Assembly: GCA_951406725.2 (NCBI GenBank)
Contig: OX597816.1
Location: forward strand, 84,134,001-84,198,000
DNA from: Octopus vulgaris
Lineage: Eukaryota
DNA: 64,000 bases
Direction of reading: 5' to 3'
Part shown: positions 1 to 64,000 of the stretch, piece by piece
How positions within the stretch are numbered: position 1 is the stretch's first letter
Layout of the letters: every line of letters starts with the position of its first letter
The notes under the pieces: model-generated
Seen by the model: only the letters and a program-made list of their open reading frames with translations
Told to the model about the DNA's origin: nothing
The model's database searches: none
Position numbers and translations under genes: made by a program

Positions 1-58
1 AGTAAAAGAGAATTAAGTGTATATATATATATATATGTGTGTGTGTGTATGCATACAC

Positions 59-150
<92 letters not shown>

Positions 151-152
<2 letters not shown>

Positions 153-1410
153 GACATGCCGGAAGTAAATAGACACCTTTAATTTTCAAAATTTCTGATC
201 TAAGCGTCTTAGAAGCGTTTTCAGAATTTACAATGTAATTATTCTGTTTGATTCCAGGTGGCATCATATTAAACATTTGCGAAGAGTAACCATGCCACGC
301 ACAAAAATTTCAGCAGAACTGTCAGATTTTCAAAGAGATCCTATTATTGGGCAATCTGAGGCTGGTCTTAGCCAGCGAAAAAATGCCGAAAATCTTCAAA
401 TTCCTCTTTCTACTGTTAATAGAATTATAGTGCTATTCAAAAGCCAAGGAAAAGAATCAAGAGATTCTCGTCCCGGCCGACCTGGGCCCACGGAAAGGAA
501 GCTTCGCTTTTTTAAAAGGATTGTGGAAAATGAACCCCGTTCAGAAGCTTCTGGCATTGCAAAACAGCTAGAAGTTAGTCCAAGAAGGTGTGTTATATAT
601 CTGCATAAGCTTGGGTATTATGGACGAGCAGCTAGAAGAAAATCTCTCTTACAACCAATTAATATCATGAAAAGAAAGAAATGGACTAAGATGTCAGTAA
701 AATCCAGTTCATTTTGGGATAGAGTGATTTTCTCAGATGAATCCAGATTTGCATTATTTTCAGACAGTGGACGTGTTTCGGTCTGGAGGCATCCTAATCG
801 AGAATTTGATTTGAAACGATTCCAATCAACTGTGAAACATGGCGGTATCTCTGTAATAGTATGGAGAGCTGTCCCCAACAATGGTCATTCTGAGCTGATC
901 GAATGTGTTGTAACCATAAACTCTGAAAAATATATCGAAATACTTAAGAAAGGACTACTTCCGATGTATTCACACGATAACAAAGAAATATGAGTTTTTA
1001 TTCATGGAAGATGGAACTCCATGCCACACAGCAAAAAGGAATCAACAATGGCTGATTGAAAATGGGATCAAAAAGCTTCCTTGGCCGAGCCAATCTCCTG
1101 ACATGAACCCAATTGAAAATCTTTGGCGCATACTAGACAGAGCTATACGAAAAACTCAACAGTATCTTAAATCTAAAGATGAATTGTTTCGATCGTTGCG
1201 AGAAAATTGGGCAGAAATTCCACAAGAGACAATCACAAAGTTCATCAGTTCAATGCCACAAAGAGTTTCTAAATTAATAACTGCAAAGGGAATGTCAACT
1301 AAATACAAAGTATGTAGTCCAACCTATCGATTACATTTCAATTGTTCGCTTTGCGTATTAAAAAAATGATTTTGAAAATTAAAGGTGCCTATTTAATTCC
1401 TGCATGTCTG
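151..1410 (+). mobile_element. Tc1-family DNA transposon (DD34E), full length, transposase disrupted
   Basis: About 42-bp TIRs: cagacatgccggaagtaaatagacacctttaattttcaaaat (151-192) and attttgaaaattaaaggtgcctatttaattcctgcatgtctg (1369-1410). TA on the left flank, TG on the right. Encloses the transposase ORFs. Confidence 0.95.
292..1310 (+). pseudogene. Tc1 transposase split into two ORFs by a stop/frameshift near 990-1003
   Basis: N-terminal HTH with GRP motif, VIFSDESRF (D1), MEDGTPCH (D2), WPSQSPDMNPIENLW (E). 34 residues lie between D2 and E. Ends with GMSTKY. Confidence 0.93.
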
Positions 1411-1427
1411 TGTATGTGTATATATAT

Positions 1428-1498
<71 letters not shown>

Positions 1499-1636
1499 CA
1501 TATAGATGCATATAAATTTAAATTTAAAATGAGGGTGAAAAATTGAATATTAATTTGATTAACATCAATTCAAAACCAGTGGTCTAGCATATTAAAATTT
1601 GAAGGTTCAGAAAATTGTATTACATACATATATATA

Positions 1637-1669
<33 letters not shown>

Positions 1670-1670
<1 letters not shown>

Positions 1671-1992
1671 TAGCAGTATCGCCCGGCGTTGCTCAGGTTT
1701 GTAAGGGAAATAACTATAAAGCATTTTTAGAGAGTTATAGCCAAAAAATAGCAAAAAAATGGAAAAAAAATGATGGTAAATTTTTTTGAGAGTTAAAAAA
1801 GGTGGAGTTGCGTCCCCTAGACGGTCTGTGGTTTGGGTTTCTGATTCTCGACCCCATGTCGAATTTATCGATTTTTTTCAGAACTGGGGGAACTTTTCAA
1901 AATTTTCGCTGCGTTAGTTTGGAATTATGACATTGGGCTATGTGTGTGTCAAGTTTCATCAGGACACACAGAAAACGCACAGACAAACTGCC

Positions 1993-2010
<18 letters not shown>
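1670..2010 (-). mobile_element. Non-autonomous Helitron
   Basis: On the minus strand it ends ...gcaacgccgggcgatactgCTAG|T with a GC hairpin. The last ~70 bp match the 3' end of the 52488-53000 element. The 5' end runs into (TA)n. Confidence 0.75.
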
Positions 2011-2065
<55 letters not shown>

Positions 2066-2086
2066 GTGCGTGTGTGTGTGTGTGTG

Positions 2087-2125
<39 letters not shown>

Positions 2126-2625
2126 CACATGTGTGCATATATGAATGTATATGTGTGTATATAGTATGTGCGTGAGTATATTTGTATGGATACAGTGCGA
2201 ATGAGTGGAAAATAGAAATAAATACATATAATATCTATCCACGAGAGAGAAAAAGGGATAGGAGAGGAAGAAAGAGAGAGGGATAGAGGCATTTGAGATG
2301 GCTATTCCTTGATTGGTGAAAGACAATGTTTCACAGATGCTGTAATTTGATATTCCGTTTATACGAACAGGAATTAGAAATCACATGTGATATCATATTT
2401 TAGTAAGAACGTCTTGTACGTGTACGTGTGTGTGTGTGTGTCTGCAAATTACAGCCATGTTCATAAACACATTTATATTGGAATCAAACTGCGCAGGAAT
2501 ACAAATACACAGATACACAGACACATACGCATATGTATGTATGTTTTTATGCATTACGTTAATCTTATTTCATACTCGGGTTTCAAACGGCTCGCCTTGT
2601 TTAGAAACAAATTTTGATAATTGGT

Positions 2626-2714
<89 letters not shown>

Positions 2715-2746
2715 CATCCATCCATCCATCCATCCATCCATCTATG

Positions 2747-2850
<104 letters not shown>

Positions 2851-2874
2851 CATCCATCCATCCATCTATCCATC

Positions 2875-3385
2875 TTGCCCTGTTGCGCCTCTGCCACCCG
2901 GGCCTCTCTCGCGGCTCCAACACCTTCGTTCCTTAGAGCACCCAGAAATTGAAAACAGAGGGTTAACCACTTGCAAACAAATGTGGTAACATATAACAAT
3001 ATTGACCGAGGTTACCGTGGTCTTTTTCGTAGGCTTTTCTTCCCACGGATAAACCTTATCTGCTTTCCCCTTTACACCGTACATCATGACACTGTGATAC
3101 GCGATCCCTATTGATCGTTTTTTTTCCTATCCCCCTTTTTTCCTCTTTTTTCTTCCTTTTTCATTTTTCTTTTCCTTTTTTTCCTTTTTTTCTTTTCTTT
3201 TTTCTTTTTTTTTTCTTTTTCCCTTTTTACGATCCCTCTTGATCGAAAACCTACGCCACTTCTTTTGTTTCTTTTGTTTTTTGTTTTTTTTTTTTTGCTT
3301 TTTTTTTCATCCCACAAAAGAAAATCTCTACCTTGTAATTTGTCCCATCTGTGTGCAGCCCTGTGTGGCCAATAAAGAAACTTAT
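2875..3385 (+). mobile_element. Probable 3' end/UTR of a non-LTR retrotransposon (L1/Tx1-like) within a (TATC)n array
   Basis: Unique block with a long T-rich tract, ending ...gccctgtgtggccAATAAAgaaa. Flanked on both sides by (TATC)n/(TCCA)n. No coding motif seen, so the clade is inferred. Confidence 0.45.
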
Positions 3386-3411
3386 CTATCTATCCATCCA
3401 TTAATCCATCC

Positions 3412-3487
<76 letters not shown>

Positions 3488-3492
3488 ATCTA

Positions 3493-3523
<31 letters not shown>

Positions 3524-3610
3524 ATTTGTCTGTCTGTCTCTCTGTCTCGCTTTCTGTCTGTCTGTTGAGGCAACTGTGTCACCCCACCTCTCTCTCTCTC
3601 TCTCGCTTTC

Positions 3611-3652
<42 letters not shown>

Positions 3653-4444
3653 CACACTCACGCATGCACTCTCACACACGCACAAACACACACACACACA
3701 CAAATATTGTTCAAGTATATGCATTTTGTGATGTTTTTGCACTCCACCGTCTCTAAATAAATAGTCCTATGATCAATGACGATCTAACCTTGCCCATCCT
3801 ACCCTTTCAAACCCAGTTACTCTATCTCATACAATATTAAGATATGTTTGATTTTTTTTAGTTCCAAGCAAAATGATGATATTTGATGGAAATTCAGTTG
3901 TATTTTCAAGAAACTATATATAGTCTTCGTCGATGTTGGGCATATAAATATCATGTCTCTATTGTTTCGCTAATTGGATCGCTGCCACGCTTGGGGTACC
4001 GCCTTCAAGAATTTAGTCCCGTGATTCTTATCCGGAGTCCTTGGGCTTCATGTGTGACACATTGAGGGTTCAATGTATGATTTTGTTTTTAAAGTTCACG
4101 TGCAATAAATTGGTTATGTGTATTGGTTTTCTACAATACACAAAACCTTTTAACAAGTTTTTTTATGTAATTCCTAATAATATTTAATTGAAAAATATAA
4201 TAGGACTTTTAAAAATGTCAAATGGCTATGAGGGTCAATCTGTGTAAATTGAGAATCAAAGGAGTTCCATAAGTAAAAAATGGTGAGTAATGGTTTAGTT
4301 AAAGAGATCGACTTTTTTGCACAAACACACACAAACAACATGGTTCCGAGTTCATTCCCACTGCATGGAATCTTGAGCAAGTGTCTTCTACTATAGCCTC
4401 GGGCCGACCAAAGGTAGACAGAAGCTGAAAGAAGTTGAAAGAAG

Positions 4445-4865
4445 GGCGGCGAGCTGGCAGAAACGTTAGCACGACAGGCGAAATGCTTAGCGGTATTTCG
4501 TCTGGTGCTACGTTCTGAGTTCAAATTCCGCCGAGGTCGACTTTGCCTTTCATCCTTTCGGGGTCTATCAAATAAGTAGCAGTTACGCACTGGGGTCGAT
4601 ATAATCGACTTAATCCGTTTGTCTGCCCTTGTTTGTCCTCTCTGTGTTTAGCCCCTTGTGGGTAGTAAAGAAACAGGTATTTCGTCTGCCGTTACGTTGT
4701 GAGTTCAAATTCCACCGAGGTTGACTTTGCCTTTCATCCTTTCGGGTTCGATAAATTACGTATCAGTTAAACACTGGGGTCGATGTAATCGACTTAATCC
4801 CTTTGTCTGTCCTTGTTTGACCCCTCTAAGTTTAGTCCTTTGTGGGCAATAAAGAAATAAGAAAC
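4445..4865 (+). mobile_element. tRNA-derived SINE, family A, with a tandemly duplicated body
   Basis: Head ggcggcgagctggcagaaacgttagc with B box gagttcaaattcc; core gtcgactttgcctttcatcctttcggggtcgataaa. The body is repeated at 4676-4865. Confidence 0.85.
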
Positions 4866-4883
4866 TGAAAGAAGCTCGTCGTA

Positions 4884-4946
<63 letters not shown>

Positions 4947-5592
4947 GTGTGTGTATATGTTTGTATGTCTGTTTTTGTGGCCCCAACATCGCTTGACAAC
5001 CAAATGTGGCGTGTTTACGTTCACGTAACGTAGCGGTTCGGCAAAAGAGAATAAGTACTAGGCTTACAAAGAATAAGTCCTGGGGTCGATTTGCTCGACT
5101 AAAGGTGGTGCTCCAGCATGGCCCTAGCCAAATGACCGAAACAAGTAAAAGAATAAAAGAGAGAAAGTAAAGAGTAAACACACACACACACATATACTCA
5201 GAGGAAAGATAAGGATTAACCTAGTTCATATTAAAGTTCCTACGCGCATTTCACCGTTACGGATGTTTGAAGTCTTGCTATAGATGTGCTAAATGCATAT
5301 GGATACTCAATCACAACGGATCCAATGGTTATACTTCATTTGTATCAAGTGACAAACATCTATGACTTGGTGAAACGGACGTAGAAACCTTAATATGAAT
5401 TTGTGTTTCTCTTTTTTTTTCTACATTTGCTCAAAGGCTCATAATTAGTAATACTGCTCAGTATAGAAGTTAATTAACAACTATACAGGAAGTAGATAAT
5501 CTACGTGAAGATCTAAATATAACAATAGTAATCATGATTCTACTTGTACAAATAATTAATGTATGTGTGTGTGTGTGCGCGCACACACACAT

Positions 5593-5810
5593 ATTCTTTT
5601 ATTTGTTTCAATTACTTAACAGAGGCCTTGCTGGAGCACTGCAGCGAGGGGTTTTAATCGAGCAAATCGGTCCAAGACTTTTTTTCAGTCGTAGTACTTA
5701 GTCTACCTTTTCTTTTTGTCGAACCGCTATGTTACGGGAACGTTATCACACCGACACCAGTTGTCAAGCGGTGATGGGTGGGGCGTCAAACACAGATACA
5801 AAGACACACA

Positions 5811-5873
<63 letters not shown>

Positions 5874-6032
5874 GACAGTCTTCTTTCAGTTTCTGCCTAC
5901 CAAAGCCACTCACAAGGTTTTGGCCGACCAAAGGCTATAGTAGAAGACACTTGCCCAAGGTGCCACGCCGTGGGATTGAACCCGGAACCATATGGTAGGG
6001 AAGCAAGCTTCTTACCACACAGCCACGCCTAT
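5593..6032 (-). mobile_element. tRNA-derived SINE, family B, with internal (CA)n
   Basis: Matches the other family B copies: gtggctgtgtggtaagaagcttgc...ccgggttcaatcccac...ccttgggcaagtgtcttctactatagc, a microsatellite, then the gctccagca...aaacaaataaaaga tail. Confidence 0.85.
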
Positions 6033-6035
6033 ACT

Positions 6036-6085
<50 letters not shown>

Positions 6086-7644
6086 CGTGCTTCTTTCAGT
6101 TTCCGTCTCCCAAATTTACTCATTAAGCTTTCATCCTCCCACATCTATAATTAGAAGTCATTTTCCCAAGATGCCGCGCAATAGGACTGAACCTAAGACC
6201 ATGCGGTTCAGAAGCAATCTTCTTGCCACACAGCCATACCATTCACCAGTATAGGCTTCTGCAATAAAGAAGAAAGTGAACAAGTTTCAAGTTAATTTTG
6301 GACTTTAGACAGCAGTCACAAAGGCAGAGTCCCATGCTGAGCATTAGAGAAACACGGTATGTATGGATCACCAGTACTTCACATACAGGAATGTATAAAT
6401 GTATGTGTTCTTTTATATATGGAGGCATGTATGTGCAATAAAATTGCCCAAGTCTGAAAACTATGACAATAGCGTTTCTTAATCGTTGAAATATCATGGT
6501 TTATTCATTCACATAATCTTTTTTGTTGCCTTTATTCGTGAGATCGTTGTTGCTGTTGTTCTTGATGGTGATGGCGTTGGTGTTGTTGGTAGTGTTATTG
6601 TTATTGTTGCTGTTGTTGTTGTACTTCGTTTCGTTTTATTACGATTGTTATAATAAAACATGTCGGTTTATAAGAAGTATGGAGAATAGAATATTGAAAA
6701 AAAAAAACAGCAACGAAAAAACCAAAAAAAATAGATGCAAGTAAATAAAATATGAAAATAAATTATGCTAAACTGTCAGATTTAATTTAGCACTTCAATC
6801 ATGGTGGAATTCTTGTTTTATATTTTATTTCGTTTTACTGTATTTCATTCCTCTTCATATTTTGTTTATTTATAAATTGATTCTTGTTATTTTTACTGTT
6901 TATCCCCGCACCCGCCGTTTTTGTTAAGAGGGCAAAAGTTTAGACCTGGCAGTGATAAATTAAACTCTAAATATTTTATAGTCTTATTCTAATTTAAAAT
7001 GATGTATCTGACAGATGAATTGATCTGGAGCTTCTTTAGGAGTATAATTAACTTTCAACTTCTCATATACTGACATATATAGACGACAGGCGAATGGAAT
7101 TAGATATATTTGAGAAGACGTAACCCTCTCTTTTAATCGAATGTATAAATATAGTAGATGAATTGTGCTCTATTTTCTTCTCTGATGCTAGTTTTCAGTT
7201 GTCTATATAGATGTAGGTGCATGAATAGGATTGTTATAGTTAAGTTGTTTTAATCTTTCACTGAACGTTGAATAAAAAGTAAACCGGTTGAATGTGCGTA
7301 TATGTGGCTCTAACACTCAGTTTATGTAACTTGACTTGCATTTACTTTTATTTGTTATTCAACCCAAACACAGCCCTTATCAAGTAAACGTATTATCAAA
7401 AATGTTTCAGCAATGGCTGTCTTGTAATTTTGTATAACTAGGACTGTGTTGTGGCCTTTGTTATTGCTGGGTTGGTTTTTAGGGAGATTTGGCTACTATC
7501 TCTAGCAAAACTAACAACAGCGTAAAGGATTCAGGCTCTGCACTGTAGGCAGCGGTTGTACAAGAAGATAATTTTTACCATGAGGGAAGATATCAGCATT
7601 TGACTTGATTAGATGTGTATCTGCGTAAAACGATTAAATACATT

Positions 7645-8062
7645 GGCTTCAATTTTTGGCACAATGCCAGCAAGTTATTGGGAAGGAGTAAGTCGCTTAC
7701 ATTTACCCCAGAGTTTAACTGGTATTTATGTTATCGACACTCGAAGGGATGAAAGGCAAAGTCGAACCCGGCGGAATTTGAACTCAGATCCCGCTAAGCA
7801 TTTTGCACGGCGTTCTAACGTTTCTGTTAGCTCTCGGCCTTAAAAACGATGAAGTGTATTGATGACCAATTTTGGCACTAGGCCAGCAATTTGGAGGAAG
7901 AGGGTAAGTCGATTACATCGATCCCAGTGTTCAACTGGTACCAATCTTATCGATAGGCAAATTCGACCTCGGCAGAATTTGAATTTAGAATGTAAAGACG
8001 GACGAAATTTCACTAAGCATTTTGTCCGGGATGCAAATAGTTCTACCAGTTCGCAGCCATAA
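7645..8062 (-). mobile_element. Two adjacent family A SINE copies
   Basis: Reverse-complement matches at 7645-7842 and 7865-8062 (aattttggcac...gatgaaaggcaaagtcg...ggaatttgaactcag...ctaagcatttt). Confidence 0.75.
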
Positions 8063-9299
8063 AAACAATTAAAAAGTCTGATGTTATTTTATTGTGATGG
8101 GGGTGGTCCAGATGGGGTTAGGCAGCCCTGAGGTAAGTAAGGTCGCAGATCGAACGACAAGGTGCGATTCGCATTCCCAGTTTTCGAGACATACCATTTC
8201 GCTGAACTGTTATTCTTTAGCCCCAGGCAGACCTTATGGAGTAGAACTATAGCAGAAATCATTCAATCTGTAATCTTCTGATCCTTCTATGATTTTCTGT
8301 TTTTGATATTGTATATCGTTGGTTCATAAGATAATCCACCAACCGGTTTACCGCCGCCGCCACCACCACCATCACCACCACCACCGCCATCACCACCATC
8401 CACCACCACCACCAACACCACCACCACCATTGTATCTGGTATGTTTAATGTAAAACAGCAATAAAAAAAGAGTAAATTAAACCACAGAAATATACAAAAA
8501 TCAATCACTGAATTTATAAGAATACTTTATTTACATGTTATTTCTAATTAGTTCGACCATATTTCTCATTCTGATTAATTTAAATTTACGATATTTAACA
8601 GTTCAAATTAGTAGAAACAACTGTTAATATACTTTGATCTAAAATCTTGTTTTCTTTTTTTTTTTTTACTATAACAGTTACGTGGCATTCTTATAAAATT
8701 AATTTGTAGTTAAGAAAAAGTGAACTGATTTTGAGAACGGAAAAGTATCTGAATATCGGAAAAGAGTTGCCTCTATCACAATGATTCGCGCCGGAAAACC
8801 AAAATACCGACATCATGACTGATGATCAATTCTTTGTAAGCACTGTAAAACGTGACATGGACAGCCGCAACGGAGACTACGAAGCCATGACAAGTAGGAA
8901 TGGATACAGCAGGTCGTATTTCACCCACCATAACATGGCCTAAGGTTCAATTTACACGTTTGCTTGAAGCTGCCACAGCCTGTGGTCAACTCTTAGCTGG
9001 AGAGAGTTGCTGACGGAAGGCCATATATGTGGAAGCAGAATTCTACTCCTTGCCATACCTCCAGAAAGTATCAGAAGTGGTTGTCGGCTGGTCAAATTCG
9101 TTCATGGACCAGCATTTCCTTAGCCTTGAAACGCTAGGAGAAAAAAAAGAATAACTCGCACACACACTCGAATACAAATAAATCAAGAGACGTGAAAGTG
9201 AACGCTGTCAACGTCATTGATACTGCAACCCCGATCGTTAACAGCCCTGTCACCACCATCACCACTACTACTACTACCACCACCACCAACAACAACGAA

Positions 9300-10480
9300 A
9301 TCATCACCAAGCGGTGACCTCCACCAAAGAAAGTACCACCAACACCAACACCACTACTACAACTAACACCTCCGCTAACGGCACCACCACCAAAGACAAA
9401 AGAAATTTCGCGTAAGCGATAAAACAAAAGAGAACTATCGTAAAATTCAATGCACAAGAAATAAACAACTCAAAGGCGCTTCTTAGCAAAGAAGGGGATA
9501 ATTTGCATGTTCACATGCCAAAACATATCATAGAAAACACACAAAAAAGGACAACAATATATAAAATTATCAGCACGAAGACAATACGACAGGAAAATGC
9601 ACCACAACCAAAAATAGAAAAATGCCTTCGCCCTGTACGGAAACACAAAGAATACGTCAGTTGGTGGGATAGATTCGGCACAGTTCAAGTGCGATTCCAC
9701 AATGAAAATCTGGCCAAACAATTTTCAACATTAACTTTCCATACGGACGAGTTGGTGATGATACCAATATACTTAAGCAAGAGAGTGACGAAAGTCACAG
9801 TAAAAACTGTGCCACCAGAAGTAGAAACACACTGGCTAGTATCTGTTATCTGCTTTGAAATGGCAGAGACTAACATTCTGGAAATTGCTGCTTTAGAACA
9901 GCAAAACTGGGTCGAAAGATACTTCAAATACTTAGGCAAATTGATCAGCCATCAATTGACAAGATAACCACCCCTGCAGAATTGTCAGAAGGCTACATAC
10001 TGTATGCAGTGGAGAAGGGCAGGCGGCCACGCTGCTATCTGTGCGGCAGCGATGCGCATTTAAAAAAGATTTATCCAACTGCCGCACAACAAGAGCAACA
10101 ACAACAACCACCACCACCACAACCAAAACACTCTGAGAAAAACGCGATACTACCCACACCACACAGAAGACGATTAAAGAAGCATACCAACCAAATCCAT
10201 CAACATCAACAATCGAAAATAAAACAGCACCTGTAAAAATACCACCACAACAACAGCAAGAACTCAAAGTACAGGAAAACCAAAAGAAGATGCTAAAATT
10301 GATCCCTCTTCCCCTGTATCACATACATCTCACGCAAACAATCAACAACTAACACTAACGAATGCAACAACACGACTATTTACACAAACATATATAGACG
10401 CTTACAACATGACATTGCCCACTTCCGATTCCTCAGAAATTTCGTCGGAAGACGAAAGCAGTGAGGAATAGCAAATAGCC
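9300..10480 (+). pseudogene. Decayed non-LTR retrotransposon ORF1 (gag-like, zinc knuckle), probably L1/Tx1
   Basis: Broken ORFs 9503-9967 and 9982-10236; GRRPRCYLCGSDAHLKKIY fits CX2CX4HX4(C>Y). A-rich plus strand. Confidence 0.55.
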
Positions 10481-10578
10481 AAAAAAAGGAAGGAGGAAGA
10501 TGAGCAAAAAAAAGCAACAAAAGCAAACACAAAGCAAAAAAAAAGCAAACAAAAGCTGGGAGATACACTACTCCCGAA

Positions 10579-10627
<49 letters not shown>

Positions 10628-11612
10628 GCATATATGGGTACAGGACGTCACCAACTGTGCAAACTACATGAAACAAGTAAACAAACAAGTAAAATACGTA
10701 AACAACGAGAGAAAAAATGGAAAAGAAGACAAGCAAACACAGTTGTCGGCTGTCTATCTACTCCTCATTTGGAGCATTCAACGACAATATGAGTCTTCAA
10801 AGACAGTTGTTCCCATAAATTTTAAATACAATTTAGGATGTATGGAAGGTCAAAGTTGGGAACAAAAAATACGACAGTGGAAACATACAAGGAAACCGAA
10901 CGAAAACAAACAGGGAGGGTCGTTAGACCAGAACGAGAGGAAAATAGTGAATGCTGGGCGAGATAGTTTCTCTGAAAAGAGAAAAGATAAAAAGAAAGAG
11001 AAAAAACATCCACTCTTTTGAACGTCTGAGCAGGAAAAGAACGATGGTCACGTGAGGAAAAGAACGATGGACGATGATCAAGTCTGAGCAACGAGAGCAA
11101 GAGAAAAAGAAAAAGAGGGGAGAGCGAGTGAGAAAACGAGAAAGAGAGGAGTGAGAGAGAAAAAAGAGAAAGAGGAGGAGAGAGAGACAGCTAGAAAACG
11201 GTGAAAGAGGAAGGGGGAGAAAAAGGGAATTAGAGAAGGAAGGAGGATGAGAACAGTATAGAGTCGCATCAAAAACTTGAAGAAAAACTCCCTCTCTCTC
11301 TATATATATATATGTATATATTTATGTGTCTATGTTTTTGTACCTGCGTTTTCCCTCCCACCATCGCTTGACAACCGATCTTGGCGTGTTTACGTCGCCG
11401 TAACATAGCGGTTCGGCAAAAGAGACCGACGAAACAAGTACTAGGCTTACAAAATATAAGTCCGGGAGTCAATTTCTTCGAATAAAAACCTTTCAGGTGG
11501 TGCTTCAGCATGGCCGCGGTCAAATGACTGAAAGAAAAGAATAAAAAATAAAAGAATACATAAAATATATATGTGTGTGTGTGTGTGTGTGTGTATACAT
11601 ATAAATATACAT

Positions 11613-11953
11613 AGGTGCAGGAGTTGCTGTGTGATAAATAGCTTGTTTACCGACCACATGGTTGCGGGTTCAGTCCCAATGCCTTGTTAGTGAATTTGGT
11701 AGACGGAAACTGAAAGGAGCCCATCGTGTATATATATATATATATATAACGTTTTTATTTCTCTTTCCATTTCAGAATTACAACTATTAGTGGTTTGGAG
11801 TTTGGCTGCTCTTTCTAGTGAGTCGGATGTCCTATTATGGCAATCCTTTATATGTTTGAATGTATCTTATATAGTCTATTGACTATTTATTTTCTCTTTC
11901 TCACTTGACCGCTGGTAGCGGAGAATTTTTCTAGAATTTTTTGCTACTCTAAA

Positions 11954-12004
<51 letters not shown>

Positions 12005-12218
12005 TATGTTTGTGTGTCTGTGTTTGTAACCTCACCATCGCTTTACAGCCGATGCTGGTGTGTTTACGTCCCCGTAACTTAGCGGTTCGGCAAAAGAGAT
12101 CCAATAGAATAAGTACTAGGCTCACAAAGAATAAGTCCTGGGGTCGATTTGTTCGACTAAAGGCGGTGCTCCAGAATGGCCGCAGTCAATTGACTGAAAA
12201 AAGAAGAGAATAAAAGAG
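11613..12218 (+). mobile_element. Family B SINE with a ~200-bp insert in its internal (TA)n
   Basis: Head 11613-11728, unrelated block 11750-11955 between (TA)n runs, tail 12008-12218. Confidence 0.75.
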
Positions 12219-12241
12219 ATACGTATATATATATATATATA

Positions 12242-13713
12242 CTAGCATTAAAGACCCGTCGTTGCCGGGTCATAGTGCTAGTGCATGTATATATGTGTAT
12301 ATATATGTGTACATATTACATGTACATCTATATATGTTAGTTAGTTAGTTAGTTAGTTAGTTAATTTGGCTCAAAAGCAAATAGCAAGGCCATGTAGGGG
12401 GACATGGAGTTAAGTACAGGGTGGTGTTCATGTAAAGAGTTCAGGCCACTTGAGGTCAAGGGAGGCTTTGAACAAAGCGGTCGTCGGCATCTTCACCATC
12501 TCGTCTGGCAGCTTGTTCCACGGATCCGCAACCCGGACGGAGAAAGCTCCTCTCCTTCGATTGAGATAAAATCGTCTCAGGTAGAGCTTTTCGGAATGAC
12601 CCCGCAGCCGACGCTCTGGAGCAGGAGTGAAGAACAGCTCTTTCGAGAGGTTACACTTTCCGCTTATGATGTTGTGGGCGAGAATGAGATCACCACGGCG
12701 GCGGTGGTGTATATATACATCTACACATAAAATACAAAATACAAAGTTATATCTTGATACCGCTAGTGATAACAATACACAAAATATATAACAGACCGGA
12801 ATTGTTAGCCCGTCTCTTGTAATTTCGATCAATTGTATCTTGTCCTCCCTCTTGTATAGAAGTGTGTCTACAATCCAGCCTACATCTACTTCTTAATTAA
12901 AATTTTTTCCGGGACGTCCTACGGCCCAGATATAAAGGTAAAAATAAAATATTTCCACTTTGCAATTTCGAATCGAGTACTCCCTTGCACGCTCCGTTGA
13001 CTCGAACCTTGCTTCTATTGTGGCGAATTTACCGCCTCTGATTAGATACCTTTCATACTTGCACCAAGACACTTTTCGAAGGTGCTTTCCTTTATGTGTA
13101 CAAATCTTTTTTCTCTACATTGTATACTTTATTGACAATAGTCTTTTCTTTAATTTAATTTTTTATTATCCATCTGGACTATTCCATTTCTGCACGCTAA
13201 TTTTATTTTTAATTTATTCCCATTCATGTGAAACCACTTATTCAAGTTCAAATCATTGATGCAATTTTATACCAATTGCTATTTTTACTTTTGATTTTAA
13301 TTATTACTTACTACATATAATTCAATTGTTATTATTATTTTTATTGTTAAAGTGAAAGTATCTGACATAAAATAGAGAGACGTTTTTGTTTCACTTTTAA
13401 CACGTAATACTGAAATAGTGGAGAAGATATGATATTGCTATGGGCTTGCTCTAGGCAAGAAGTTGAAACTACATGGACCCTAAGTAAGGCATATGTAAAA
13501 TTTGAATGGAATTGGTTGTGTAGTTCTCAAGTTTTAGGGAATCGTAGCGGAGAAGATATGATATTGCTGTGGGCTCGCCCTAGGCAAAAAGTTCCGGACC
13601 CTAGGTAAGGCATGTGTAAAATTTGAACGAAATTGGTTGTGTAGTTCTCAAGTTTTAGGGAAACAGACAGACAGACAGACAGACACACATTCTCAGTTTT
13701 ATATATATAAAGA
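12242..13713 (-). mobile_element. Non-autonomous Helitron carrying a CR1-like fragment
   Basis: Minus-strand 5' end TCtttatatatataaaactgagaatgtgtgtctgtctg at 13713; 3' hairpin gacccg-N7-cgggtc plus CTAG at 12242. Internal ~120-bp tandem duplication at 13418-13662. The 5' module also occurs at 31750-32007 and 33045-33183. Confidence 0.75.
12336..12705 (-). mobile_element. CR1-type LINE 3' end
   Basis: RLRGHSEKL...FSVRVADPWNKLP...FKASLD is the typical CR1 ORF2 C-terminus, followed by a (TAAC)n tail. Confidence 0.85.
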
Positions 13714-13734
13714 TATATACATATATATATATGT

Positions 13735-14415
13735 GTTAAGAAAACGAAGATCATGTCAACAGTAGCCACAACAAGCATCAACATCAAGATCGATAATGAA
13801 GAGATCGAAGTGGTTGATGATTTCATCTTCCTTGGCTCCAAAATAAATAGAGATGGTGACTGCACTCCAGAAATAAGACGGCGGATAGTACTAGGCAGAG
13901 AGGCAATGGTCAGCATGAGCAGGGTCTGGAAGAGTAGAGACATCAGACTCGCTACCAAATGCAGATTGCTGAATGCAATTGACTTCCCAATAGCAACATA
14001 TGGATGCGAGACCTGTATACTAAAGAAAGCTGACCAGAAGAGAATTAATGCATTCGAGCTTTGGTGTTCGAGAAGACTTTTACGGATTCCATGGCCAGCG
14101 AGGCTCACCAATGGAGAAGTTCTTAACCAGATCAGACCGAAAATGTCGCTGGAGGCTAGGATCACCAAGCATAGATTGGCATATTTCGGTCATATTATGC
14201 GGAGAAAATCCCTGGAGAAGGACATCCTGCTCGGAATTGTCAGTGGCAAGAGAGGGAGAGGCCGACCAAGAACCCGCTGGCTTGATACCATCAAGAGTGA
14301 TACCAGAATGGACATAGCCAATCTGAAAGAATCGGCCCAGGATAGAACTAACTGGAGGACACTGATCCAACGAGTAACCGAGAGTCGACTTCGACTGAGC
14401 GGATAGATAGATAGA
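13735..14415 (+). mobile_element. RTE-clade LINE, 5'-truncated (RT thumb/C-terminus)
   Basis: ORF 13753-14406: IEVVDDFIFLGS, EIRRRI, FELWCSRRLLRIPW, GKRGRGRPRTRWLD; (GATA)n tail. Confidence 0.92.
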
Positions 14416-14491
14416 CATATGTGCATATTTATATGTGTGAAAATGCATATATATTTACACCCATAGATATTACTGGCTTTAGTCCTTTTCT

Positions 14492-14555
<64 letters not shown>

Positions 14556-15304
14556 CTCTCTTCCCCGGTCTTTTTTCTCTTTTTACGTACCTTAAATTGT
14601 ATTCTTCATACAAATCATCATATCTTCGTATCTCAACGGTTTTCTTTTATATTTTCTTTATCCTGTTCCTTACGTTGCATCCCTGTATCTTCTATCTACC
14701 TGTTTACCTAACTATATAGGTATGTACGTATGTCTGTGTTTGTGTGTATGTATATATATATATATGTGTGTGTGTGTGTGCGCGCGCGCGCGTGTGTGTG
14801 TATTCTCATACATTTACACACATATGCTCCTTTCTGCCTCTGTCTATCTCTCTCTACTTCTCTCACTCTATCTTTCTGCATCTCCCACTCAAACAACCAT
14901 CTTATGCTCTTTCACTTCACTCTGTATATATATACAAACTTCTCCCTGTTTCATTCTGTATAGCACCACTTAAGCACCCCCACTTTTCCCCACTGCGCAT
15001 TTGTTGGGACGTCTAGCGTTTCCTTTCATCTCCAATTTATTAGTTGTTTATTATTACACAACTATTTTATGGCTTTACAGTTGATATTGTTTCGTGTTAC
15101 ACGTTGTAAATAATGAAACAACAAGAAGACAATCGTCCCTACAAATCATCATACGTCCCTACGTAAGTACGTACTCACATATATACACATGTACGTAAAT
15201 ACATGGTCATGTATATATACATACACATAAATATTCTTCTATATATAAATACATGTGTGTGTATTTATATATATATATATAAATATATATATACATATAT
15301 AAAT

Positions 15305-15356
<52 letters not shown>

Positions 15357-15676
15357 ATATATGCCAATAGCTTGAGGTACACGTTCATACAGGTATTCCA
15401 GCATGCATACACGTATATACACACAAGCTTGAACGTCATTCAATACACAGAGCTATACAATCACACGAGCATAGCCATAGCCATAGCCAAGATAAATACA
15501 TAGATAAATACATTATATGCATATATTGCTATATACTAAAATGGCAAATAATCGACTACGAATTCTACAGATAGATGATTGACTTCCTTTTCCGAAAAGT
15601 ATTATAAATACATAACCATGTTCCTGTAGAAATATAAGTAAATAGGCGCACGGGTATATTGGTATCAGTAACAATG

Positions 15677-15785
<109 letters not shown>

Positions 15786-15820
15786 TTATATATATATATG
15801 TATATGCACACACATATATA

Positions 15821-15869
<49 letters not shown>

Positions 15870-15879
15870 GTATCCTTTT

Positions 15880-16218
15880 ATTAATTTATTTGTTTGGAAT
15901 TTGATTGCGGCGATGCTGGAGCACTGCCTTTAGTCAAACAAATCGACCACAGGACATTTTCTTGGTAAGTTTAGTACTTATACTATCGGTCTCTTTTCGC
16001 CGAAGAGCTAGTTTACACAAACATCGGTTGTCAAGCGATGGAGGGGGCACAAACGCAGACACAAATATATATATATACGACTGCCTTCTTTCAGTTTCTC
16101 TCTACCAAATCCACTCACAAGGCTTTGGTCGGCCCGAGGTTATAGTAGAAGACACTTGCCCAAGTTGCGACGCAGTGTGATTGAACCCGGAACCATGTGG
16201 CTGGTAAGCAAGTTACTT
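15880..16218 (-). mobile_element. Family B SINE
   Basis: Family B body and tail in reverse orientation. Confidence 0.8.
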
Positions 16219-16559
16219 TATTTCAAAAATGTTGCCATAGAGGCATGATACAGAGTAGCTTGCGGGCTGGACAAAGACATTGATGAGATGAATGATGATA
16301 AGGATGATATTAATGGGAGAAGACAAAAAACACGCGCCAATTTTCTGCCTCTCTAAAACTTTAGTCTCTTCTGGTTTTTTTTCCACAGAAAAAGACAAAA
16401 CGAGGTAATGTATCTCTTACTTTAGTTTTACAATTTTTGGATTAATAGTCCATTTAAGAATTGGGCGTTAAGCCTCTTAAACACAATGGCATGCAATAAA
16501 CATTAAATATTATAACACTGAGGCTTTTCAACCTCTTGTCATTATTCTTCCTCAACATC

Positions 16560-17060
16560 GCTTGTTCCCGTATACTCCACCCCCACACGCCTCATTCAAG
16601 ACCAAGGCGGGATCCGAGCCGGCGTCGCCCGGCCACAAGCAATATTCCTCATTGAGTCCCTGCAGCCTAAACCGCACAGCCACCGTTATGATCTCCACAG
16701 ATATCTACGGAGGCCATTCGGGATCCTGTGTGAAGGTTAAAGGTACTCTCTTATGGTGCTTTTCCACAACCTCTTCAACCTCTCCGCCTCTGTAGAAGAA
16801 AACCAATAGTTCCTCTTCCTCCGGGTTCGAGGTAGTCAATTCCACCGTTGGCGGCACAGTTCACCCCCTAACGGTGTCGCTTCCCCTGCCGGTGGCACAA
16901 TTCCTACCGACAAGGTTCCGGGACATTCCGGTGCTATGTCACCGACTGCCGGTAATGTCCCGTTTCTCTTCCTTTTCCTCTTTTTTCCCTCTCAACTGAT
17001 GGAGGGTGCGTCTCCTCCGTAACCGGGAGATTCACCTCTCCTCCCTCATCCCCAGGATTG
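16560..17060 (-). mobile_element. GC-rich fragment, possibly LINE ORF1
   Basis: GC-rich, purine-rich minus strand. A short stretch (LVAGRRR) resembles the GRRP motif near 10010. Weak. Confidence 0.25.
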
Positions 17061-17122
17061 TAAGTAAGGTACTTACCACACAGCTACACCTGCGCCTATA
17101 TAAATATGTGTGTGTATGTGTG

Positions 17123-17165
<43 letters not shown>

Positions 17166-17169
<4 letters not shown>

Positions 17170-19399
17170 ATATGCTCAATCACCTACCGAATACTATAAA
17201 CAAAAACACCATACTGGTATCCTTCGATGTAGTCAACCTCTACTCCAATATCCCCCACAACCTAGGACTAGAGGCAATTCAATTTTGGCTAGAGAATCAC
17301 GCCAACGAACTCCCACATCGCATCAAAAAGGAATTCGTGATAGAAGGGGTTAAATTCATCCTGGAAAATAACTTCTTCGCCTTCAAAGACAACTTCTACC
17401 GACAAAAATCGGGCACTGCGATGGGTACACGAATGGACCCCTCCTTTGCCAACCTAGTCATAAGATATCTTGAAATCAGTCTGTATCGTAAGGTTCTAGA
17501 AAGATATGGTAGCCCTTTCTCCATCTACATAGAAAACAACTGGAAGAGATATCTAAATGACTGTTTCATTCTTTGGCGTGAAAATATAGAGAAACTCAAA
17601 GAATTCCAAGAAATTTTAAATGGACTGGACGTAAACATCCAATTCACGATGGAATATAGCCAGCAACAACTTCCCCTCCTCGATATCCTCATTAAGAAAG
17701 CTAATAATGTAATAGAAACAGACATATATTATAAGCCTACAGATTCTAAGCAATATCTTCCATTCAATTCATGCCACTCCAGACACACCAAGATGAATAT
17801 CCCCTTCAATCTAGCAAAAAGGATATGCACTATAGTTTATAATGCAAACACCAGAGACACACGACTACAAGAACTAAAAGATACCCTTATCACCAGGAAC
17901 TACCCACCTTCACTTATTGACATATGCATTCAACGTGCCCTTCAACTTAACATCCAGGAACTGAGACATCCCAAATCAAAGAAAAACTTACGACCAAAAG
18001 CCTTACCATACATCTCCACACACAACCCTCTCAACAATTAAGCCTTCGGCACCATCCTCCAAAACATACCCCTCCTAAAAAAAGACCACAGAATGAACAC
18101 AATCCTCCAAACACACACGATCATAAAAAGCAAGAGACAGCCTAAATCTATGAAAAGTCTCCTAACACAAGCCCGAATACACTCTTCAACACAGAAGCCG
18201 ACAGTAAAAAAATGTGAAAGACCCAATTGCGGGATATGCGATTATCTAATTGAGGGATCAGAGTTCTCCTTCAAACAGGGACAACGGTTTACAGTGAAAA
18301 GCAACTTCACATGCGCTTCGGAGAACCTGATATACACACTAACCTGCTCTGGGTGTCAAGAGCAGTACATAGGCCAAACAAAAAATTCCCCAAAACAGAA
18401 AAATAGCTTTCAGCCAACACATAGATACTTGCGCCAACAACAAAACACCAGGCTTCAGGATTTTCCCCCTCTACCAATTTAGGGACGATACAACCTCGAG
18501 ACAACGAATAAGTAAAGAAACCCTCTTTATTACAAAATACAGGCGACTTCTTAACGGGTCTACGACAAACGATTAATGCACCTCAGCTTTAGAACAACAG
18601 AAATACACAAGCAAATATTACATTCCAAAGAATCCATTACAAATCAGCCCCAATCACAGCTATAATCCATATCGGGCCAACTTCAAGTCATACAACACCT
18701 CACTACTTCCACTCATTCATATTCTCCCTTCTCTTCTTCTTCTTCTCCTCTTCTTCTTCTTCTTCTTCTTCTTCTTCTTCTTCTTCTTCTTCTTCTTCTT
18801 CTTCTTCTTCTTCTTCTTCTTCTTCTTCTTCATCATCATCATCATTATCATCATCATCGTCATCATCATCATCATCACCATCTTCATCATCTTCTTCTCC
18901 TTCTCATTTCCCTTCTTCTTCTTCTTCTTCTTCTTCTTCTTCTTCTTCTTCTTCTTCTTCTGCTCCACCTTCTACTTCTTAACTTTATCACTAATGCTTT
19001 TTAGTATAACACCATAAACAAACCTTTCAATAGAAATATTCTTCTGAATTGAACTGCAACTGCTAGCCGTCACTGACCATTCAAAATACGACCTTCAAGG
19101 CACTCCCAAATTTTTCCACCCCTTCTCCTCATCAACCTTCTTCTTCTTCTACCCTACCAAGAATTCACAATGACCTCGAACACACAAGTGCAAACAAGAG
19201 AGACAGAGAAAGGCAGAAAGAAGGAAAATGCCACTTATATTTGAACACTATGCAAATATTCCTTTAAAAAAACTTTTCTTTTAATTTTTCTAAATTTAAT
19301 TATTTAATCGTTACAGTTGAAAAGGTCTCAAAATGACCGAAACCGGTACTGAAATGTTCTTTATAAAATTATTTGAGCATTTTCTATCTTGACTTATTT

Positions 19400-19410
<11 letters not shown>
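17166..19410 (+). mobile_element. Penelope-like element, 5'-truncated (RT + GIY-YIG + pLTR), inserted in (TA)n
   Basis: RT motifs VSFDVVNLYSNIP, GTAMGT, RYLND (YLDD-like), TDIYYKPTD. After a frameshift, CERPNCGIC and IYTLTC..YIGQT. HHR in the 3' non-coding part. (TA)n on both sides. Confidence 0.93.
19312..19354 (+). ncRNA. Minimal type I hammerhead ribozyme, U3-A8 core variant
   Basis: cag UUGAAAA ggtc-N7-gacc GAAA ccg GUA ctg; palindromic stem III accggt. Confidence 0.7.
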
Positions 19411-19442
<32 letters not shown>

Positions 19443-19859
19443 CATGAGATTCTCCGTACAGTTGACACTTAGTTCTGCTCAAAAGATTCAAACTTAGACA
19501 CGGATGTCTTCACAAAGGATCATTTCAATAGAAATTGTAAGAGGGTTCGAGATAAGCGAGTATAGAGGCAGTTATGCGGATAAACAAATTAGACACATCA
19601 AATATATTAAATATATTCTTTTCTACTCTAGGCACAATGCCCGAACTTTTTCCGTAATTTGAACTTAGAACATAAAGACAGACGAAATACCGCTCTGCAT
19701 TTCGGCCTGCGTGCTGGCGATTCTGCCAGTTCACTGCCTTAATCATTTTGCCCAGCGTGCTAACGTTTCTACTAGCTCGCCGCCTTAATATATTAAATAC
19801 ATTAAATACAAAATATGTTTTGGGTCATCCCATAAATAATGTGCTCTTTTCAATTGCAT

Positions 19860-20574
19860 GAAACTTTCAGACGATTAAATTTTATGCATGAATATATAGA
19901 TATTTATATTAACAAGTCCAACTTAAAACACAGAGTACAAAGGACAGAGAAAATTAAAATCAAGTGTTATAAGTCCAACATCTGTTTCTGGAGGCTCAGC
20001 GACCCATAATAATGTTGGTGGATTTAGTCCATCACAATATGTGGACGTATAGATGCAATTAATACTGGATGAGATGAGCCTCCGCCATCAGGGTAGATAA
20101 GATCTTAACTTTGAGATCTTAATGCAGAGCCTTCAAAGATGGAATGATTAAATGTGGAGAACTAGCTGCATTGGAGGAGGGACTGAGGGGTAGTAAGACA
20201 GATAATGGTGAGGGGAGAAAAAATAGTCCAAGAGGAGTGACCGGTTAATAATGAGGGCGCTAAGGTATGTAGTAGTAGAGGTGGAGAGTAAGAAGAGTAA
20301 TAGGAAGGTAGGGTAGTGTTTGAATGGTAGTCTGTTGTGTCGTGTTCTGATGACGGAGGTTCGTCTCGTTCAATGTGAATTGTATTCGTACATTTGTGAT
20401 GAACTAAATCCACCAACATCACTATTGGTTGCCGAGCCGCTAGAAGCAGTTGTTGGACTTATAATAGCTTTCTTCCACCCCTTTAATTTTCTATCTCGTT
20501 TGTACTTTGTGTATGTGGACCAATTAATATAAATATCTATATATTATATACATAAAAAATCATCCGAAAGTTTC
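19860..20574. repeat. Diverged ~235-bp inverted repeat pair, each arm containing an HHR-like motif
   Basis: 19860-20094 is the reverse complement of 20345-20574 (e.g. gttggtggatttagt / actaaatccaccaac). Confidence 0.85.
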
Positions 20575-20962
20575 TACCTTTTCTCATTTTGCAGGTATAC
20601 ATATATATCCAGGTTGAGTAAAAAGGAAGCAACGTTTTAAACCATGAAGAATTTGTACCAGGGTTTTGCAGATGTTTGAATTCCTTTTAAACATTTTTTT
20701 TTTGCAATTGTCTGATAATCCAGACACAGACTTGCCCAAATGGATCAATAAATTAACATTGATATTTATTTCACCGTTGTTACAGTCATCTGAAATGGAA
20801 CTGTCAAGCATCTTGATGGTTTCCTGCGAGAGAAGGAATTCAAAAATCGAACCGATGCTGAAAGTGCATCAGCTCTGGGACTCCAGATATTTATGTTACC
20901 TGAATAAACAAGCTTTAACTCATTGGAAAAAATGTGTTGATTGCAATGCTACATACTTTAAT

Positions 20963-21253
20963 ACAGTTCTATACTTAAGAGATGAGGAATTATGTACATT
21001 ATTTACATTATTTACATTTGACGGATATTTGTCCTCATCATGTTTGTTGTTAACACAACGTTTCGGCTGATATACCCTCCAGCCTTCATCAGGTGTCTTG
21101 CGAAAATTTCGAACCTGAGTTCTCATTCCTAACGTATTTTTCGATGTTATTATTATTTTGTTGTTGCTGTTGTTGTTATTATTATTCAGGTCACTGCCTG
21201 GAATCGAACTCGGAGTCTTGGGGTTAGTAGCCCGCGCTCTTAACCACTATGCC
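20963..21253 (-). mobile_element. tRNA-headed SINE (family D) with hammerhead-containing tail
   Basis: Minus strand: gcatagtggttaagagcgcgggctactaacccc...gagttcgattcc head, (AAT/AAC)n, then acac CUGAUGA a ggctg-N10-cagcc GAAA cguu gugu. A second copy lies at 60086-60895. Confidence 0.85.
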
Positions 21254-21429
21254 CACAGACATATAGCGCAGTGGTTTAGAGCGCAGGGAGTTTGCATGGC
21301 AACTTTGAGTTTGCTCAATTGAAAGGCGTAGCCTCCAGGGAAAAATTCCTCATCTTTGAAATGTGGCCCGAGTAGACCCGAATGAAATCGGGTTGTAATA
21401 CTAGTGTGTGTATATATATATATATAATA

Positions 21430-21660
21430 AACGCGCCCTTTTAAAGCCTAGCCAGGATCATAGGCCCGGTTTCCCGCTTTCTATGGCGCATGTGTTCTCC
21501 AGATGAACGGGACGCGAGTCCATCGCAGCGTTACACATTTTTGCCAACGTGAAATGAAGTGTTTTGCTCAAGAACGCAACACATCACCCGGTCCAGGAAT
21601 CGAAACCACAATCTTACGATCATGGTGCTGACACCCTAATCACTAATCCATGCGCCTCCA
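21430..21660 (-). mobile_element. tRNA-derived SINE, family E
   Basis: Minus strand: ggaggcgcatggattagtgattagggtg...ggtttcgattcc, then ttcttgagcaaaacacttca. A related head occurs at 51895-52010 (+). Confidence 0.7.
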
Positions 21661-21662
21661 CG

Positions 21663-21746
<84 letters not shown>

Positions 21747-22261
21747 TATATATATTTTAGATTTTTTTAAGGGAAACGTTTTGAATACGCACATAAAACT
21801 CATTTTCCATCATGCTGGTTATAGTTTAACGATGCTGAATGGCGAACCAGTTTTTGGGGTTGCATCGCGCTTTACCAATATAAGATAAATATAATAATAA
21901 TAGCAATGATCCTTGGATGGAATTTATAAACACTTAACTCATCGCTACGCGCGTTTTCACAGTTCACCTGTCTCCTAAGATTACAGTCCGTATTCCTGGG
22001 ATGATTACAGTGCAGTCCGTATTATCCGTGGGTATCACGTTGATCATCTTTATGAATTCATTTCTTCAGGAGGTACAACATTAATGGATGTTCAACAGTG
22101 GGATGTTTATCCGTTTGGCCAAGACGAAGGCTGATTGAGTTATGTGGGTATTTCTTTGTGTACTTGGTGGGGAGGAGGGGGAGGTGATGGAAAAAGAGGA
22201 AGAATGATAGTTATAGGGGGATGGAGATGTGTTGTGGCGATGTCGGACTTAGTTTGCTATT

Positions 22262-22307
<46 letters not shown>

Positions 22308-22309
<2 letters not shown>

Positions 22310-22607
22310 TCTTTACTCTTTTACTTGTTTCAGTCGTTTGACTGTGGTCGCTAAGTTACGGGGACGTAAACACACCAGCATCGGTTGTCAAACGATGTTC
22401 GGGGGACAAACACAGACGCACATACATTTATATATGCATATATACGACGGGCTTCTTTCGGTTTCCGTCTACCAAATCCACTTATAAGGCTTTGGTTAGT
22501 CCGAGGCTATAGTAGAGGACAGTTGCCCAAGATGCTACGCTGTGGGATTGAACCCGGAACCATGTAGTTCGTAAGGAAGCTACTTACCACACAGCCACTC
22601 CTACGCC
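22308..22607 (-). mobile_element. Family B SINE
   Basis: Reverse family B copy, head-to-head with the next copy. Confidence 0.85.
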
Positions 22608-22644
22608 TATATATAAATGATGAATGAGGAGAATCGAGAAATAG

Positions 22645-22972
22645 TGGGTTCAGGCCCACTGCGTGGCATCATGGGTAAGTGTCTTCTACTATAGCCTCGG
22701 GCCGACCAAAGCCTTGTGAGTGGATTTGATAGACGGAAACCGAAAAAAAGCCCGTCGTATATATGTATATATATGTGTGTGTGTGTGTGTTTGTATTTGT
22801 CCCCCAACATCACTTGACAACCGATGCTGGTGCGTTTACGTCCCCGTAACGTAGAGACCGATAGAATAAGTACAACGCTTACAAAGAATAAGACCTTGGG
22901 TCGATTTGCTCGACTAAAAGGCGGTGCTCCAGCATGGCCGCAGTGAAATGACTGAAGCAAGTAAAGAGAGAG
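22645..22972 (+). mobile_element. Family B SINE (head truncated)
   Basis: gggttcaggcccactgcgtggc...gcggtgctccagcatggccgcag...aagtaaagagag. Confidence 0.85.
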
Positions 22973-23023
22973 TGTATAACAAAGGAAACAGCAAGTCCAC
23001 CTTCGAATCACCATATGTACAGC

Positions 23024-23057
<34 letters not shown>

Positions 23058-23362
23058 ACCACAACTATTCATACTGCCACCATCACCATCACCTTCACCA
23101 TCGCCACCACTATCACTACAACTACTACAGCCACCTTCATTATGATGATAAACATTATCATGATGATCATCGTCACCATCATTTTACAACATTGACAACA
23201 ATATTAAATAAAGGTTTAATGCAATCATTATTGCTGTTTTCTCACTGGTCTTAGCTATACGTATTATCAAATATTCATGGGATATTGTAAATATTTGATG
23301 ATCCTTTCTACCCACTCTCCTCTGGTGTTGATAATGTGGCATTCGGAGAAATTGCTGTTCAC

Positions 23363-23363
<1 letters not shown>

Positions 23364-23393
<30 letters not shown>

Positions 23394-23838
23394 CTTCTTC
23401 TTCTTCTTCTTCTTCTTCTTCTTCTTCTTCTTCTTTTTCTTGTTGTTGTTGTTGTTGTTGTTCTTCCTCTTCTTCTTCTTCTTCTTCTTCTTCTTCTTCT
23501 TCTCCTCCTCCTCCTCCTTCTTCTTCTTCTTCGTCTTCTTTTTCTTGTTTTTGTTGTTGTTGTTGGTGTTGTTGTTCTTGTTCTTGTTCTTGTTCTTGTT
23601 CTTGTTCTCCTTCTTCTACTTCTTCTTCTCCTCCTCCTCCTCCTCTTCCTCCTCCTCCTCCTCCTCCTCCTCCTCCTCCTTCTTCTTCTTCTTCTTCTTC
23701 TTTTCCTTCTTCTAGTCGTCCTCCCTTCCCATCCTTCTCTTCCACCTTCAAGCCATTACCCTCCTCTTCCTCCTCATCGTCATCATTATTATCATTGTTC
23801 ATGTTGTTGTTGCGCTAGTTGTGGTGGCGATCCTTCTT

Positions 23839-23869
<31 letters not shown>

Positions 23870-23874
23870 TTATT

Positions 23875-23948
<74 letters not shown>

Positions 23949-23965
23949 CATTATTATTATTATTG
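23364..23965. repeat. Compound trinucleotide microsatellite (CTT/GTT/CCT/ATT)n
   Basis: Directly visible; the source of the poly-L/S/P/E/Y ORF artefacts. Confidence 0.97.
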
Positions 23966-24827
23966 ATAGTGGGTTGCGCGATGACAATGATGGACAGATG
24001 GACACAGATGCTGAAGTCAATTTGATAACGACTTCTTGATGAAGACACGGGTATTGTTTTTATAGTTATTTATAGTTGCTGTAGTTGGCGTCGTCATCAT
24101 CGTTTCTGGTCCTATTATGATATCGCTTTCGTTGTCGCTGTTGTTCTTATTGCAGTCCATTGCCATCGTCGTCGTCGCTGTGGTTGTTGTTGTTGTTGAA
24201 GTGACAATGTATTAAGAAAACGAAGCAGGAAAAATAGTTTGTAAACGTGTTTAATTTAAGGCGGGAACATTGCCAAAAAAGTAGAAAAGTACAAACAACT
24301 AAAACAATCAATATCCTAAAAGAAATAAAATATACAAAAAAAAACAAACAAATTACATAAAAATTTAAGGTCGTTTTTCATATTGCTTTAATCTTGAGTA
24401 AAAAATAACAAAAATACCACGTTTGTCAAAATGGCCGCCTTAGAAGAATGTCGCCACTAAATGTTTTTAGAATATTTATTCCTTTCTTCTCGCTGGATAT
24501 GGAGTTCAAATCCCGCCGGGATTGGTTTTGGTTTACAATTTCATTACAATAATTTGCTGATACAATTAATTAAAGCAAACGAATTTTTACATTAAAAAAT
24601 TCATCCTATTTGCAAATAAGGAAAGCCCTGCCAAAAGGCACCGGTTTGACAGATATGATAGATTAGCGGACTTAACGTTTATGAATAGTTGTGACGGTCA
24701 CTTCGTTCTAAATCGCAGCTTCTGTAAGCAAAATAACAATGGCATACTCAAGACATTTTCAGACTTTAGTCGATTAAACATACTCTGTGGAATCTTGACT
24801 AATTTCGTCGCAATATTTAATATCGTC

Positions 24828-25275
24828 AAGGCGGCGAGCTGGCAGAATCGTTAGCACGCCGAGTAAAATGCTTTGCAACATTTCGTCCGTCTTTATGTTC
24901 TGAGTTCAAATCCCACCGGGGTTGATATTGCCATTCATCCTTTCGTGGTCGATAAAATAAGTACCAGTTGAGTATTGGGGGTCTATCAAATCGAATTGCC
25001 CGCTCCCTCGAAATTGCTGGCCTTGTGCCAAAATTTGAAATCAATATTCAATATCGTTAAGGCGGCGAGCTGGCAGAATCGTTAGCACGCCAGGCAAAAT
25101 ACTTATCAACATTTGATTCGTCTTTACGTCCTGAGTTCAAATCCTGCATGCCGTTGACTTCGCTTTCATCCTTTCGGGGTCGATAAAATAAGTACCAGTT
25201 GAGCACTGGGGTCAATGTAATCGACCAAAACTTTCAACCCGAAATTACTGGCCGTGTGCCAAAATTTGAAACCAA
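24828..25275 (+). mobile_element. Two tandem family A SINE copies with the short ccttgtgccaaaatttgaaa tail
   Basis: Both start aaggcggcgagctggcagaatcgttagcacgcc and end gtgccaaaatttgaaa; both are preceded by aatatcgt. Confidence 0.88.
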
Positions 25276-25714
25276 TTTTTAATATCGTTCTCTGGTTTGT
25301 GATGAGATCACAAAATTCGTGGTAGAGAGAGCTATGATTTGCTGAATCCATAAAAACGGCGTTTCATAATTTGCTGTATTGCGTTATATATCCTTCATTA
25401 CGCAAATGGCTTACATGTTGGCGCAGGTTCTGCTAGAAAGTTCAATAAAAATCCCTTTCAAATCACTCTTTAATTTCTTAAAAAGGAACAGAAATAATAG
25501 AGAATGTAGTCAACGGGGTATTATCGCGAGGATATATAAACAGGATTATGATGTAGAGATTAATTTTGATATATCTGCTCAATTGGATCCGAACTGGGGC
25601 TAAATAATAGTACGAATAGCAGCAATAAAGCAAAAATAAATCAACAAAATTAACAAGAACCTCTTTTGAGTTCAAGGATGTCGTGACAACCCTTTTTACC
25701 TTTATATATTTTTT

Positions 25715-26125
25715 TCTTTACTGCCAGCAAGGGGCTAAACATAGAGGGGACAAACAAGGACAACGAAAGGGATTAAGTCGATTACATCGACCCCACTGCG
25801 AAACTGGTACTTTATTCTTATCGACCTCGAAAGGATGAAAGGCAAAGTCGACCTTTGACGGAATTTGAACTCAGAACGTAACGGCAGGCGAAATACCTAT
25901 TTCTTTATTACCCACAAGGGGCTAAACATGGAGGGGACAAATAAGGACAGGCATAGGTATTAAGTCGATTACATCGACCCCAGTGCGTAACTGGTACTTT
26001 ATTTAATCGACCCCGAAAGGATGAAAGGCAAAGTCGACCTCGGCGGAATTTGAGCTTACAACGTAACGACAGACGAAATACGGCTACGCATTTCGCCTGG
26101 CGCGCTAACGTTTCTGCCAATTGCC
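25715..26125 (-). mobile_element. Family A SINE with duplicated body (long-tail subfamily)
   Basis: Reverse complement of the 4445-4865 arrangement. Confidence 0.85.
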
Positions 26126-26483
26126 GGTGGGTGAGGATGGTAGTGAAAGAAATACATGTGATATTATGAGGTTGAATTAATCGGCAATATATTCCTTCAG
26201 AATTTTTGAACTTATACCAATGTTAACAATCGAATGTAATAAAGTTCGTTTACCATCTGTGTTTATAGTTTTGAATTAGCGGTAGAAGGCGGTGGTGTGG
26301 TTACCAGATTCGACAAAGCGGTAAACAGCTTACCTTGCTAGCTACTAATCCGGGTTGAGGGGTCACAGATTTGATATTGCGAACGTTGATATACACACTC
26401 ATTAGTTCACGCATTCAAACACGCACATACATTCATTCACATATATTCATAGTCATTCATTCTCGCATACACACACACACACT

Positions 26484-26541
<58 letters not shown>

Positions 26542-26781
26542 TACACACAAACACACACACACAGTTGCTGAATATTTCCGTTTAAACATATACAAAAGAA
26601 GGTAAATCATATTTTAGCGCATAGTACTCAATACATGGAAGCATCGAATTCATTTCATTTATAATAATGATACATAAATTAAACTCGTCTTACTTCGTTC
26701 ACTAAATAAAATTGCTAACTACAATTCGTGAAAGAAATGAGAATATCGTATTTCAGAGTAATTGTTTTTGAAACATACATA

Positions 26782-27087
26782 CGTGGTCTGATCAATAAGT
26801 ATCCGGACTGTTGCCATAGTAACGAAGCTGAAGTACGTACTGTGTAGCCGCTTGGCACAGATTGCCTTTGACCGTTACTTCTGCTGTGCATGCGCATTAA
26901 GTTTTAACGTTCTAGCTCACTTTCACTGTTTACAGCAATACTTGGTAGAAATGTGTATAACGGAAGTGAACTAGAACGTTAAAACTTCGTGCGCAGGCTC
27001 AGCAGAGGTCAAAATCATCTGTTCCAAGCAGATTTACTCTGCGTCGTTACTATGGCAACAGTATGAATACTTATTGATCAGACCTCG
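26782..27087. mobile_element. Tc1/mariner-type MITE, almost fully palindromic
   Basis: TA|cgtggtctgatcaataagtatccggactgttgccatagtaacga ... tcgttactatggcaacagtatgaatacttattgatcagacctcg|TA; inner arms aagttttaacgttctag / ctagaacgttaaaactt. Confidence 0.92.
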
Positions 27088-27269
27088 TACATACATACAT
27101 ACATACATACATACATACATACATACATACATACATACATACATACATACATACATACATACATACATGCATTCATGCATACATATATACAGACAAACAC
27201 ACGTAGGCTGAATGTTACACGAAAATTTATAGACACAGAATGAAGCACACACACTCAGAAAGAAAGAAA

Positions 27270-27305
<36 letters not shown>

Positions 27306-27717
27306 AAGAAACACAGGTAAAGAGATAGATATACATATATGATAGGTATACATTCATAGAGCAGCAGTATGAATATATAGAGAAGAACAAAGGGACATAG
27401 CCTGTAGAGAGAGATGGAACGATAGCTAAAGTGAACCATAACGATATAAAAATTGAGAATTGTGTCTGAGAGAGAGAGAGAGAGAGAGAGAAATGGACAT
27501 TGAGCTGAAAAGTCAGTTAGTGAAGAGGAATATGTGAGAGTGACATTATCTATATAGAAGTAATAAAATTTCGATGCTATACACGGTGACTAGCAGGAGT
27601 TGTTCAGTGAATAATGACACGACTTCCACGTCAGGACAGATAGATAAATTTCCTGCTTTCAATGAGAGATTAGCAACGGCTGCGTTCCACTTGAAACATT
27701 TCATGTTTTATTGACTA

Positions 27718-29172
<1,455 letters not shown>

Positions 29173-29432
29173 AAACCAATCGTATATATATGTATATATA
29201 TATGTAAGTGTATGTGTGTGTCTTTGTCTCCGTGTTTCGTCCTCATCACTGCTTCACAACTGCTGCTCATTTATTTACATCCACTTAACTTACTGGTTTC
29301 ACAGGAACAAACTAATACAATAAGTACCAGGCTTATCAACATAAAAAAGCACTAGGCTGTGTCTCATATTTTTGTTTGCCCAATCAGTTGCATCAATCAA
29401 TTTATCTTTGTATGTGTTTGTGTATATATCTA

Positions 29433-30210
<778 letters not shown>

Positions 30211-30257
30211 TAGTCATACATGTATATCTATAGAAATACATCTATACATATACACAC

Positions 30258-30309
<52 letters not shown>

Positions 30310-30377
30310 CCATATATGTACATATATATATATGTATATATATATATATACATATATATATGTATATATATATATAT

Positions 30378-31677
30378 ACATTTTGATGACATTTTGAGAG
30401 CCTTGGGAGAGGGTTCCAACACTGATGTCATCTACCTTGATTTCAACAAGGCCTTTGACAGGGTTGATCATAAGATCCTTCTGAAAAAGCTGTCCAATAT
30501 TGGTGTCAGTGGAAAGCTGCTGCAGTGGATCAAGTGCTTCCTGTCTAACAGAACCCAACATGTTGTAGTCGAAGGAGTCAAATCCAGCCCAGCCAAAGTC
30601 AGCAGTGGTGTCCCACAAGGCACTGTGTTGGGCCCACTCCTCTTCATCATCTACATAAATGATATTACTGACACCATCAAACACAGTAACATCAGAACCT
30701 TCGCTGATGATTCCAAGCTCCAGAAGGTCATCAATGGCGTGGATGACCGAATAAGCCTTCAGTCAGACCTACTGGCTGTTGTCCAATGGGCGGAAAAGAA
30801 TAACATGCTAAACGAAGACAAATTCGAACTGATCCACTTTGGAAGGGAGGACGCTCTGAAACTCCCATACTCCCTTCCTTCTGGAGAAATTCTCATGGCG
30901 TCCAACAACATCAGAGACTTGGGAGTAACAGTGGGCAACAACATAAGCTGGGCTACACATATAATCAGCAAAGTTGACATGGCCCGCAGAATGTGTTCCT
31001 GGATTCTCAGAACCTTCCAGTCGAGAGATTCCCACGCTATTATCCTTCTCTTCTCCACTTTTGCCCGACCCCACCTTGAATACTGCTGTCCACTGTGGTC
31101 TCCCTACACAAAACAAAATATTATGAGAATTGAAGCTCCCCAAAGGTCAATCACAAAAAAGATAGATGGCATGTCAGACCTTGACTACTGGGGTAGACTA
31201 GAGAAGCTGAAACTGTATTCACTCCAACGACGCCGTGAACGCTACATTATCTGTATGATGTGGAAAATATTCCATCAGCACTGTCCGAATGATGTTGGCA
31301 TCACCTTCAAAATACATCTAAGGCTTGAACCACGTGCCATCCGTCCACAACAAAAATCTAAATCGCATCACATAACGACAATACGGCACAACTATTTCAC
31401 CTCAATTGGACCCGCTCTCTTCAACATTACACCAGGACACATCAAAAAAGAAACTGACCACACAAAATTCAAGAAGTCTTTGGACAAATTCCTTCAAACA
31501 GTCCCGGACAAACCACCCACACCTGGATATGTCTCCGCAAACAATAACTCTCTGCTCGAATGGGCCTTGGTGCCCAAATCCTGAATTGAAAGACTTCGCC
31601 AGGTGGTGCTATTAAGTTAGACATGGCCTGGGCCAATACTGGCCAAAACCTTTCTAAGTTATTCTAAGTTATTAAGT

Positions 31678-31680
<3 letters not shown>
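30378..31680 (+). mobile_element. CR1/L2-group LINE, 5'-truncated, with an open RT frame
   Basis: [50 protein letters not shown]; stop at 31584; (TTCTAAGTTA)-like tail; (TA)n flanks. The N-terminus of ORF 30220 is microsatellite. Confidence 0.93.
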
Positions 31681-31734
<54 letters not shown>

Positions 31735-31749
31735 ATATACATACAATAG

Positions 31750-32007
31750 AGAGATGTTTTTATTTCACTTTAACACGTAATACTGCCATAGTGGAGAAGA
31801 TATGATATTGCCGTGGGCCCGCCCTAGGCAAGAAGACAAATATTTGTTTTTGCCCATGACATTACATGGACCCTAAGTAAGGAATATGTTATATTTGAAT
31901 GAAATTGGTTGTGTAGTTTTAGGGATTCACACAGACAGACAGACAGACAGACAGACAGCTAGACGGACAGACAGACAGACACACATTCTCAGTTTTATAT
32001 ATATAGA
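31750..32007 (-). mobile_element. Helitron 5' module (same family as 12242-13713)
   Basis: Near-identical to 13380-13713; minus-strand start TCtatatatataaaactgagaatg. Confidence 0.8.
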
Positions 32008-32015
32008 TATACTAG

Positions 32016-32975
32016 GAAGGGATTAGCATTAGCTAAGGACTTCGAGGAAGCAACGGAATCTGGCTCTGCAGCTCAGGTGACGGCCAAGAGACTGGTGTTA
32101 AACCAGCATCTCGAAGCCCAACATATGGGTTGCATTGTTGTAGCCAAGATTCGTACATTGGGTTGTGAAGGAATCAAGGCAGCAGGATCGGCCCAAGTGG
32201 TGGAAGCCCAATGGGCAACGATGGCACAACTCGATCTTTGATGACCCAAAAATGTAAGTTGATCAACGAGCCCAAAGAGATGCGTGAGGTCCTTCAGGAG
32301 CACTTCACCCAGGTTTTCGGGGTGGGGTAAGTGGACCGGACAGTAAGAGGGACCTAACGGATTTCCTCGCCGGGTTGCCGCGCCTCTCGGAGCTTGACGC
32401 GGAGTGTTGTGAAGGGCCGATCACGCCTGAGGAGGTAATTGAGGCTATGGCGCACCGCGACGCGGGTAAGGCACCGGGACTGAATGGTCTACCCTATGAA
32501 CTGTATAAGAGTATGCCAGACTTGTTCGGGCACCTGGTGGCGAATGTCTATGCGAACTGGCAGCAGAATGAGTTCATTCCCAGATCTGTGCGCCGGGGAG
32601 TGGTGAGGCTTGTCAGAAAGGACCCGAACAAGGGGGGACTGCATTGATAATTTTTGGCCCATCACTCTGCTAAACACAGAGTTGAAGATTTTGGCCAAAG
32701 TGTTTTCGAAAAGATTGGCGCTTGTCGCATATGGCTTTATTGGGAAGGCACAGGCATGTGCCGTTTCCCGGTAGAACCATTCAGGATAATATCCATCTTC
32801 TACAGTACACTGTAGAAGGGTTTCATAATGATTCTTGCAAGTGAGAGACAGTGGTCGATTTAGACCAATCAAAGGCTTTTGACAGGGTAGACCATCATTA
32901 CCTGGTGTCCGTTCTGGCACAGTTCGGCCTGGGTATTAGTTTCCTCAGGTGGATCATTGAAATTTATAACAACAT
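32016..32975 (+). pseudogene. L1/Tx1-clade ORF2 (RT) fragment, decayed
   Basis: EGPITPEEV, GKAPGLNGLPYELYK, PITLLNTELKILAKV and [12 protein letters not shown] across frames. Confidence 0.88.
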
Positions 32976-33044
32976 CTCTGGTCGCCATAGCGCTCACTGT
33001 GGTGTCGTAGCCTTGGACAATGAGCCAAATGGCGCCCAGAGCGT

Positions 33045-33183
33045 TGCCCATGACACTCCATGGACCCTAAGGAAGGCATGTGTAAAATTTGAATGAAATT
33101 GGTTGTGTAGTTCTCAAGTTTTAGGGATTCACACAGGCAGACAGACAGACAGACACACATTCTCAGTTTTATATATATATAGA
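33045..33183 (-). mobile_element. Helitron 5' module, third copy
   Basis: catggaccctaaggaaggcatgtgtaaaatttgaatgaaattggttg...(CAGA)n cacacattctcagttttatatatatataga. Confidence 0.8.
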
Positions 33184-33351
33184 TAGATCAACAAAACTCT
33201 ATCTTCATTAACACACATAAAGACATCTCACACACACACACAACGTAAACACAAACACATAAACATACCCATACTCAAGAAAATACAACAGAAAATATCA
33301 CTTATTTTATATTGCAATATATGTATATGTATGCTTGTGTGTGTATGTATG

Positions 33352-33393
<42 letters not shown>

Positions 33394-33411
33394 TATGTAT
33401 ATACATATACG

Positions 33412-33454
<43 letters not shown>

Positions 33455-33455
33455 G

Positions 33456-33489
<34 letters not shown>

Positions 33490-34559
33490 TGTATGTATGA
33501 ATGTATACACACACATACGAGTATAATGTTCTTATGTCTTTCGAAAGCCAAATCAATACGAATTATAAGGTGAAAGGAAAATAATATGGTTCAATATTAT
33601 GCACTTTCAATATTTCGGGGTCAAGTTCTCCTCTTCATGAAAAGGAAGTCAGAGATTTGGTGTAGCGAGGTAGCTTTTCTGTTCTCTGGGGTATGTATGG
33701 TATGTATGTATGTGCATATATATGGGGTGGTGTATCTTTGCATGCACATGTTAACATTACAAAAACGGTGGAATGAGTAACTGTCAATTTTGTAGCAGCT
33801 TCCTGATCAACATCGTTTCGTGATACTCTGGAGCATATTGTGTTCTTTCACACAATACATCTATAAAAAGATTTTTGCCAGAAAAACTGCAATTTCTTAC
33901 TTTTCTACAATACACATAAGTGTCTTATAGATATGTGACAAGTCTCTCTTTTCTTTTTTATTTTGTTTGTTATGAAGTGGATGGCATATTTCTACAAACA
34001 CACCCAGACATGTACATTATTCTAGCCATTTATTAAATAGAGTAATATCGTTAACTCTAAGCCAGTATTACGTATATCCTGTGAAGCGTCAGAGTGCTCC
34101 ATCGTATTACATCATATTGTAATAATGGATGGTCATATAAATAGACAACTACAGAATATCCTTGTAGGCTTTTATAGTTATGGCCGAAGATTGAGTTATC
34201 ATCCCAAAACCAGCTCTTTCCTTTTTAAGGATTGACCTTTCCATCATAAAGAACGAGCATTGCATAACCCATGTAAAAGTAAACTGGGATTTTACCTCGA
34301 GTTTGACGTACGAACGCAAAAGAGGCGTAAGATGCTAATACCATAATCTGTGGCTGGTCACAAAACATAACCTTTTAGTTTATCCTCCAAAGTTTTATTT
34401 TTTATTCTTGTTCACTAGCAAACGATCCAGTTTGTTTTACCGTGGCCATGTTTTATTATTTTTCTCTCTTCTTACCTTTTATATGTGTATTTATATATGT
34501 GAAACATAAGATATGGTGGCGGTGATAATTTTGGTGTTCCACTAAGAACTTTAACATTA

Positions 34560-35403
34560 TTCTTTTATTCCTTTAATTGCTTCACTCATTTGACTGCAGC
34601 AATGCTGGAGCACCGCCTCTAATGGTTTTAGTCGAAGAAACCGACCCCAGGACTTATTCTTTTTAAGCCTATTACTTATTCTATCGATCTCTTTGGCCAA
34701 ACTGCTAAGTTACATTGACGTAAGCAGACCAACATTTGTCAAACTATGATGGGGGTGCAACTCAGACGCAAACACACACGCACATATACCCACAAAGATG
34801 CACGTGTACACACACATATGACAGGCTTCTGTCAGTTTTTGCCTACCAAATCCATGCTTAAGGCTTTGATCGGCCCGCGGCTTTAGAAGTCACTTGCCTA
34901 AGGTGCTTCGCAGTGGGACTGAACATGGAACCATGTGGTAGGTAAAGTAAGCTTCTTACCACAGCCACCCTAAAAAAATTAATTTCTTTTTATTCTTTCA
35001 CTTGTTTCAGTCTTTTGACTGCGGCCATGGTAGGGCACCCCCTTCAAGGGTTTTAGTCGAAAAAAATCGTCTCCAGGAATTATTCTTTTTAAGCTTAGTA
35101 CTCATTCTACCGGCCTCTTTGCCAAACTCCTAAGTTACGGGGACGTAAACATGCCAACTCCGGTTGTTAAGTGATGATGGGTGGACAAGCAGAGACACAA
35201 AGACACACACGCATAAATATATATATACATACACACACATATACAACGGGATTCTTTCAGTCTCCGTTTACCAAATCCATTCAAGTTTTTGGTCGGCTCG
35301 AGGCCATAATAGATGACAGTTGACCAAGGTGCCACATAGTGGGACTGAGCCCAGAACCATGTGGTTGGAAAGCAAGCTTCTTACCACACAGCCACGCCTG
35401 CAC
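34560..35403 (-). mobile_element. Two tandem family B SINEs
   Basis: Copies at 34560-34970 and 34985-35403. Confidence 0.82.
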
Positions 35404-35933
35404 TTATAATGTGAAACATAATTCATATCATTGGGTCACTTGAATTCTCTACGTTCATTTGAAATTCCAATTATGCAAATTAATACTGGCCAAAAATCTT
35501 CGTATCTCTCTCTTTTTCGTATAAACATTCTTTCACTGATCAAAGCAGGCTTTGTTAAACTATGCTAAGCTGATGATGGTTCAGTAAGACTGAAATATGC
35601 CTGTAGATATTCACTTGTCTGTGAACAAAGACACTTTTTCAAGCATGTAAATTCATATACTGAAACGAATATTTCGTCTAATTTTATTTTCAGTTATTTA
35701 CAATGTTCTACGAGATTTACTATAAAGTCCTTTTCTCCAAAGTAGAGGGACATTATAACTGAAGGAGATTAACTGAGATGCCATCAACATTCTTTAGTAT
35801 AGTTGTCTAAATACTTGTAATTAGCATTTGATAAAGTTCCGTGAGTATTAATATTCAAGAATAATTTAAATGAATAAAGAGAATAATACATCAACACTAT
35901 TTAATTATTACAGCATGCTTAATTTAAATATTT

Positions 35934-36022
35934 ATCCTACATATGTTTCTCCTGCATGGATATCTCGCGATGTGATTTACATCCAGTTTAAGACTGTGCC
36001 CATGCAGTTTTATTCAAGGTGT
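35934..36022 (-). ncRNA. HHR-like motif with extended stem II
   Basis: Minus strand: cc UUGAAUAA aa ctgcatgg-(~40 nt)-ccatgcag ga GAAA catat GUA gg; palindromic stem III catatg. Confidence 0.55.
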
Positions 36023-36099
36023 TGCCAGTATTGAGATTTTCCTATATGTTCCCTTCATGTATACATATATATTTATTCATTCAAACATTGGAAGTAAAG

Positions 36100-37130
36100 G
36101 CTTGAAATCAGTGCAGACAGTATTCGACTGTAATCGAATATCTCTCAGACTACACCTGCCAAAGAACAACAGCAAAACTAAATACATAAAACTAGAGCTA
36201 AGAAGTGAAAAGAACAGCCTTCATATCAGTTGAGAGCTCTATAGGAAGAACTCTCTTTCTGACGCTCTTTCTGAAACAGCTGAAGTAATATAACTTAAAG
36301 AATACCTAGATATGAAACAGTCAGCATAGCAATGATTAAGAATGATATTGGTATGTTTCTCGAATTCTTGAAGATGTCAGTAATATCGACATGAAGTGTA
36401 GCCTCTTTTGGAATTATGATCACTACATCACACTTCAAAGGTTGCAAATTTGGAACCTAAGAATATTTGATTCCTACAAAATACCTTATAAAAAAAAATA
36501 ACAGGCTCCCAAGATGTAATAGGAAATGTCGATTATGTCACATTTCTATAAAAGATATCACACACGTGAATGGCACACATGCGAATGTAATCAAGGTAAT
36601 TCACACTTGTGAATCTAATAAAGGTAACAGCTTACAAGCGACAAGACTTGCAAAATCAAGAAATAATGCCATCCGAAAAAGAAAAAAAATATGGAGAAAA
36701 CCCCTGTTAGTCAGTATATATTGGTGTCAAATTTTGGCACAGGGCCAGCAAGTTTAGGTGAGGGGCTAAGTCAATTACATCAACGCAGTATTCAACTGGT
36801 ACTTATTTTATTGACCCACGAAAGGATGAAAGGTAAAGTCGACCTTGGCGGTATTTGAACTCAGAACGTAAAGACGGACGAAATGCCGCTAAGTATTTCT
36901 ACCTGGAGTGCTAACGATTCTGTCAGCTTACCGTCTTCTGAGATACACCAATATTAACACAATGAATATGAATGGAACGTTCCCACAAAAGACTTCTATG
37001 AAGTGCTAATACAACAGGTCGGATATTGTTGCTTGGGATGTCTAAGAAAAAGTACGTACAGTCATAGAGGTTAGCTGCCCAAGTGATGTAAATATCTCAT
37101 TGAAAATCATTGATATGCACATTACAAATA
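36100..37130 (+). pseudogene. Decayed RLE-type non-LTR element C-terminus (R4/Dong/NeSL-like), interrupted by a family A SINE at 36722-36937
   Basis: CRLC-X8-H zinc finger in ORF 36467; YNRSDIVAWD...VIEVSCP near 37010-37085 resembles the PD..D/E restriction-like endonuclease. Confidence 0.7.
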
Positions 37131-37285
37131 CAATATATAAGTGGAACAGTTAAAGTATGTAAGACATTTCTCATGTGCAAAATGTGAATTTGTTTTTGTC
37201 ATTTACATTCCATCGTTGGAGGTTTGTATCTTTGCAGGAAGAGCAACTGCACCCGTACAGGAATATTTCAAATAGGCAAAATTAG

Positions 37286-37332
<47 letters not shown>

Positions 37333-37868
37333 CAGCACGAACGCAAGCACGAACGCACGCACACACACATACACACACACACACACACACACATTCATAC
37401 ACACATTCATACACACAAGGCTATCCTATTAATGTCTAAATTCCAATGAAATAGTCTTGCTTCTCTGACACTTTTCAATGGCAACAAATGAAAAAAAGTC
37501 AAGCATATATAAAAGTGTATGCGTGTGGGCGTGCATGTGTGTGGGCGTGCATGTGTGTGTGTGTATGTGTGCGTGTGAGTGTACTTATATATACAAACAC
37601 GAGCATAGATATATATTTTTACTTTTAGTTGGTACAGTTATTTGACTGCGGCCATTCTGGAGCACCGCCTTTAGTCGAACAAATCGACCCCAGGACTTGT
37701 TCTTTGTAAGCCTAGTACTCATTCTATCGGTCTCTTTCGCTGAGCTGGTAAGTTACGAAGACATAAACACACCATCATCAGTTGCCAAGCGACGTGGTGT
37801 GACAAATACAGACACACAAACATATATATATATACACAAGCACAACACATGCATACATACATATATAC

Positions 37869-37907
<39 letters not shown>

Positions 37908-37911
<4 letters not shown>

Positions 37912-39141
37912 CTCTTGACAAATGCCAAACTTCACACACCACATCCACCCCCAACAGTAAAAAAATGTGCACGCTCAAACTGTGGTACCTGCCCCTTTCT
38001 ACTTGAAGGCTCTGAATTTACCTTCAAACAAGGTACGAAGTTTAAAATCAAGACTAACTTCTCCTGTTCCTCCGAGAACCTTATCTACGTTCTCACATGC
38101 GCTGGTTGCCAACATAATTATGTTGGACAAACGAGTCTCCCGTTACGTAAACGAGTAACGGTGCATAAAGAACAAATAAATCTCCCGGAATACCGACAAA
38201 TTCCACTGAGTGACCACTTAGACTCATGTGCTAAAGACTTAAACCCCAAATTCTATATATTCCCCTTCTACCAATGTAAAGACGGGATCACCACACAGGA
38301 GAGAATTAACAAGGAGAATCTCTTTATTGAAAAATTCCAAACACAACTTAATATGCAAACTCCTCGTTGATCAAACTTCCTTTCTCTACCTCACTTTTCA
38401 TGGATGGACTAACACAAATATATAAAGATACCATGCATTCATCACTTCAAGCTAAAACTTATATTCTTTAAATATCATTTTTACTATTGTTGTTATTACT
38501 ATCATTTTTATTATAAATGATATGACAATTTGAAATGCAATTGTCTATGCAGATTTATATTATTAGAAAATAATGTAAATAAAGTGTTAAAATCTGAAAG
38601 TTAAGTTAACAAGCAATTATATAAAAAAGATAATGCAAATGAAGCTAAAATGATAGTTTTATAATTTGGGTTTTATTGAAGAACTTAAAAGAGTTGTCTC
38701 CCCTTACTCACAACACAGGAACTGAAGAACCAGGACCACAATTACTACTACTTCCTGTCCTGCAAACATGCTGAATTTAACAACACAACACAACACATGC
38801 TCTTAATCCCTTTGGATCTTAACACCTCAAGGTAATTTTTTCGTAAACAACCATAAAACGCAAGATACACAACGAACTCACAATGTATCGGAGAACTTAT
38901 TTTTTAATTTTTGTACATTTTTATCACTATTCTTTTACAAAAAACAATGCAATTTTCTTTTTTTCCCCTTTCTAATTTTTAAAAAACTTCTTAAAACATA
39001 AATATTCTTGACAAGTCATACAATGACGAAAACCGGTTGAATAAATATACATTTATATATTTTATCATTTTCTCATTTTATTAAAATTTTCTTTCATTTG
39101 AGCATTCTGCATTTAAAAAAAAAAAAAAATTTTTCCTTACT

Positions 39142-39145
<4 letters not shown>
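37908..39145 (+). mobile_element. Penelope-like element 3' portion (GIY-YIG endonuclease + pLTR)
   Basis: ORF 37915-38370: CARSNCGTC, IYVLTC..YVGQT, RVTVH, KENLFI..LN. Related to but diverged from 18093-18560. Confidence 0.9.
39003..39043 (+). ncRNA. Minimal type I hammerhead ribozyme, U3-A8 core variant
   Basis: tattc UUGACAA gtca-N5-tgac GAAA accggt t gaata. Confidence 0.7.
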
Positions 39146-39175
<30 letters not shown>

Positions 39176-39644
39176 GACGGGCTTCTTTCAGTTTCCATCT
39201 GTGAAATTCATTCACAAGGCTTTGGCCGGACGGACCGAGTCTATAGTAGAAGATACTTGGCCAAGGTGCCATGTAATGGGACTGAACCCAGAAGCTGAAC
39301 TGTGGTTGGGAAGCAAGCTTCTTACCACACAGCCACGCCTAAATACTTATACACATATGAGTGTGCATATAATACATATATCTACACATACACAGACAGG
39401 AACACACACACACATATATATATTTGTATGTATATGTATAATATACATGTATGTACGCAGCAATTAATACATACGAAAGTAATTTTTATTGTGCCTTATG
39501 AAGTGTTAATAAAACAATTTTTGAGAAGAAAATTCACACCTAGTAAAATTTATAATTGCTATGAAGAGCTTTAATATTTTGTTAGTCATCCACCATACCT
39601 TCATCCGTTTACCATCGTTACAAGAACAACGACAACTACTACTG

Positions 39645-39695
<51 letters not shown>

Positions 39696-39941
39696 ATTGT
39701 GTATTTTTGTAACAGTATGTACTGATTTCGAATCCTATCGAAGTCACTGTTGCATTTCGAGGGGTGATAAAATAAGGCGCAACAATCACTGGTGTCTGCT
39801 TCATCCGCTTGAACCCCGCTCCCAAATGTCCATCCCTGTAGTTTATTTAAAAGCAAATACTACCCCAGTAGTTAGGGAATAAGTATCAGGGATGGAATGA
39901 GTCTTTTCTGAGTATACATTGGGTTCTGACTCAATATCTGT

Positions 39942-40131
39942 TACTCTTTTACTCTTTTAGTTGTTTCAGCCATTTGACTGCGGCCATGCTGGAGCACCGC
40001 CTTTAGTCGAACAAATCGACCCTAGGACTTATTCTTTGTAAACTTATTCTATCGGTCTCTTTTGCCGAACCGCTAAGTTACGGGGACATAAACACACCAG
40101 CATCGGTTGTCAAGCGATGTTGGGGGGACAA

Positions 40132-40209
<78 letters not shown>

Positions 40210-40375
40210 CATATGTACGACTGGCTTCTTTCAGTTTTCGTCTACCAAATCCACTCACAAGGCTTTGGTCGGCCCGAGACTATAGTAAAAGACACTTGCC
40301 CAAGGTGCGCTATGCTGTGGGACTGAACCCAGAACCATGTGGTTAGTAAGCAAGCTACTTAGCACACAACCACTT
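39942..40375 (-). mobile_element. Family B SINE
   Basis: Near-consensus reverse copy. Confidence 0.88.
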
Positions 40376-40720
40376 GGCAGGACAAGTCGCTGTTGTTGTT
40401 TGTTTAATTTTTCCAACTTGGTCAATTCTATATCTAATATTTTATACCGAATTTGTTTATTGATTTGACCTCAGCAATCACTATACATTTCAATAGCTTA
40501 TATATGATTGTGACTTTGCATTTATACTATATATTCATTTGCTCAGCATCTCATCGGCAAATATACACGATTCACCTTTTTACCTGATTTGTGTCTATAA
40601 TTGCTGCTTGTATTCTCGGTCGGGGTGAGGGATAATTAAGGCTGGATAAATATTTTGAGTAAAGTTTTACCTAACAGGTTGCCTGGGGCGAAATAACCAT
40701 GGCAGCAAGAGCAGCAACAG

Positions 40721-40915
40721 TGGAGGCGCAATGGCCCTGTGGTTAGGGCAGCGGACACGCGGTCGTAAGAACGCGGTTTCGATTCCCAGACCGGGCATTG
40801 TGAGTGTTTATTGAGCAAAAACACCTAAGCTCCTCGAGGCTCCGTCGGGGTGGGGTGAACCCCGCTGTACTCTTTTACCACAATTTTCTCTCACCCTTTC
40901 TCCCTACTTCTTCCA
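40721..40915 (+). mobile_element. tRNA-derived SINE, family C, 5' part
   Basis: ggaggcgcaatggccctgtggttagggcagcggac...ggtttcgattccc; matches 42160-42337 in reverse. Confidence 0.85.
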
Positions 40916-41890
40916 CAAAGCAGAGGAACTATGGTGTGGTAAACTTTCAGACCCTAGTCAAGATTGCGAATCCTGTGTACCAGAGGATGGTTCACCTCTC
41001 CACCCGTTAAAAATCAGTGTTTACGAAATGATGATAACAACGTAGCTTTCGCGCCCGTGCAACCGCCAGTCTATCGCCTGTGGTGGGTGGATCTTCAAGT
41101 TGCCACATGCATTCTTAGTAGCTTAGAGTAGGCTCGAATTAGAGATCATTCTTTGTGGCTAATGGCGTGAGTCCTGATTGGAAGAAGAAGAAGAAGCCAG
41201 TAGCAACAACTACAACAACAAACAACAACAACCGCAACAACAATAACAAAAATAGGAACGACAGCAGCAACCTTCCACCGAGTTGTACTTTGAAATGCTC
41301 CAAATCAGTCGACCTCCAAGTAATAAAACAAACTACTACTACTACTACTACAGACTACTTACGCAGTTGTTAAAAATAAAGTGTATGCTTGTGTATATGT
41401 ATGTGTGTATGCATGTGTGATGCGTGTGTATGTTTGTGTGTATCTGACTAACGTAAGTGCGATGTTTTTTAATGCCCCGAAAAAGACGACACCGACCATC
41501 TAATTGTCTTTTAATTATTATTTGATAGTTTGGTAAGAATTGCCACCGAAACTGAATAGACCGAAAAATAAAATAGTTCATCGTTGTGTAGGAAGATAAA
41601 TTAGCAAGAATTGATGACTTCTCCCTTCCCCAATTTCATTAACAATCTCCAACCACCGAAAATGTGACAGAAAAGTATACAAGACAATATATATGTGTAT
41701 ATATATATATATGCGCAAATACATTTGAATACGTATATATACACACACATATATGCATGTAGGTAAATATACGTCTCTCCCCCCTCTCTCTCTATATATA
41801 TATATATATATGTGTGTGTGTATATTATATATGTGTGTGTGTATATTATATGTGTGTGTGTGTATATATATATGTGTATATGTGTGTGTG

Positions 41891-41923
<33 letters not shown>

Positions 41924-41957
41924 ATATATATATGTGTGTGTATATATATATATATAT

Positions 41958-42337
41958 AGGGAAGCACTCCGTCGGTTACGACGACGAGGGTTCCGGTTGA
42001 TCCGATCAACGGAACAGCCTGCTCGTGAAATTAACGTGTAAGTGGCTGAGCACTCCACAGACACGTGTACCCTTAACGTAGTTCTCGGGGATATTCAGCG
42101 TTACACAGAGAGTGACAAGGCCGGCCCTCTGAAATACAGGCACAACAGAAACAGGAAATAAGAGAAAGTTATGGTGAAAGAGTACAGCAGGGATCACCAC
42201 CATCCCCTGCCGGAGCCTCGTGGAGCTTTTAGGTGTTTTCGCTCAATAAACACTCACAACGCCCGGTCTGGGAATCGAAACCGCGATCCTATGACCGCGA
42301 GTCCGCTGCCCTAACCACTGGGCCATTGCGCCTCCAC
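41958..42337 (-). mobile_element. tRNA-derived SINE, family C, apparently full length, in (TA)n
   Basis: A/B-box head at 42337-42265; GC-rich 3' end ...ccgacggagtgcttccc; (TA)n flanks. Confidence 0.85.
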
Positions 42338-42369
<32 letters not shown>

Positions 42370-44015
42370 ATATATATATATGTGTGTGTGTATATATATA
42401 TGTGTGTGTGTGTATATATATATATATGTGTGTGTGTGCGCGCGTGCATGTATGTGTATGTATGAACGTAAGCATATACTTATCTATGCATATATGATGC
42501 AAATAGGAAGACACAGAGAATGGGTGGGGGTAAAAGAGAGTTGAGAGCACAATAATGGACAAACAGGCTTCGAAATAGAAAGAAAAAAAAACGGCAAAAA
42601 AACTATAAATGTAACTATAAAAAAAACAGGTTAAAGCTGAAGCGAAAGGCCAAAGAGATACTGCTGTTGTTTTTAAGCTCCAATTAAGCTTATGTATGAC
42701 CAAGGATATTGCTGCGTAGACCACACCGTTATTTACAGTATGCAGGCTATGCTATGAAATTTCACTGCTATTCCTAGCAGTTTAAGCTACCAGCAGCCAC
42801 TCAGAATCTCCTTCGTTCGCTCGTCGAAGAGGCTTGCCTAGAAATAATTTGATTTTTAAGATGGAAACAATTTTCGTTGGTACACGGCAGCAGAATATAA
42901 AGGCGATATGTATAGATTGCGCTTATGTTCTTGTACATTTCTAAGTTTCGAGGAAGACCATCAGTGACCCACTGCCCATGTTAAAATTCCAGCAATTGCC
43001 GTGAATGAGGTCATTGCACACGTGGTCAACCCCACTCGGTTTGGCGCCCACGGTTTCTATGGTCTCTGCGGCGCCCAAGTACTCGACCGGGCATCGGAAA
43101 GTCGCCTACCTGGCGATTACATAACAGAAAATTTTAGGTTCAAGAAGGCTTGCACAGCAGCTCACACACGCTCTCCCTTCTACTGACAGGTTCTACAGAC
43201 AAACAAGGGCAAGGTATTCAGTTCCAATACGTGTCGCATGTTTTAGGACTTGGGAGCACCATGATCTCAAGGGCAAGCAAAAGATCCCTAAAATTTCAAT
43301 GCCACTCCCTGAATATTTGGTTTTATAACAGAGTAATCTTCTCATAGTGATATGCTTTAAGAAACACGCGCACTCACACGCACGCACACATACATACGAT
43401 GGGCTTCTTTCAGTTTCCATCTATCAAATGCAGTCACAAGGCCCTAGTCGGTCCGAGGGTATAGTTGAAAACACTTTCCCACGGTGCTAGTCAGTGAGAC
43501 TGAGTCTAGAACCTTGTAGCTGTGAAGCAAGCTCCATTCCACACATCCAGTCTATATATATATATATATATATATCGTTGTGTTCCGCGTTCGTTTCACT
43601 TTCGTTAAATTTACTTTAATTTATAATTTATGCATTCATTCATATTTGATATATAATTTTGTAAAATTATATTATTTTTTTTGCGTAAAAATTAATTAAT
43701 CACCATGAGCAACAATAACACCATTATCTCCCCCCCCCAAAAAAAAAGAAGCTTGATACTGATAATCATTACAGAAGAAGTGTATGAGAAACATTGAGAA
43801 CCAAGCTCAATGCCATAACTTAGTTTGTAGATATAGAACCCATTAGCTGTATCTATAGTAAATTAGTATAAATACAGTATGATATAAATACAGTATATAA
43901 ATGCAGTATAAATACGGTATAGTTACATGGAGAGAAATTTAAATACAGCTTACTGCATTCGGAACCCAGGCTCTAACACTGATCTAGGTACGGTATATGC
44001 ACACACACACACACA

Positions 44016-44835
44016 TTAGGTTGTCCGGAAAGTTTTAAGCGTTTTAATGCTAAGTCTTTTAACGCTTCATTGAACATACCTGAAACGTAACACAGTTGAC
44101 CCTTTTGCGCTGCCTGAAGGGGTAGTGCATCTCCGCTTTGTTCTTGACAAAAGAAAGAAAAATATCTTTCATTCCGGTTACCTTTATTGATTTTTGAAAT
44201 GGATTACCATAAATTTCATATTCGTGTTGTAATGCTTTTCTTTTTTGAAAAAGAAGAAAATGCTGCAAAGATTTTCAAAAACATTTGTGAAGTTTATGGT
44301 GATGGTGCTGTAGGTGAATCAACTGTCTGAAGGTGGTTTGCAAAATTGAAAGCTAGAGAGTTTAGTTTGGAAGATAACAGCCGCAGTGGAAGACCTTCGA
44401 AATTGGACGAAGCTGTTTAAAGGCAAAAATAGAAGAAAGCTCAAATATCATGACTAGAGAACTTACAGAGGAGTTGGGAATTTTTAAAAGTACAGCTCAT
44501 GAACACCTAGTGAAGCTAGGATACATTTCTCGCTATAATGTTTGGGTCCCTCACAAACTCTCAGAAAAGGATTGCTTGGACCGGTGTTCCGTTTGTGATA
44601 TGCTTTTGAAATAGAATGAAATATCGTCGTTTTTGAAACAACATGTGACTAGAAATGAAAAAATGGATTGTGGACGAAAACATAGCACAATAAAGATTCT
44701 GGTGTTTGTGTAAGGACCCCCTCCCCCCAAAAAAACAGCAACCAAAGAATACTCATGCCAAGAAAGCTATGCTTTGTGTTTGGTGAGATCATAAAGGCCT
44801 TATTTATTATGAACTTCTCCCCCAAAACCAGACCA
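44016..44835 (+). mobile_element. mariner-family transposon, 3'-truncated and decayed
   Basis: TIR-like start ttaggttgtccggaaag. Broken frames give ICEVYGDGAV, RWF, RSGRP, WVPHKLS, VTRNEKW (for VTGDEKW) and MLCVW..GLIYYELL. Confidence 0.88.
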
Positions 44836-45977
44836 ATCTTCTAACAATTAAAACTCAATATTCCAAGAAACTGTAAAATAATGGAGCATGATATATAGCT
44901 TCCATTTCTGTTACAAAACAAAACATAAAAATAAAATGAAAATTCTTTATCTCTAAATAGCTGTCAGACTTCTAAATATAGCAACAAATTCTCCCTGAAA
45001 TTACGCTCTGCATTCTTATATAAGTAAAAGACATGTTAAAGAATATAGTCTTCGGCATATTCCTAATTAGACGGAATGATCGAGGTTGGAAAGTCTCTGA
45101 TCATAAATCTGCTTAATCAAGGTTCGCCTTGAAGGAAACCTGTTAGAGTAGTCTTCATCTCGGATGAAATTGCCTTCACCACATTATATCAGGAACTTTT
45201 TTTCTTGCATTGGCAATGGCCCGATTTATTCCTGGAACTAAACTTACTTGATGATAATAACAATAGTTACTTCTAAAATAAGCACAAGTGGATATTGCAG
45301 ATATTGGTTAGTCGAGTATGTCGACACGATTATTTGAATGATTCAGTATATCAACCATAGGAGGCAGGAAAATCAAGGTTAACCTCTGTTACATTTGAAC
45401 TCAGAACGCAAGGATCATTTGCAAATGCCGTAGGACATTTTTTCTGGCGGTCCACCTGTTATATTCTACTGTCCTGGTGATAATAATTATCTTCTAACCC
45501 ATGTAAAATTCTGAAACTAGTGGAGGGACAATTACATCAACCCTGCTGTAATTTATCAAGATTGCTTCAGAATGACGAAGGAAAAAATTGACTTCTACGG
45601 GATTGGAACTCAGAGCGTGTAGAGTAAGGGAAAAATACCGACGTTTAAACGAATCTGCCAGTCCACCGACTTTCTATCTAAAATTGGGAAAACCCTAACT
45701 TTGTGGGAAATGATTAGTTCTTTATATTAATGCTATTACTTGACTGGTACTTCGTGTTACTAACTTCGCAAGGTGTATTGAAACACAGCCCAAAATGCCA
45801 GCTTCCATAAAATACAAGGGTTAAAATCGCTATATATTAAGTTGTTTATAGAACAATGAACACATAGAGTGAAACATACAGACGAACAACCTCTGCTACA
45901 AAAGAAGCAATTTTCTAAACTAAAAGCTCCATAACTTCGACTAATATTCACCACCTTCTAAATAAAAATAGGAAGTA

Positions 45978-46388
45978 CTCTACTTTTTTACTCTTTTACT
46001 TGTTTCAGTAAATTGACTGTGGCCATGCTGGAGAACCGCCTTTAGTTGAGCAAGTCGACCCCAGCACATATTCTTTGTAAGCCTAGTACTTATTCTATCG
46101 GTCTCTTTTGTCGAACCGCTAAATTACGGGGACGTAAACACACCAGTATCGGTTGTCGAGCGATGTGGAGGGGACAAGCACAGACATACAAACATACACC
46201 CGCCCCCACACACATATACATATATACCACGGGCTTCTTTCAGTTTCCTTCTACCAAATCCACGCAATGCTTTGGTCGGCACGAGGCTATAGTAGAAGAC
46301 ACTTACCCAAGGTGCCACGCAGTGGGACTGAACCCGGAACCATGTGGTTGGTAAGCAAGCTACTTACCACACAGTCACTCCCACGCCT
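45978..46388 (-). mobile_element. Family B SINE
   Basis: Near-consensus reverse copy. Confidence 0.88.
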
Positions 46389-47330
46389 CTAAATAACAAA
46401 AGCAACAAGTAAAGAAACTGACCAGGTAAAACATCTAAGATTATTTTGTGAATCCCTAAAAAAATTCCATTACCAAAATGTTGACACACCCAGTTATAAA
46501 GTTTTTAAATACCGAACTTTGTACCCTTAATCTTTACTTGGATTACTAAGGATTAAATCCAATAAGACCAAAAATAACTACTCTATTAACATATCCTGTG
46601 CTTAGCTGATAAATGTGCACACACCTAAACATATACATTTGCTTACAAAGCTCTACATACTTGAATAGATTCTAAATAATAACATAACTCCAAATTTGAT
46701 CAATTTAGAATTCTTCAAAATAACTATCCATAAAAACCCACCTTAAAGCAATATTACCACTCCATTCAAACCCACACATTCAAGGAAGACTTTAACCCAA
46801 CAAAGAATATAAAAATCTAGATTAACTCTAATGCATCACAGTCTGAAGGTGGCTTAAATGGCCGAAACTTGGAAGACATGCGCGCGCACGCACACACACA
46901 CATGCACAAATATAATTATACTGTAACATAATGAACAGAACATTTCATGGCAAGTTAACCACCACTGGTTGCACTCTAGCAGATGAAAAAAATCTTAGCA
47001 TTTTCATTAAACTTCAAATATTTCTTATTAAAAAGTGGTAATAACAAAAGAACGAAAGAATTATTATTTTCAAATCAAGAAATTATTTTTAATATTATTT
47101 TATACATTTACATGATGGTGTCAATAAATAATCAACGATTTTATGAAGGGGGTCATTGATATAAGAAGTTTGCCAACTCTTGAACTTGAAGCATTCTTCA
47201 ACGTATGACGTGATAAACTTGTCAGTAGTCCACATCTTGCTTATGTTGTGGTCTTATTACATCATTTCATATTTTCGTTTTAAGCATCAATGTACAATTT
47301 TTTCAGTGAACTGTTTCAGTTATTTGTCTC

Positions 47331-47678
47331 TAACCCTGCGCGCGTAAGCGAATCAGGTTTATTGTAGTCACTCGTCTTTGTCTGTCTGTCTGTGTGTTTG
47401 TAAAATTTTTGGAAAACGGCTTAACAGATTTTCACCAAATTTGTTAGAAATACTCATTGGATGAGTGGCTCGAACTCATTAAATTTCAGCTTGATTATCA
47501 GCAACACTAGCAGACGGGTGAATCAAAATGTTTTTTCTTCTTTGTTAAATACGCATAAACGATAAGCAGAGGAAATAACTCTTGGTGTCATTTTGGTGAG
47601 AATATATTTATTAAATTAAATTCTATTTTATCCTTGTGTGCGAGCAGGATATGCATCACCCCTCCGCTGACATTTTTT
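47331..47678 (+). mobile_element. DINE-1/HINE-like (Helentron-associated) element
   Basis: Sub-terminal inverted motif ccctgcgcgc / gcgagcagga, (GTCT)n near the 5' end, gattttcaccaaatttg, T-rich 3' end. Confidence 0.55.
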
Positions 47679-47719
47679 AATATTTATTATGTTACTCTCA
47701 ATTTTGGCAATGTTTCTTA

Positions 47720-48074
47720 AAAAGAAGTTAGTGACAGTTTTTATCCACTTCTCTCTCAGCTGCATAGTTTCTTGCCTGTCCTACTAAAGTTTTTACTTCC
47801 ATGTATGCAAACTTTAGAAACAATTGTTTTGTTCTTTCCATTGCTGAAGATATCCCAGTTTTACATTTAGGGCACAGCCATAGCCCAACGTGTTTATTCG
47901 TATTGTCATTTCTTGTGAAACTATACAATTTCTGTGGTGGTAAAAATTAATTTCACCAAGTTCTTGCAATGACTAGTTCGGAAAGCGAGACAAACAAAAA
48001 TTGTAATATTAGTGCGCATTTATACCTGTTGCTTACTTCTATATTTGAGGGCATGTCTCACATATTTTAGTTAT

Positions 48075-48154
<80 letters not shown>

Positions 48155-48845
48155 CGTGCGTGTGAGTGTGTGTGTGTGTATGTGTGCGTGGGTGTGAGGG
48201 TGTGCGCGCGTGAGTGTGTATGTGTGATTGTGTGAGAGTACGTGTGTGTGTGTGTGTGTGTACACAAGTATACGATATATATACATAAGCATATGTGTGT
48301 ATATTCTGTCTCTTTCTATACAAAGAAATTATGTAATGATATACATACACACACAGAGGCACAGACACACACACACACAGACACACACATACATATATAT
48401 TATTTTGTTTTAAAGACAATGAAAGACTGTTCAGTTTTAGGTTTTCTTGGCAGAACACAATTATGTATCGTCTTACTACCATAAATGCACGTTTGGACTT
48501 ACCAAAATTCATTTCAGTGTTACTGGAATACTGAGTAATGTTGTCTAATTGATTTTTGATATGGTTAATACCTGGTATGCTAATTCTGGGTACGATTTGT
48601 CATGTTTTGGCAGCAGGTATGATAATGGGTTTAACGAAAGAACAATGAGCAGTACTGATAAACTATTGCCCTGCAGGATGTCTTTTTTGGTAATGTATGA
48701 AGTTAGATTTAATTGTTCATTTCTCGACACACAAAAGAAAGATTTTGTGGCATTTCATGGGCGCCGAATAGCAATTACTAATAATTCTGAGACTGACTAT
48801 TTGTAAAACTTTGATAATCCACCTATCTGATGTACTATCCGAGTC
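47720..48845 (-). pseudogene. Decayed R4/Dong/NeSL-like RT fragments
   Basis: Minus strand DSTSDRWIIKVL and ILQGNSLSVLLIVLSLNPLSYLL (IFQGDSLSPLLF-type RT motif); interrupted by a microsatellite. Assignment of 47720-47940 is tentative. Confidence 0.6.
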
Positions 48846-51800
48846 AAGATAGCGAGGAGACTTTACATGGTGGTATGGGATCGTTCGAAGAACAAGAAAT
48901 TGCAGTTAGATATACCTGAAATACTACTTTATCTTCTAAAACATAATTAAATCTTCAGAACATACTGATACTGAAAATACACTAGCAGAAAAGAAAGCGG
49001 GATGACCATGAAAACAATTTCAGTCAACGGATAATTTTTCGACACAAGACAAAATATCTCTTAGCGTATGTGAACGCCATTGGGGAATGACAGAAGCTAC
49101 CAGATTAGCGAATTCTGAATATAAAGCTGCCTTACGAAGTGTAGAATTCGCACCTTTCACTGAGTGATACGCAAATATATGCAGCCGCTCTTCAGATACT
49201 TGTCCTTACACTCTGAGGATTTCAGTCATGTTCAGAGGAAGATCCGAACCCTTGATTTATCAAGGCTGTCCAATAATCTGCTCTCACTGATTAGGGTGGA
49301 TCTAGAGGGCATTGCTCGAAAAAATAGCCAATATCTTCTACTGCAGAACAAGTGGACGAAAAGCTGAAATGGCGAAAGACGTCAATACCAGACCGACTGG
49401 ACATGAAAGCACAGCTAAGATAATACTTGGAATGTTGGTAATCTGTTTCAGTTTCAGATCCTGCATGTCACATTTCACGTTTCCCATTGGATGTCTTCGA
49501 AACCACAGAACATAAGACACTTCCTGGCTATTCGGGATTCAGACTAATAAAAATGTTACTGCAATAAACAGATGTGCATATGCACGCGCACGTATGTATC
49601 ATCACAAACAAGAAAATCTGACCAGCAAGCTATCTGACAAGTATTCAACACCAAGATCGTGTCCAGAAGCAACACGTTTAGAATCTGAAATATCTGAAAT
49701 AGAATACTACATGGATCTTTAGTCTTACGACTTCCACTCACCATTTACCTAGAGAACTTTTTGCACGATTCCAAAACATACAAGCAGTGTAATATGCAGA
49801 CGACATCGCACATACATACATCCTTCCACCATTCCACAGACGCTATCATAATGCCTATTTAAACCACCGAGAAACTCGACTCTACCACAACCGACGTAAT
49901 GTTGCACCTACCAAATATATTGCCTCCCGCGTTACCAAATATCAGAGAATATCAAATACAACAATAGCATAATCACTCAACAGTACAAATGTACCTCCCC
50001 TACACTTACGTAGACAAAGAGAAGAGGAGTTAGAGATAGAAAGAGAGAGAGAGAGGGGGGGAGAAGGAATCAAAATATGTGGAGTTACGATGACTTTGCA
50101 ATATTACAACATACAGAGAACACAAAGAAAAACCCCAAACGAGGCCCAAATATATTTTAAGCAATCAAAAACGTCCACCATACCAGCCATTGCAATACTT
50201 ATTACGAAAGTCTTCGTGTACATAATGAATAGACTATAAAATGTGTTGTATATCCAGGAAGTTATGCTCCGTCTATATAATTCATCACCGCTCGGAATAT
50301 GCAGTATAATCTTTATGTGAAGGTATGTCATAGCTAGGAAGGAGGATTCGTGGGTTAAGTTTATCGTTTGACCAACTACGTGTCTGCCATCGAGCAGACT
50401 GAACAACAACGACAATAATTATTGCTGTAAACAACTCCATAAGTTCATCTTTTATACCAGACTGTTGATCCTTTAATTTCGAGGCCCATAATTCTCTTAG
50501 AAGAACCCTGTGTTTGTCTCGTATATGGTGTTCTAAAATGGTAAGCAATGATTTTTAGACCGGGTTGTTGGATTAATTTTAGTAGCAAATGTGGCAGTAA
50601 TTTAGTAAATATTAAGCCTGTCATACTGCCAATTACTCTATTTTGTTCTAATTGGGTAACTTTTACAGTAATTGTACTGTTACTGTGAAGTTAACCGGAC
50701 TGATTCAGAGTATTTAACGAACTGTTTATTTACTTATTTCTCATTTAAATTACAACCATTTTTAGTATCTTGTCTTCCAGATATGGCAATAAGTTTTTCT
50801 TTTAGCTGAGGTAGTAAATAATTTAACGTTTTAAATTTCTTCTTCTTAAAAATTGTTTGTAATTTTTACCGAATTTATTCCTGGCTTTCAGTGAAGACGT
50901 TACATCGTATAGTTATTAGAATATAGAAAATTATTTTCCCAAACAGTAATATTTTATTTTTCAATATACGGTTCAACAGCGGCTAAAGATATCTACCTGC
51001 AAACTGTTTATGTATATCTCTTTCTTATGCATTAGTTATGTGGTTAATAGCACACATATATCAGAAGTTTTATATCATGTTATTGCTATATCATTTAAAC
51101 AGTAAAATATATAGTTGAGAGTGTATAAAAATATAAAGTTTATGAGGTTTATACTGAGATTTTATATATATTCTTTACTCAATTTATGTCTATAGAAATG
51201 GTTTGAGCAACAGACGTGTTCTAAGCCATGATGGTTCTACTTTATGCTAAAATTAAAACTTAGTAAATTTTAAATGAGACTGAAATGTCGACAGATTTGA
51301 ATTGTAGTTAAATTCAAGGTTATTCGAAACATACATTTCGCTTTTAAATCTACTTTAGTCAAGGAATTGTGAGACAACATAGTTTAGTTGTGTAAAACAC
51401 ATGTGACGATTCATCCAAATTGACTACCGTTCTTTTGGTCATTTTACTTGAATGTACGTAAAATAAACAATATGTAATGCTTAGATATTTGTGTCGTAAC
51501 CCATATAGAATTAACAGCATTCTTAAGCTCAATTTTTCAAAAAATCCACTGCTACCTCCTTACAGTGCTAGTAAATATACATAAAACACGATTACAAGAG
51601 CCTTGCCTTGTAGTTTTAAATATATCTATATACACACCGGATCATATATACACATACACGTAAATACGGGCACACACATGCAGACACCCCACCACACGTA
51701 CGCGAGTAAATGAACAAATGTCCGAAAGTATCGCTTAACGTATTTGTCTGGTGTTAAATGCATTGGGTAACAGTCTGATTCAGCTTCACATTACGTGAAA

Positions 51801-52210
51801 TTTGGTGAGCACATAGTGTGTGCGTGTATACTTGTATATGTGCCTGTATGAATATGTATTCGTTCGTGTGGGTGTATGTGTGTGCGTGTGTATGAAGGCG
51901 CAAGGCTTAGTGGTTTGAGCGTTGCACTCAAGATCTAGCGACCGTGATTTCAAATCCCTATATCATGTGGTACTTTAAGTTCTTGAACAAAACACTTCAT
52001 CTCATGTATTTTTCTTTCGCTGCGATCACTGGAAACGTGCCACATGGTACACCGTACATCTGTTCAGGTAACCTCAATTTGATGGAGAGAGTGAGCTAGT
52101 GTGCGGCACGAACTTTTGACTAGTAAACAAATCATTTGTGCATGTTGACCGGCAAAATCTGAACGCACATACATAGTCTTCGACGGGAGAGTCCATTCTA
52201 CAAACACATC

Positions 52211-52241
<31 letters not shown>

Positions 52242-52242
52242 G

Positions 52243-52273
<31 letters not shown>

Positions 52274-52275
52274 GT

Positions 52276-52326
<51 letters not shown>

Positions 52327-52487
52327 TACGCACTTATAATATCGTCTCTTTAATTATGAAAAAAGGCACCTAGAGTATCCTAGTCTACGAAATTAAACGT
52401 TAATTCAAATGTCACATAGAGATAAGCATGATAATTATAGGATATGAACTTAGTGACAGGAGTTTCGTACAAGGATCACATAGTATA

Positions 52488-53000
52488 TCTATATATATAA
52501 AACTGTAGTTGTGTGAGTGTCTGTCCCCTTCGATTTAGATTCCTAACTACTCCCACATTTTGCGGTGCAGTTTAACCAAATTCGGGTATCTTATAGTCGT
52601 GATACATATCTAGCCCGTCTGAGTATTAGCGCGCGTCTACAATGAGTCTACGATTTTAAAAATAATTTAACATAATTTTTTATTCCATTTTAATGCATAA
52701 TTTTTCGTGTGTCGATGGTGGCGGAGTTGGCTTCCACGCTCACAGCTGCACCTGTTTGCTTTTCCTCCTTCTTCCCTCCCTCGTGAAGCTGTGGGGAAGG
52801 GAGTGTAAGGAAATCAACGTCGTAAAGCGTTGTCAAGGAGACCAGCGTTCTTTTAGAACAACGACTTCATGGCTTGAAGACACCAAAACAGAAATGGCTA
52901 AGAAAGCCCGAATTGGCATCTATAAGGGAAGTAACTCTCTAAAAATGCTTATATAGTTATTTCCCTTACAAACCCGAGCAACGCCGGGCGATACTTCTAG
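52488..53000 (+). mobile_element. Complete non-autonomous Helitron (513 bp)
   Basis: A|TCtatatatataaaactg ... cccgagcaacgccggg cgatactt CTAG|T: canonical 5' TC, 3' hairpin and CTAG, AT target, no TSD. Confidence 0.9.
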
Positions 53001-53099
53001 TTTATTATAAAAGATGTGTGTATTTTAAAAATATAAATGCATGCTTTATTTTATTCTAATGTTCATTAACATTCGCATCACTTCTTAATTTCATACATA

Positions 53100-53223
53100 G
53101 GCGCAAGTTGCTTCCCAGCCACATGGTTCCGGGTTCAGTCCTACTGCATCGCACCTACGGCAGGTATTTTCTACTATAGCCTTGTGAATGGATTTGGTAG
53201 ACGGAAACTGAAAGAAGTCAGTC

Positions 53224-53321
<98 letters not shown>

Positions 53322-53615
53322 ATATATATATATATATATACATACATTCATATATATATATATATATATATATACACGCTCACACACACATACATACATG
53401 TATGTATGTATGTGCGTGTATGTCTGTGTTCGTCCGCGCACCCCCGCCTGACAACCTGTGTTGGTGTGTTTACGTCCCTATAACTTTGCGGCTCGGCAAA
53501 AGAGAATCCGATAGATTAATTACTAGGCTTTAAAATAAGTTCTGGGGTCGGTTTGCTCAACTAAAACTGGCCGCAGTCAGTAAAATGACTGAACCAAAAG
53601 AATAAAATTATAAAA
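53100..53615 (+). mobile_element. Family B SINE with expanded internal microsatellite
   Basis: Head 53100-53225, tail 53420-53615. Confidence 0.8.
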
Positions 53616-53667
53616 GAATACATAAGTACAAACTTGCATACTTGCAAGAAAATATGTGACTCTGAGC

Positions 53668-53749
<82 letters not shown>

Positions 53750-54128
53750 AATCAAAATACGCGACAGGATAACAAGTAGTGATGCAGTACGACCGTTTCA
53801 AGCGGCTCCACTTAATTGAACTATGCAATCATTACATCAATTTAAATGAAGTGCCATCTTCTGCTGGACAAATAGATAAATGGAATTTTAACTAGTAGGA
53901 CACATTAATATAAATTTTCTGAAAATTATATATATATATGTGTGTATATATGTATATATATATATTATATATATAATATATATATTATATATACATATAT
54001 ATATATAATATATATATGTATATATATATTATATATTATAATATATATTATATATATATATTATACATATAATATATATCATATATATATATTTATAATA
54101 TATATATATGTATATATATATAATATAT

Positions 54129-54188
<60 letters not shown>

Positions 54189-54189
54189 C

Positions 54190-54545
54190 AACAATAGCAT
54201 CGTCCTCTATTGGACCATCGCATTTAGTTGTTACTACTGTTTAGTTCTCGCTCAGAGATTGCTTCTCCTTTTTCAAGATCAGCTTATTAGTATTTTGCGT
54301 TTGGAATGAGTTCTCATCGCTAGCTTGTAATTATCACACACTGATGACGAGTTACTACTAAGAAACCCGGGTCTATGTGTATCACGTATGGCTAGATATG
54401 GGAACAATGATTTCCCTTCGCAAATACTAATCAGACACAGACAATGTGTCATCAGCCAGCTTGAGGAGATGCCCTCCTGGGGCTATAAATAGTAGCATCA
54501 TCCTCTGTGGACACGCTACCTTTAGTTGGCAAATAAGCTTCACAA
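54190..54545 (+). mobile_element. Retrozyme-like non-coding unit (298-nt period) with HHR
   Basis: Terminal direct repeat at 54195 and 54493; cacaca CUGAUGA ... GAAA cccgg GUC tatgtg at 54335-54380; long-range pairing; (TA)n flanks. Confidence 0.75.
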
Positions 54546-55288
54546 TATATACATATATGTATGTATACATTATGTAACTATTCATTTACATGTATGTGTA
54601 TGCTTATGTATGTGTGTATGTGTATGCGTGCGTGTGCATACATATTTTGACCCAGGATAAAACGCTAGAGCACAACAAACTTGTTTTCACCAAATCTGTT
54701 GGCACCAGGTAAACACAAGCACGAATACATACAAACATCCCCTCCACCGCCACACAGACACACACACACAAGCACACATAGACACACGCGTGCACACACA
54801 CACACACGAAGGTGGATATATTTAAACTATATCAGTCGGACAAGAGGTATCTTACACACATTGATATTTTTGTCGAATAACTCACCACTTTTCCCAATCA
54901 ACCGTCATTCTACAGATGCCTATCTTATTCTTTTCCTTCAGTTTTTCCTTCCCTCAGATATTTCCTTTCTCTCCCACTTCGCTCTACTCTGCCTTCCTCT
55001 CTCTCTCTATCATTGTTACTCTTTTACTGTTTTCTTAATTTCTCGTCTTAATTCTTCCCGTCGGTCTAATCTAATTTTAATTTAACTTCATCTAGCTTCT
55101 GTTGTTATTACTTTCCTATAATCATATTAGACGTATTCTCAGATGAGTTTCAAAAGTGTTGAAAATACAATTTCTGAGGTGTTTTTCCCCTTCCTCTCCT
55201 TCGTAGAGAAAACAAAACTCCCTCCCTTTCTCTCTCTCTATTTATCACTCATTCTATCACTTACTTTCTTTCTCACTCTCTCGATCAT

Positions 55289-55321
<33 letters not shown>

Positions 55322-55672
55322 ACGTCTGTCTGATATATGCATGCATATGTACATGCATATGCACATATATGCAAGTACGATAACGACTGAATCTCTAGTT
55401 ATCTCTCTCTTTCTGTTTTCCTCTCCACACACATACTGATACGAACATACACACAAACATTCCTATGTATATGTACACACACACACACATATATATGTAT
55501 GTGTCAAAATACATGTATATATATATATACATAAACTATATATAGATATTTATATATACATATATATATATATATGCATGTACACACACACACACATATA
55601 TATATATACATATATATACACACATACATATGAACATATGTATATGGATATAAATGTGTATATATATATACA

Positions 55673-55778
<106 letters not shown>

Positions 55779-56481
55779 TGCAAATGTGAATGCGAATATA
55801 CATACATAAATACATAGAAATATGCATATTAATTCAAATGTGTATGCGTCGTCGTTTTCATCCTTACACTTTCATTTTTTTGCATTTTATGTTAGGAAAA
55901 AGAAATTGCAAAGTAAGGTTAAGACAATTGTGAGAAATTACAGCCCTTCTCACACCCCAACGCACAAAAAAAAAAGACAAAAGCAAAAACAAAAAAATAT
56001 AAGAACAACAAATTAGAAAAAATTAGCAAAAAAGAAACGCATCTAAGTAAAATATATTGTAAATAAACGTTCTCAATACACTGAATTTAAGTTTAAACGG
56101 TAGTGACAATATTTCTCTTGTATTAATTTATTAATTATTTCAATCTATCTATTTATTTAATTAAGCAATATTCACACGGAATTATACTCGACAAAAAATG
56201 AGTCTAAAAAATAAACATTTATCAACGTATATGTGTATACTTACATGCATATATATGTGTGTGTGTGTGTGTGTATATATATATACGTGAATATATATGT
56301 GTCTATATATATGTGTGTGTATGTGTATGCTATATACATATATACGTACATATATATCATATGTATATATTTATATTCATATATACATGTGTGTGAATAT
56401 GTGTATGTATGCATGCATACACACACACACACTCGTTCACACACATATACATATACATGTGTATGTGTGTGTCCTTGTTTA

Positions 56482-56526
<45 letters not shown>

Positions 56527-56564
56527 CATATATATATTCATATACATACATATATACATATACA

Positions 56565-56627
<63 letters not shown>

Positions 56628-56791
56628 CATAAAGTACATTCTATTGTATATATTGTATATATCACTAAATATAATGTAGAAAAAACACTAGATTTAAAAT
56701 GGGAGGATTTTATGAAAGCCAGAAATGTAAATACGATATTGAAAAAATATGTAGTAGCGACTAGTAAAACCGATGATCAGTGTGTCATATC

Positions 56792-56882
<91 letters not shown>

Positions 56883-57095
56883 AATAAAATGAGGCAATAT
56901 AACTAAGGGTGTGTGGAATTTGATGTTTTGTTGTCTCGTTTTATGTAACATTTACATGCTCGCACATGACCCACATTAGACTCTTCACTCGTATTATTAG
57001 CGAACCGAGAGTCTAACTACGGTCCTCCCGTACGCTTACATAGCCTTACCTGCCATCTTGGGTCTCCTGCATACCAATACCTCTCATATATATAT

Positions 57096-57765
57096 AGTTC
57101 GTGGAGAGACACAGGCCAAGCTCTTGTTATAATGATGTATATAATAATAAAACATTTATAAAATTTACGTATGAGGCTTTATTTCCGCGCTGACCCCCTA
57201 GTAAAAATCATTAATGATTTTTAGCCTTTATTATTGTTATTATAATTAATATTTGAAAAACAAAACTTACTCCTTGATCAAAACTGTATTAACTGCAGAC
57301 TTGATTGTTAACACACTGCACGTGGCTATAAACGAAGGATATGAATTCTACTTCGCAGCATATCTCTGCGAATCTCGACGGATATAAGCTATGCGAAGAC
57401 GCAGCTCGCTTATATATTCGTGGTCACTTGTATATTTATGCCCTGGAATACCGACGCTGATGAAGGCAATAGGAATTGTTTTATTACTTTAAGCCCGAAA
57501 CACGATCATGTACGCGGTTAACCAAAGTTTTAATTAATTTTCTTTCTTCTGTTAGCCTATTATGTTGTGCGTTTTCCTCGGAGAATTTATGGTGGTTATA
57601 GTGTCTTTTGACGTCTATTTTTCAGTGCGTGGTGAGGCACAAGCCAAGCACTTGTTATAATTATGTAATTGATTATAAGATATTTATAAAATTTACCTAT
57701 GAACATTTTATTTCCGAGCTGACCATCTAGTAAAAATCATTAATGATTTTTAACGTTTATTATTA
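57096..57765 (+). mobile_element. Retrozyme/pLTR-like unit (528-nt period) with HHR
   Basis: About 140-bp direct repeats at 57096-57235 and 57624-57765; HHR at 57450-57518. Confidence 0.8.
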
Positions 57766-58104
57766 TACATAAAAAGATGTGTATTTAGCTCTGTGTTAAA
57801 TACTCGAGCATTATAAACTTTATGATAGATTTCTGGAACTCGAAGGTTCATGAATACGAAGATCAGCAAGTATTTAATCACAGATCAAATACCAATAACA
57901 CTCTGACATTGTTGTCAACCAATGTCTTTTGCGATTTGAATCTTCCTTGAATACTTACTGAAACTTTTTCATTATCAAAGTTTCGGTTACAAAAAGTTCA
58001 AAATATGCTCTCCGAAATAGTAATTTATATGTATATACAAGTTTGTTTATACATGCATTTATACACAAATTCATACACATTTATACATATATATTTGAAT
58101 ATAT

Positions 58105-58332
58105 AGTGGCTGTGTGGTAACTTGCTAACCAGCCATATGGTTCTGGGATCAGTCCCACAGTGTGGCACCTTAGGTAAGTGTCTTCTACTACAGCTTCGGG
58201 CCGACCAAAGCCTTGTGACTGGGTTTGGTAGATGGAAACTGAAAGAAGCCCGTCGTACACACACACACACACACACACACGCAAACACACACACACGCAC
58301 ACACGCGCGCTCGCGCACACACACACACACAT

Positions 58333-58374
<42 letters not shown>

Positions 58375-58590
58375 GTGTGTGTTTGTGTGTCTGTGTTTAT
58401 CCCTTCAACATCGCATGACAACCGGGGCTGGTATGTTTACGTTCCGCTAAGTTAACAGTTCGACAAAAGCGACCTATAGGATAAGCACTAGTATTACAAA
58501 AAAAAAGCAGGTCCTGGGGTTGGTTTGCTCGACTAAAGGCGGTGCTCCAGCATGGCCGCAGTCAAATGACTGTAGCAAATAAAGGAATAT
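58105..58590 (+). mobile_element. Family B SINE
   Basis: Head, internal (CA)n/(TA)n and tail all present. Confidence 0.88.
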
Positions 58591-58988
58591 AGCAAGCGAA
58601 TATTTGAGTTTCTATTGGTCAACACAGAACACATGGTTATTAACTTCGTACTCCACATCGCGGATCAGGCATGATGTTGTTTCTTGTCAGCTTCCAGTGG
58701 GCAGTGAGAAATATCTCAGCAGCGACAGTTTTAAAGACCAGGGACAAGCATATAGGACTGAGGACAATTTTGACAAAATATATACTTTTCTACTCTAGGT
58801 ACAAGGCCCCATATTTAGGGGAGGGGACCAGTCGATTAGATCGATCTCAATACGCAGCTGTTACTTTTTGACTAAATATATTATTATATATAATTACTAT
58901 TTGGATATTTTGTTACTTTAAATTTCACTAAAACAATAACCTTATAAAATTTATACATATATATACTTACACACAAACACACACCCAC

Positions 58989-59044
<56 letters not shown>

Positions 59045-59074
59045 TTTCTATCTATTTATCTATCTATCTATCTG

Positions 59075-59117
<43 letters not shown>

Positions 59118-60085
59118 ATGGCTACACACACAAACATACATGTATACATATATATATATACCTACATATATATGCATGTACATATGAAAATATACCCACA
59201 AGGATACATAATATCTCTGTGCAGATGTAAAATGTACCCATAATTAAATACTCGTACAGGCAATCACACATATATATTCAGAGAGGGGGGAATGAGACAG
59301 CGACAGAGAAAGTGAGATTTGAATAGATAGAGCCGTCTCGGGTGTAATGCTTTGCACTGGAGAGGTAAAGATCAATAAATACATAAGAAATAACGGAACA
59401 ACTTCGGTAGAGAAAACCTCAAGCACTGTTGCAGAGTAGAGTAGAATCCATGACTAGAGATACACATAAGTGACACAAACAAGACGGAAACATTTTACCA
59501 TTATATAAGAAGAGAAACGACTGAACATTGATCTGTACGTAATTGATATTTTCAATGCATGTTGAAGTACTTAGAGACTACCGACTTCGAAAATACTTTA
59601 TGAGAAAGTTCAAATATATATCTTTCATAAATTATTGATACACAAAATAAAAATATGTTTCTGAAATGTTAATATTTTAATAAGTTGCCTGGATGCATGA
59701 ATTGCATGACCGACGGAATCTATTTTATCTTAATCTACTGTATTCTCTTATTGAATGCTGGGGCATCGCATTGAAGTCCTTATTGGAACAAATAAATATC
59801 TATGTTTTTATGTTTGATATGTATTCTAGAAGTATCTTTTGCCGAACCGCTACACAGGTAGACAAACGGTGATGGACAAACAAAAACATGCATACAACCT
59901 CACTCTCCACAAGCCCATATATATAATTCTTTTCTTCTACTTTAGACACAAGTTCTGAAATTTTTTCAAGAAAAAGATTAGTCGATTATATCGACCCTAG
60001 CCGTCAACAGGTACGTATTTTATCGACCCCGGGAGGATGAAAGGGAAAGTAAAATTTGAACTCAGGTTGCAAAACCGGAATAAAT

Positions 60086-60895
60086 GTTGTTCTATATTTA
60101 AGAGATGAGGAATTATGTACGTTCTTTACATTATTTACATTTGACAGATATTTGTTCTCATCTTGTTTGGTGTAGTGGTTAAGAGCGCGGGCTGCTAACC
60201 CCAAGATTCCAAGTTCGATTCCAGGCAGTGACTTGAATAATAATAATAATAATGGTATAAAAGATCGGCTACAGCAAATATTCTGCTCAATTCCACACAT
60301 TTGCTTTTCAGTTGTTTGACTTTAACCAGTTGAATATGTCCCTTGGTGTCTGACAATATGTGCATCTCTGATCATGAGCAGAAGTAGTGGGGGAGCATCA
60401 TAGCCATGTGTTGAGAGGGATTATTGGGGGTTTCAATAATTCACCTCTGGAAACATAGGTGTTTCGTTCAACATCCTCTAACAACCCTTACTCAGGGACC
60501 TTTTGAGCGGATGGGTTACTCGACCAGAAGAAAATTCTAACTGGGTCCCACCTGCAAGGTCATGTGCTGTTTATCTTGATATGAGATCACCATGTCGCGC
60601 ACATATGGTTGTGATACATGTGCCTGGTGTACCCTTATCAGACGGGTAGTCATGATGAGTATGCTGGGCTTCGTATATTTTACCCCAGTATCACTTTGAT
60701 GGCATGCACTGTTCTCTCACTCAACAACAACAACAACAATAATAATAATAACATCGAAAAATACCTTAGGAATGAGAACCCATGTTCGAAATTTCTCCAA
60801 GATACCTGATGAAGGCTGGAGGTTATATCAGCCGAAACGTTGTGATAACAACAAGCAAGATGAGGACCAATATCCGTTAAATGTAAATAATGTTA
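60086..60895 (+). mobile_element. Family D HHR-SINE with inverted tail copy and a nested insert, inside a family A SINE
   Basis: Inverted tail 60089-60169, tRNA head 60170-60235, insert 60253-60722 in (AAT)n, HHR 60802-60845; flanking duplication aaaac(c)ggaataaat. Confidence 0.82.
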
Positions 60896-61917
60896 AAAAC
60901 GGAATAAATACTGCTAAGCATTTTATCCAACGTACAAACGTTTCTACAAGCTACCCACCTTTTGAGTAACAATGAGGGAAAATGCTTGCTTTACTAATCA
61001 TAAAAAAGCTTCAAACAACCAAGGTAACTGCATGAAAAATTTAGTTTCCTTTCTTTTCCGTGTATTTTCATCTTCATTGATTTCTTCATTTTAATATACC
61101 TTACAATGATTGTAGAAGCATTATATATTGGAATATGTCATCTCATAAAAGCACTTGATAGAGAAAATTTATAGCTGAAAAACAAACAAGCGAAAAAAAA
61201 AAGAAAACGTAAACTATAGTAACTTGAGTATGTTTTTTTCTATGGATGAAAGTGAGAATACACGCGTGTATGTATGTGTGTATGTATGTATGTATGTATT
61301 ATGTGTGTGTATATGTATGTATGTCTGTAAACATGTATGCATGTACGTATGTATGTATGCATGTACTTATGTATGTATGTTTGAATGCATGGATGAGTGA
61401 TGCATTTGTGTGCCTACAGCTGGGATATCCAGTATTAATAAATTTGCGCCTAAGTATGTTATATCGCTGGATATTAATAATTGTCTATCTATCTATCTAT
61501 CTTTCTATCTATCTATCTATCTCTGTATAATACACGCACACACACATGTATATACTTACCACATGTCTAACTGCAGCGGAGCAATTTAGCTAGCTTGCCA
61601 GCTATTTACGTAAAAGATTAAGCATTATTATCTATATGCGTGAATGTGTATCTCAGTCTTTGTGTTTTTATTCATGTGTAAAAAAAAAATGATTGACAGT
61701 CATTGTTATTGGGTATAAGGTTTGGCATGTATATTAAACGAAAAACAAGCTGAGACAACCTTTTTAATAACGTTACGAATGTGCGTATAAAACAGGAATT
61801 TTGTGTCTCAATGCATATTATTCTTACGCGAGTGTGTGGTTGTATATATATATATATATTATATATATATATACACACACACATACTCACACACTCATGC
61901 ACACTCACAAACGCACG

Positions 61918-61956
<39 letters not shown>

Positions 61957-61971
61957 TTATATATATGTACT

Positions 61972-62006
<35 letters not shown>

Positions 62007-62056
62007 TTATATATATATATATATATATATATACACAAATATACATATATACATAT

Positions 62057-62117
<61 letters not shown>

Positions 62118-62354
62118 TACATATACGTACACATATATACACGTACATATATACACGCATATATATATATATATTAGTTCAGCAAAATTTAGATTTAGAT
62201 GAATAAGGTACTTAAGTTAAAGGCACCAGAATTTGGTATGGTATTATCCATATAAATCAAATGGAGTGATTATAATCAAAGTAAGCAACAAGGATATACA
62301 AAGGTAGTGTAGTACAATCGTTTCATGCTACTTCATTTAATTAAACAATTTAAG

Positions 62355-62389
<35 letters not shown>

Positions 62390-62707
62390 ATCTTTAATAA
62401 GACAAAATCGAACACATACACACGTGTGTTGTTAGTTCGTGGGTCGGCTGCGTTTTAGGCGTAAGAAAGTATATATTCTCAATGCACTTGGTGTTAAAAA
62501 CACCTAAAAGAAAGTCATAGGCAAGTTAGGCATCTCACAGTAAGTCCCTTGCCTAGGTGATAAACATCGATATTTCGTCATGTTTGTGACTTTCCAATGG
62601 TCCGTATCTAACATGATCTGCTGCAAGCCATATCGCCGACTATGGCTATATGCTAACTGGTTTCTAATCCATCTACTGGTATGTCCGTCCCAACGGGCAA
62701 AAAATGA

Positions 62708-62772
62708 AATAGTGTTGACAATGACTTCAAAGTTTCGGTCTGTTTAGCCTTCAGCGGATTGTCAACATTATT
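62708..62772 (-). ncRNA. Type I HHR with a long stem I and a mutated core
   Basis: Minus strand: aataatgttgacaat CCGCUGA aggc-taaaca-gacc GAAA ctttgaa GUC attgtcaacactatt. Confidence 0.65.
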
Positions 62773-63236
62773 CTTGTTAAAGAACAATAAATATAAGCGA
62801 AATAGTTAGTTCTCAAATCTCTATAAAAGATAGAAGTAGAAACTCTGTTAAAAAGTAATGTTTGTTAACACTTCAACATGGCTGTTCCGTACTGAATGAT
62901 GTTACTACTCCTTTTTAACCGCAGCAGAATACTTTCTCCAGCTGGTTAACGATATAACCGGTGTCCGATATATTGTGAGCAGTGGAGCGAACCCTACTGT
63001 CTACTGGTTTGATAGGAACAGTATACCAATCAAGTTCAAGGGTATTTGCACTTCGTCAGTACTGGACATATGTCCGCTAGAGATAGCTCGCAATATATAG
63101 ACAACTTAGTGATCTTGCAACAAGCAAAGTAGCTACTTCTAGAATCTCTATAATAAATATGTATTCTACAAAAAGGATTAGGAAATCCTTCAGTTTAATT
63201 GAAATTGATTTTATCATAACTTGACGTAAAAACTGG

Positions 63237-63348
<112 letters not shown>

Positions 63349-63350
63349 CA

Positions 63351-63399
<49 letters not shown>

Positions 63400-63430
63400 G
63401 TCTGTCTGTCTCTGTCTCTCTCTCTTTCTG

Positions 63431-63501
<71 letters not shown>

Positions 63502-63592
63502 GAGTGAGAGAGAGATAAAGGGAGGTCGGGAGGAATTTTATTTATTCATTAAATGTAGGATGGAGTTGATTTTTCTAGTAATGAAATTGTCG

Positions 63593-63594
<2 letters not shown>

Positions 63595-63666
<72 letters not shown>

Positions 63667-64000
63667 ATTGTTATTATTACATGTTTGGGCTTTGCTTTGT
63701 ATTTGTACAAGTTGACTCTTATTCAGAGACCCCCAAGAGTCAACAAGCTAGAAGTTCAGGTTGATATTATGACCAAGGTGCCGTATTTCGGGTTTTGCAC
63801 AGTGTATTGTTCTAGAGAATGTCTTTCAAAACAGAAAATTGGAGGTTTGTTCAAATGATAGTGTGATCTCGAGATGACAGTAAAAGGCGTGTGTTATTAT
63901 GTACATTTAAAAGTACTTTTGACAATGTTATTATTATAGAGTGAAAGATCAACGCATGCAATCAAAGTGACACGAATAAAATATATGAAGCCCAATATAT
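63595..64000 (-). mobile_element. Possible 3' UTR of an (AAT)n-associated non-LTR element (Dong/R4-like)
   Basis: Unique sequence ending in a long (AAT)n on the minus strand. The clade is inferred from the target only. Confidence 0.3.

Follow-up and report, generated by a model that had tools for sequence, protein, structure and literature searches.

Two decayed Penelope-like elements (PLEs) in a 64,000-nt stretch of Octopus vulgaris DNA (contig OX597816.1, positions 84,134,001 to 84,198,000; hereafter the window) each carry a type I hammerhead motif at their 3' end, in which the pair between core positions 3 and 8 is U3-A8 instead of C3-G8. Judging from the sequence, we consider it probable that these 5'-truncated PLE copies inherited the motif from one ancestral element, in which the ribozyme stayed functional with the swapped pair. 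The U3-A8 core itself is already published, in PLE hammerheads in 2014 (PMC4209133) and in nature in 2011 (PMC3088659), so that the novelty implied by the original prediction falls away and the window pair is a further example. The elements and their motifs are as follows.

17166..19404, plus strand: PLE copy 1, 5'-truncated and decayed, with a C-terminal endonuclease, lying between two (TA)n microsatellites
17166..18555, plus strand: reverse transcriptase (RT; C-terminal part), thumb, CX2-5CxxC linker and GIY-YIG endonuclease of copy 1
19309..19356, plus strand: hammerhead motif 1, type I, with helix I formed by 19309-19316/19349-19356 and containing one A-A mismatch
19317-19323, plus strand: core UUGAAAA of motif 1 (U3 = 19317, A8 = 19322)
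19324-19338: helix II of motif 1, ggtc-tcaaaat-gacc, followed by GAA at 19339-19341
19342-19347: palindrome ACCGGU of motif 1, followed by A17 at 19348; the inner part of helix I is cag 19314-19316 / ctg 19349-19351
37909..39144, plus strand: PLE copy 2, more strongly 5'-truncated, with endonuclease and 3' UTR/pLTR only, flanked by two (TA)n microsatellites
37909..38370, plus strand: open frame of copy 2 with CX2-5CxxC linker and GIY-YIG endonuclease
39003..39043, plus strand: hammerhead motif 2, type I, with helix I formed by tattc 39003-39007 / gaata 39039-39043
39008-39014, plus strand: core UUGACAA of motif 2 (U3 = 39008, A8 = 39013)
39015-39027: helix II of motif 2, gtca-tacaa-tgac, followed by GAAA at 39028-39031
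39032-39037: palindrome ACCGGU of motif 2, followed by U17 at 39038

Written as RNA, motif 1 reads cag-UUGAAAA-gguc(ucaaaau)gacc-GAA-ACCGGU-A-cug and motif 2 reads uauuc-UUGACAA-guca(uacaa)ugac-GAAA-ACCGGU-U-gaaua. All strings quoted in the original prediction (UUGAAAA, UUGACAA at 39008, the stems and accggt in both motifs) are present in the sequence. Its statement that U3-A8 preserves the 3:8 Watson-Crick pair is borne out in both motifs, which share an N3-UGA-N-N8-A core. Helix I consists of 3 bp, a mismatch and 4 bp in motif 1 and of 5 bp in motif 2, while helix II has 4 bp (motif 1) or 4-5 bp (motif 2) and starts with a G-C pair (G10.1-C11.1) in both. Dimer folds of both motifs form an intermolecular ACCGGU duplex. 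In sequence, GAA-ACCGGU-A of motif 1 fits the order G12-A13-A14, A15.1-U16.1, unpaired H17, although its A17 is predicted to pair with U3; the predicted cut lies 3' of 19348. Motif 2 has one A beyond the consensus between G12 and helix III, or N17 is absent; it may be read either with an extra A in GAAA or as an 8-nt palindrome without N17. An alternative register of motif 2 (G17, bulged C) was also considered; it forms four helix I pairs versus five.

A structure descriptor that leaves positions 3 and 8 free and allows the extra A of motif 2 was run on both window strands. It returned three matches: U3-A8 at 19317 and at 39008, and C3-G8 at 21092 on the minus strand. Block-wise dinucleotide shuffling, repeated 300 times, produced on average 0.05 matches per window (0.007 with U3-A8), and at least two matches occurred in 1 of 300 shuffles; these odds are somewhat generous because the descriptor was written after the sites had been seen. 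The best Rfam match of motif 1, in a 176-nt search, was Hammerhead_HH9 (RF02275; 20.9 bits versus a cut-off of 52, E 0.0042). Motif 1 thus misses the gathering threshold of this family and motif 2 has no hammerhead match in Rfam, so neither is filed under RF02275. For the whole window, the 150 of 320 Rfam matches listed include no hammerhead and none at gathering score; those listed are microsatellite artefacts (miRNA models). Fold energies are not better than shuffled (z = -0.94 for motif 1 and -0.12 for motif 2), the expected outcome for a junction of three helices of which helix III is so small.

A chance hammerhead likeness in AT-rich DNA would be compatible with these z-scores, with the missing Rfam match of motif 2 and with the 19 occurrences of the bare UUGANAA..GAAA pattern in the window, two of which fold as hammerheads. 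The full descriptor nevertheless gives only 0.007 U3-A8 matches per shuffled window, and both motifs occupy the position and strand of published PLE hammerheads (Table S1 of PMC4209133, as available). This position, together with the motifs in related loci described below, effectively refutes chance, to which we assign almost no weight. Both motifs are confirmed as real, far above chance and co-located with the window's only PLE remnants. The search results also bear on two proposals of the original prediction: a strict CUGANGA search does miss both motifs, as the available text of PMC4209133 says of its own first descriptor, and the proposed bare UUGANAA..GAAA search proves noisy.

The assignment of the hammerheads to the pLTR type of PLEs agrees with their surroundings. 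Each is on the sense strand, at the 3' terminus of its PLE remnant and downstream of the ORF remnant, the window having only these two PLE ORF remnants. They sit about 760 nt (copy 1) and 640 nt (copy 2) past the endonuclease ends, and 57 nt and 107 nt ahead of the 3' (TA)n. The same position is seen in the 5'-truncated PLEs of Table S1. Since both copies are 5'-truncated, only the 3' repeat of the pLTR-ORF-pLTR arrangement is present. In tblastn comparisons with the full-length relative P0001, copy 1 matches residues 278-679 at 63% and 697-752 at 55%, and copy 2 matches residues 606-752 at 59%; P0001 maps to exactly these two places in the window. Neither a profile of 43 relatives nor blastn of both families found a third PLE copy in the window, which holds one copy per family.

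Copy 1 is damaged by an in-frame stop (18039-18041) and a frameshifting deletion near 18380-18388, and its RT motif reads KRYLND, with one catalytic aspartate substituted. Selenocysteine read-through of the stop at 18039, as in some Naiads, was ruled out, the codon being TAA. The RT of copy 1 matches Pfam RVT_1 below the cut-off (E 8e-4), and the endonuclease of copy 2 matches GIY-YIG at E 1.8e-4 (22.2 bits versus a cut-off of 22.6). A long (TTC)n/(ATC)n tract at 18730-18980 in the 3' UTR of copy 1 is absent from copy 2. The linkers read CERPNCGIC in copy 1 and CARSNCGTC in copy 2, and the CxxC inside GIY-YIG reads IYTLTCSGC and IYVLTCAGC, respectively. Among PLEs with a C-terminal endonuclease, the CX2-5CxxC linker has been assigned to Neptune and Nematis (PMC8557442, available text). 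By this linker the copies would be typed as Neptune/Nematis-type EN+ PLEs. Membership in the Naiad/Chlamys group, which has an N-terminal endonuclease and no canonical hammerhead, was ruled out by the C-terminal endonuclease and the presence of a hammerhead. The closest named protein matches of the element come from bivalves or from bacterial assemblies, the latter probably reflecting host contamination.

The two copies belong to distinct families, with 74/132 aligned residues (56%) and 10/25 fourfold sites identical. Alignments of their UTRs with E < 0.01 comprise only the hammerhead region (72 nt, the longest) and a 27-nt U-rich stretch, the E of the latter being the lower. Core letters and ACCGGU are kept across both families, and helix I pairs 1-3 are changed on both sides (G-C/C-G, A-U/U-A and C-G/U-A), with pair 4 broken in motif 1. 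The helix II hairpins are 10/13 identical once the outer G-C pair of motif 1 is removed. The claim that stems I and II differ in sequence yet still pair therefore holds for stem I and its three double-sided pairs but fails for the largely shared stem II. As aligned, the helix II likeness is mostly common descent, and true covariation is confined to the three pairs of helix I.

Decay would offer another origin for the U3-A8 pair: ordinary CUGANGA families could have left two dead copies that each gained a C-to-T and a G-to-A change in an AT-rich genome. Both copies are indeed decayed (stop, frameshift, truncation), both changes are transitions towards A/T, and the changed G of motif 2 would have sat in a CpG (C7-G8). 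However, decay needs four specific transitions at the same two positions in both copies, for which a toy model (60% transitions, 2-15% divergence, independent changes) gives a probability of 2e-8 to 7e-5. Moreover, over ~460 codons copy 1 shows a single stop and a single deletion, and the 153 codons of copy 2 are free of stops, so that divergence from the parent elements was small, and U3-A8 also occurs in a related contig (L005, below) and in two Schistosoma families. Because the copies represent distinct families with near-saturated fourfold sites, independent decay is very unlikely. On the sequences, U3-A8 likely reached the window copies by inheritance within their families and did not arise as they decayed. 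The copies being sister families, one ancestral switch is likely, not two. The original reading of covariation rather than decay is thus upheld as a family trait by the toy model and the relatives, but the two copies probably record a single event.

One scan of genome contigs found related PLE genes on seven contigs (L001-L007), four of them from one assembly. The records are those of GTDB bacterial assemblies, in which the contigs probably represent animal DNA from host contamination. The 3' UTR is long enough in five of the seven, L003 and L004 ending too soon after the gene. The scan recovered the hammerheads of L001, L005 and L007, and those of L002 and L006 were identified by eye. Positions 3:8 are C3-G8 in four of these five (L001, L002, L006, L007) and U3-A8 in L005, with 0 mismatches. 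The L005 hammerhead contains UUGAUAA, the palindrome ACAUGU and U17. L001 has a helix I of two pairs, L002 and L006 have a short, weak helix II with a U-U pair at its base, and L007 spans a complete pLTR-ORF-pLTR element, whose two hammerheads, at 48 and 3545, are identical. If the window pair is entered as one case, permutation gives odds of only 1 in 15 for the 3:8 match among relatives, which is suggestive but not strong by itself.

Phylogenetic placement relied on a first, quick tree of 45 rows and a second, careful tree of 18 rows (LG+G4), which omitted L004 (no 3' UTR) and 26/36 database proteins. Copies 1 and 2 are sisters in both, with SH-aLRT 93 in the quick tree and 89/84 in the 18-row tree; neither value is starred and the sister relation is not firmly supported, copy 2 filling 20% of the alignment columns. 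L005 joins the C3-G8 contig L006 (100/100). A clade of the window pair, L005 and L003, a group named after the first tree was known, is rejected (p-AU 4e-8). With the window pair separate from L005/L003, the swap likely occurred at least two times in this group. The direction of the switch, from C3-G8 to U3-A8, is inferred from C3-G8 being the commoner state. Such a repeated swap in related PLEs, as the tree suggests, would be comparative evidence of selection on the active hammerhead conformation.

In the mechanism we propose, an intact element would be transcribed from tandem pLTRs, and two hammerheads would pair via the self-complementary ACCGGU. The resulting 6-bp helix III would permit a cut 3' of N17, which is probably slow and aided by the element's protein and would trim the transposon RNA. 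Positions 3 and 8 of the hammerhead form a tertiary Watson-Crick pair according to published work, and the 2'-OH of nucleotide 8 is a possible general acid, with G12 as the base (PMC6155905, available text); a base swap can therefore be tolerated.

The lone window copies are probably silent relics, given a one-base indel in the core of copy 2 and the A17-U3 pair of copy 1. This pair, which extends helix I of motif 1, appears in the minimum-energy folds and has a probability of 0.77 in the predicted monomer ensemble. The motif 1 hammerhead dimer lies at -23.5 kcal/mol versus a dimer minimum of -25.7 kcal/mol (2.2 apart). Neither copy is a clean ribozyme, because motif 2 either carries an additional A or lacks N17 and motif 1 is predicted to form the A17-U3 pair; by these models, activity of the two genomic copies is doubtful. 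A natural U13a insertion in GAAA is described as likely tolerated (section 8 of PMC3088659), so the extra A of motif 2 need not be fatal. That insertion is a U, unlike the A of motif 2, and the available text of section 8 makes no tie to PLEs.

U3-A8 could also be a family trait of a weak or non-cleaving fold that is kept for dimerisation, protein binding or RT-initiation positioning, with the 3:8 pair as a structural leftover. Published PLE minimal hammerheads perform poorly in vitro and show low dimer cleavage (PMC4209133, available text). The hammerhead of the Anolis Poseidon PLE (PAc) cleaves only with protein, its mutants had no effect on insertion in vitro, and 0 RNA-seq reads ended at the cut; a biological need for the hammerhead cut is unproven even in this best-studied PLE (Frangieh et al. 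2024, PMC11167929, available text). The A17 of motif 1, predicted to trap U3, would also suit a non-cleaving fold. Such a role accounts poorly, however, for the conservation of G5, A6, A9, G12, A13, A14 and A15.1-U16.1 in both families and relatives, and unless the active conformation is under selection, the maintenance of the 3:8 pair via double changes is difficult to account for. We regard the non-cleaving role as unlikely and favour a swapped pair that kept the ribozyme working.

The predicted U3-A17 pair of motif 1 resembles the C3-G17 trap, by which stabilised hammerheads were slowed 8- to 100-fold; in a G3-C8 variant, G17 is preferred over C17 (PMC3884650, available text). The other U3-A8 examples have U17 (motif 2, L005 and Sm4 of Schistosoma mansoni) or G17 (Sm3), and in the 56 published rows of PMC4209133, as available, G17 occurs once, in a U3-A8 row. 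It is conceivable, if doubtful, that the 3:8 pair of PLEs repeatedly flips between C-G and U-A in separate lineages, and that U3 brings a rule of its own by which A17 self-traps and G17 is allowed. If true, the U3/A17 combination in the family of copy 1 would be a built-in brake, with cleavage waiting for dimerisation or the element's protein. Should the N17 rule depend on position 3, the 3:17 trap model could readily be tested on natural families.

The window is AT-rich and packed with microsatellites, SINE-like repeats and decayed transposons, and the repeat search was swamped by microsatellites. Further hammerhead-like stretches and transposon remnants are listed below.

21251-20960, minus strand: SINE-like repeat, with hammerhead C3 at 21092
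60173-60252 and 60722-60899, plus strand: second, split copy of the SINE-like repeat, with hammerhead C3 at 60806
54332-54380, plus strand: CUGAUGA..GAAA at 54341, palindrome ACCCGGGU, C17, 5/6 helix I pairs and a broken helix II
35561-35610, plus strand: CUGAUGA..GAAA at 35570, with a weak helix II and G17
199-1369, plus strand: Tc1/mariner-type transposase remnant in two frames (HTH_Tnp_Tc3_2, DDE_3)
30382-31584, plus strand: LINE-type RT fragment (RVT_1, E 5e-18)
13711-14406, plus strand: LINE-type RT fragment with no Pfam match, which we take to resemble an RTE-type C-terminus

The SINE-like repeat combines a tRNA-like head (box A/B-like motifs by eye), an (AAT/AAC)n spacer and a C3-G8 minimal hammerhead with CUGAUGA-A, a 6-bp helix II and ACGU. 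ARAGORN reported no tRNA in the window, including this head. An inverted 3' fragment (60089-60173) abuts the 5' end of the second copy, an arrangement typical of PLE insertion. The repeat could therefore be a SINE of tRNA origin that PLEs mobilised, and it is possibly more interesting than the U3-A8 finding. We found no prior paper on such a hammerhead-bearing tRNA-type SINE in open-licence PMC and bioRxiv; the Schistosoma alpha elements are hammerhead-bearing SINE-like precedents (PMC6765202, available text). The stretches at 54332-54380 and 35561-35610, with no PLE gene near either, are decayed ribozymes or chance.

Searches of open-licence PMC and bioRxiv gave PMC4209133 and PMC3088659 as the relevant papers on U3-A8 and listed none that, by title or abstract, deals with an octopus hammerhead ribozyme of this kind. 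These or comparable motifs may already be among those of Lünse et al. (2017). The window pair extends the known carriers of U3-A8 to another animal lineage and to a group of PLEs with the linker (Neptune/Nematis type). Descriptors used in hammerhead surveys should admit YUGANRA together with structure, as the 2014 paper already did (PMC4209133, available text).

Among known systems, several natural ribozymes show covariation from C3-G8 to U3-A8, and the work describing them cites earlier proof that the variant is active in vitro (Perreault et al. 2011, PMC3088659, available text). In PLEs, "U3-A8 instead of C3-G8" was described for Schistosoma Cercyon, and a re-search seeded by that PLE yielded about 1,300 Schistosoma matches (Cervera and de la Pena 2014, PMC4209133, available text). 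The 56 rows of its Fig. S3 comprise 53 C3-G8, 2 U3-A8 and 1 U3-G8, as counted in PDF text with possibly shifted columns. The U3-G8 row is a Saccoglossus PLE hammerhead (1/56 rows), so strict 3:8 pairing is not universal. None of the 56 rows, in this form, is from a cephalopod or combines U3-A8 with a 6-nt palindrome; L005 has both of the latter features.

The closest counterparts of the window motifs in the core are Sm3 and Sm4 of Schistosoma mansoni Cercyon, which likewise have U3-A8, belong to a PLE pLTR and escape the CUGANGA descriptor; the core of Sm4, UUGAAAA, is that of motif 1. In Sm3 and Sm4 an additional nucleotide separates 9 from 10.1 and loop 3 is missing, whereas the window motifs lack that nucleotide, have a 6-nt palindromic helix III and belong to a different host and PLE lineage. 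All three helices of Hammerhead_HH9 (clan CL00010) align with motif 1, which has no full helix III loop. In the Anolis element PAc, C3G or G8C abolishes cleavage and the double mutant partly rescues it (PMC11167929, available text); its core is C3-G8, in contrast to the U3-A8 of the window copies, and the CX2-5CxxC linker that the window copies have is not part of the published description of the Penelope/Poseidon clade (PMC8557442, available text). The hammerheads of Marsupenaeus MjPLE, Adineta Athena, and the Aedes and Drosophila PLEs resemble the window motifs in being type I, with a palindromic helix III and predicted dimer cleavage, and that of the shrimp Marsupenaeus also lacks the 9/10.1 insert; these four carry C3-G8 where the window motifs carry U3-A8 (PMC4209133, available text).

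What the first reader, a model, noticed from the sequence alone, without database searches (positions are those of the whole stretch)
20963..21290. tRNA-Ser-headed SINE with a hammerhead ribozyme tail: candidate Penelope-mobilised SINE
Seen: on the minus strand a pol III-type head (A box tagtggtt, B box gagttcgattcc, anticodon loop ACT here and GCT in the 60170 copy) is joined through (AAT)n to a ~190-bp tail. The tail holds an intact minimal HHR core (CUGAUGA, stem II ggctg/cagcc, GAAA, palindromic aacgtt, stem I acac/gugu). A short inverted copy of the head follows at 21266-21285. Known: SINEs borrow the 3' end of their partner retroelement, and minimal dimer-acting type I HHRs mark Penelope pLTRs. 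Inference: this is a tRNA-SINE that uses Penelope RT/GIY-YIG, a pairing I do not recognise as commonly described.
Basis: partly seen in the sequence, partly recalled or inferred. Interest (0 to 1): 0.85.

Follow-up and report, generated by a model that had tools for sequence, protein, structure and literature searches.

The report
Penelope retrotransposon with tRNA-derived promoter
This repeat is not a separate SINE but the stand-alone end repeat of a protein-coding Penelope retrotransposon that carries a tRNA-derived promoter-like head, which would make it a rare coding mobile element likely transcribed by RNA polymerase III.

Summary
In detail: on the minus strand a tRNA-like head, an (AAT/AAC)n linker and a 190-bp tail with a minimal type I hammerhead; head and tail are linked genome-wide (a few thousand copies). 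The reading needs changing. The head is short-armed and closest to tRNA-Arg, not Ser. The unit is not a SINE borrowing a tail: it is the pseudo-LTR (pLTR) of a decayed RT + GIY-YIG Penelope-like element (PLE). The head follows the PLE stop codon in 14 of 14 RT copies that reach it, and the 'tail' is the first 55 codons of the PLE ORF. Copies show PLE signatures: two 3' ends about 35 bp apart, head-to-head long+short pairs, 8-14 bp target duplications. Solo and ORF-linked copies have the same majority sequence and age, so no separate SINE lineage exists. What is unusual is the A/B-box head at the pLTR start, 5' ends 13-14 nt upstream of box A, and an 800-codon ORF without TTTT (3.1 expected). 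A distant PLE shows a weaker version of the same layout. Polymerase III transcription of the coding element is inferred, not shown.

The parts
21252..21288 (+). Inverted partner arm: start of a second pLTR copy (hairpin plus first part of the head); the rest of this arm is missing
   Evidence: Sequence; head-to-head pairs are the family norm. No target duplication recognisable here.
21187..21254 (-). tRNA-derived head at the start of the pLTR (short variable arm, best match tRNA-Arg)
   Evidence: follows the PLE stop codon in ORF-bearing copies.
21244..21254 (-). Box A (first base altered at the inversion junction in this copy)
21200..21211 (-). Box B
21146..21186 (-). (AAT/AAC)n linker, variable in length; predicted 5' leader of the coding RNA; often hit by other insertions
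20960..21126 (-). First 55 codons of the PLE ORF (ATG at 21126-21124)
   Evidence: Matches N-terminus of homolog P0003, 51% over 47 columns, score 106 vs shuffled 29.6 +/- 6.0, max 56; runs on in frame into the ORF in natural copies.
21053..21096 (-). Minimal type I hammerhead inside the ORF; predicted cut after the GUU at 21057
   Evidence: Sequence; stem II forms in the MFE, the active fold (-9.9 kcal/mol) is less stable than the MFE (-13.6). Cleavage not tested.
20988..21007 (-). Zone of the 'short' 3' end of family copies (tail positions 144-163)
   Evidence: loose read ends at the same place.
20955..20967 (-). Zone of the 'long' 3' end (PLE 30-40 bp tail); this copy ends at about 20960
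60089..60899 (.). Second locus of the family: inverted long arm 60089-60173, then head 60173-60238, linker interrupted by a 469-bp insertion, and short arm to 60899

Best explanation
[quoted passage not shown] Shown: unit order is ORF stop, short UTR, hairpin, head, (AAT)n, ATG, hammerhead, ORF. Inferred mechanism: the RNA starts about 13 nt upstream of box A. The PLE protein nicks both target strands 8-14 bp apart and starts reverse transcription inside the RNA at two sites about 35 nt apart. Priming in the 5' copy of these sites yields a short head-to-tail cDNA, which is why about nine in ten arms are SINE-sized. Two cDNAs, one long and one short, are joined head to head, often through the 5' hairpin. 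The hammerhead would cut only as a dimer or with protein help and need not act in mobilisation. Confidence: about 0.97 for the pLTR identity, about 0.5 for polymerase III.
For: Head follows the ORF stop in 14 of 14 RT-seeded loci that reach the ORF end (20 examined) and in 26 of 30 GIY-seeded loci (9 of these are near-duplicates on one contig). Head-linker-ATG-ORF is contiguous in 8 of 30 junction-seeded loci; L463 and L465 are tandems, L458 and L464 begin at the hairpin and run into the ORF. 3' ends are bimodal; 51 of 55 head-to-head pairs are one long plus one short, none long plus long; 27 of 55 share a flank word of 8 bp or more against 9 of 1620 shuffled pairs. These match PMC3846280, PMC8557442 and the two internal RT starts of PMC11167929. 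For polymerase III: 86 of 129 head 5' ends lie at -15 to +4 of box A, mode -14/-13; no TTTT in the 800-codon majority ORF against 3.1 from synonymous shuffles (P 0.024), while PLE-A, -B and -C of this genome show none of this (8/8.7, 6/5.5, 6/5.4). Metagenome PLE L357 has a tRNA-like A/B segment before AAT and the hammerhead in both pLTRs, and 2 TTTT against 4.2. Headed versus unheaded elements: binomial P 0.016.
Against: No transcript starting at the head was seen: RNA reads of a related organism cover both strands equally and mostly run into unrelated flanks. Ordinary PLEs also have fixed pLTR starts at palindromes, so the pile-up does not prove polymerase III. A TATA-like word over the stop codon lies about 28 nt upstream of the pile-up and fits polymerase II as well; the Drosophila Penelope promoter has Inr/DPE elements and an intron. 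The TTTT test is modest and was chosen after seeing the head; 14 of 86 arms carry TTTT just before the hammerhead. L357 was not found by my tRNA covariance model or Rfam; it rests on motif and pairwise scores. How an uncapped RNA would be translated is unexplained. No intact ORF was found among 85 RT hits (longest open frame 569 aa).
Confidence: 0.5

Rival explanations
1. Same pLTR, but the coding RNA is made by polymerase II from a TATA/Inr promoter. The tRNA-like head is a captured passenger (for example a SINE head into whose AAT tail a PLE once inserted) that works as a leader or boundary, or only drives short RNAs.
For: TATA-like word about 28 nt upstream of the 5' pile-up; known PLE promoters are described with TATA, Inr or DPE elements; Kojima argues that autonomous partners must use polymerase II; most PLE loci with a hammerhead lack a tRNA-like upstream segment.
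Against: Leaves the strand-specific lack of TTTT over 2.4 kb unexplained, and the box A spacing and the L357 parallel become coincidences.
Confidence: 0.37
2. One reading: an independent tRNA-headed SINE lineage, transcribed from solo copies and moved in trans by the PLE; ORF-bearing copies would be its source or secondary chimeras.
For: About nine in ten arms that reach the head stop there (40 of 44). A solo copy with intact boxes and a long end could in principle be transcribed and primed internally.
Against: No column differs in majority between 26 ORF-linked and 57 solo arms; divergence 5.8% vs 5.5%; variation mostly at CpG sites, with only two weak linkage signals; the solo majority keeps the open frame. 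The head is present at both ends of the coding unit.
Confidence: 0.1
3. Short copies are ordinary 5'-truncated products primed in the 3' pLTR, and RT stalls at the hairpin before the head, so the 5' pile-up says nothing about the RNA start.
For: A hairpin lies at -14 to -3 and can extend imperfectly into the UTR; palindromes mark PLE inversion junctions.
Against: The sharp edge is on the 5' side of the hairpin (-14/-13), not at its 3' base, and copies that start at the hairpin and run on into the ORF exist (L458, L464).
Confidence: 0.2

Closest known systems
Penelope/Poseidon-clade EN+ PLEs (Anolis PAc, Adineta Pen2a, Drosophila virilis Penelope)
   Same: Single RT + C-terminal GIY-YIG ORF; pLTR holds the ORF start and a min-HHR; optional 30-40 bp tail; inverted 5' copy; 8-10 bp TSD; palindrome at the pLTR start (PMC11167929, PMC3846280, PMC8557442, PMC4209133).
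   Different: pLTR starts with a tRNA-derived A/B-box head and an (AAT)n linker; ORF lacks TTTT. The papers read describe TATA/Inr/DPE-type promoters.
Schistosome Sm-alpha / Sj-alpha
   Same: tRNA-derived polymerase III promoter together with a hammerhead in a short repeat (PMC2770079, PMC6765202).
   Different: Non-coding, often tandem, with a hammerhead shown to cleave in vitro; no coding parent that contains the head is described in those passages.
TRIMp3: Cassandra, Helenus, Ajax
   Same: Small-RNA-derived polymerase III promoter inside a terminal repeat (PMC10886601).
   Different: Non-autonomous LTR elements; the author expects autonomous partners not to share the promoter. Here the coding element itself carries it.
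Animal non-LTR retrozymes and short non-autonomous Penelope elements
   Same: Short HHR-bearing pLTR derivatives moved by PLEs (bioRxiv 2026.07.22.740005, PMC7229834, PMC6685494).
   Different: Retrozymes are head-to-tail tandems; these copies are dispersed, head-to-head and have a tRNA-like head.

Membership tests
EN+ Penelope-like element | Single ORF with PLE-type RT and C-terminal GIY-YIG | tested here: met
   RVT_1 hit; 2989 homologs, most listed ones carrying PF00078, PF28514 and PF26215; GIY-YIG-like C-terminus read from the translation, not scored by my Pfam copy.
EN+ Penelope-like element | pLTR with min-HHR that overlaps the ORF start | tested here: met
EN+ Penelope-like element | Inverted 5' copy, optional 30-40 bp tail, short TSD | tested here: met
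Penelope/Poseidon clade | No Zn-finger-like CxxC linker between RT and EN; placement with named Poseidon elements | tested here: inconclusive
   Linker lacks CxxC and the family is far from the CxxC-bearing PLE-A/B/C in a quick tree, but the tree held no named reference and the careful search did not finish.
SINE (tRNA type) | tRNA-derived head with boxes A and B | tested here: met
SINE (tRNA type) | Non-autonomous lineage distinct from its partner, sharing only the 3' end | tested here: not met
   Whole unit shared with the coding element; no diagnostic difference.
SINE (tRNA type) | Transcribed by polymerase III | not testable with these tools
   Only mRNA-type reads without usable strand or start signal.
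tRNA-Ser-derived head | Long variable arm and best match to tRNA-Ser | tested here: not met
   Short variable loop; Arg scores above Ser(AGA/CGA/TGA). Ser(GCT), Arg(ACG), Gln, His and others were not in the sample.
Active hammerhead ribozyme | Self-cleavage as monomer or dimer | not testable with these tools
   Motif present; monomer MFE is not the active fold.
Non-LTR retrozyme | Head-to-tail tandem short units | tested here: not met
   Short copies are dispersed singles or head-to-head pairs.

The most novel reading that the evidence does not exclude
Some Penelope-like elements are autonomous, protein-coding retrotransposons transcribed end to end by RNA polymerase III from a tRNA-derived promoter in the pLTR. 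Their ORFs are purged of TTTT terminators, they are translated without a cap, and internal priming makes the element spin off its own SINE-sized copies. The octopus-like family and L357 would be two instances.
Probability: 0.4. Interest if true: 0.82.

Novelty: new variant of a known kind. Interest (0 to 1): 0.62.

Why it matters
Autonomous retrotransposons are held to need polymerase II (or I, for R2), with polymerase III left to SINEs. A coding PLE with a tRNA-type promoter would break that division and suggest one route by which tRNA-headed, hammerhead-bearing repeats such as Sm-alpha arise. Apart from the promoter, the family gives genomic support to the two-site internal priming model of PLE integration: one long and one short end per insertion, with a target duplication. 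It also warns that such copies will be annotated as SINEs.

Tried and rejected
Partner search: the two active PLE families in the window (PLE-A, PLE-B) and the PF01541 hits have other pLTRs with U3-A8 hammerheads and no match to head or tail; rejected as partners. Rfam found neither tRNA nor hammerhead; one search was swamped by microsatellite hits. RNA: no RNA holder on record was listed. Raw reads of a same-label organism gave no start pile-up and no strand bias; this is no evidence for or against a short polymerase III RNA. Arms of one locus are not closer to each other than to other loci (8.3% vs 8.6%; shared minority bases 20 of 327 vs 2.2%), so snap-back and twin priming could not be told apart. 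Viral contigs gave no relative, prokaryote contigs one. PDB sequence search gave nothing useful. My tRNA model found nothing convincing in 23 of the 80 foreign PLE loci, L357 included. Earlier scan notes: nothing. DNA around the closest protein relatives (P0001-P0007) could not be obtained, so their pLTRs are untested. Ten literature searches found no description of a tRNA-headed coding PLE. Repbase, Dfam, subscription papers and family-level repeat libraries (the one supplement of PMC13282606 held has only class totals) were not visible, so the family may already be catalogued.

Full report
Observation. The window lies in a 2.8-Gb animal genome; size and repeat make-up suggest an octopus, which is my inference. 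On the minus strand, 21254-20960 reads tRNA-like head, (AAT/AAC)n, and a 190-bp tail with a minimal type I hammerhead; a 37-bp inverted piece of the head abuts it. A covariance model built from 14 tRNA genes of this genome matches the head over its full length. The variable loop is short, and the best pairwise match among the sampled isotypes is tRNA-Arg, ahead of Ser; several isotypes were not sampled. A second locus lies at 60089-60899.

Family. DNA searches gave 2949 and 3896 first-look candidates for tail queries. One locus was found in 400 kb of evenly spaced samples and none in 436 kb of flanks fetched for other queries, so there are probably a few thousand loci. Head and tail are linked: 54 of 58 head-seeded loci have the tail. 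All seeded sets are the best-scoring hits, not random draws. Copies lie about 4.5-5.5% from the majority.

The parent. The two young PLE families in the window are not the partner. Three head-seeded loci carried the 3' end of another GIY-YIG ORF directly before the hairpin or head. Searching with it showed the order stop codon, 25-bp UTR, hairpin, head, linker, tail: the head follows in 26 of 30 GIY-seeded loci, 9 of them near-duplicates, and in 14 of 14 RT-seeded loci that reach the stop. At the other end the tail runs in frame into the ORF. Its 55 codons match the N-terminus of a homologous PLE protein from another source, hammerhead-coded residues included. Natural copies read head, linker, ATG, ORF, and two are tandems. 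The unit is therefore the pLTR. The family is decayed: no intact ORF among 85 RT hits. A quick tree groups it with P0001-P0007, one cluster of which has barnacle members. The clade name Penelope/Poseidon rests on the missing CxxC linker and the hammerhead at the ORF start, not on named references.

Integration signature. 3' ends fall at tail positions 144-163 or 184-196. Of 55 head-to-head pairs, 51 join one long and one short arm; the four short-short pairs are in complex loci. This is the Penelope pattern of PMC3846280 (passages) and PMC8557442 (passages), and it fits the two internal RT starts and two-strand priming shown for Anolis PAc (PMC11167929, parts 1-2 of 4). RNA reads of a related organism break off at the same three boundaries.

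SINE or solo pLTR. Of 91 arms in 58 tail- or HHR-seeded loci, 40 start at the head, 4 continue into the ORF, 24 are cut within head or tail, and 23 lack a head. Solo and ORF-linked arms share every majority base and have the same divergence. They came from the same masters in the same burst, so there is no separate SINE lineage. Internal priming near the 5' end of the full RNA would by itself give such short copies (inference).

Promoter. Of 129 heads, 86 start between -15 and +4 of box A, 16 at -24 to -18, 8 further upstream and 19 inside the head. The -24 to -18 group is probably inflated because inversion junctions resemble the UTR; I did not check these one by one. A start at -13 is the usual spacing for a tRNA-type promoter (my own knowledge). 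The majority ORF of 18 copies has no TTTT in 800 codons against 3.1 expected, and other base runs are normal; three other PLE families of this genome and three unheaded foreign PLEs are not depleted. One of 80 foreign PLE loci, L357, a tandem element at 40% identity, has an A/B-box segment, then AAT repeats, then the hammerhead, in both pLTRs. It scores above all but one of 1500 background windows against tRNAs, and its unit has two TTTT and no longer run; my covariance model missed it. Against polymerase III: no transcript evidence, a TATA-like word at about -28 from the pile-up, fixed palindromic pLTR starts in ordinary PLEs, a TTTT variant in 14 of 86 arms, and no account of translation.

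Hammerhead. It fits the min-HHR consensus of PMC4209133 (parts 1-2 of 4), where single motifs did not cleave and dimers cleaved weakly. In PAc, cleavage needed protein and was dispensable for insertion. The only common non-CpG change within the motif's core is at the free position 7. Activity is untested.

Known versus new. Sm-alpha joins a tRNA-derived promoter to a hammerhead (PMC2770079 and PMC6765202, passages). TRIMp3 elements carry such promoters in LTRs but are non-autonomous (PMC10886601, passages). Retrozymes derive from pLTRs (bioRxiv 2026.07.22.740005, part 1 of 5 and passages; PMC7229834, passages); short non-autonomous Penelopes are noted in PMC6685494 (passages). PMC2377424 (passages) describes Inr/DPE elements for Penelope. 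PMC13282606 (part 1 of 3, one supplement) gives only class totals. The 1994 octopus SINE paper was seen only as a citation. Ten searches found no coding PLE with a tRNA-derived head; repeat databases were not visible.

Verdict. Real and PLE-mobilised, but a solo pLTR rather than a SINE. The tRNA-headed pLTR is a new variant of a known kind; transcription by polymerase III is an even bet. Interest 0.62.

Noticed in passing
window 17064-19405 (+) and 37909-38800 (+): Two young PLE families with a CxxC linker (Neptune-like, name recalled), U3-A8 variant hammerheads and (TA)n targets; over 100 copies of one are identical in protein over 153 aa, and full 753-785 aa frames are common.
   Followed up: partly
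window 60253-60721: A 469-bp non-coding repeat inserted into the (AAT)n linker; it is also in the linker of other family loci (e.g. L013, L230) and in 9 of 40 evenly spaced 10-kb samples. Possibly an (AAT)n-targeting non-autonomous element.
   Followed up: partly
L015 and L026, upstream of the tail: 3' ends of a LINE (Dong/R4-like by recalled motif) sit in the (AAT)n linker in place of the head.
   Followed up: no
L185:3082-7693: Tandem 359-bp repeat with a canonical-core hammerhead in each unit, five on one strand and two on the other; retrozyme-like.
   Followed up: no
L357:2030-2200 and 4821-4990: Intact tandem PLE from a metagenome contig with a tRNA-like A/B segment ending in CCA, AAT repeats and a hammerhead in both pLTRs.
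   Followed up: partly
ORF-bearing copies, e.g. L285 and L290, between stop codon and head: The 25-bp UTR resembles an old inverted copy of the head's 5' end, which may record how the head was captured; a TATA-like word overlaps the stop codon.
   Followed up: no
window 42254-42330 (-), 40727-40803 (+), 51896-51966 (+): Other tRNA-headed repeats, unrelated to this tail, score with the tRNA model.
   Followed up: no
cluster of P0006: The nearest named relatives of the PLE protein are from the barnacle Amphibalanus amphitrite; horizontal transfer not tested.
   Followed up: no

Follow-up and report, generated by a model that had tools for sequence, protein, structure and literature searches.

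The element described here is most like the non-LTR retrozymes of animals (PMC7229834), such as the 350-390-bp units of Mytilus galloprovincialis and Rtz_331 and Rtz_353 of the axolotl. Both are built of tandem, non-coding units within the range of 150-450 bp and with a GC content below 50%, and they are alike in having one type I hammerhead per unit, a self-paired predicted circle and coexisting Penelope-like elements (PLEs). Cleavage by dimeric hammerheads, as reported for newt and axolotl (PMC6155905; PMC7229834), together with ligation by RtcB yields the retrozyme circles (PMC7229834). Circles and cleavage have been demonstrated for those retrozymes, while the octopus family is known from genomic sequence and is likened to them by its features. 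Mobilisation of the circle by PLEs is put forward as a hypothesis in the accessible text of that report, which contains no analysis of insertion ends, whereas ends, arm pairing and array uniformity are measured here. Retrozymes of Xenopus have been described as non-autonomous PLE derivatives, with the same monomers, dimers, multimers and PLE link as in our family (Li, Clavereau and Pollet 2026, bioRxiv 10.64898/2026.07.22.740005). In the available part of that preprint the link lies in co-occurrence and homology to the pseudo-LTR (pLTR), and the mechanism is called unresolved; here the link comes from insertion anatomy and one chimera. The retrozyme life cycle, with a circle as template and a PLE reverse transcriptase (RT) as driver, is thus still a proposal in the text available from both sources (PMC7229834; bioRxiv 10.64898/2026.07.22.740005), and by title or abstract start the open-access PMC and bioRxiv literature reported no end or array analysis for retrozymes. 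As for PLEs themselves, their described hallmarks are a tail at a single end, inverted 5' copies and microsatellite targets (PMC8557442). In vitro the PLE protein cuts and extends both strands, with two internal RT start sites producing the tail, and for the one PLE studied in this way the hammerhead was dispensable (PMC11167929).

Here, we analysed a 64,000-nucleotide stretch of DNA (the window) of Octopus vulgaris, which belongs to a 2.8-Gb genome in which the retrozyme family is dispersed. Positions on the retrozyme circle are numbered from the first base past GUC. The features of the insertion and its surroundings are as follows (window coordinates):

53926..54186, no strand: (TA)n-rich left flank, inferred target
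54187..54546, + strand: retrozyme insertion (old subfamily A), covering a 357-nt unit about 1.17 times
54187..54230, + strand: 5' redundant part, a second reading of circle positions 115-158, with a TATAA-like junction to the (TA)n flank
54228..54288, + strand: zone of copy-specific deletions, which shrinks the period to 298 nt
54287..54430, + strand: stem I lengthened by three additional helices, hammerhead at the tip, from folds and paired changes between subfamilies
54335..54379, + strand: type I hammerhead, cleavage predicted after C54373
54335-40/54374-79, + strand: hammerhead stem I
54341-54347, + strand: hammerhead core CUGAUGA
54348-52/54357-61, + strand: hammerhead stem II, 3 of 5 pairs kept
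54362-54365, + strand: GAAA
54365-54372, + strand: palindromic stem III, ACCCGGGT
54371-54373, + strand: GUC cleavage-site triplet
54529..54546, + strand: 3' end of the insertion, coinciding with the first of the two fixed ends of the family (position 176; inferred RT start site 1)
54547..54630, no strand: degenerate TA/TG-rich right flank

The insertion is 360 bases long and follows the circle from position 115 to 357 and then from 1 to 176, passing the hammerhead once. As the original prediction had it, there is no ORF (the longest ATG ORF has 57 codons) and the flanks are TA-rich on both sides. The terminal repeat on which that prediction was built is real, but loose, with 35 of 48 columns identical between 54184-54230 and 54484-54528. 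The unit size of 298 nt had to be given up, as the natural tandem copy measures 357 nt. In the window the terminal repeats stand 298 nt apart because 24 nt at 54228/9, 11 nt at 54258/9 and 22 nt net at 54279-88, together 57 nt, were lost from the 5' third. The family loses sequence at about 1.1 deletions per kb (deletions of at least 4 nt). Moreover, the 18 nt at the 3' end (54529-54546) correspond to a part of the 5' pass that the first deletion removed. Their best ungapped match within the 298-mer is 11 of 18, so they are not represented there, which rules out a 298-nt circle as template. When the shortened 5' part was used as query, the 4 candidates gave, besides itself, only three weak matches (E 6e-6) and no close relative. 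Along with a hairpin, the deletions between 54228 and 54288 eliminate both fixed-end sites from the second turn.

Compared with the commonest letter per column, the window copy has 42 mismatches in 357 aligned bases, and the family mean divergence is 9.2%; on these grounds subfamily A is called old. The copy thus carries about 12% substitutions, which would have arisen during or after insertion. Two minority letters (column frequencies 30/92 and 26/96) are shared by both of its passes, which is weakly consistent with one template. Li et al. call copies with two consecutive complete hammerheads active, and the window copy, with one, corresponds to their 'monomer derivative'. Since its single hammerhead has a broken stem II, it is most likely dead, and taken alone it is a fossil of a known class.

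All the hammerhead parts named in the original prediction (CUGAUGA, GAAA, the palindrome and GUC) were recovered, as were the nested arms at 54320-24/54391-95, 54310-17/54398-405, 54287-99/54419-30 and 54265-77/54460-68. Stem II is weak, as had also been noted: its base is a C-A mismatch in most subfamily A copies (C in 50 and A in 67, of 68), and the window copy carries a second mismatch besides. We considered the C-A mismatch as CpG decay of a C-G pair and dropped this idea, since A is found in 67 of 68 copies while nearby CpG is only partly changed. The core is intact in 44 of 68 old (subfamily A) motifs, the window copy included. Such a mismatch at the base of stem II is described for HHR_Amex2, and a weak palindromic stem III, like the one found here, for HHR_Amex1 (PMC7229834). 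The palindrome is kept in each of subfamilies A, B and C, which suggests cleavage as a dimer. Rfam searches returned no hammerhead for the window copy and only microsatellite noise for window positions 50000-59000. Subfamily B scored 32.2 bits against Hammerhead_1 (E 2.8e-6), below the gathering score of 34, and neither subfamily C nor another A copy gave a match. No other ribozyme was found by Rfam.

The prediction that the fold is more stable than shuffles held for the 298-mer, both as a linear molecule (z -4.06, 0 of 200 shuffles as good) and as a circle (-85.0 kcal/mol, z -4.12, 0 of 60 as good); its reverse complement folds about equally well (z -4.06). The additional rod-likeness stems partly from deletions specific to this copy. 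When folded as circles, natural units (z -5.2 for B, -4.4 for C and -2.3 for one old A copy) form a single long arm tipped by the hammerhead, together with several smaller hairpins, and the outermost stem is absent from the folds of intact young units. These results bear on the possibility that the element is a 298-nt rod-like, viroid-like circle replicating as RNA. Its fold (z -4.1) would suit such an agent, but the 298-mer lacks the last 18 nt of the insertion, the shortened 5' part is without a close relative, and imposing the active ribozyme fold costs 12.2 kcal/mol in the window copy versus 4.4-6.5 in full units. In addition, no hammerhead core with stem II was found on the minus strand of A, B, C or the window copy, so that 'viroid-like' is too strong a word, and we regard an RNA-replicating circle of this size as extremely unlikely. 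What survives of the predicted 'slightly more than one round' is 1.17 turns of a repeating template. In three of the four predicted circular folds (window copy, B and C), pairing draws the hammerhead core into an extended, inactive arm, which could protect a circle from self-cleavage.

We also looked for paired changes between subfamilies. Both sides are altered in 15 of 36 pairs across 14 natural sequences, which exceeds 500 of 500 shuffles and all slid controls, although the lineages are few and related and the structure was partly derived from the same alignment; RNAalifold alone gave 12 of 35 pairs changed on both sides. We take this as support for conserved hammerhead stems, and not as a probability. 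An apparent compensatory pair in the outer TCAAG/CTTGA stem was treated as chance, since the two changes behind it are rare, seen in 3 of 38 and in 1 of 83 copies.

Other genomic copies, on whose existence the original prediction depended, were readily found: with the element as query the best 40 of 1759 candidates gave 64 matches, and a full-length natural copy gave 3413 candidates, fragments and sister subfamilies included. Several loci run head to tail, among them L022, in which the period is 357 nt. Two sister subfamilies, B and C, were found via the flanks of retrozyme loci, with periods of 353 nt and 359-360 nt, respectively; similarity among natural units of the three subfamilies is 57-69%. 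The proposed class, a unit of the non-LTR retrozyme type bearing a type I hammerhead, therefore stands, as the units (353-360 nt) are tandem and non-coding (longest ATG ORFs on tandem units 37-66 codons), with a GC content of 41-50%. From 14 exact motifs, and with 3 of 60 sampled motifs matching, subfamily A can be roughly estimated at about 280 hammerhead-bearing copies. For subfamily B, 476 exact matches to the hammerhead motif were counted, against 0 in the reversed control. Its top copies are 97-100% alike, also across chromosomes, and C copies are 94-99% alike. Stem II is better paired in these young sisters than in A, with five pairs in B. The B arrays contain consecutive complete hammerheads, the arrangement that Li et al. 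call active. The longest arrays reach 6.9 units. Divergent variants at L063, L108 and L183:5218-5395, about 68-73% alike to the references where measured, suggest further subfamilies.

The original prediction had asked whether other copies are circularly permuted. This is so for the 5' ends, which scatter round the circle, but the 3' ends are fixed at two sites, and hence the copies are not freely permuted. In subfamily A (57 loci), 40 of 94 pieces end at positions 162-177 and another 40 at 210-228, in a set that includes the window's own two pieces and a few from other subfamilies. The corresponding ends lie at 170-174 and 216-222 in subfamily B and at 179-183 and 222-228 in C, so that in all three subfamilies the fixed 3' ends lie roughly 175 and 220 nt past the cleavage site, approximately 45 nt apart, mostly running into (TA)n. 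Forty B loci were drawn from the first 100 listed motif matches, which lie on three contigs; of their 63 pieces, 55 end at either site. Pieces longer than one unit account for 34 of 63 in this set and for 33 of 94 in the A set, most loci being best search matches and hence biased towards long, well-kept copies. Where an insertion consists of two head-to-head arms, each site is used by one arm in 50 of 53 classifiable pairs (61 pairs, 8 unclassifiable; binomial p 3e-12), and the same was seen by hand count in 16 of 16 in a further set (19 pairs, 3 unclassifiable), giving 66 of 69 overall.

The fixed ends point to Penelope-type reverse transcription. As in endonuclease-bearing PLEs (Craig et al. 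2021, PMC8557442; Frangieh et al. 2024, PMC11167929), there are two 3' ends separated by a tail, with the tail at a single end; inverted 5'-truncated partners, partial tandems, AT-rich or (TA)n targets and a hammerhead near the end are likewise shared with those elements. The retrozyme differs from PLEs in lacking an ORF, in its unit of about 355 nt and in arrays of up to about 7 turns. Since PLEs, too, have fixed 3' ends, a tail, TA targets and inversions, the window copy might be read as the solo pLTR of an autonomous PLE, the competing reading already named in the original prediction. The ends are indeed fixed, but no ORF is attached to them, so they do not make a plain pLTR. Instead of an ORF, it is the preceding unit that lies upstream of the hammerhead. 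Among the retrozyme loci scanned (57 old loci, L139-L208 and L229-L268, overlapping sets), 7 have PLE protein matches, and in none of the scanned loci does a PLE protein stand in register as an ORF plus pLTR; units follow units. For these loci a solo pLTR is accordingly hardly credible. By its sequence the family fits the definition of an animal non-LTR retrozyme, with a Penelope-passenger-like insertion pattern.

Since PLEs are the suspected driver, those of the window deserve description:

37909-39145, + strand: 5'-truncated copy of a very young PLE family
17169 to about 19450, + strand: 5'-truncated, broken copy of a second young PLE family, with a hammerhead-like motif at 19317

In the first family the GIY-YIG region has 99-100% protein identity in 150 of 150 scored matches and frames of 753 codons exist elsewhere; the second, 57% identical to it, has frames of 784-785 codons elsewhere. 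The window pieces themselves gave weak Pfam matches to RVT_1 and GIY-YIG, below the cut-off. At 39008 the first copy contains a hammerhead-like motif whose core is U3/A8 and whose palindrome is ACCGGU. Other ORFs of the window, at 199-1369, 13711-14406 and 30214-31584, we take by eye to resemble Tc1/mariner transposase and C-terminal parts of RTE- and CR1-type LINE proteins. The young PLEs carry a CxxxxCxxC motif ahead of the endonuclease, as described for the Neptune and Nematis clades (PMC8557442). Their head-to-head insertions in (TA)n follow the arm pattern of the retrozymes, with a short end on one arm and a long end on the other in 18 of 19 scorable pairs (20 regions). The tail is 43-47 nt in the retrozyme, compared with 44 nt or a few more in PLE family A, 30-37 nt in PLE family B and 30-40 bp in described PLEs (PMC8557442; PMC11167929); it is closer to that of family A than to that of family B. 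No shared sequence was found between the retrozyme units and the 3' ends of two PLE families.

A direct meeting of both partners is seen at L133:2267-2942 (G000:C17, near 47.713 Mb), where a 5'-truncated family-B PLE stands head to head with a 1.9-unit subfamily B array, and both ends of this chimera lie in (TA)n. The retrozyme arm ends near position 270-274, outside both usual sites, and thus the usual driver may be a PLE family other than this one. At L252:1667-2557, the 3' end of a third PLE family meets the 5' end of a subfamily B copy through a small inversion, with no TA in between. Assembled contigs of runs X1, X2, X5 and X6 (RNA by guess) cover a stretch of PLE plus one B unit, with the head-to-tail joint in 4 of 4, but the joint is also genomic, and contigs reveal neither ends nor strand, so they carry no information on circles or expression. 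Among the sequencing runs, no RNA run is listed as containing the window copy.

The arrays tell more about the template. Substitutions of subfamily B (78 loci) are array-wide in 116 cases, confined to one pass in 208 and present in some passes only in 22, although assembly polishing could inflate such apparent uniformity. Seventeen of the array-wide ones are private to one locus, and 9 of these occur on both arms. At the 12,356 template positions copied by both arms of 43 B pairs, 1 unit-specific variant is shared and 86 are unshared; the seven C pairs have 0 shared and 19 unshared. Array-wide variants together with unshared unit-specific ones mean that template diversity passed a one-unit bottleneck, and this favours a monomeric circular template as its simplest putative explanation.

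A linear multimeric transcript of a fresh, uniform array could also have been copied by Penelope-type mobilisation, with no circle and an incidental hammerhead. Three loci speak for it: L183, with an identical unit-specific variant on both arms, and L156 and L159, in which the haplotype changes within the array, in the last pass, so that some templates were multimeric or switched. However, diversity that is nearly all array-wide, with so few unit-specific variants common to the arms, would still demand a one-unit bottleneck, and an incidental hammerhead does not account for stems kept by paired changes across subfamilies only 57-69% alike. We therefore consider the linear multimer unlikely. 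The last-pass haplotype switches would equally suit a scheme in which the templates are linear monomers cut by the hammerhead and the RT, on reaching the 5' end of one, continues at the 3' end of another or goes back to that of the same molecule. End-to-end jumps of retroelement RTs usually leave added or lost bases, but the cleavage junction was crossed without a single indel in 209 cases at 78 B loci and in 34 at 14 C loci (0 in 243), which makes such jumping very unlikely. Finally, arrays may have grown after insertion by tandem duplication of a SINE-like monomer at the DNA level. Local amplification of PLE ends into tandem repeats has been proposed (bioRxiv 10.64898/2026.07.22.740005), and at L170 adjacent units have variants in common. 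Against this stand the private variants that recur in the arrays of both head-to-head arms, and the arrays themselves, which are non-integer in length with exact 3' ends and 97-100% alike across chromosomes; DNA-level duplication is in our view highly improbable.

Thus, returning to the circular template, we hold it to be probable that the window insert is a decayed copy of a non-coding hammerhead repeat with a 357-nt period, likely copied by a PLE RT from a predicted RNA circle into a TA microsatellite. A tandem retrozyme copy would be transcribed, two hammerheads would cut, probably as a dimer via the palindromic stem III, and a host ligase would close the monomer into a circle. The PLE RT/GIY-YIG protein would then cut (TA)n and start reverse transcription at one or both internal sites, running round the circle until it falls off at a variable point. 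For the window copy, RT would have started at site 1 and made 1.17 turns, and its deletions and substitutions would have come during or after insertion. The insertion anatomy of the family favours rolling-circle reverse transcription and a one-site-per-strand rule, as far as genomic copies can tell. A more specific scenario is twin priming on one RNA circle, in which a PLE RT dimer would use a single ribozyme-made circle of about 355 nt to prime both strands of the cut TA repeat, one site per strand (about 45 nt apart), and run for up to seven turns before the cDNAs are joined head to head. We put it forward as a tentative, though quite possible, account.

What is new here is genomic evidence on an open retrozyme mechanism, together with a young system for studying it. 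As near-identical arrays with good ribozymes stand beside PLE frames of 750-785 codons, the mechanism is directly testable in this genome. If twin priming is true, the young retrozymes and the open PLE frames would form an active system, and circles would be able to template PLE-type insertion in vivo.

Follow-up and report, generated by a model that had tools for sequence, protein, structure and literature searches.

The locus considered here raises the question of whether a stretch of DNA that carries a hammerhead ribozyme motif between two direct repeats is a local peculiarity or a copy of a mobile element and, if the latter, by which machinery that element has been moved. The stretch lies in a 64,000-nucleotide segment of Octopus vulgaris DNA, which was analysed as a whole and is referred to below as the window. 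The original prediction described diverged direct repeats of about 140 bp with a period of 528 and proposed that they belong to a second, independent retrozyme or solo-pLTR (pseudo-LTR) family. Local alignment of 57096-57235 with 57624-57764 confirmed the repeats, with 120 of 139 positions identical, 19 mismatches and 3 gap positions (86% identity, period 528, BLAST E 7e-39), and placed the end of the second at 57764. The stretch consists of a single 528-base unit with another copy of its last 140 bases in front and, at 669 nt, is 1.27 monomers long (669/528), where the earlier estimate was about 1.25. No further copies of the unit were found in the 64-kb window by BLAST. Tandem Repeats Finder, which has an upper period limit of 500, reported only a TTA run within the unit, and a general repeat search of the window, which is animal DNA rich in microsatellites and transposon debris, was dominated by microsatellites. 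The features of the locus are collected in Table 1.

Table 1. Features of the hammerhead-bearing stretch, in positions of the window.
Feature	Position	Strand	Basis
Upstream partial copy of the unit's 3' end, pseudo-LTR-like, 140 nt	57096-57235	+	Local alignment; left junction in X1 record 1
Full unit, 528-nt period, non-coding, 35% G+C	57236-57764	+	Multi-copy over whole length in X1 and X4
Unit 5' part, lowest copy depth, two hairpins	57236-57443	+	Contig depth, folding
Type I hammerhead motif	57444-57524	+	Sequence, pairing, shuffles, variant letters of other copies
Highest-copy segment of the unit	57569-57682	+	Contig depth
Unit 3'-terminal 141 nt, element end at 57764	57624-57764	+	Alignment, bridged right junction
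Perfect 22-bp palindrome	57202-57223		Same in both repeats
Second copy of the 22-bp palindrome	57731-57752		Same in both repeats
(AT)5 tract at left end	57086-57095		Sequence

The palindrome has remained unchanged between the repeats and lies 12 nt before the end of each. Upstream of the hammerhead there are two hairpins, one at 57352-57372 with a perfect 7-bp stem and one at about 57378-57420 with a longer stem; the region 57345-57430 folds with a z-score of -2.17 (6 of 200 shuffles as good), and within it the majority letters of relatives at 57392 and 57413 differ from the window copy. The element ends are not TG...CA, the right flank is TA-rich, and no target duplication abuts both ends, there being nothing beyond scattered 4-5-mers.

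Whether the stretch is repeated elsewhere was addressed with contigs from four of the 24 sequencing runs listed, namely X1 (organism A, DNA), X4 (organism B, DNA), X15 (organism E, kind undefined) and X22 (organism A, RNA guessed). These contigs, mostly shorter than 300 nt, were placed on 56885-58020 at 80% likeness, and 747 (X1), 1137 (X4), 24 (X15) and 57 (X22) matched the stretch, mostly at less than 95%. The unique right flank has a depth of 31 in X1 and 36-44 in X4. Depth rises to about 1060-1260 (X1) and 1210-1350 (X4) over 57303-57454, to 2873-3355 and 2857-4217 over the hammerhead and to 7096-13259 and 13906-18851 over 57569-57682, the lowest value listed within the unit being 556 (X1, at 57261). 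Unit depth is thus 18 to over 400 times that of the flank, although these ratios are rough, and since summed depth is not a copy number the family is taken, as a rough estimate, to comprise tens to a few hundred diverged relatives in the runs of three organism labels. A single-copy local duplication, which had been named as the case that would refute the prediction, is ruled out by this multi-copy status.

The depth is far from even along the unit. It peaks at 57607-57644, while the last 80 nt, with both repeats summed, reach only about 2600-3800 (X1), and nine X1 contigs depart from the unit behind 57667 into AT-rich letters. Together these observations indicate that more than one family shares parts of the unit, and 57569-57682 is probably shared with a larger or shorter sister family. 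In X15 the positions 57265-57333 are nearly uncovered, and a 983-nt contig of that run (record 12, depth 70.6) carries the hammerhead and the 3' part behind 663 nt that are unlike the unit. This contig could come from the terminus of an autonomous element, or it could be a truncated copy together with the DNA that flanks it. The portion with the hammerhead and the 3' part (57449-57764) seems to be older and shared, and the 5' part more lineage-specific. In X22, which was guessed to be RNA, 57265-57530 was without cover and the high-copy parts had some; like X15, this run is not taken as evidence on expression either way.

The junctions of the stretch are spanned by contigs. At the left, X1 record 1 covers 57071-57274 with one other letter, and at the right X1 record 8 and X4 record 31 bridge the junction with about 3% other letters; the locus is therefore no assembly artefact and, since X4 also spans the right junction, the insertion is common to organism B. 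Two X4 contigs cross the head-to-tail junction at 57235/57236, record 24 and record 25, of which the latter is from a paralogue with 13% divergence (57188-57417, 29 other letters and 13 gaps). Depth across 57227-57302 is at least 18 times that of the flank, and an X15 joint leads head-to-tail from 57735 to 57237 with 20 letters between. A second X15 joint, which 'goes back 509', was considered as a circle junction and rejected, as it is merely the repeat fitting either copy. No contig that joins two hammerheads was seen among contigs that are mostly below 300 nt.

Further joints and ends bear on how copies have been inserted. Among the 15 joints listed, of 32 in all, nine switch strand; these are at varied places inside the unit, have depths of 32-75, near single-copy, and are reported without polarity, and four of them occur in both X1 and X4. 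No pile-up of ends was found at the predicted cut site of the hammerhead, where none of the 24 loose ends listed (of 476) falls. X15 record 12 ends at a position equivalent to the end of the window copy and then continues into (TA)n, so that the evidence for a fixed 3' end is based on two copies only. At the left, the stretch adjoins an unrelated repeat (56925-57096) that has a depth of about 6000-11000 in X1 and 11000-20700 in X4 and ends in (TA)n. Thirty X1 and 37 X4 contigs of this neighbour run into (TA)n at 57096, and the unit was probably inserted into that tail, of which the (AT)5 tract is the probable target. For the neighbouring repeat, which has no Rfam match, folding gave a multi-branch structure (z -4.2) that none of 200 shuffles equalled. 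Inverted truncated copies, partial tandems and (TA)n targets without clear duplication are among the marks described for insertion of Penelope-like elements (PLEs; PMC8557442).

The letters of other copies also allow the history of this insertion to be followed. Each repeat has departures of its own from the majority, at 57134, 57169 and 57177 in the upstream copy and at 57668, 57669, 57671 and 57679 in the downstream one, and one departure is common to both (57200/57729). This is as expected of one insertion that started with identical repeats and then aged. Divergence is about 7.5% per repeat copy and, with a borrowed octopus rate of 0.0036 per site per million years (PMC13282606), the insertion would date to roughly 21 million years ago (range 12-33) if the repeats were identical at the time. 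The window copy is old and probably dead.

Between the repeats, CUGAUGA (57457-57463), GAAA (57497-57500) and GUA (57510-57512) are all present, which upholds the claim that every core nucleotide of the hammerhead is intact. The core is complete (CUGANGA, GAAA, NUH), all listed stem pairs are standard and the open end is in stem I, which makes the motif type I; on its sequence, the cut site is predicted to follow A57512. Stem I pairs 57450-57456 with 57513-57518 in 6 bp, with A57454 bulged and pair probabilities of 0.80-0.99, and continues through a 3x3 internal loop (AAU/UAA) into a distal 3-bp helix (57444-57446/57522-57524) that was absent from the first description. Stem II has 3 bp (probability 0.60), a 3x3 loop and then up to 7 bp. 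An extra A57464 stands ahead of it, facing C57496, and its base can be drawn either as an A.C mismatch (57464/57496) over 3 bp or as a G57465-C57496 pair with only 2 bp. Mismatches at 10.1-11.1 and 2-bp stems are reported to be tolerated in some active ribozymes (PMC3088659) and the axolotl HHR_Amex2 is likewise cited for tolerance at the base of stem II (PMC7229834). Stem III is limited to two Watson-Crick pairs with pair probabilities of 0.05-0.07, and 57500-57511, in the same region, is one C.A mismatch short of a 12-nt palindrome. In hammerheads of PLEs a base is characteristically left unpaired between A9 and stem II, helix II is long and helix III is palindromic (PMC4209133); here A57464 lies between A9 and 10.1, helix II is long and helix III is near-palindromic.

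The interior of stem II had been described as a long AU loop. The majority letters of other copies, which account for 1586 of 1907 depth (X1) and 1210 of 1687 (X4) at 57474 and for 1533 of 1907 and 1266 of 1687 at 57476, restore two distal pairs, so that the supposed loop is a helix that has decayed in the window copy through two substitutions. Restored in this way, stem II carries, as stem I does, an AAU/UAA internal loop (3x3), beyond which lie as many as 7 bp and a short U-rich loop, with helix II amounting to about 10 bp. One X15 contig appears, from two tables rather than an alignment, to change pair 57445-57523 from G-C to A-U. At a 15% threshold no deletion of the bulged A57454 is found among the 40 of 160 variants listed, a hint that the bulge is a family feature; the same scope limits what can be said of the conservation of the core across copies.

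A descriptor that was written after the motif had been seen gave a single match in the real window and a single one among 150 shuffled windows of 64 kb, and it matched none of 5000 shuffles of 57096-57764. A stricter scan without bulges missed the motif. The suggested check against the Rfam hammerhead model came out negative: there was no match at gathering score in the window and none at E up to 10 in 53500-58500 or 57240-57620. The window's two minimal PLE-type hammerhead motifs likewise fall below the gathering score. In the window copy the hammerhead fold has an energy of -7.6 kcal/mol against -14.8 kcal/mol for the minimum-energy fold, and the folding z-score of the region is 0.09. The motif is thus real, and self-cleavage of the window copy doubtful.

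No coding capacity was found in the stretch, in agreement with the original prediction: the longest stop-to-stop frame is 58 aa, and comparison with 104 PLE-like proteins gave only scraps at E 0.017-0.041 on mixed strands and nothing in 57236-57443. The prediction also held in that the unit shows no similarity to the 54.2-kb unit of the window, the alignment score of 29 standing against 26.2 +/- 4.0 for shuffles, of which 47 of 200 scored as high. A motif of that other unit (54341-54380, +) looks like a degenerate minimal hammerhead; it fails the descriptor and its region folds no better than shuffles. Four motifs of the window (9-20 nt) were absent from the published consensus file of Naiad, Chlamys and Hydra elements, in which line breaks may hide matches, and Octopus Naiad 3' ends labelled 'HHR_half_core' showed no likeness to the unit by eye and no motif match. 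Exact-pattern scans of viral contigs, metagenome contigs and prokaryote genomes gave 0 matches. A looser hammerhead pattern found 71 G+C-rich metagenome loci, which resemble bacterial coding sequence and were set aside, none being BLAST-similar to the unit at E 1e-4.

The window itself contains two broken Penelope-like elements with reverse transcriptase (RT) and endonuclease, at 17166-18564 and 37909-38367 on the + strand. Both have a C-terminal GIY-YIG domain and a CX2-5CxxC linker of Neptune/Nematis type, and both start right after (TA)n. Among named proteins, the RT of one has its highest identities with those of Octopus, at 82% for one from O. bimaculoides (43% of the query covered) and 65% for one from O. 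vulgaris, as against 50-59% for other molluscs. No hammerhead was seen in the 3' flanks of the two remnants, and the unit shows no similarity to these flanks (72 and 198 of 200 shuffles as high); a likeness of 57245-57290 to the end of the PLE ORF at 38367 was rejected, 72 of 200 shuffles scoring as high. Elsewhere in the window, fragments resembling Tc1/mariner transposase and LINE RT were noted by eye in translations at 199-1366, 13711-14403, 30214-31581, 32288-33093 and 44378-44611 and represent ordinary transposon debris, and the commonest SINE is an octopus one. A SINE-like repeat occurs at 20940-21270 (-) and 60745-60930 (+), with fragments at 60089-60235. It consists of a tRNA-like head with A- and B-box-like motifs (by eye), in which ARAGORN called no tRNA, an AAT/AAC run and a minimal PLE-type hammerhead (CTGATGA at 21092 on the - strand and 60806 on the + strand). 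This layout resembles the promoter-plus-hammerhead SINEs described from schistosomes (PMC6765202).

The stretch is an aged copy of a dispersed, non-coding, hammerhead-bearing 528-nt family with head-to-tail organisation, and this family has likely been spread by Penelope-like elements, as in other animals. We consider it probable that the unit is non-autonomous, was mobilised by PLE machinery and was inserted here as 1.27 monomers roughly 12-33 million years ago. As to the two labels first proposed, retrozyme and solo-pLTR, a non-autonomous unit that owes its movement to Penelope-like machinery is what the data favour. What stands of the earlier proposal is that the family is mobile, multi-copy and independent of the 54.2-kb unit; a retrozyme in the strict sense would need more than the one hammerhead at the locus.

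The alternative that survives best, if still an unlikely one, is that no self-standing 528-nt family exists and that the locus is a solo-pLTR remnant, in which a coding PLE with a long 3' UTR has left two 5'-truncated 3' ends stacked on each other, of 529 and 140 nt. The climb in depth from the 5' part to the hammerhead and beyond is what 5' truncation would give, the 663 nt of X15 record 12 could belong to the end of such a coding PLE, and most genomic PLE hammerheads are described as single motifs from truncated copies (PMC4209133). Against this, the junction is bridged by a paralogue and lies in a region (57227-57302) at no less than 18 times flank depth, whereas random truncation would have left it single-copy, and the 5' part of the unit is without similarity to PLE proteins. 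Less probable again is a classical retrozyme or satellite, in which long head-to-tail arrays would give circular RNA and inserts with permuted ends, the locus being such an insert or the stump of an array. The multi-copy head-to-tail junction would suit it, as would the lack of ends piled at the cut site and a unit length inside the range of 51-972 bp given in 10.64898/2026.07.22.740005, where monomers are common. Random permutation is, however, difficult to reconcile with the very uneven depth and with two copies that share the same 3' end, strand-switch joints are outside the description of retrozymes and the circle is not strongly self-paired. Least credible of all is a miniature LTR element of TRIM type with true 140-nt LTRs, or else a local duplication in which a motif like the hammerhead has arisen by chance: equally long direct repeats at the two ends, the silence of Rfam and an active fold that is not the minimum-energy fold would fit, but the termini and the lack of a clear target duplication do not, the repeats are not evenly over-represented as LTRs would be, the motif is absent from the 5000 shuffles, family letters repair stem II and the multi-copy status disposes of the duplication.

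For the PLE-mobilised unit the following mechanism can be proposed. Read-through transcription of a head-to-tail copy would give an RNA that the hammerhead could cut after A57512, perhaps better as a dimer through the palindromic stem III. A PLE protein would then nick (TA)n DNA and prime reverse transcription at a fixed point, 57764, which lies 252 nt 3' of the cut site, shortly after the 22-nt palindrome. The 669 nt copied would cross the cut site and run 140 nt beyond the point where copying began, and for this the template would have to be a religated circle or an uncut multimer, unless the enzyme jumped between templates; circles have been proposed as templates for more-than-unit PLE copies (PMC4209133). 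The two repeats would have been identical at insertion and would have drifted apart since. The likeliest donors of the enzyme are Neptune/Nematis-type PLEs, of which the window holds its two remnants, or Naiads, to neither of which a sequence link was found. Folded as a circular monomer the window copy gave z-scores of -0.8 and -1.3 for the hammerhead strand and 0.0 for the other strand (40 shuffles each); as this copy has aged, a young copy may fold differently as a circle.

A more specific version, which we put forward tentatively, is that the template is a circular RNA, made by the ribozyme, on which the Penelope RT has a fixed internal starting point, marked by the 22-nt palindrome. If this were true, all insertions would share one end point, would continue through the cleavage site without a cut there and would exceed one turn, and the copies would record in the genome that target-primed reverse transcription had used a circular template. 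The life cycles of retrozymes and Penelope elements would then be joined in one cephalopod element, with a hammerhead that is fuller, in its matching AAU/UAA loops in helices I and II, than has been described for either group.

Many animals, among them molluscs, are known to carry hammerhead repeats that Penelope-like elements have moved, and the kind of element is therefore not new. No description of a cephalopod hammerhead repeat was found in full-text searches of the literature, including PMC6765202, PMC3088659, PMC5786205, PMC7761336, PMC6431247 and PMC13282606 and leaving supplements aside, and the locus probably represents a new cephalopod family of known type, which supplements or repeat libraries may contain under no name. 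The copies show the Penelope insertion signature directly, in a partial tandem, inversions and TA targets, and this signature supports a connection of animal retrozymes to Penelope machinery that has been proposed and is as yet unproven. The family has tens to hundreds of copies and can be used to test whether insertions of Penelope type stem from circular RNA, and it is also suited to asking whether the hammerhead cut site is ever an element end.

Comparison with known systems places the unit between several of them. Like the animal non-LTR retrozymes (PMC7229834; 10.64898/2026.07.22.740005) it has a type I hammerhead in a short, non-coding, low-G+C head-to-tail unit, an insertion of more than unit length and PLEs coexisting with it; many monomers are described in the latter preprint, and cephalopods are covered in the text of neither paper. 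It differs from the invertebrate retrozymes of PMC7229834 in unit length (528 nt as against about 170-400 nt), and from animal retrozymes more generally in a circle that is not strongly self-paired and a hammerhead with the PLE-type extra base and long stem II. In the strict sense a retrozyme has a G+C content under 50%, a short non-coding unit, two or more consecutive hammerhead units and a highly self-paired monomer, and is expressed as monomer RNA in linear and circular form. The first two are found here (35%, 528 nt), while the locus has one hammerhead, which under the two-unit rule of 10.64898/2026.07.22.740005 means that it is not 'active', and its monomer is not highly self-paired (z -0.8, -1.3). 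With two of these tests failed at the locus, the unit, although it works like an animal non-LTR retrozyme, is classed among the non-autonomous hammerhead elements of PLE type rather than as a proven retrozyme. The same preprint derives animal retrozymes from PLE pLTRs and treats them and pLTR derivatives as one thing. A plant-type LTR retrozyme or TRIM was rejected, since the octopus hammerhead is type I and lies between the repeats, as opposed to type III inside each terminal repeat; on reading the sequence, without a formal search, no primer binding site or polypurine tract was evident.

A further resemblance is to PLEs and their pLTR hammerheads (PMC4209133, PMC8557442), with which the unit shares the partial tandem pseudo-LTR, strand inversions and (TA)n targets that lack a clear duplication and, in the ribozyme, the unpaired base 5' of a long helix II and the palindromic helix III (PMC4209133). 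Unlike PLEs it has no RT-endonuclease ORF and no sequence match was found to an autonomous family, the published Octopus Naiads included, and unlike the minimal PLE hammerhead it has a long helix I (6+3 bp) and a helix III with two Watson-Crick pairs. The non-autonomous Chlamys PLEs, in contrast to the octopus unit, are from green algae, mostly lack canonical hammerheads and have 3' similarity to autonomous families (PMC8557442). These elements, such as MRC1, which was once mistaken for an LTR element, are nevertheless like the octopus unit in being non-coding, in having pLTRs and in their head-to-tail insertions (PMC8557442).
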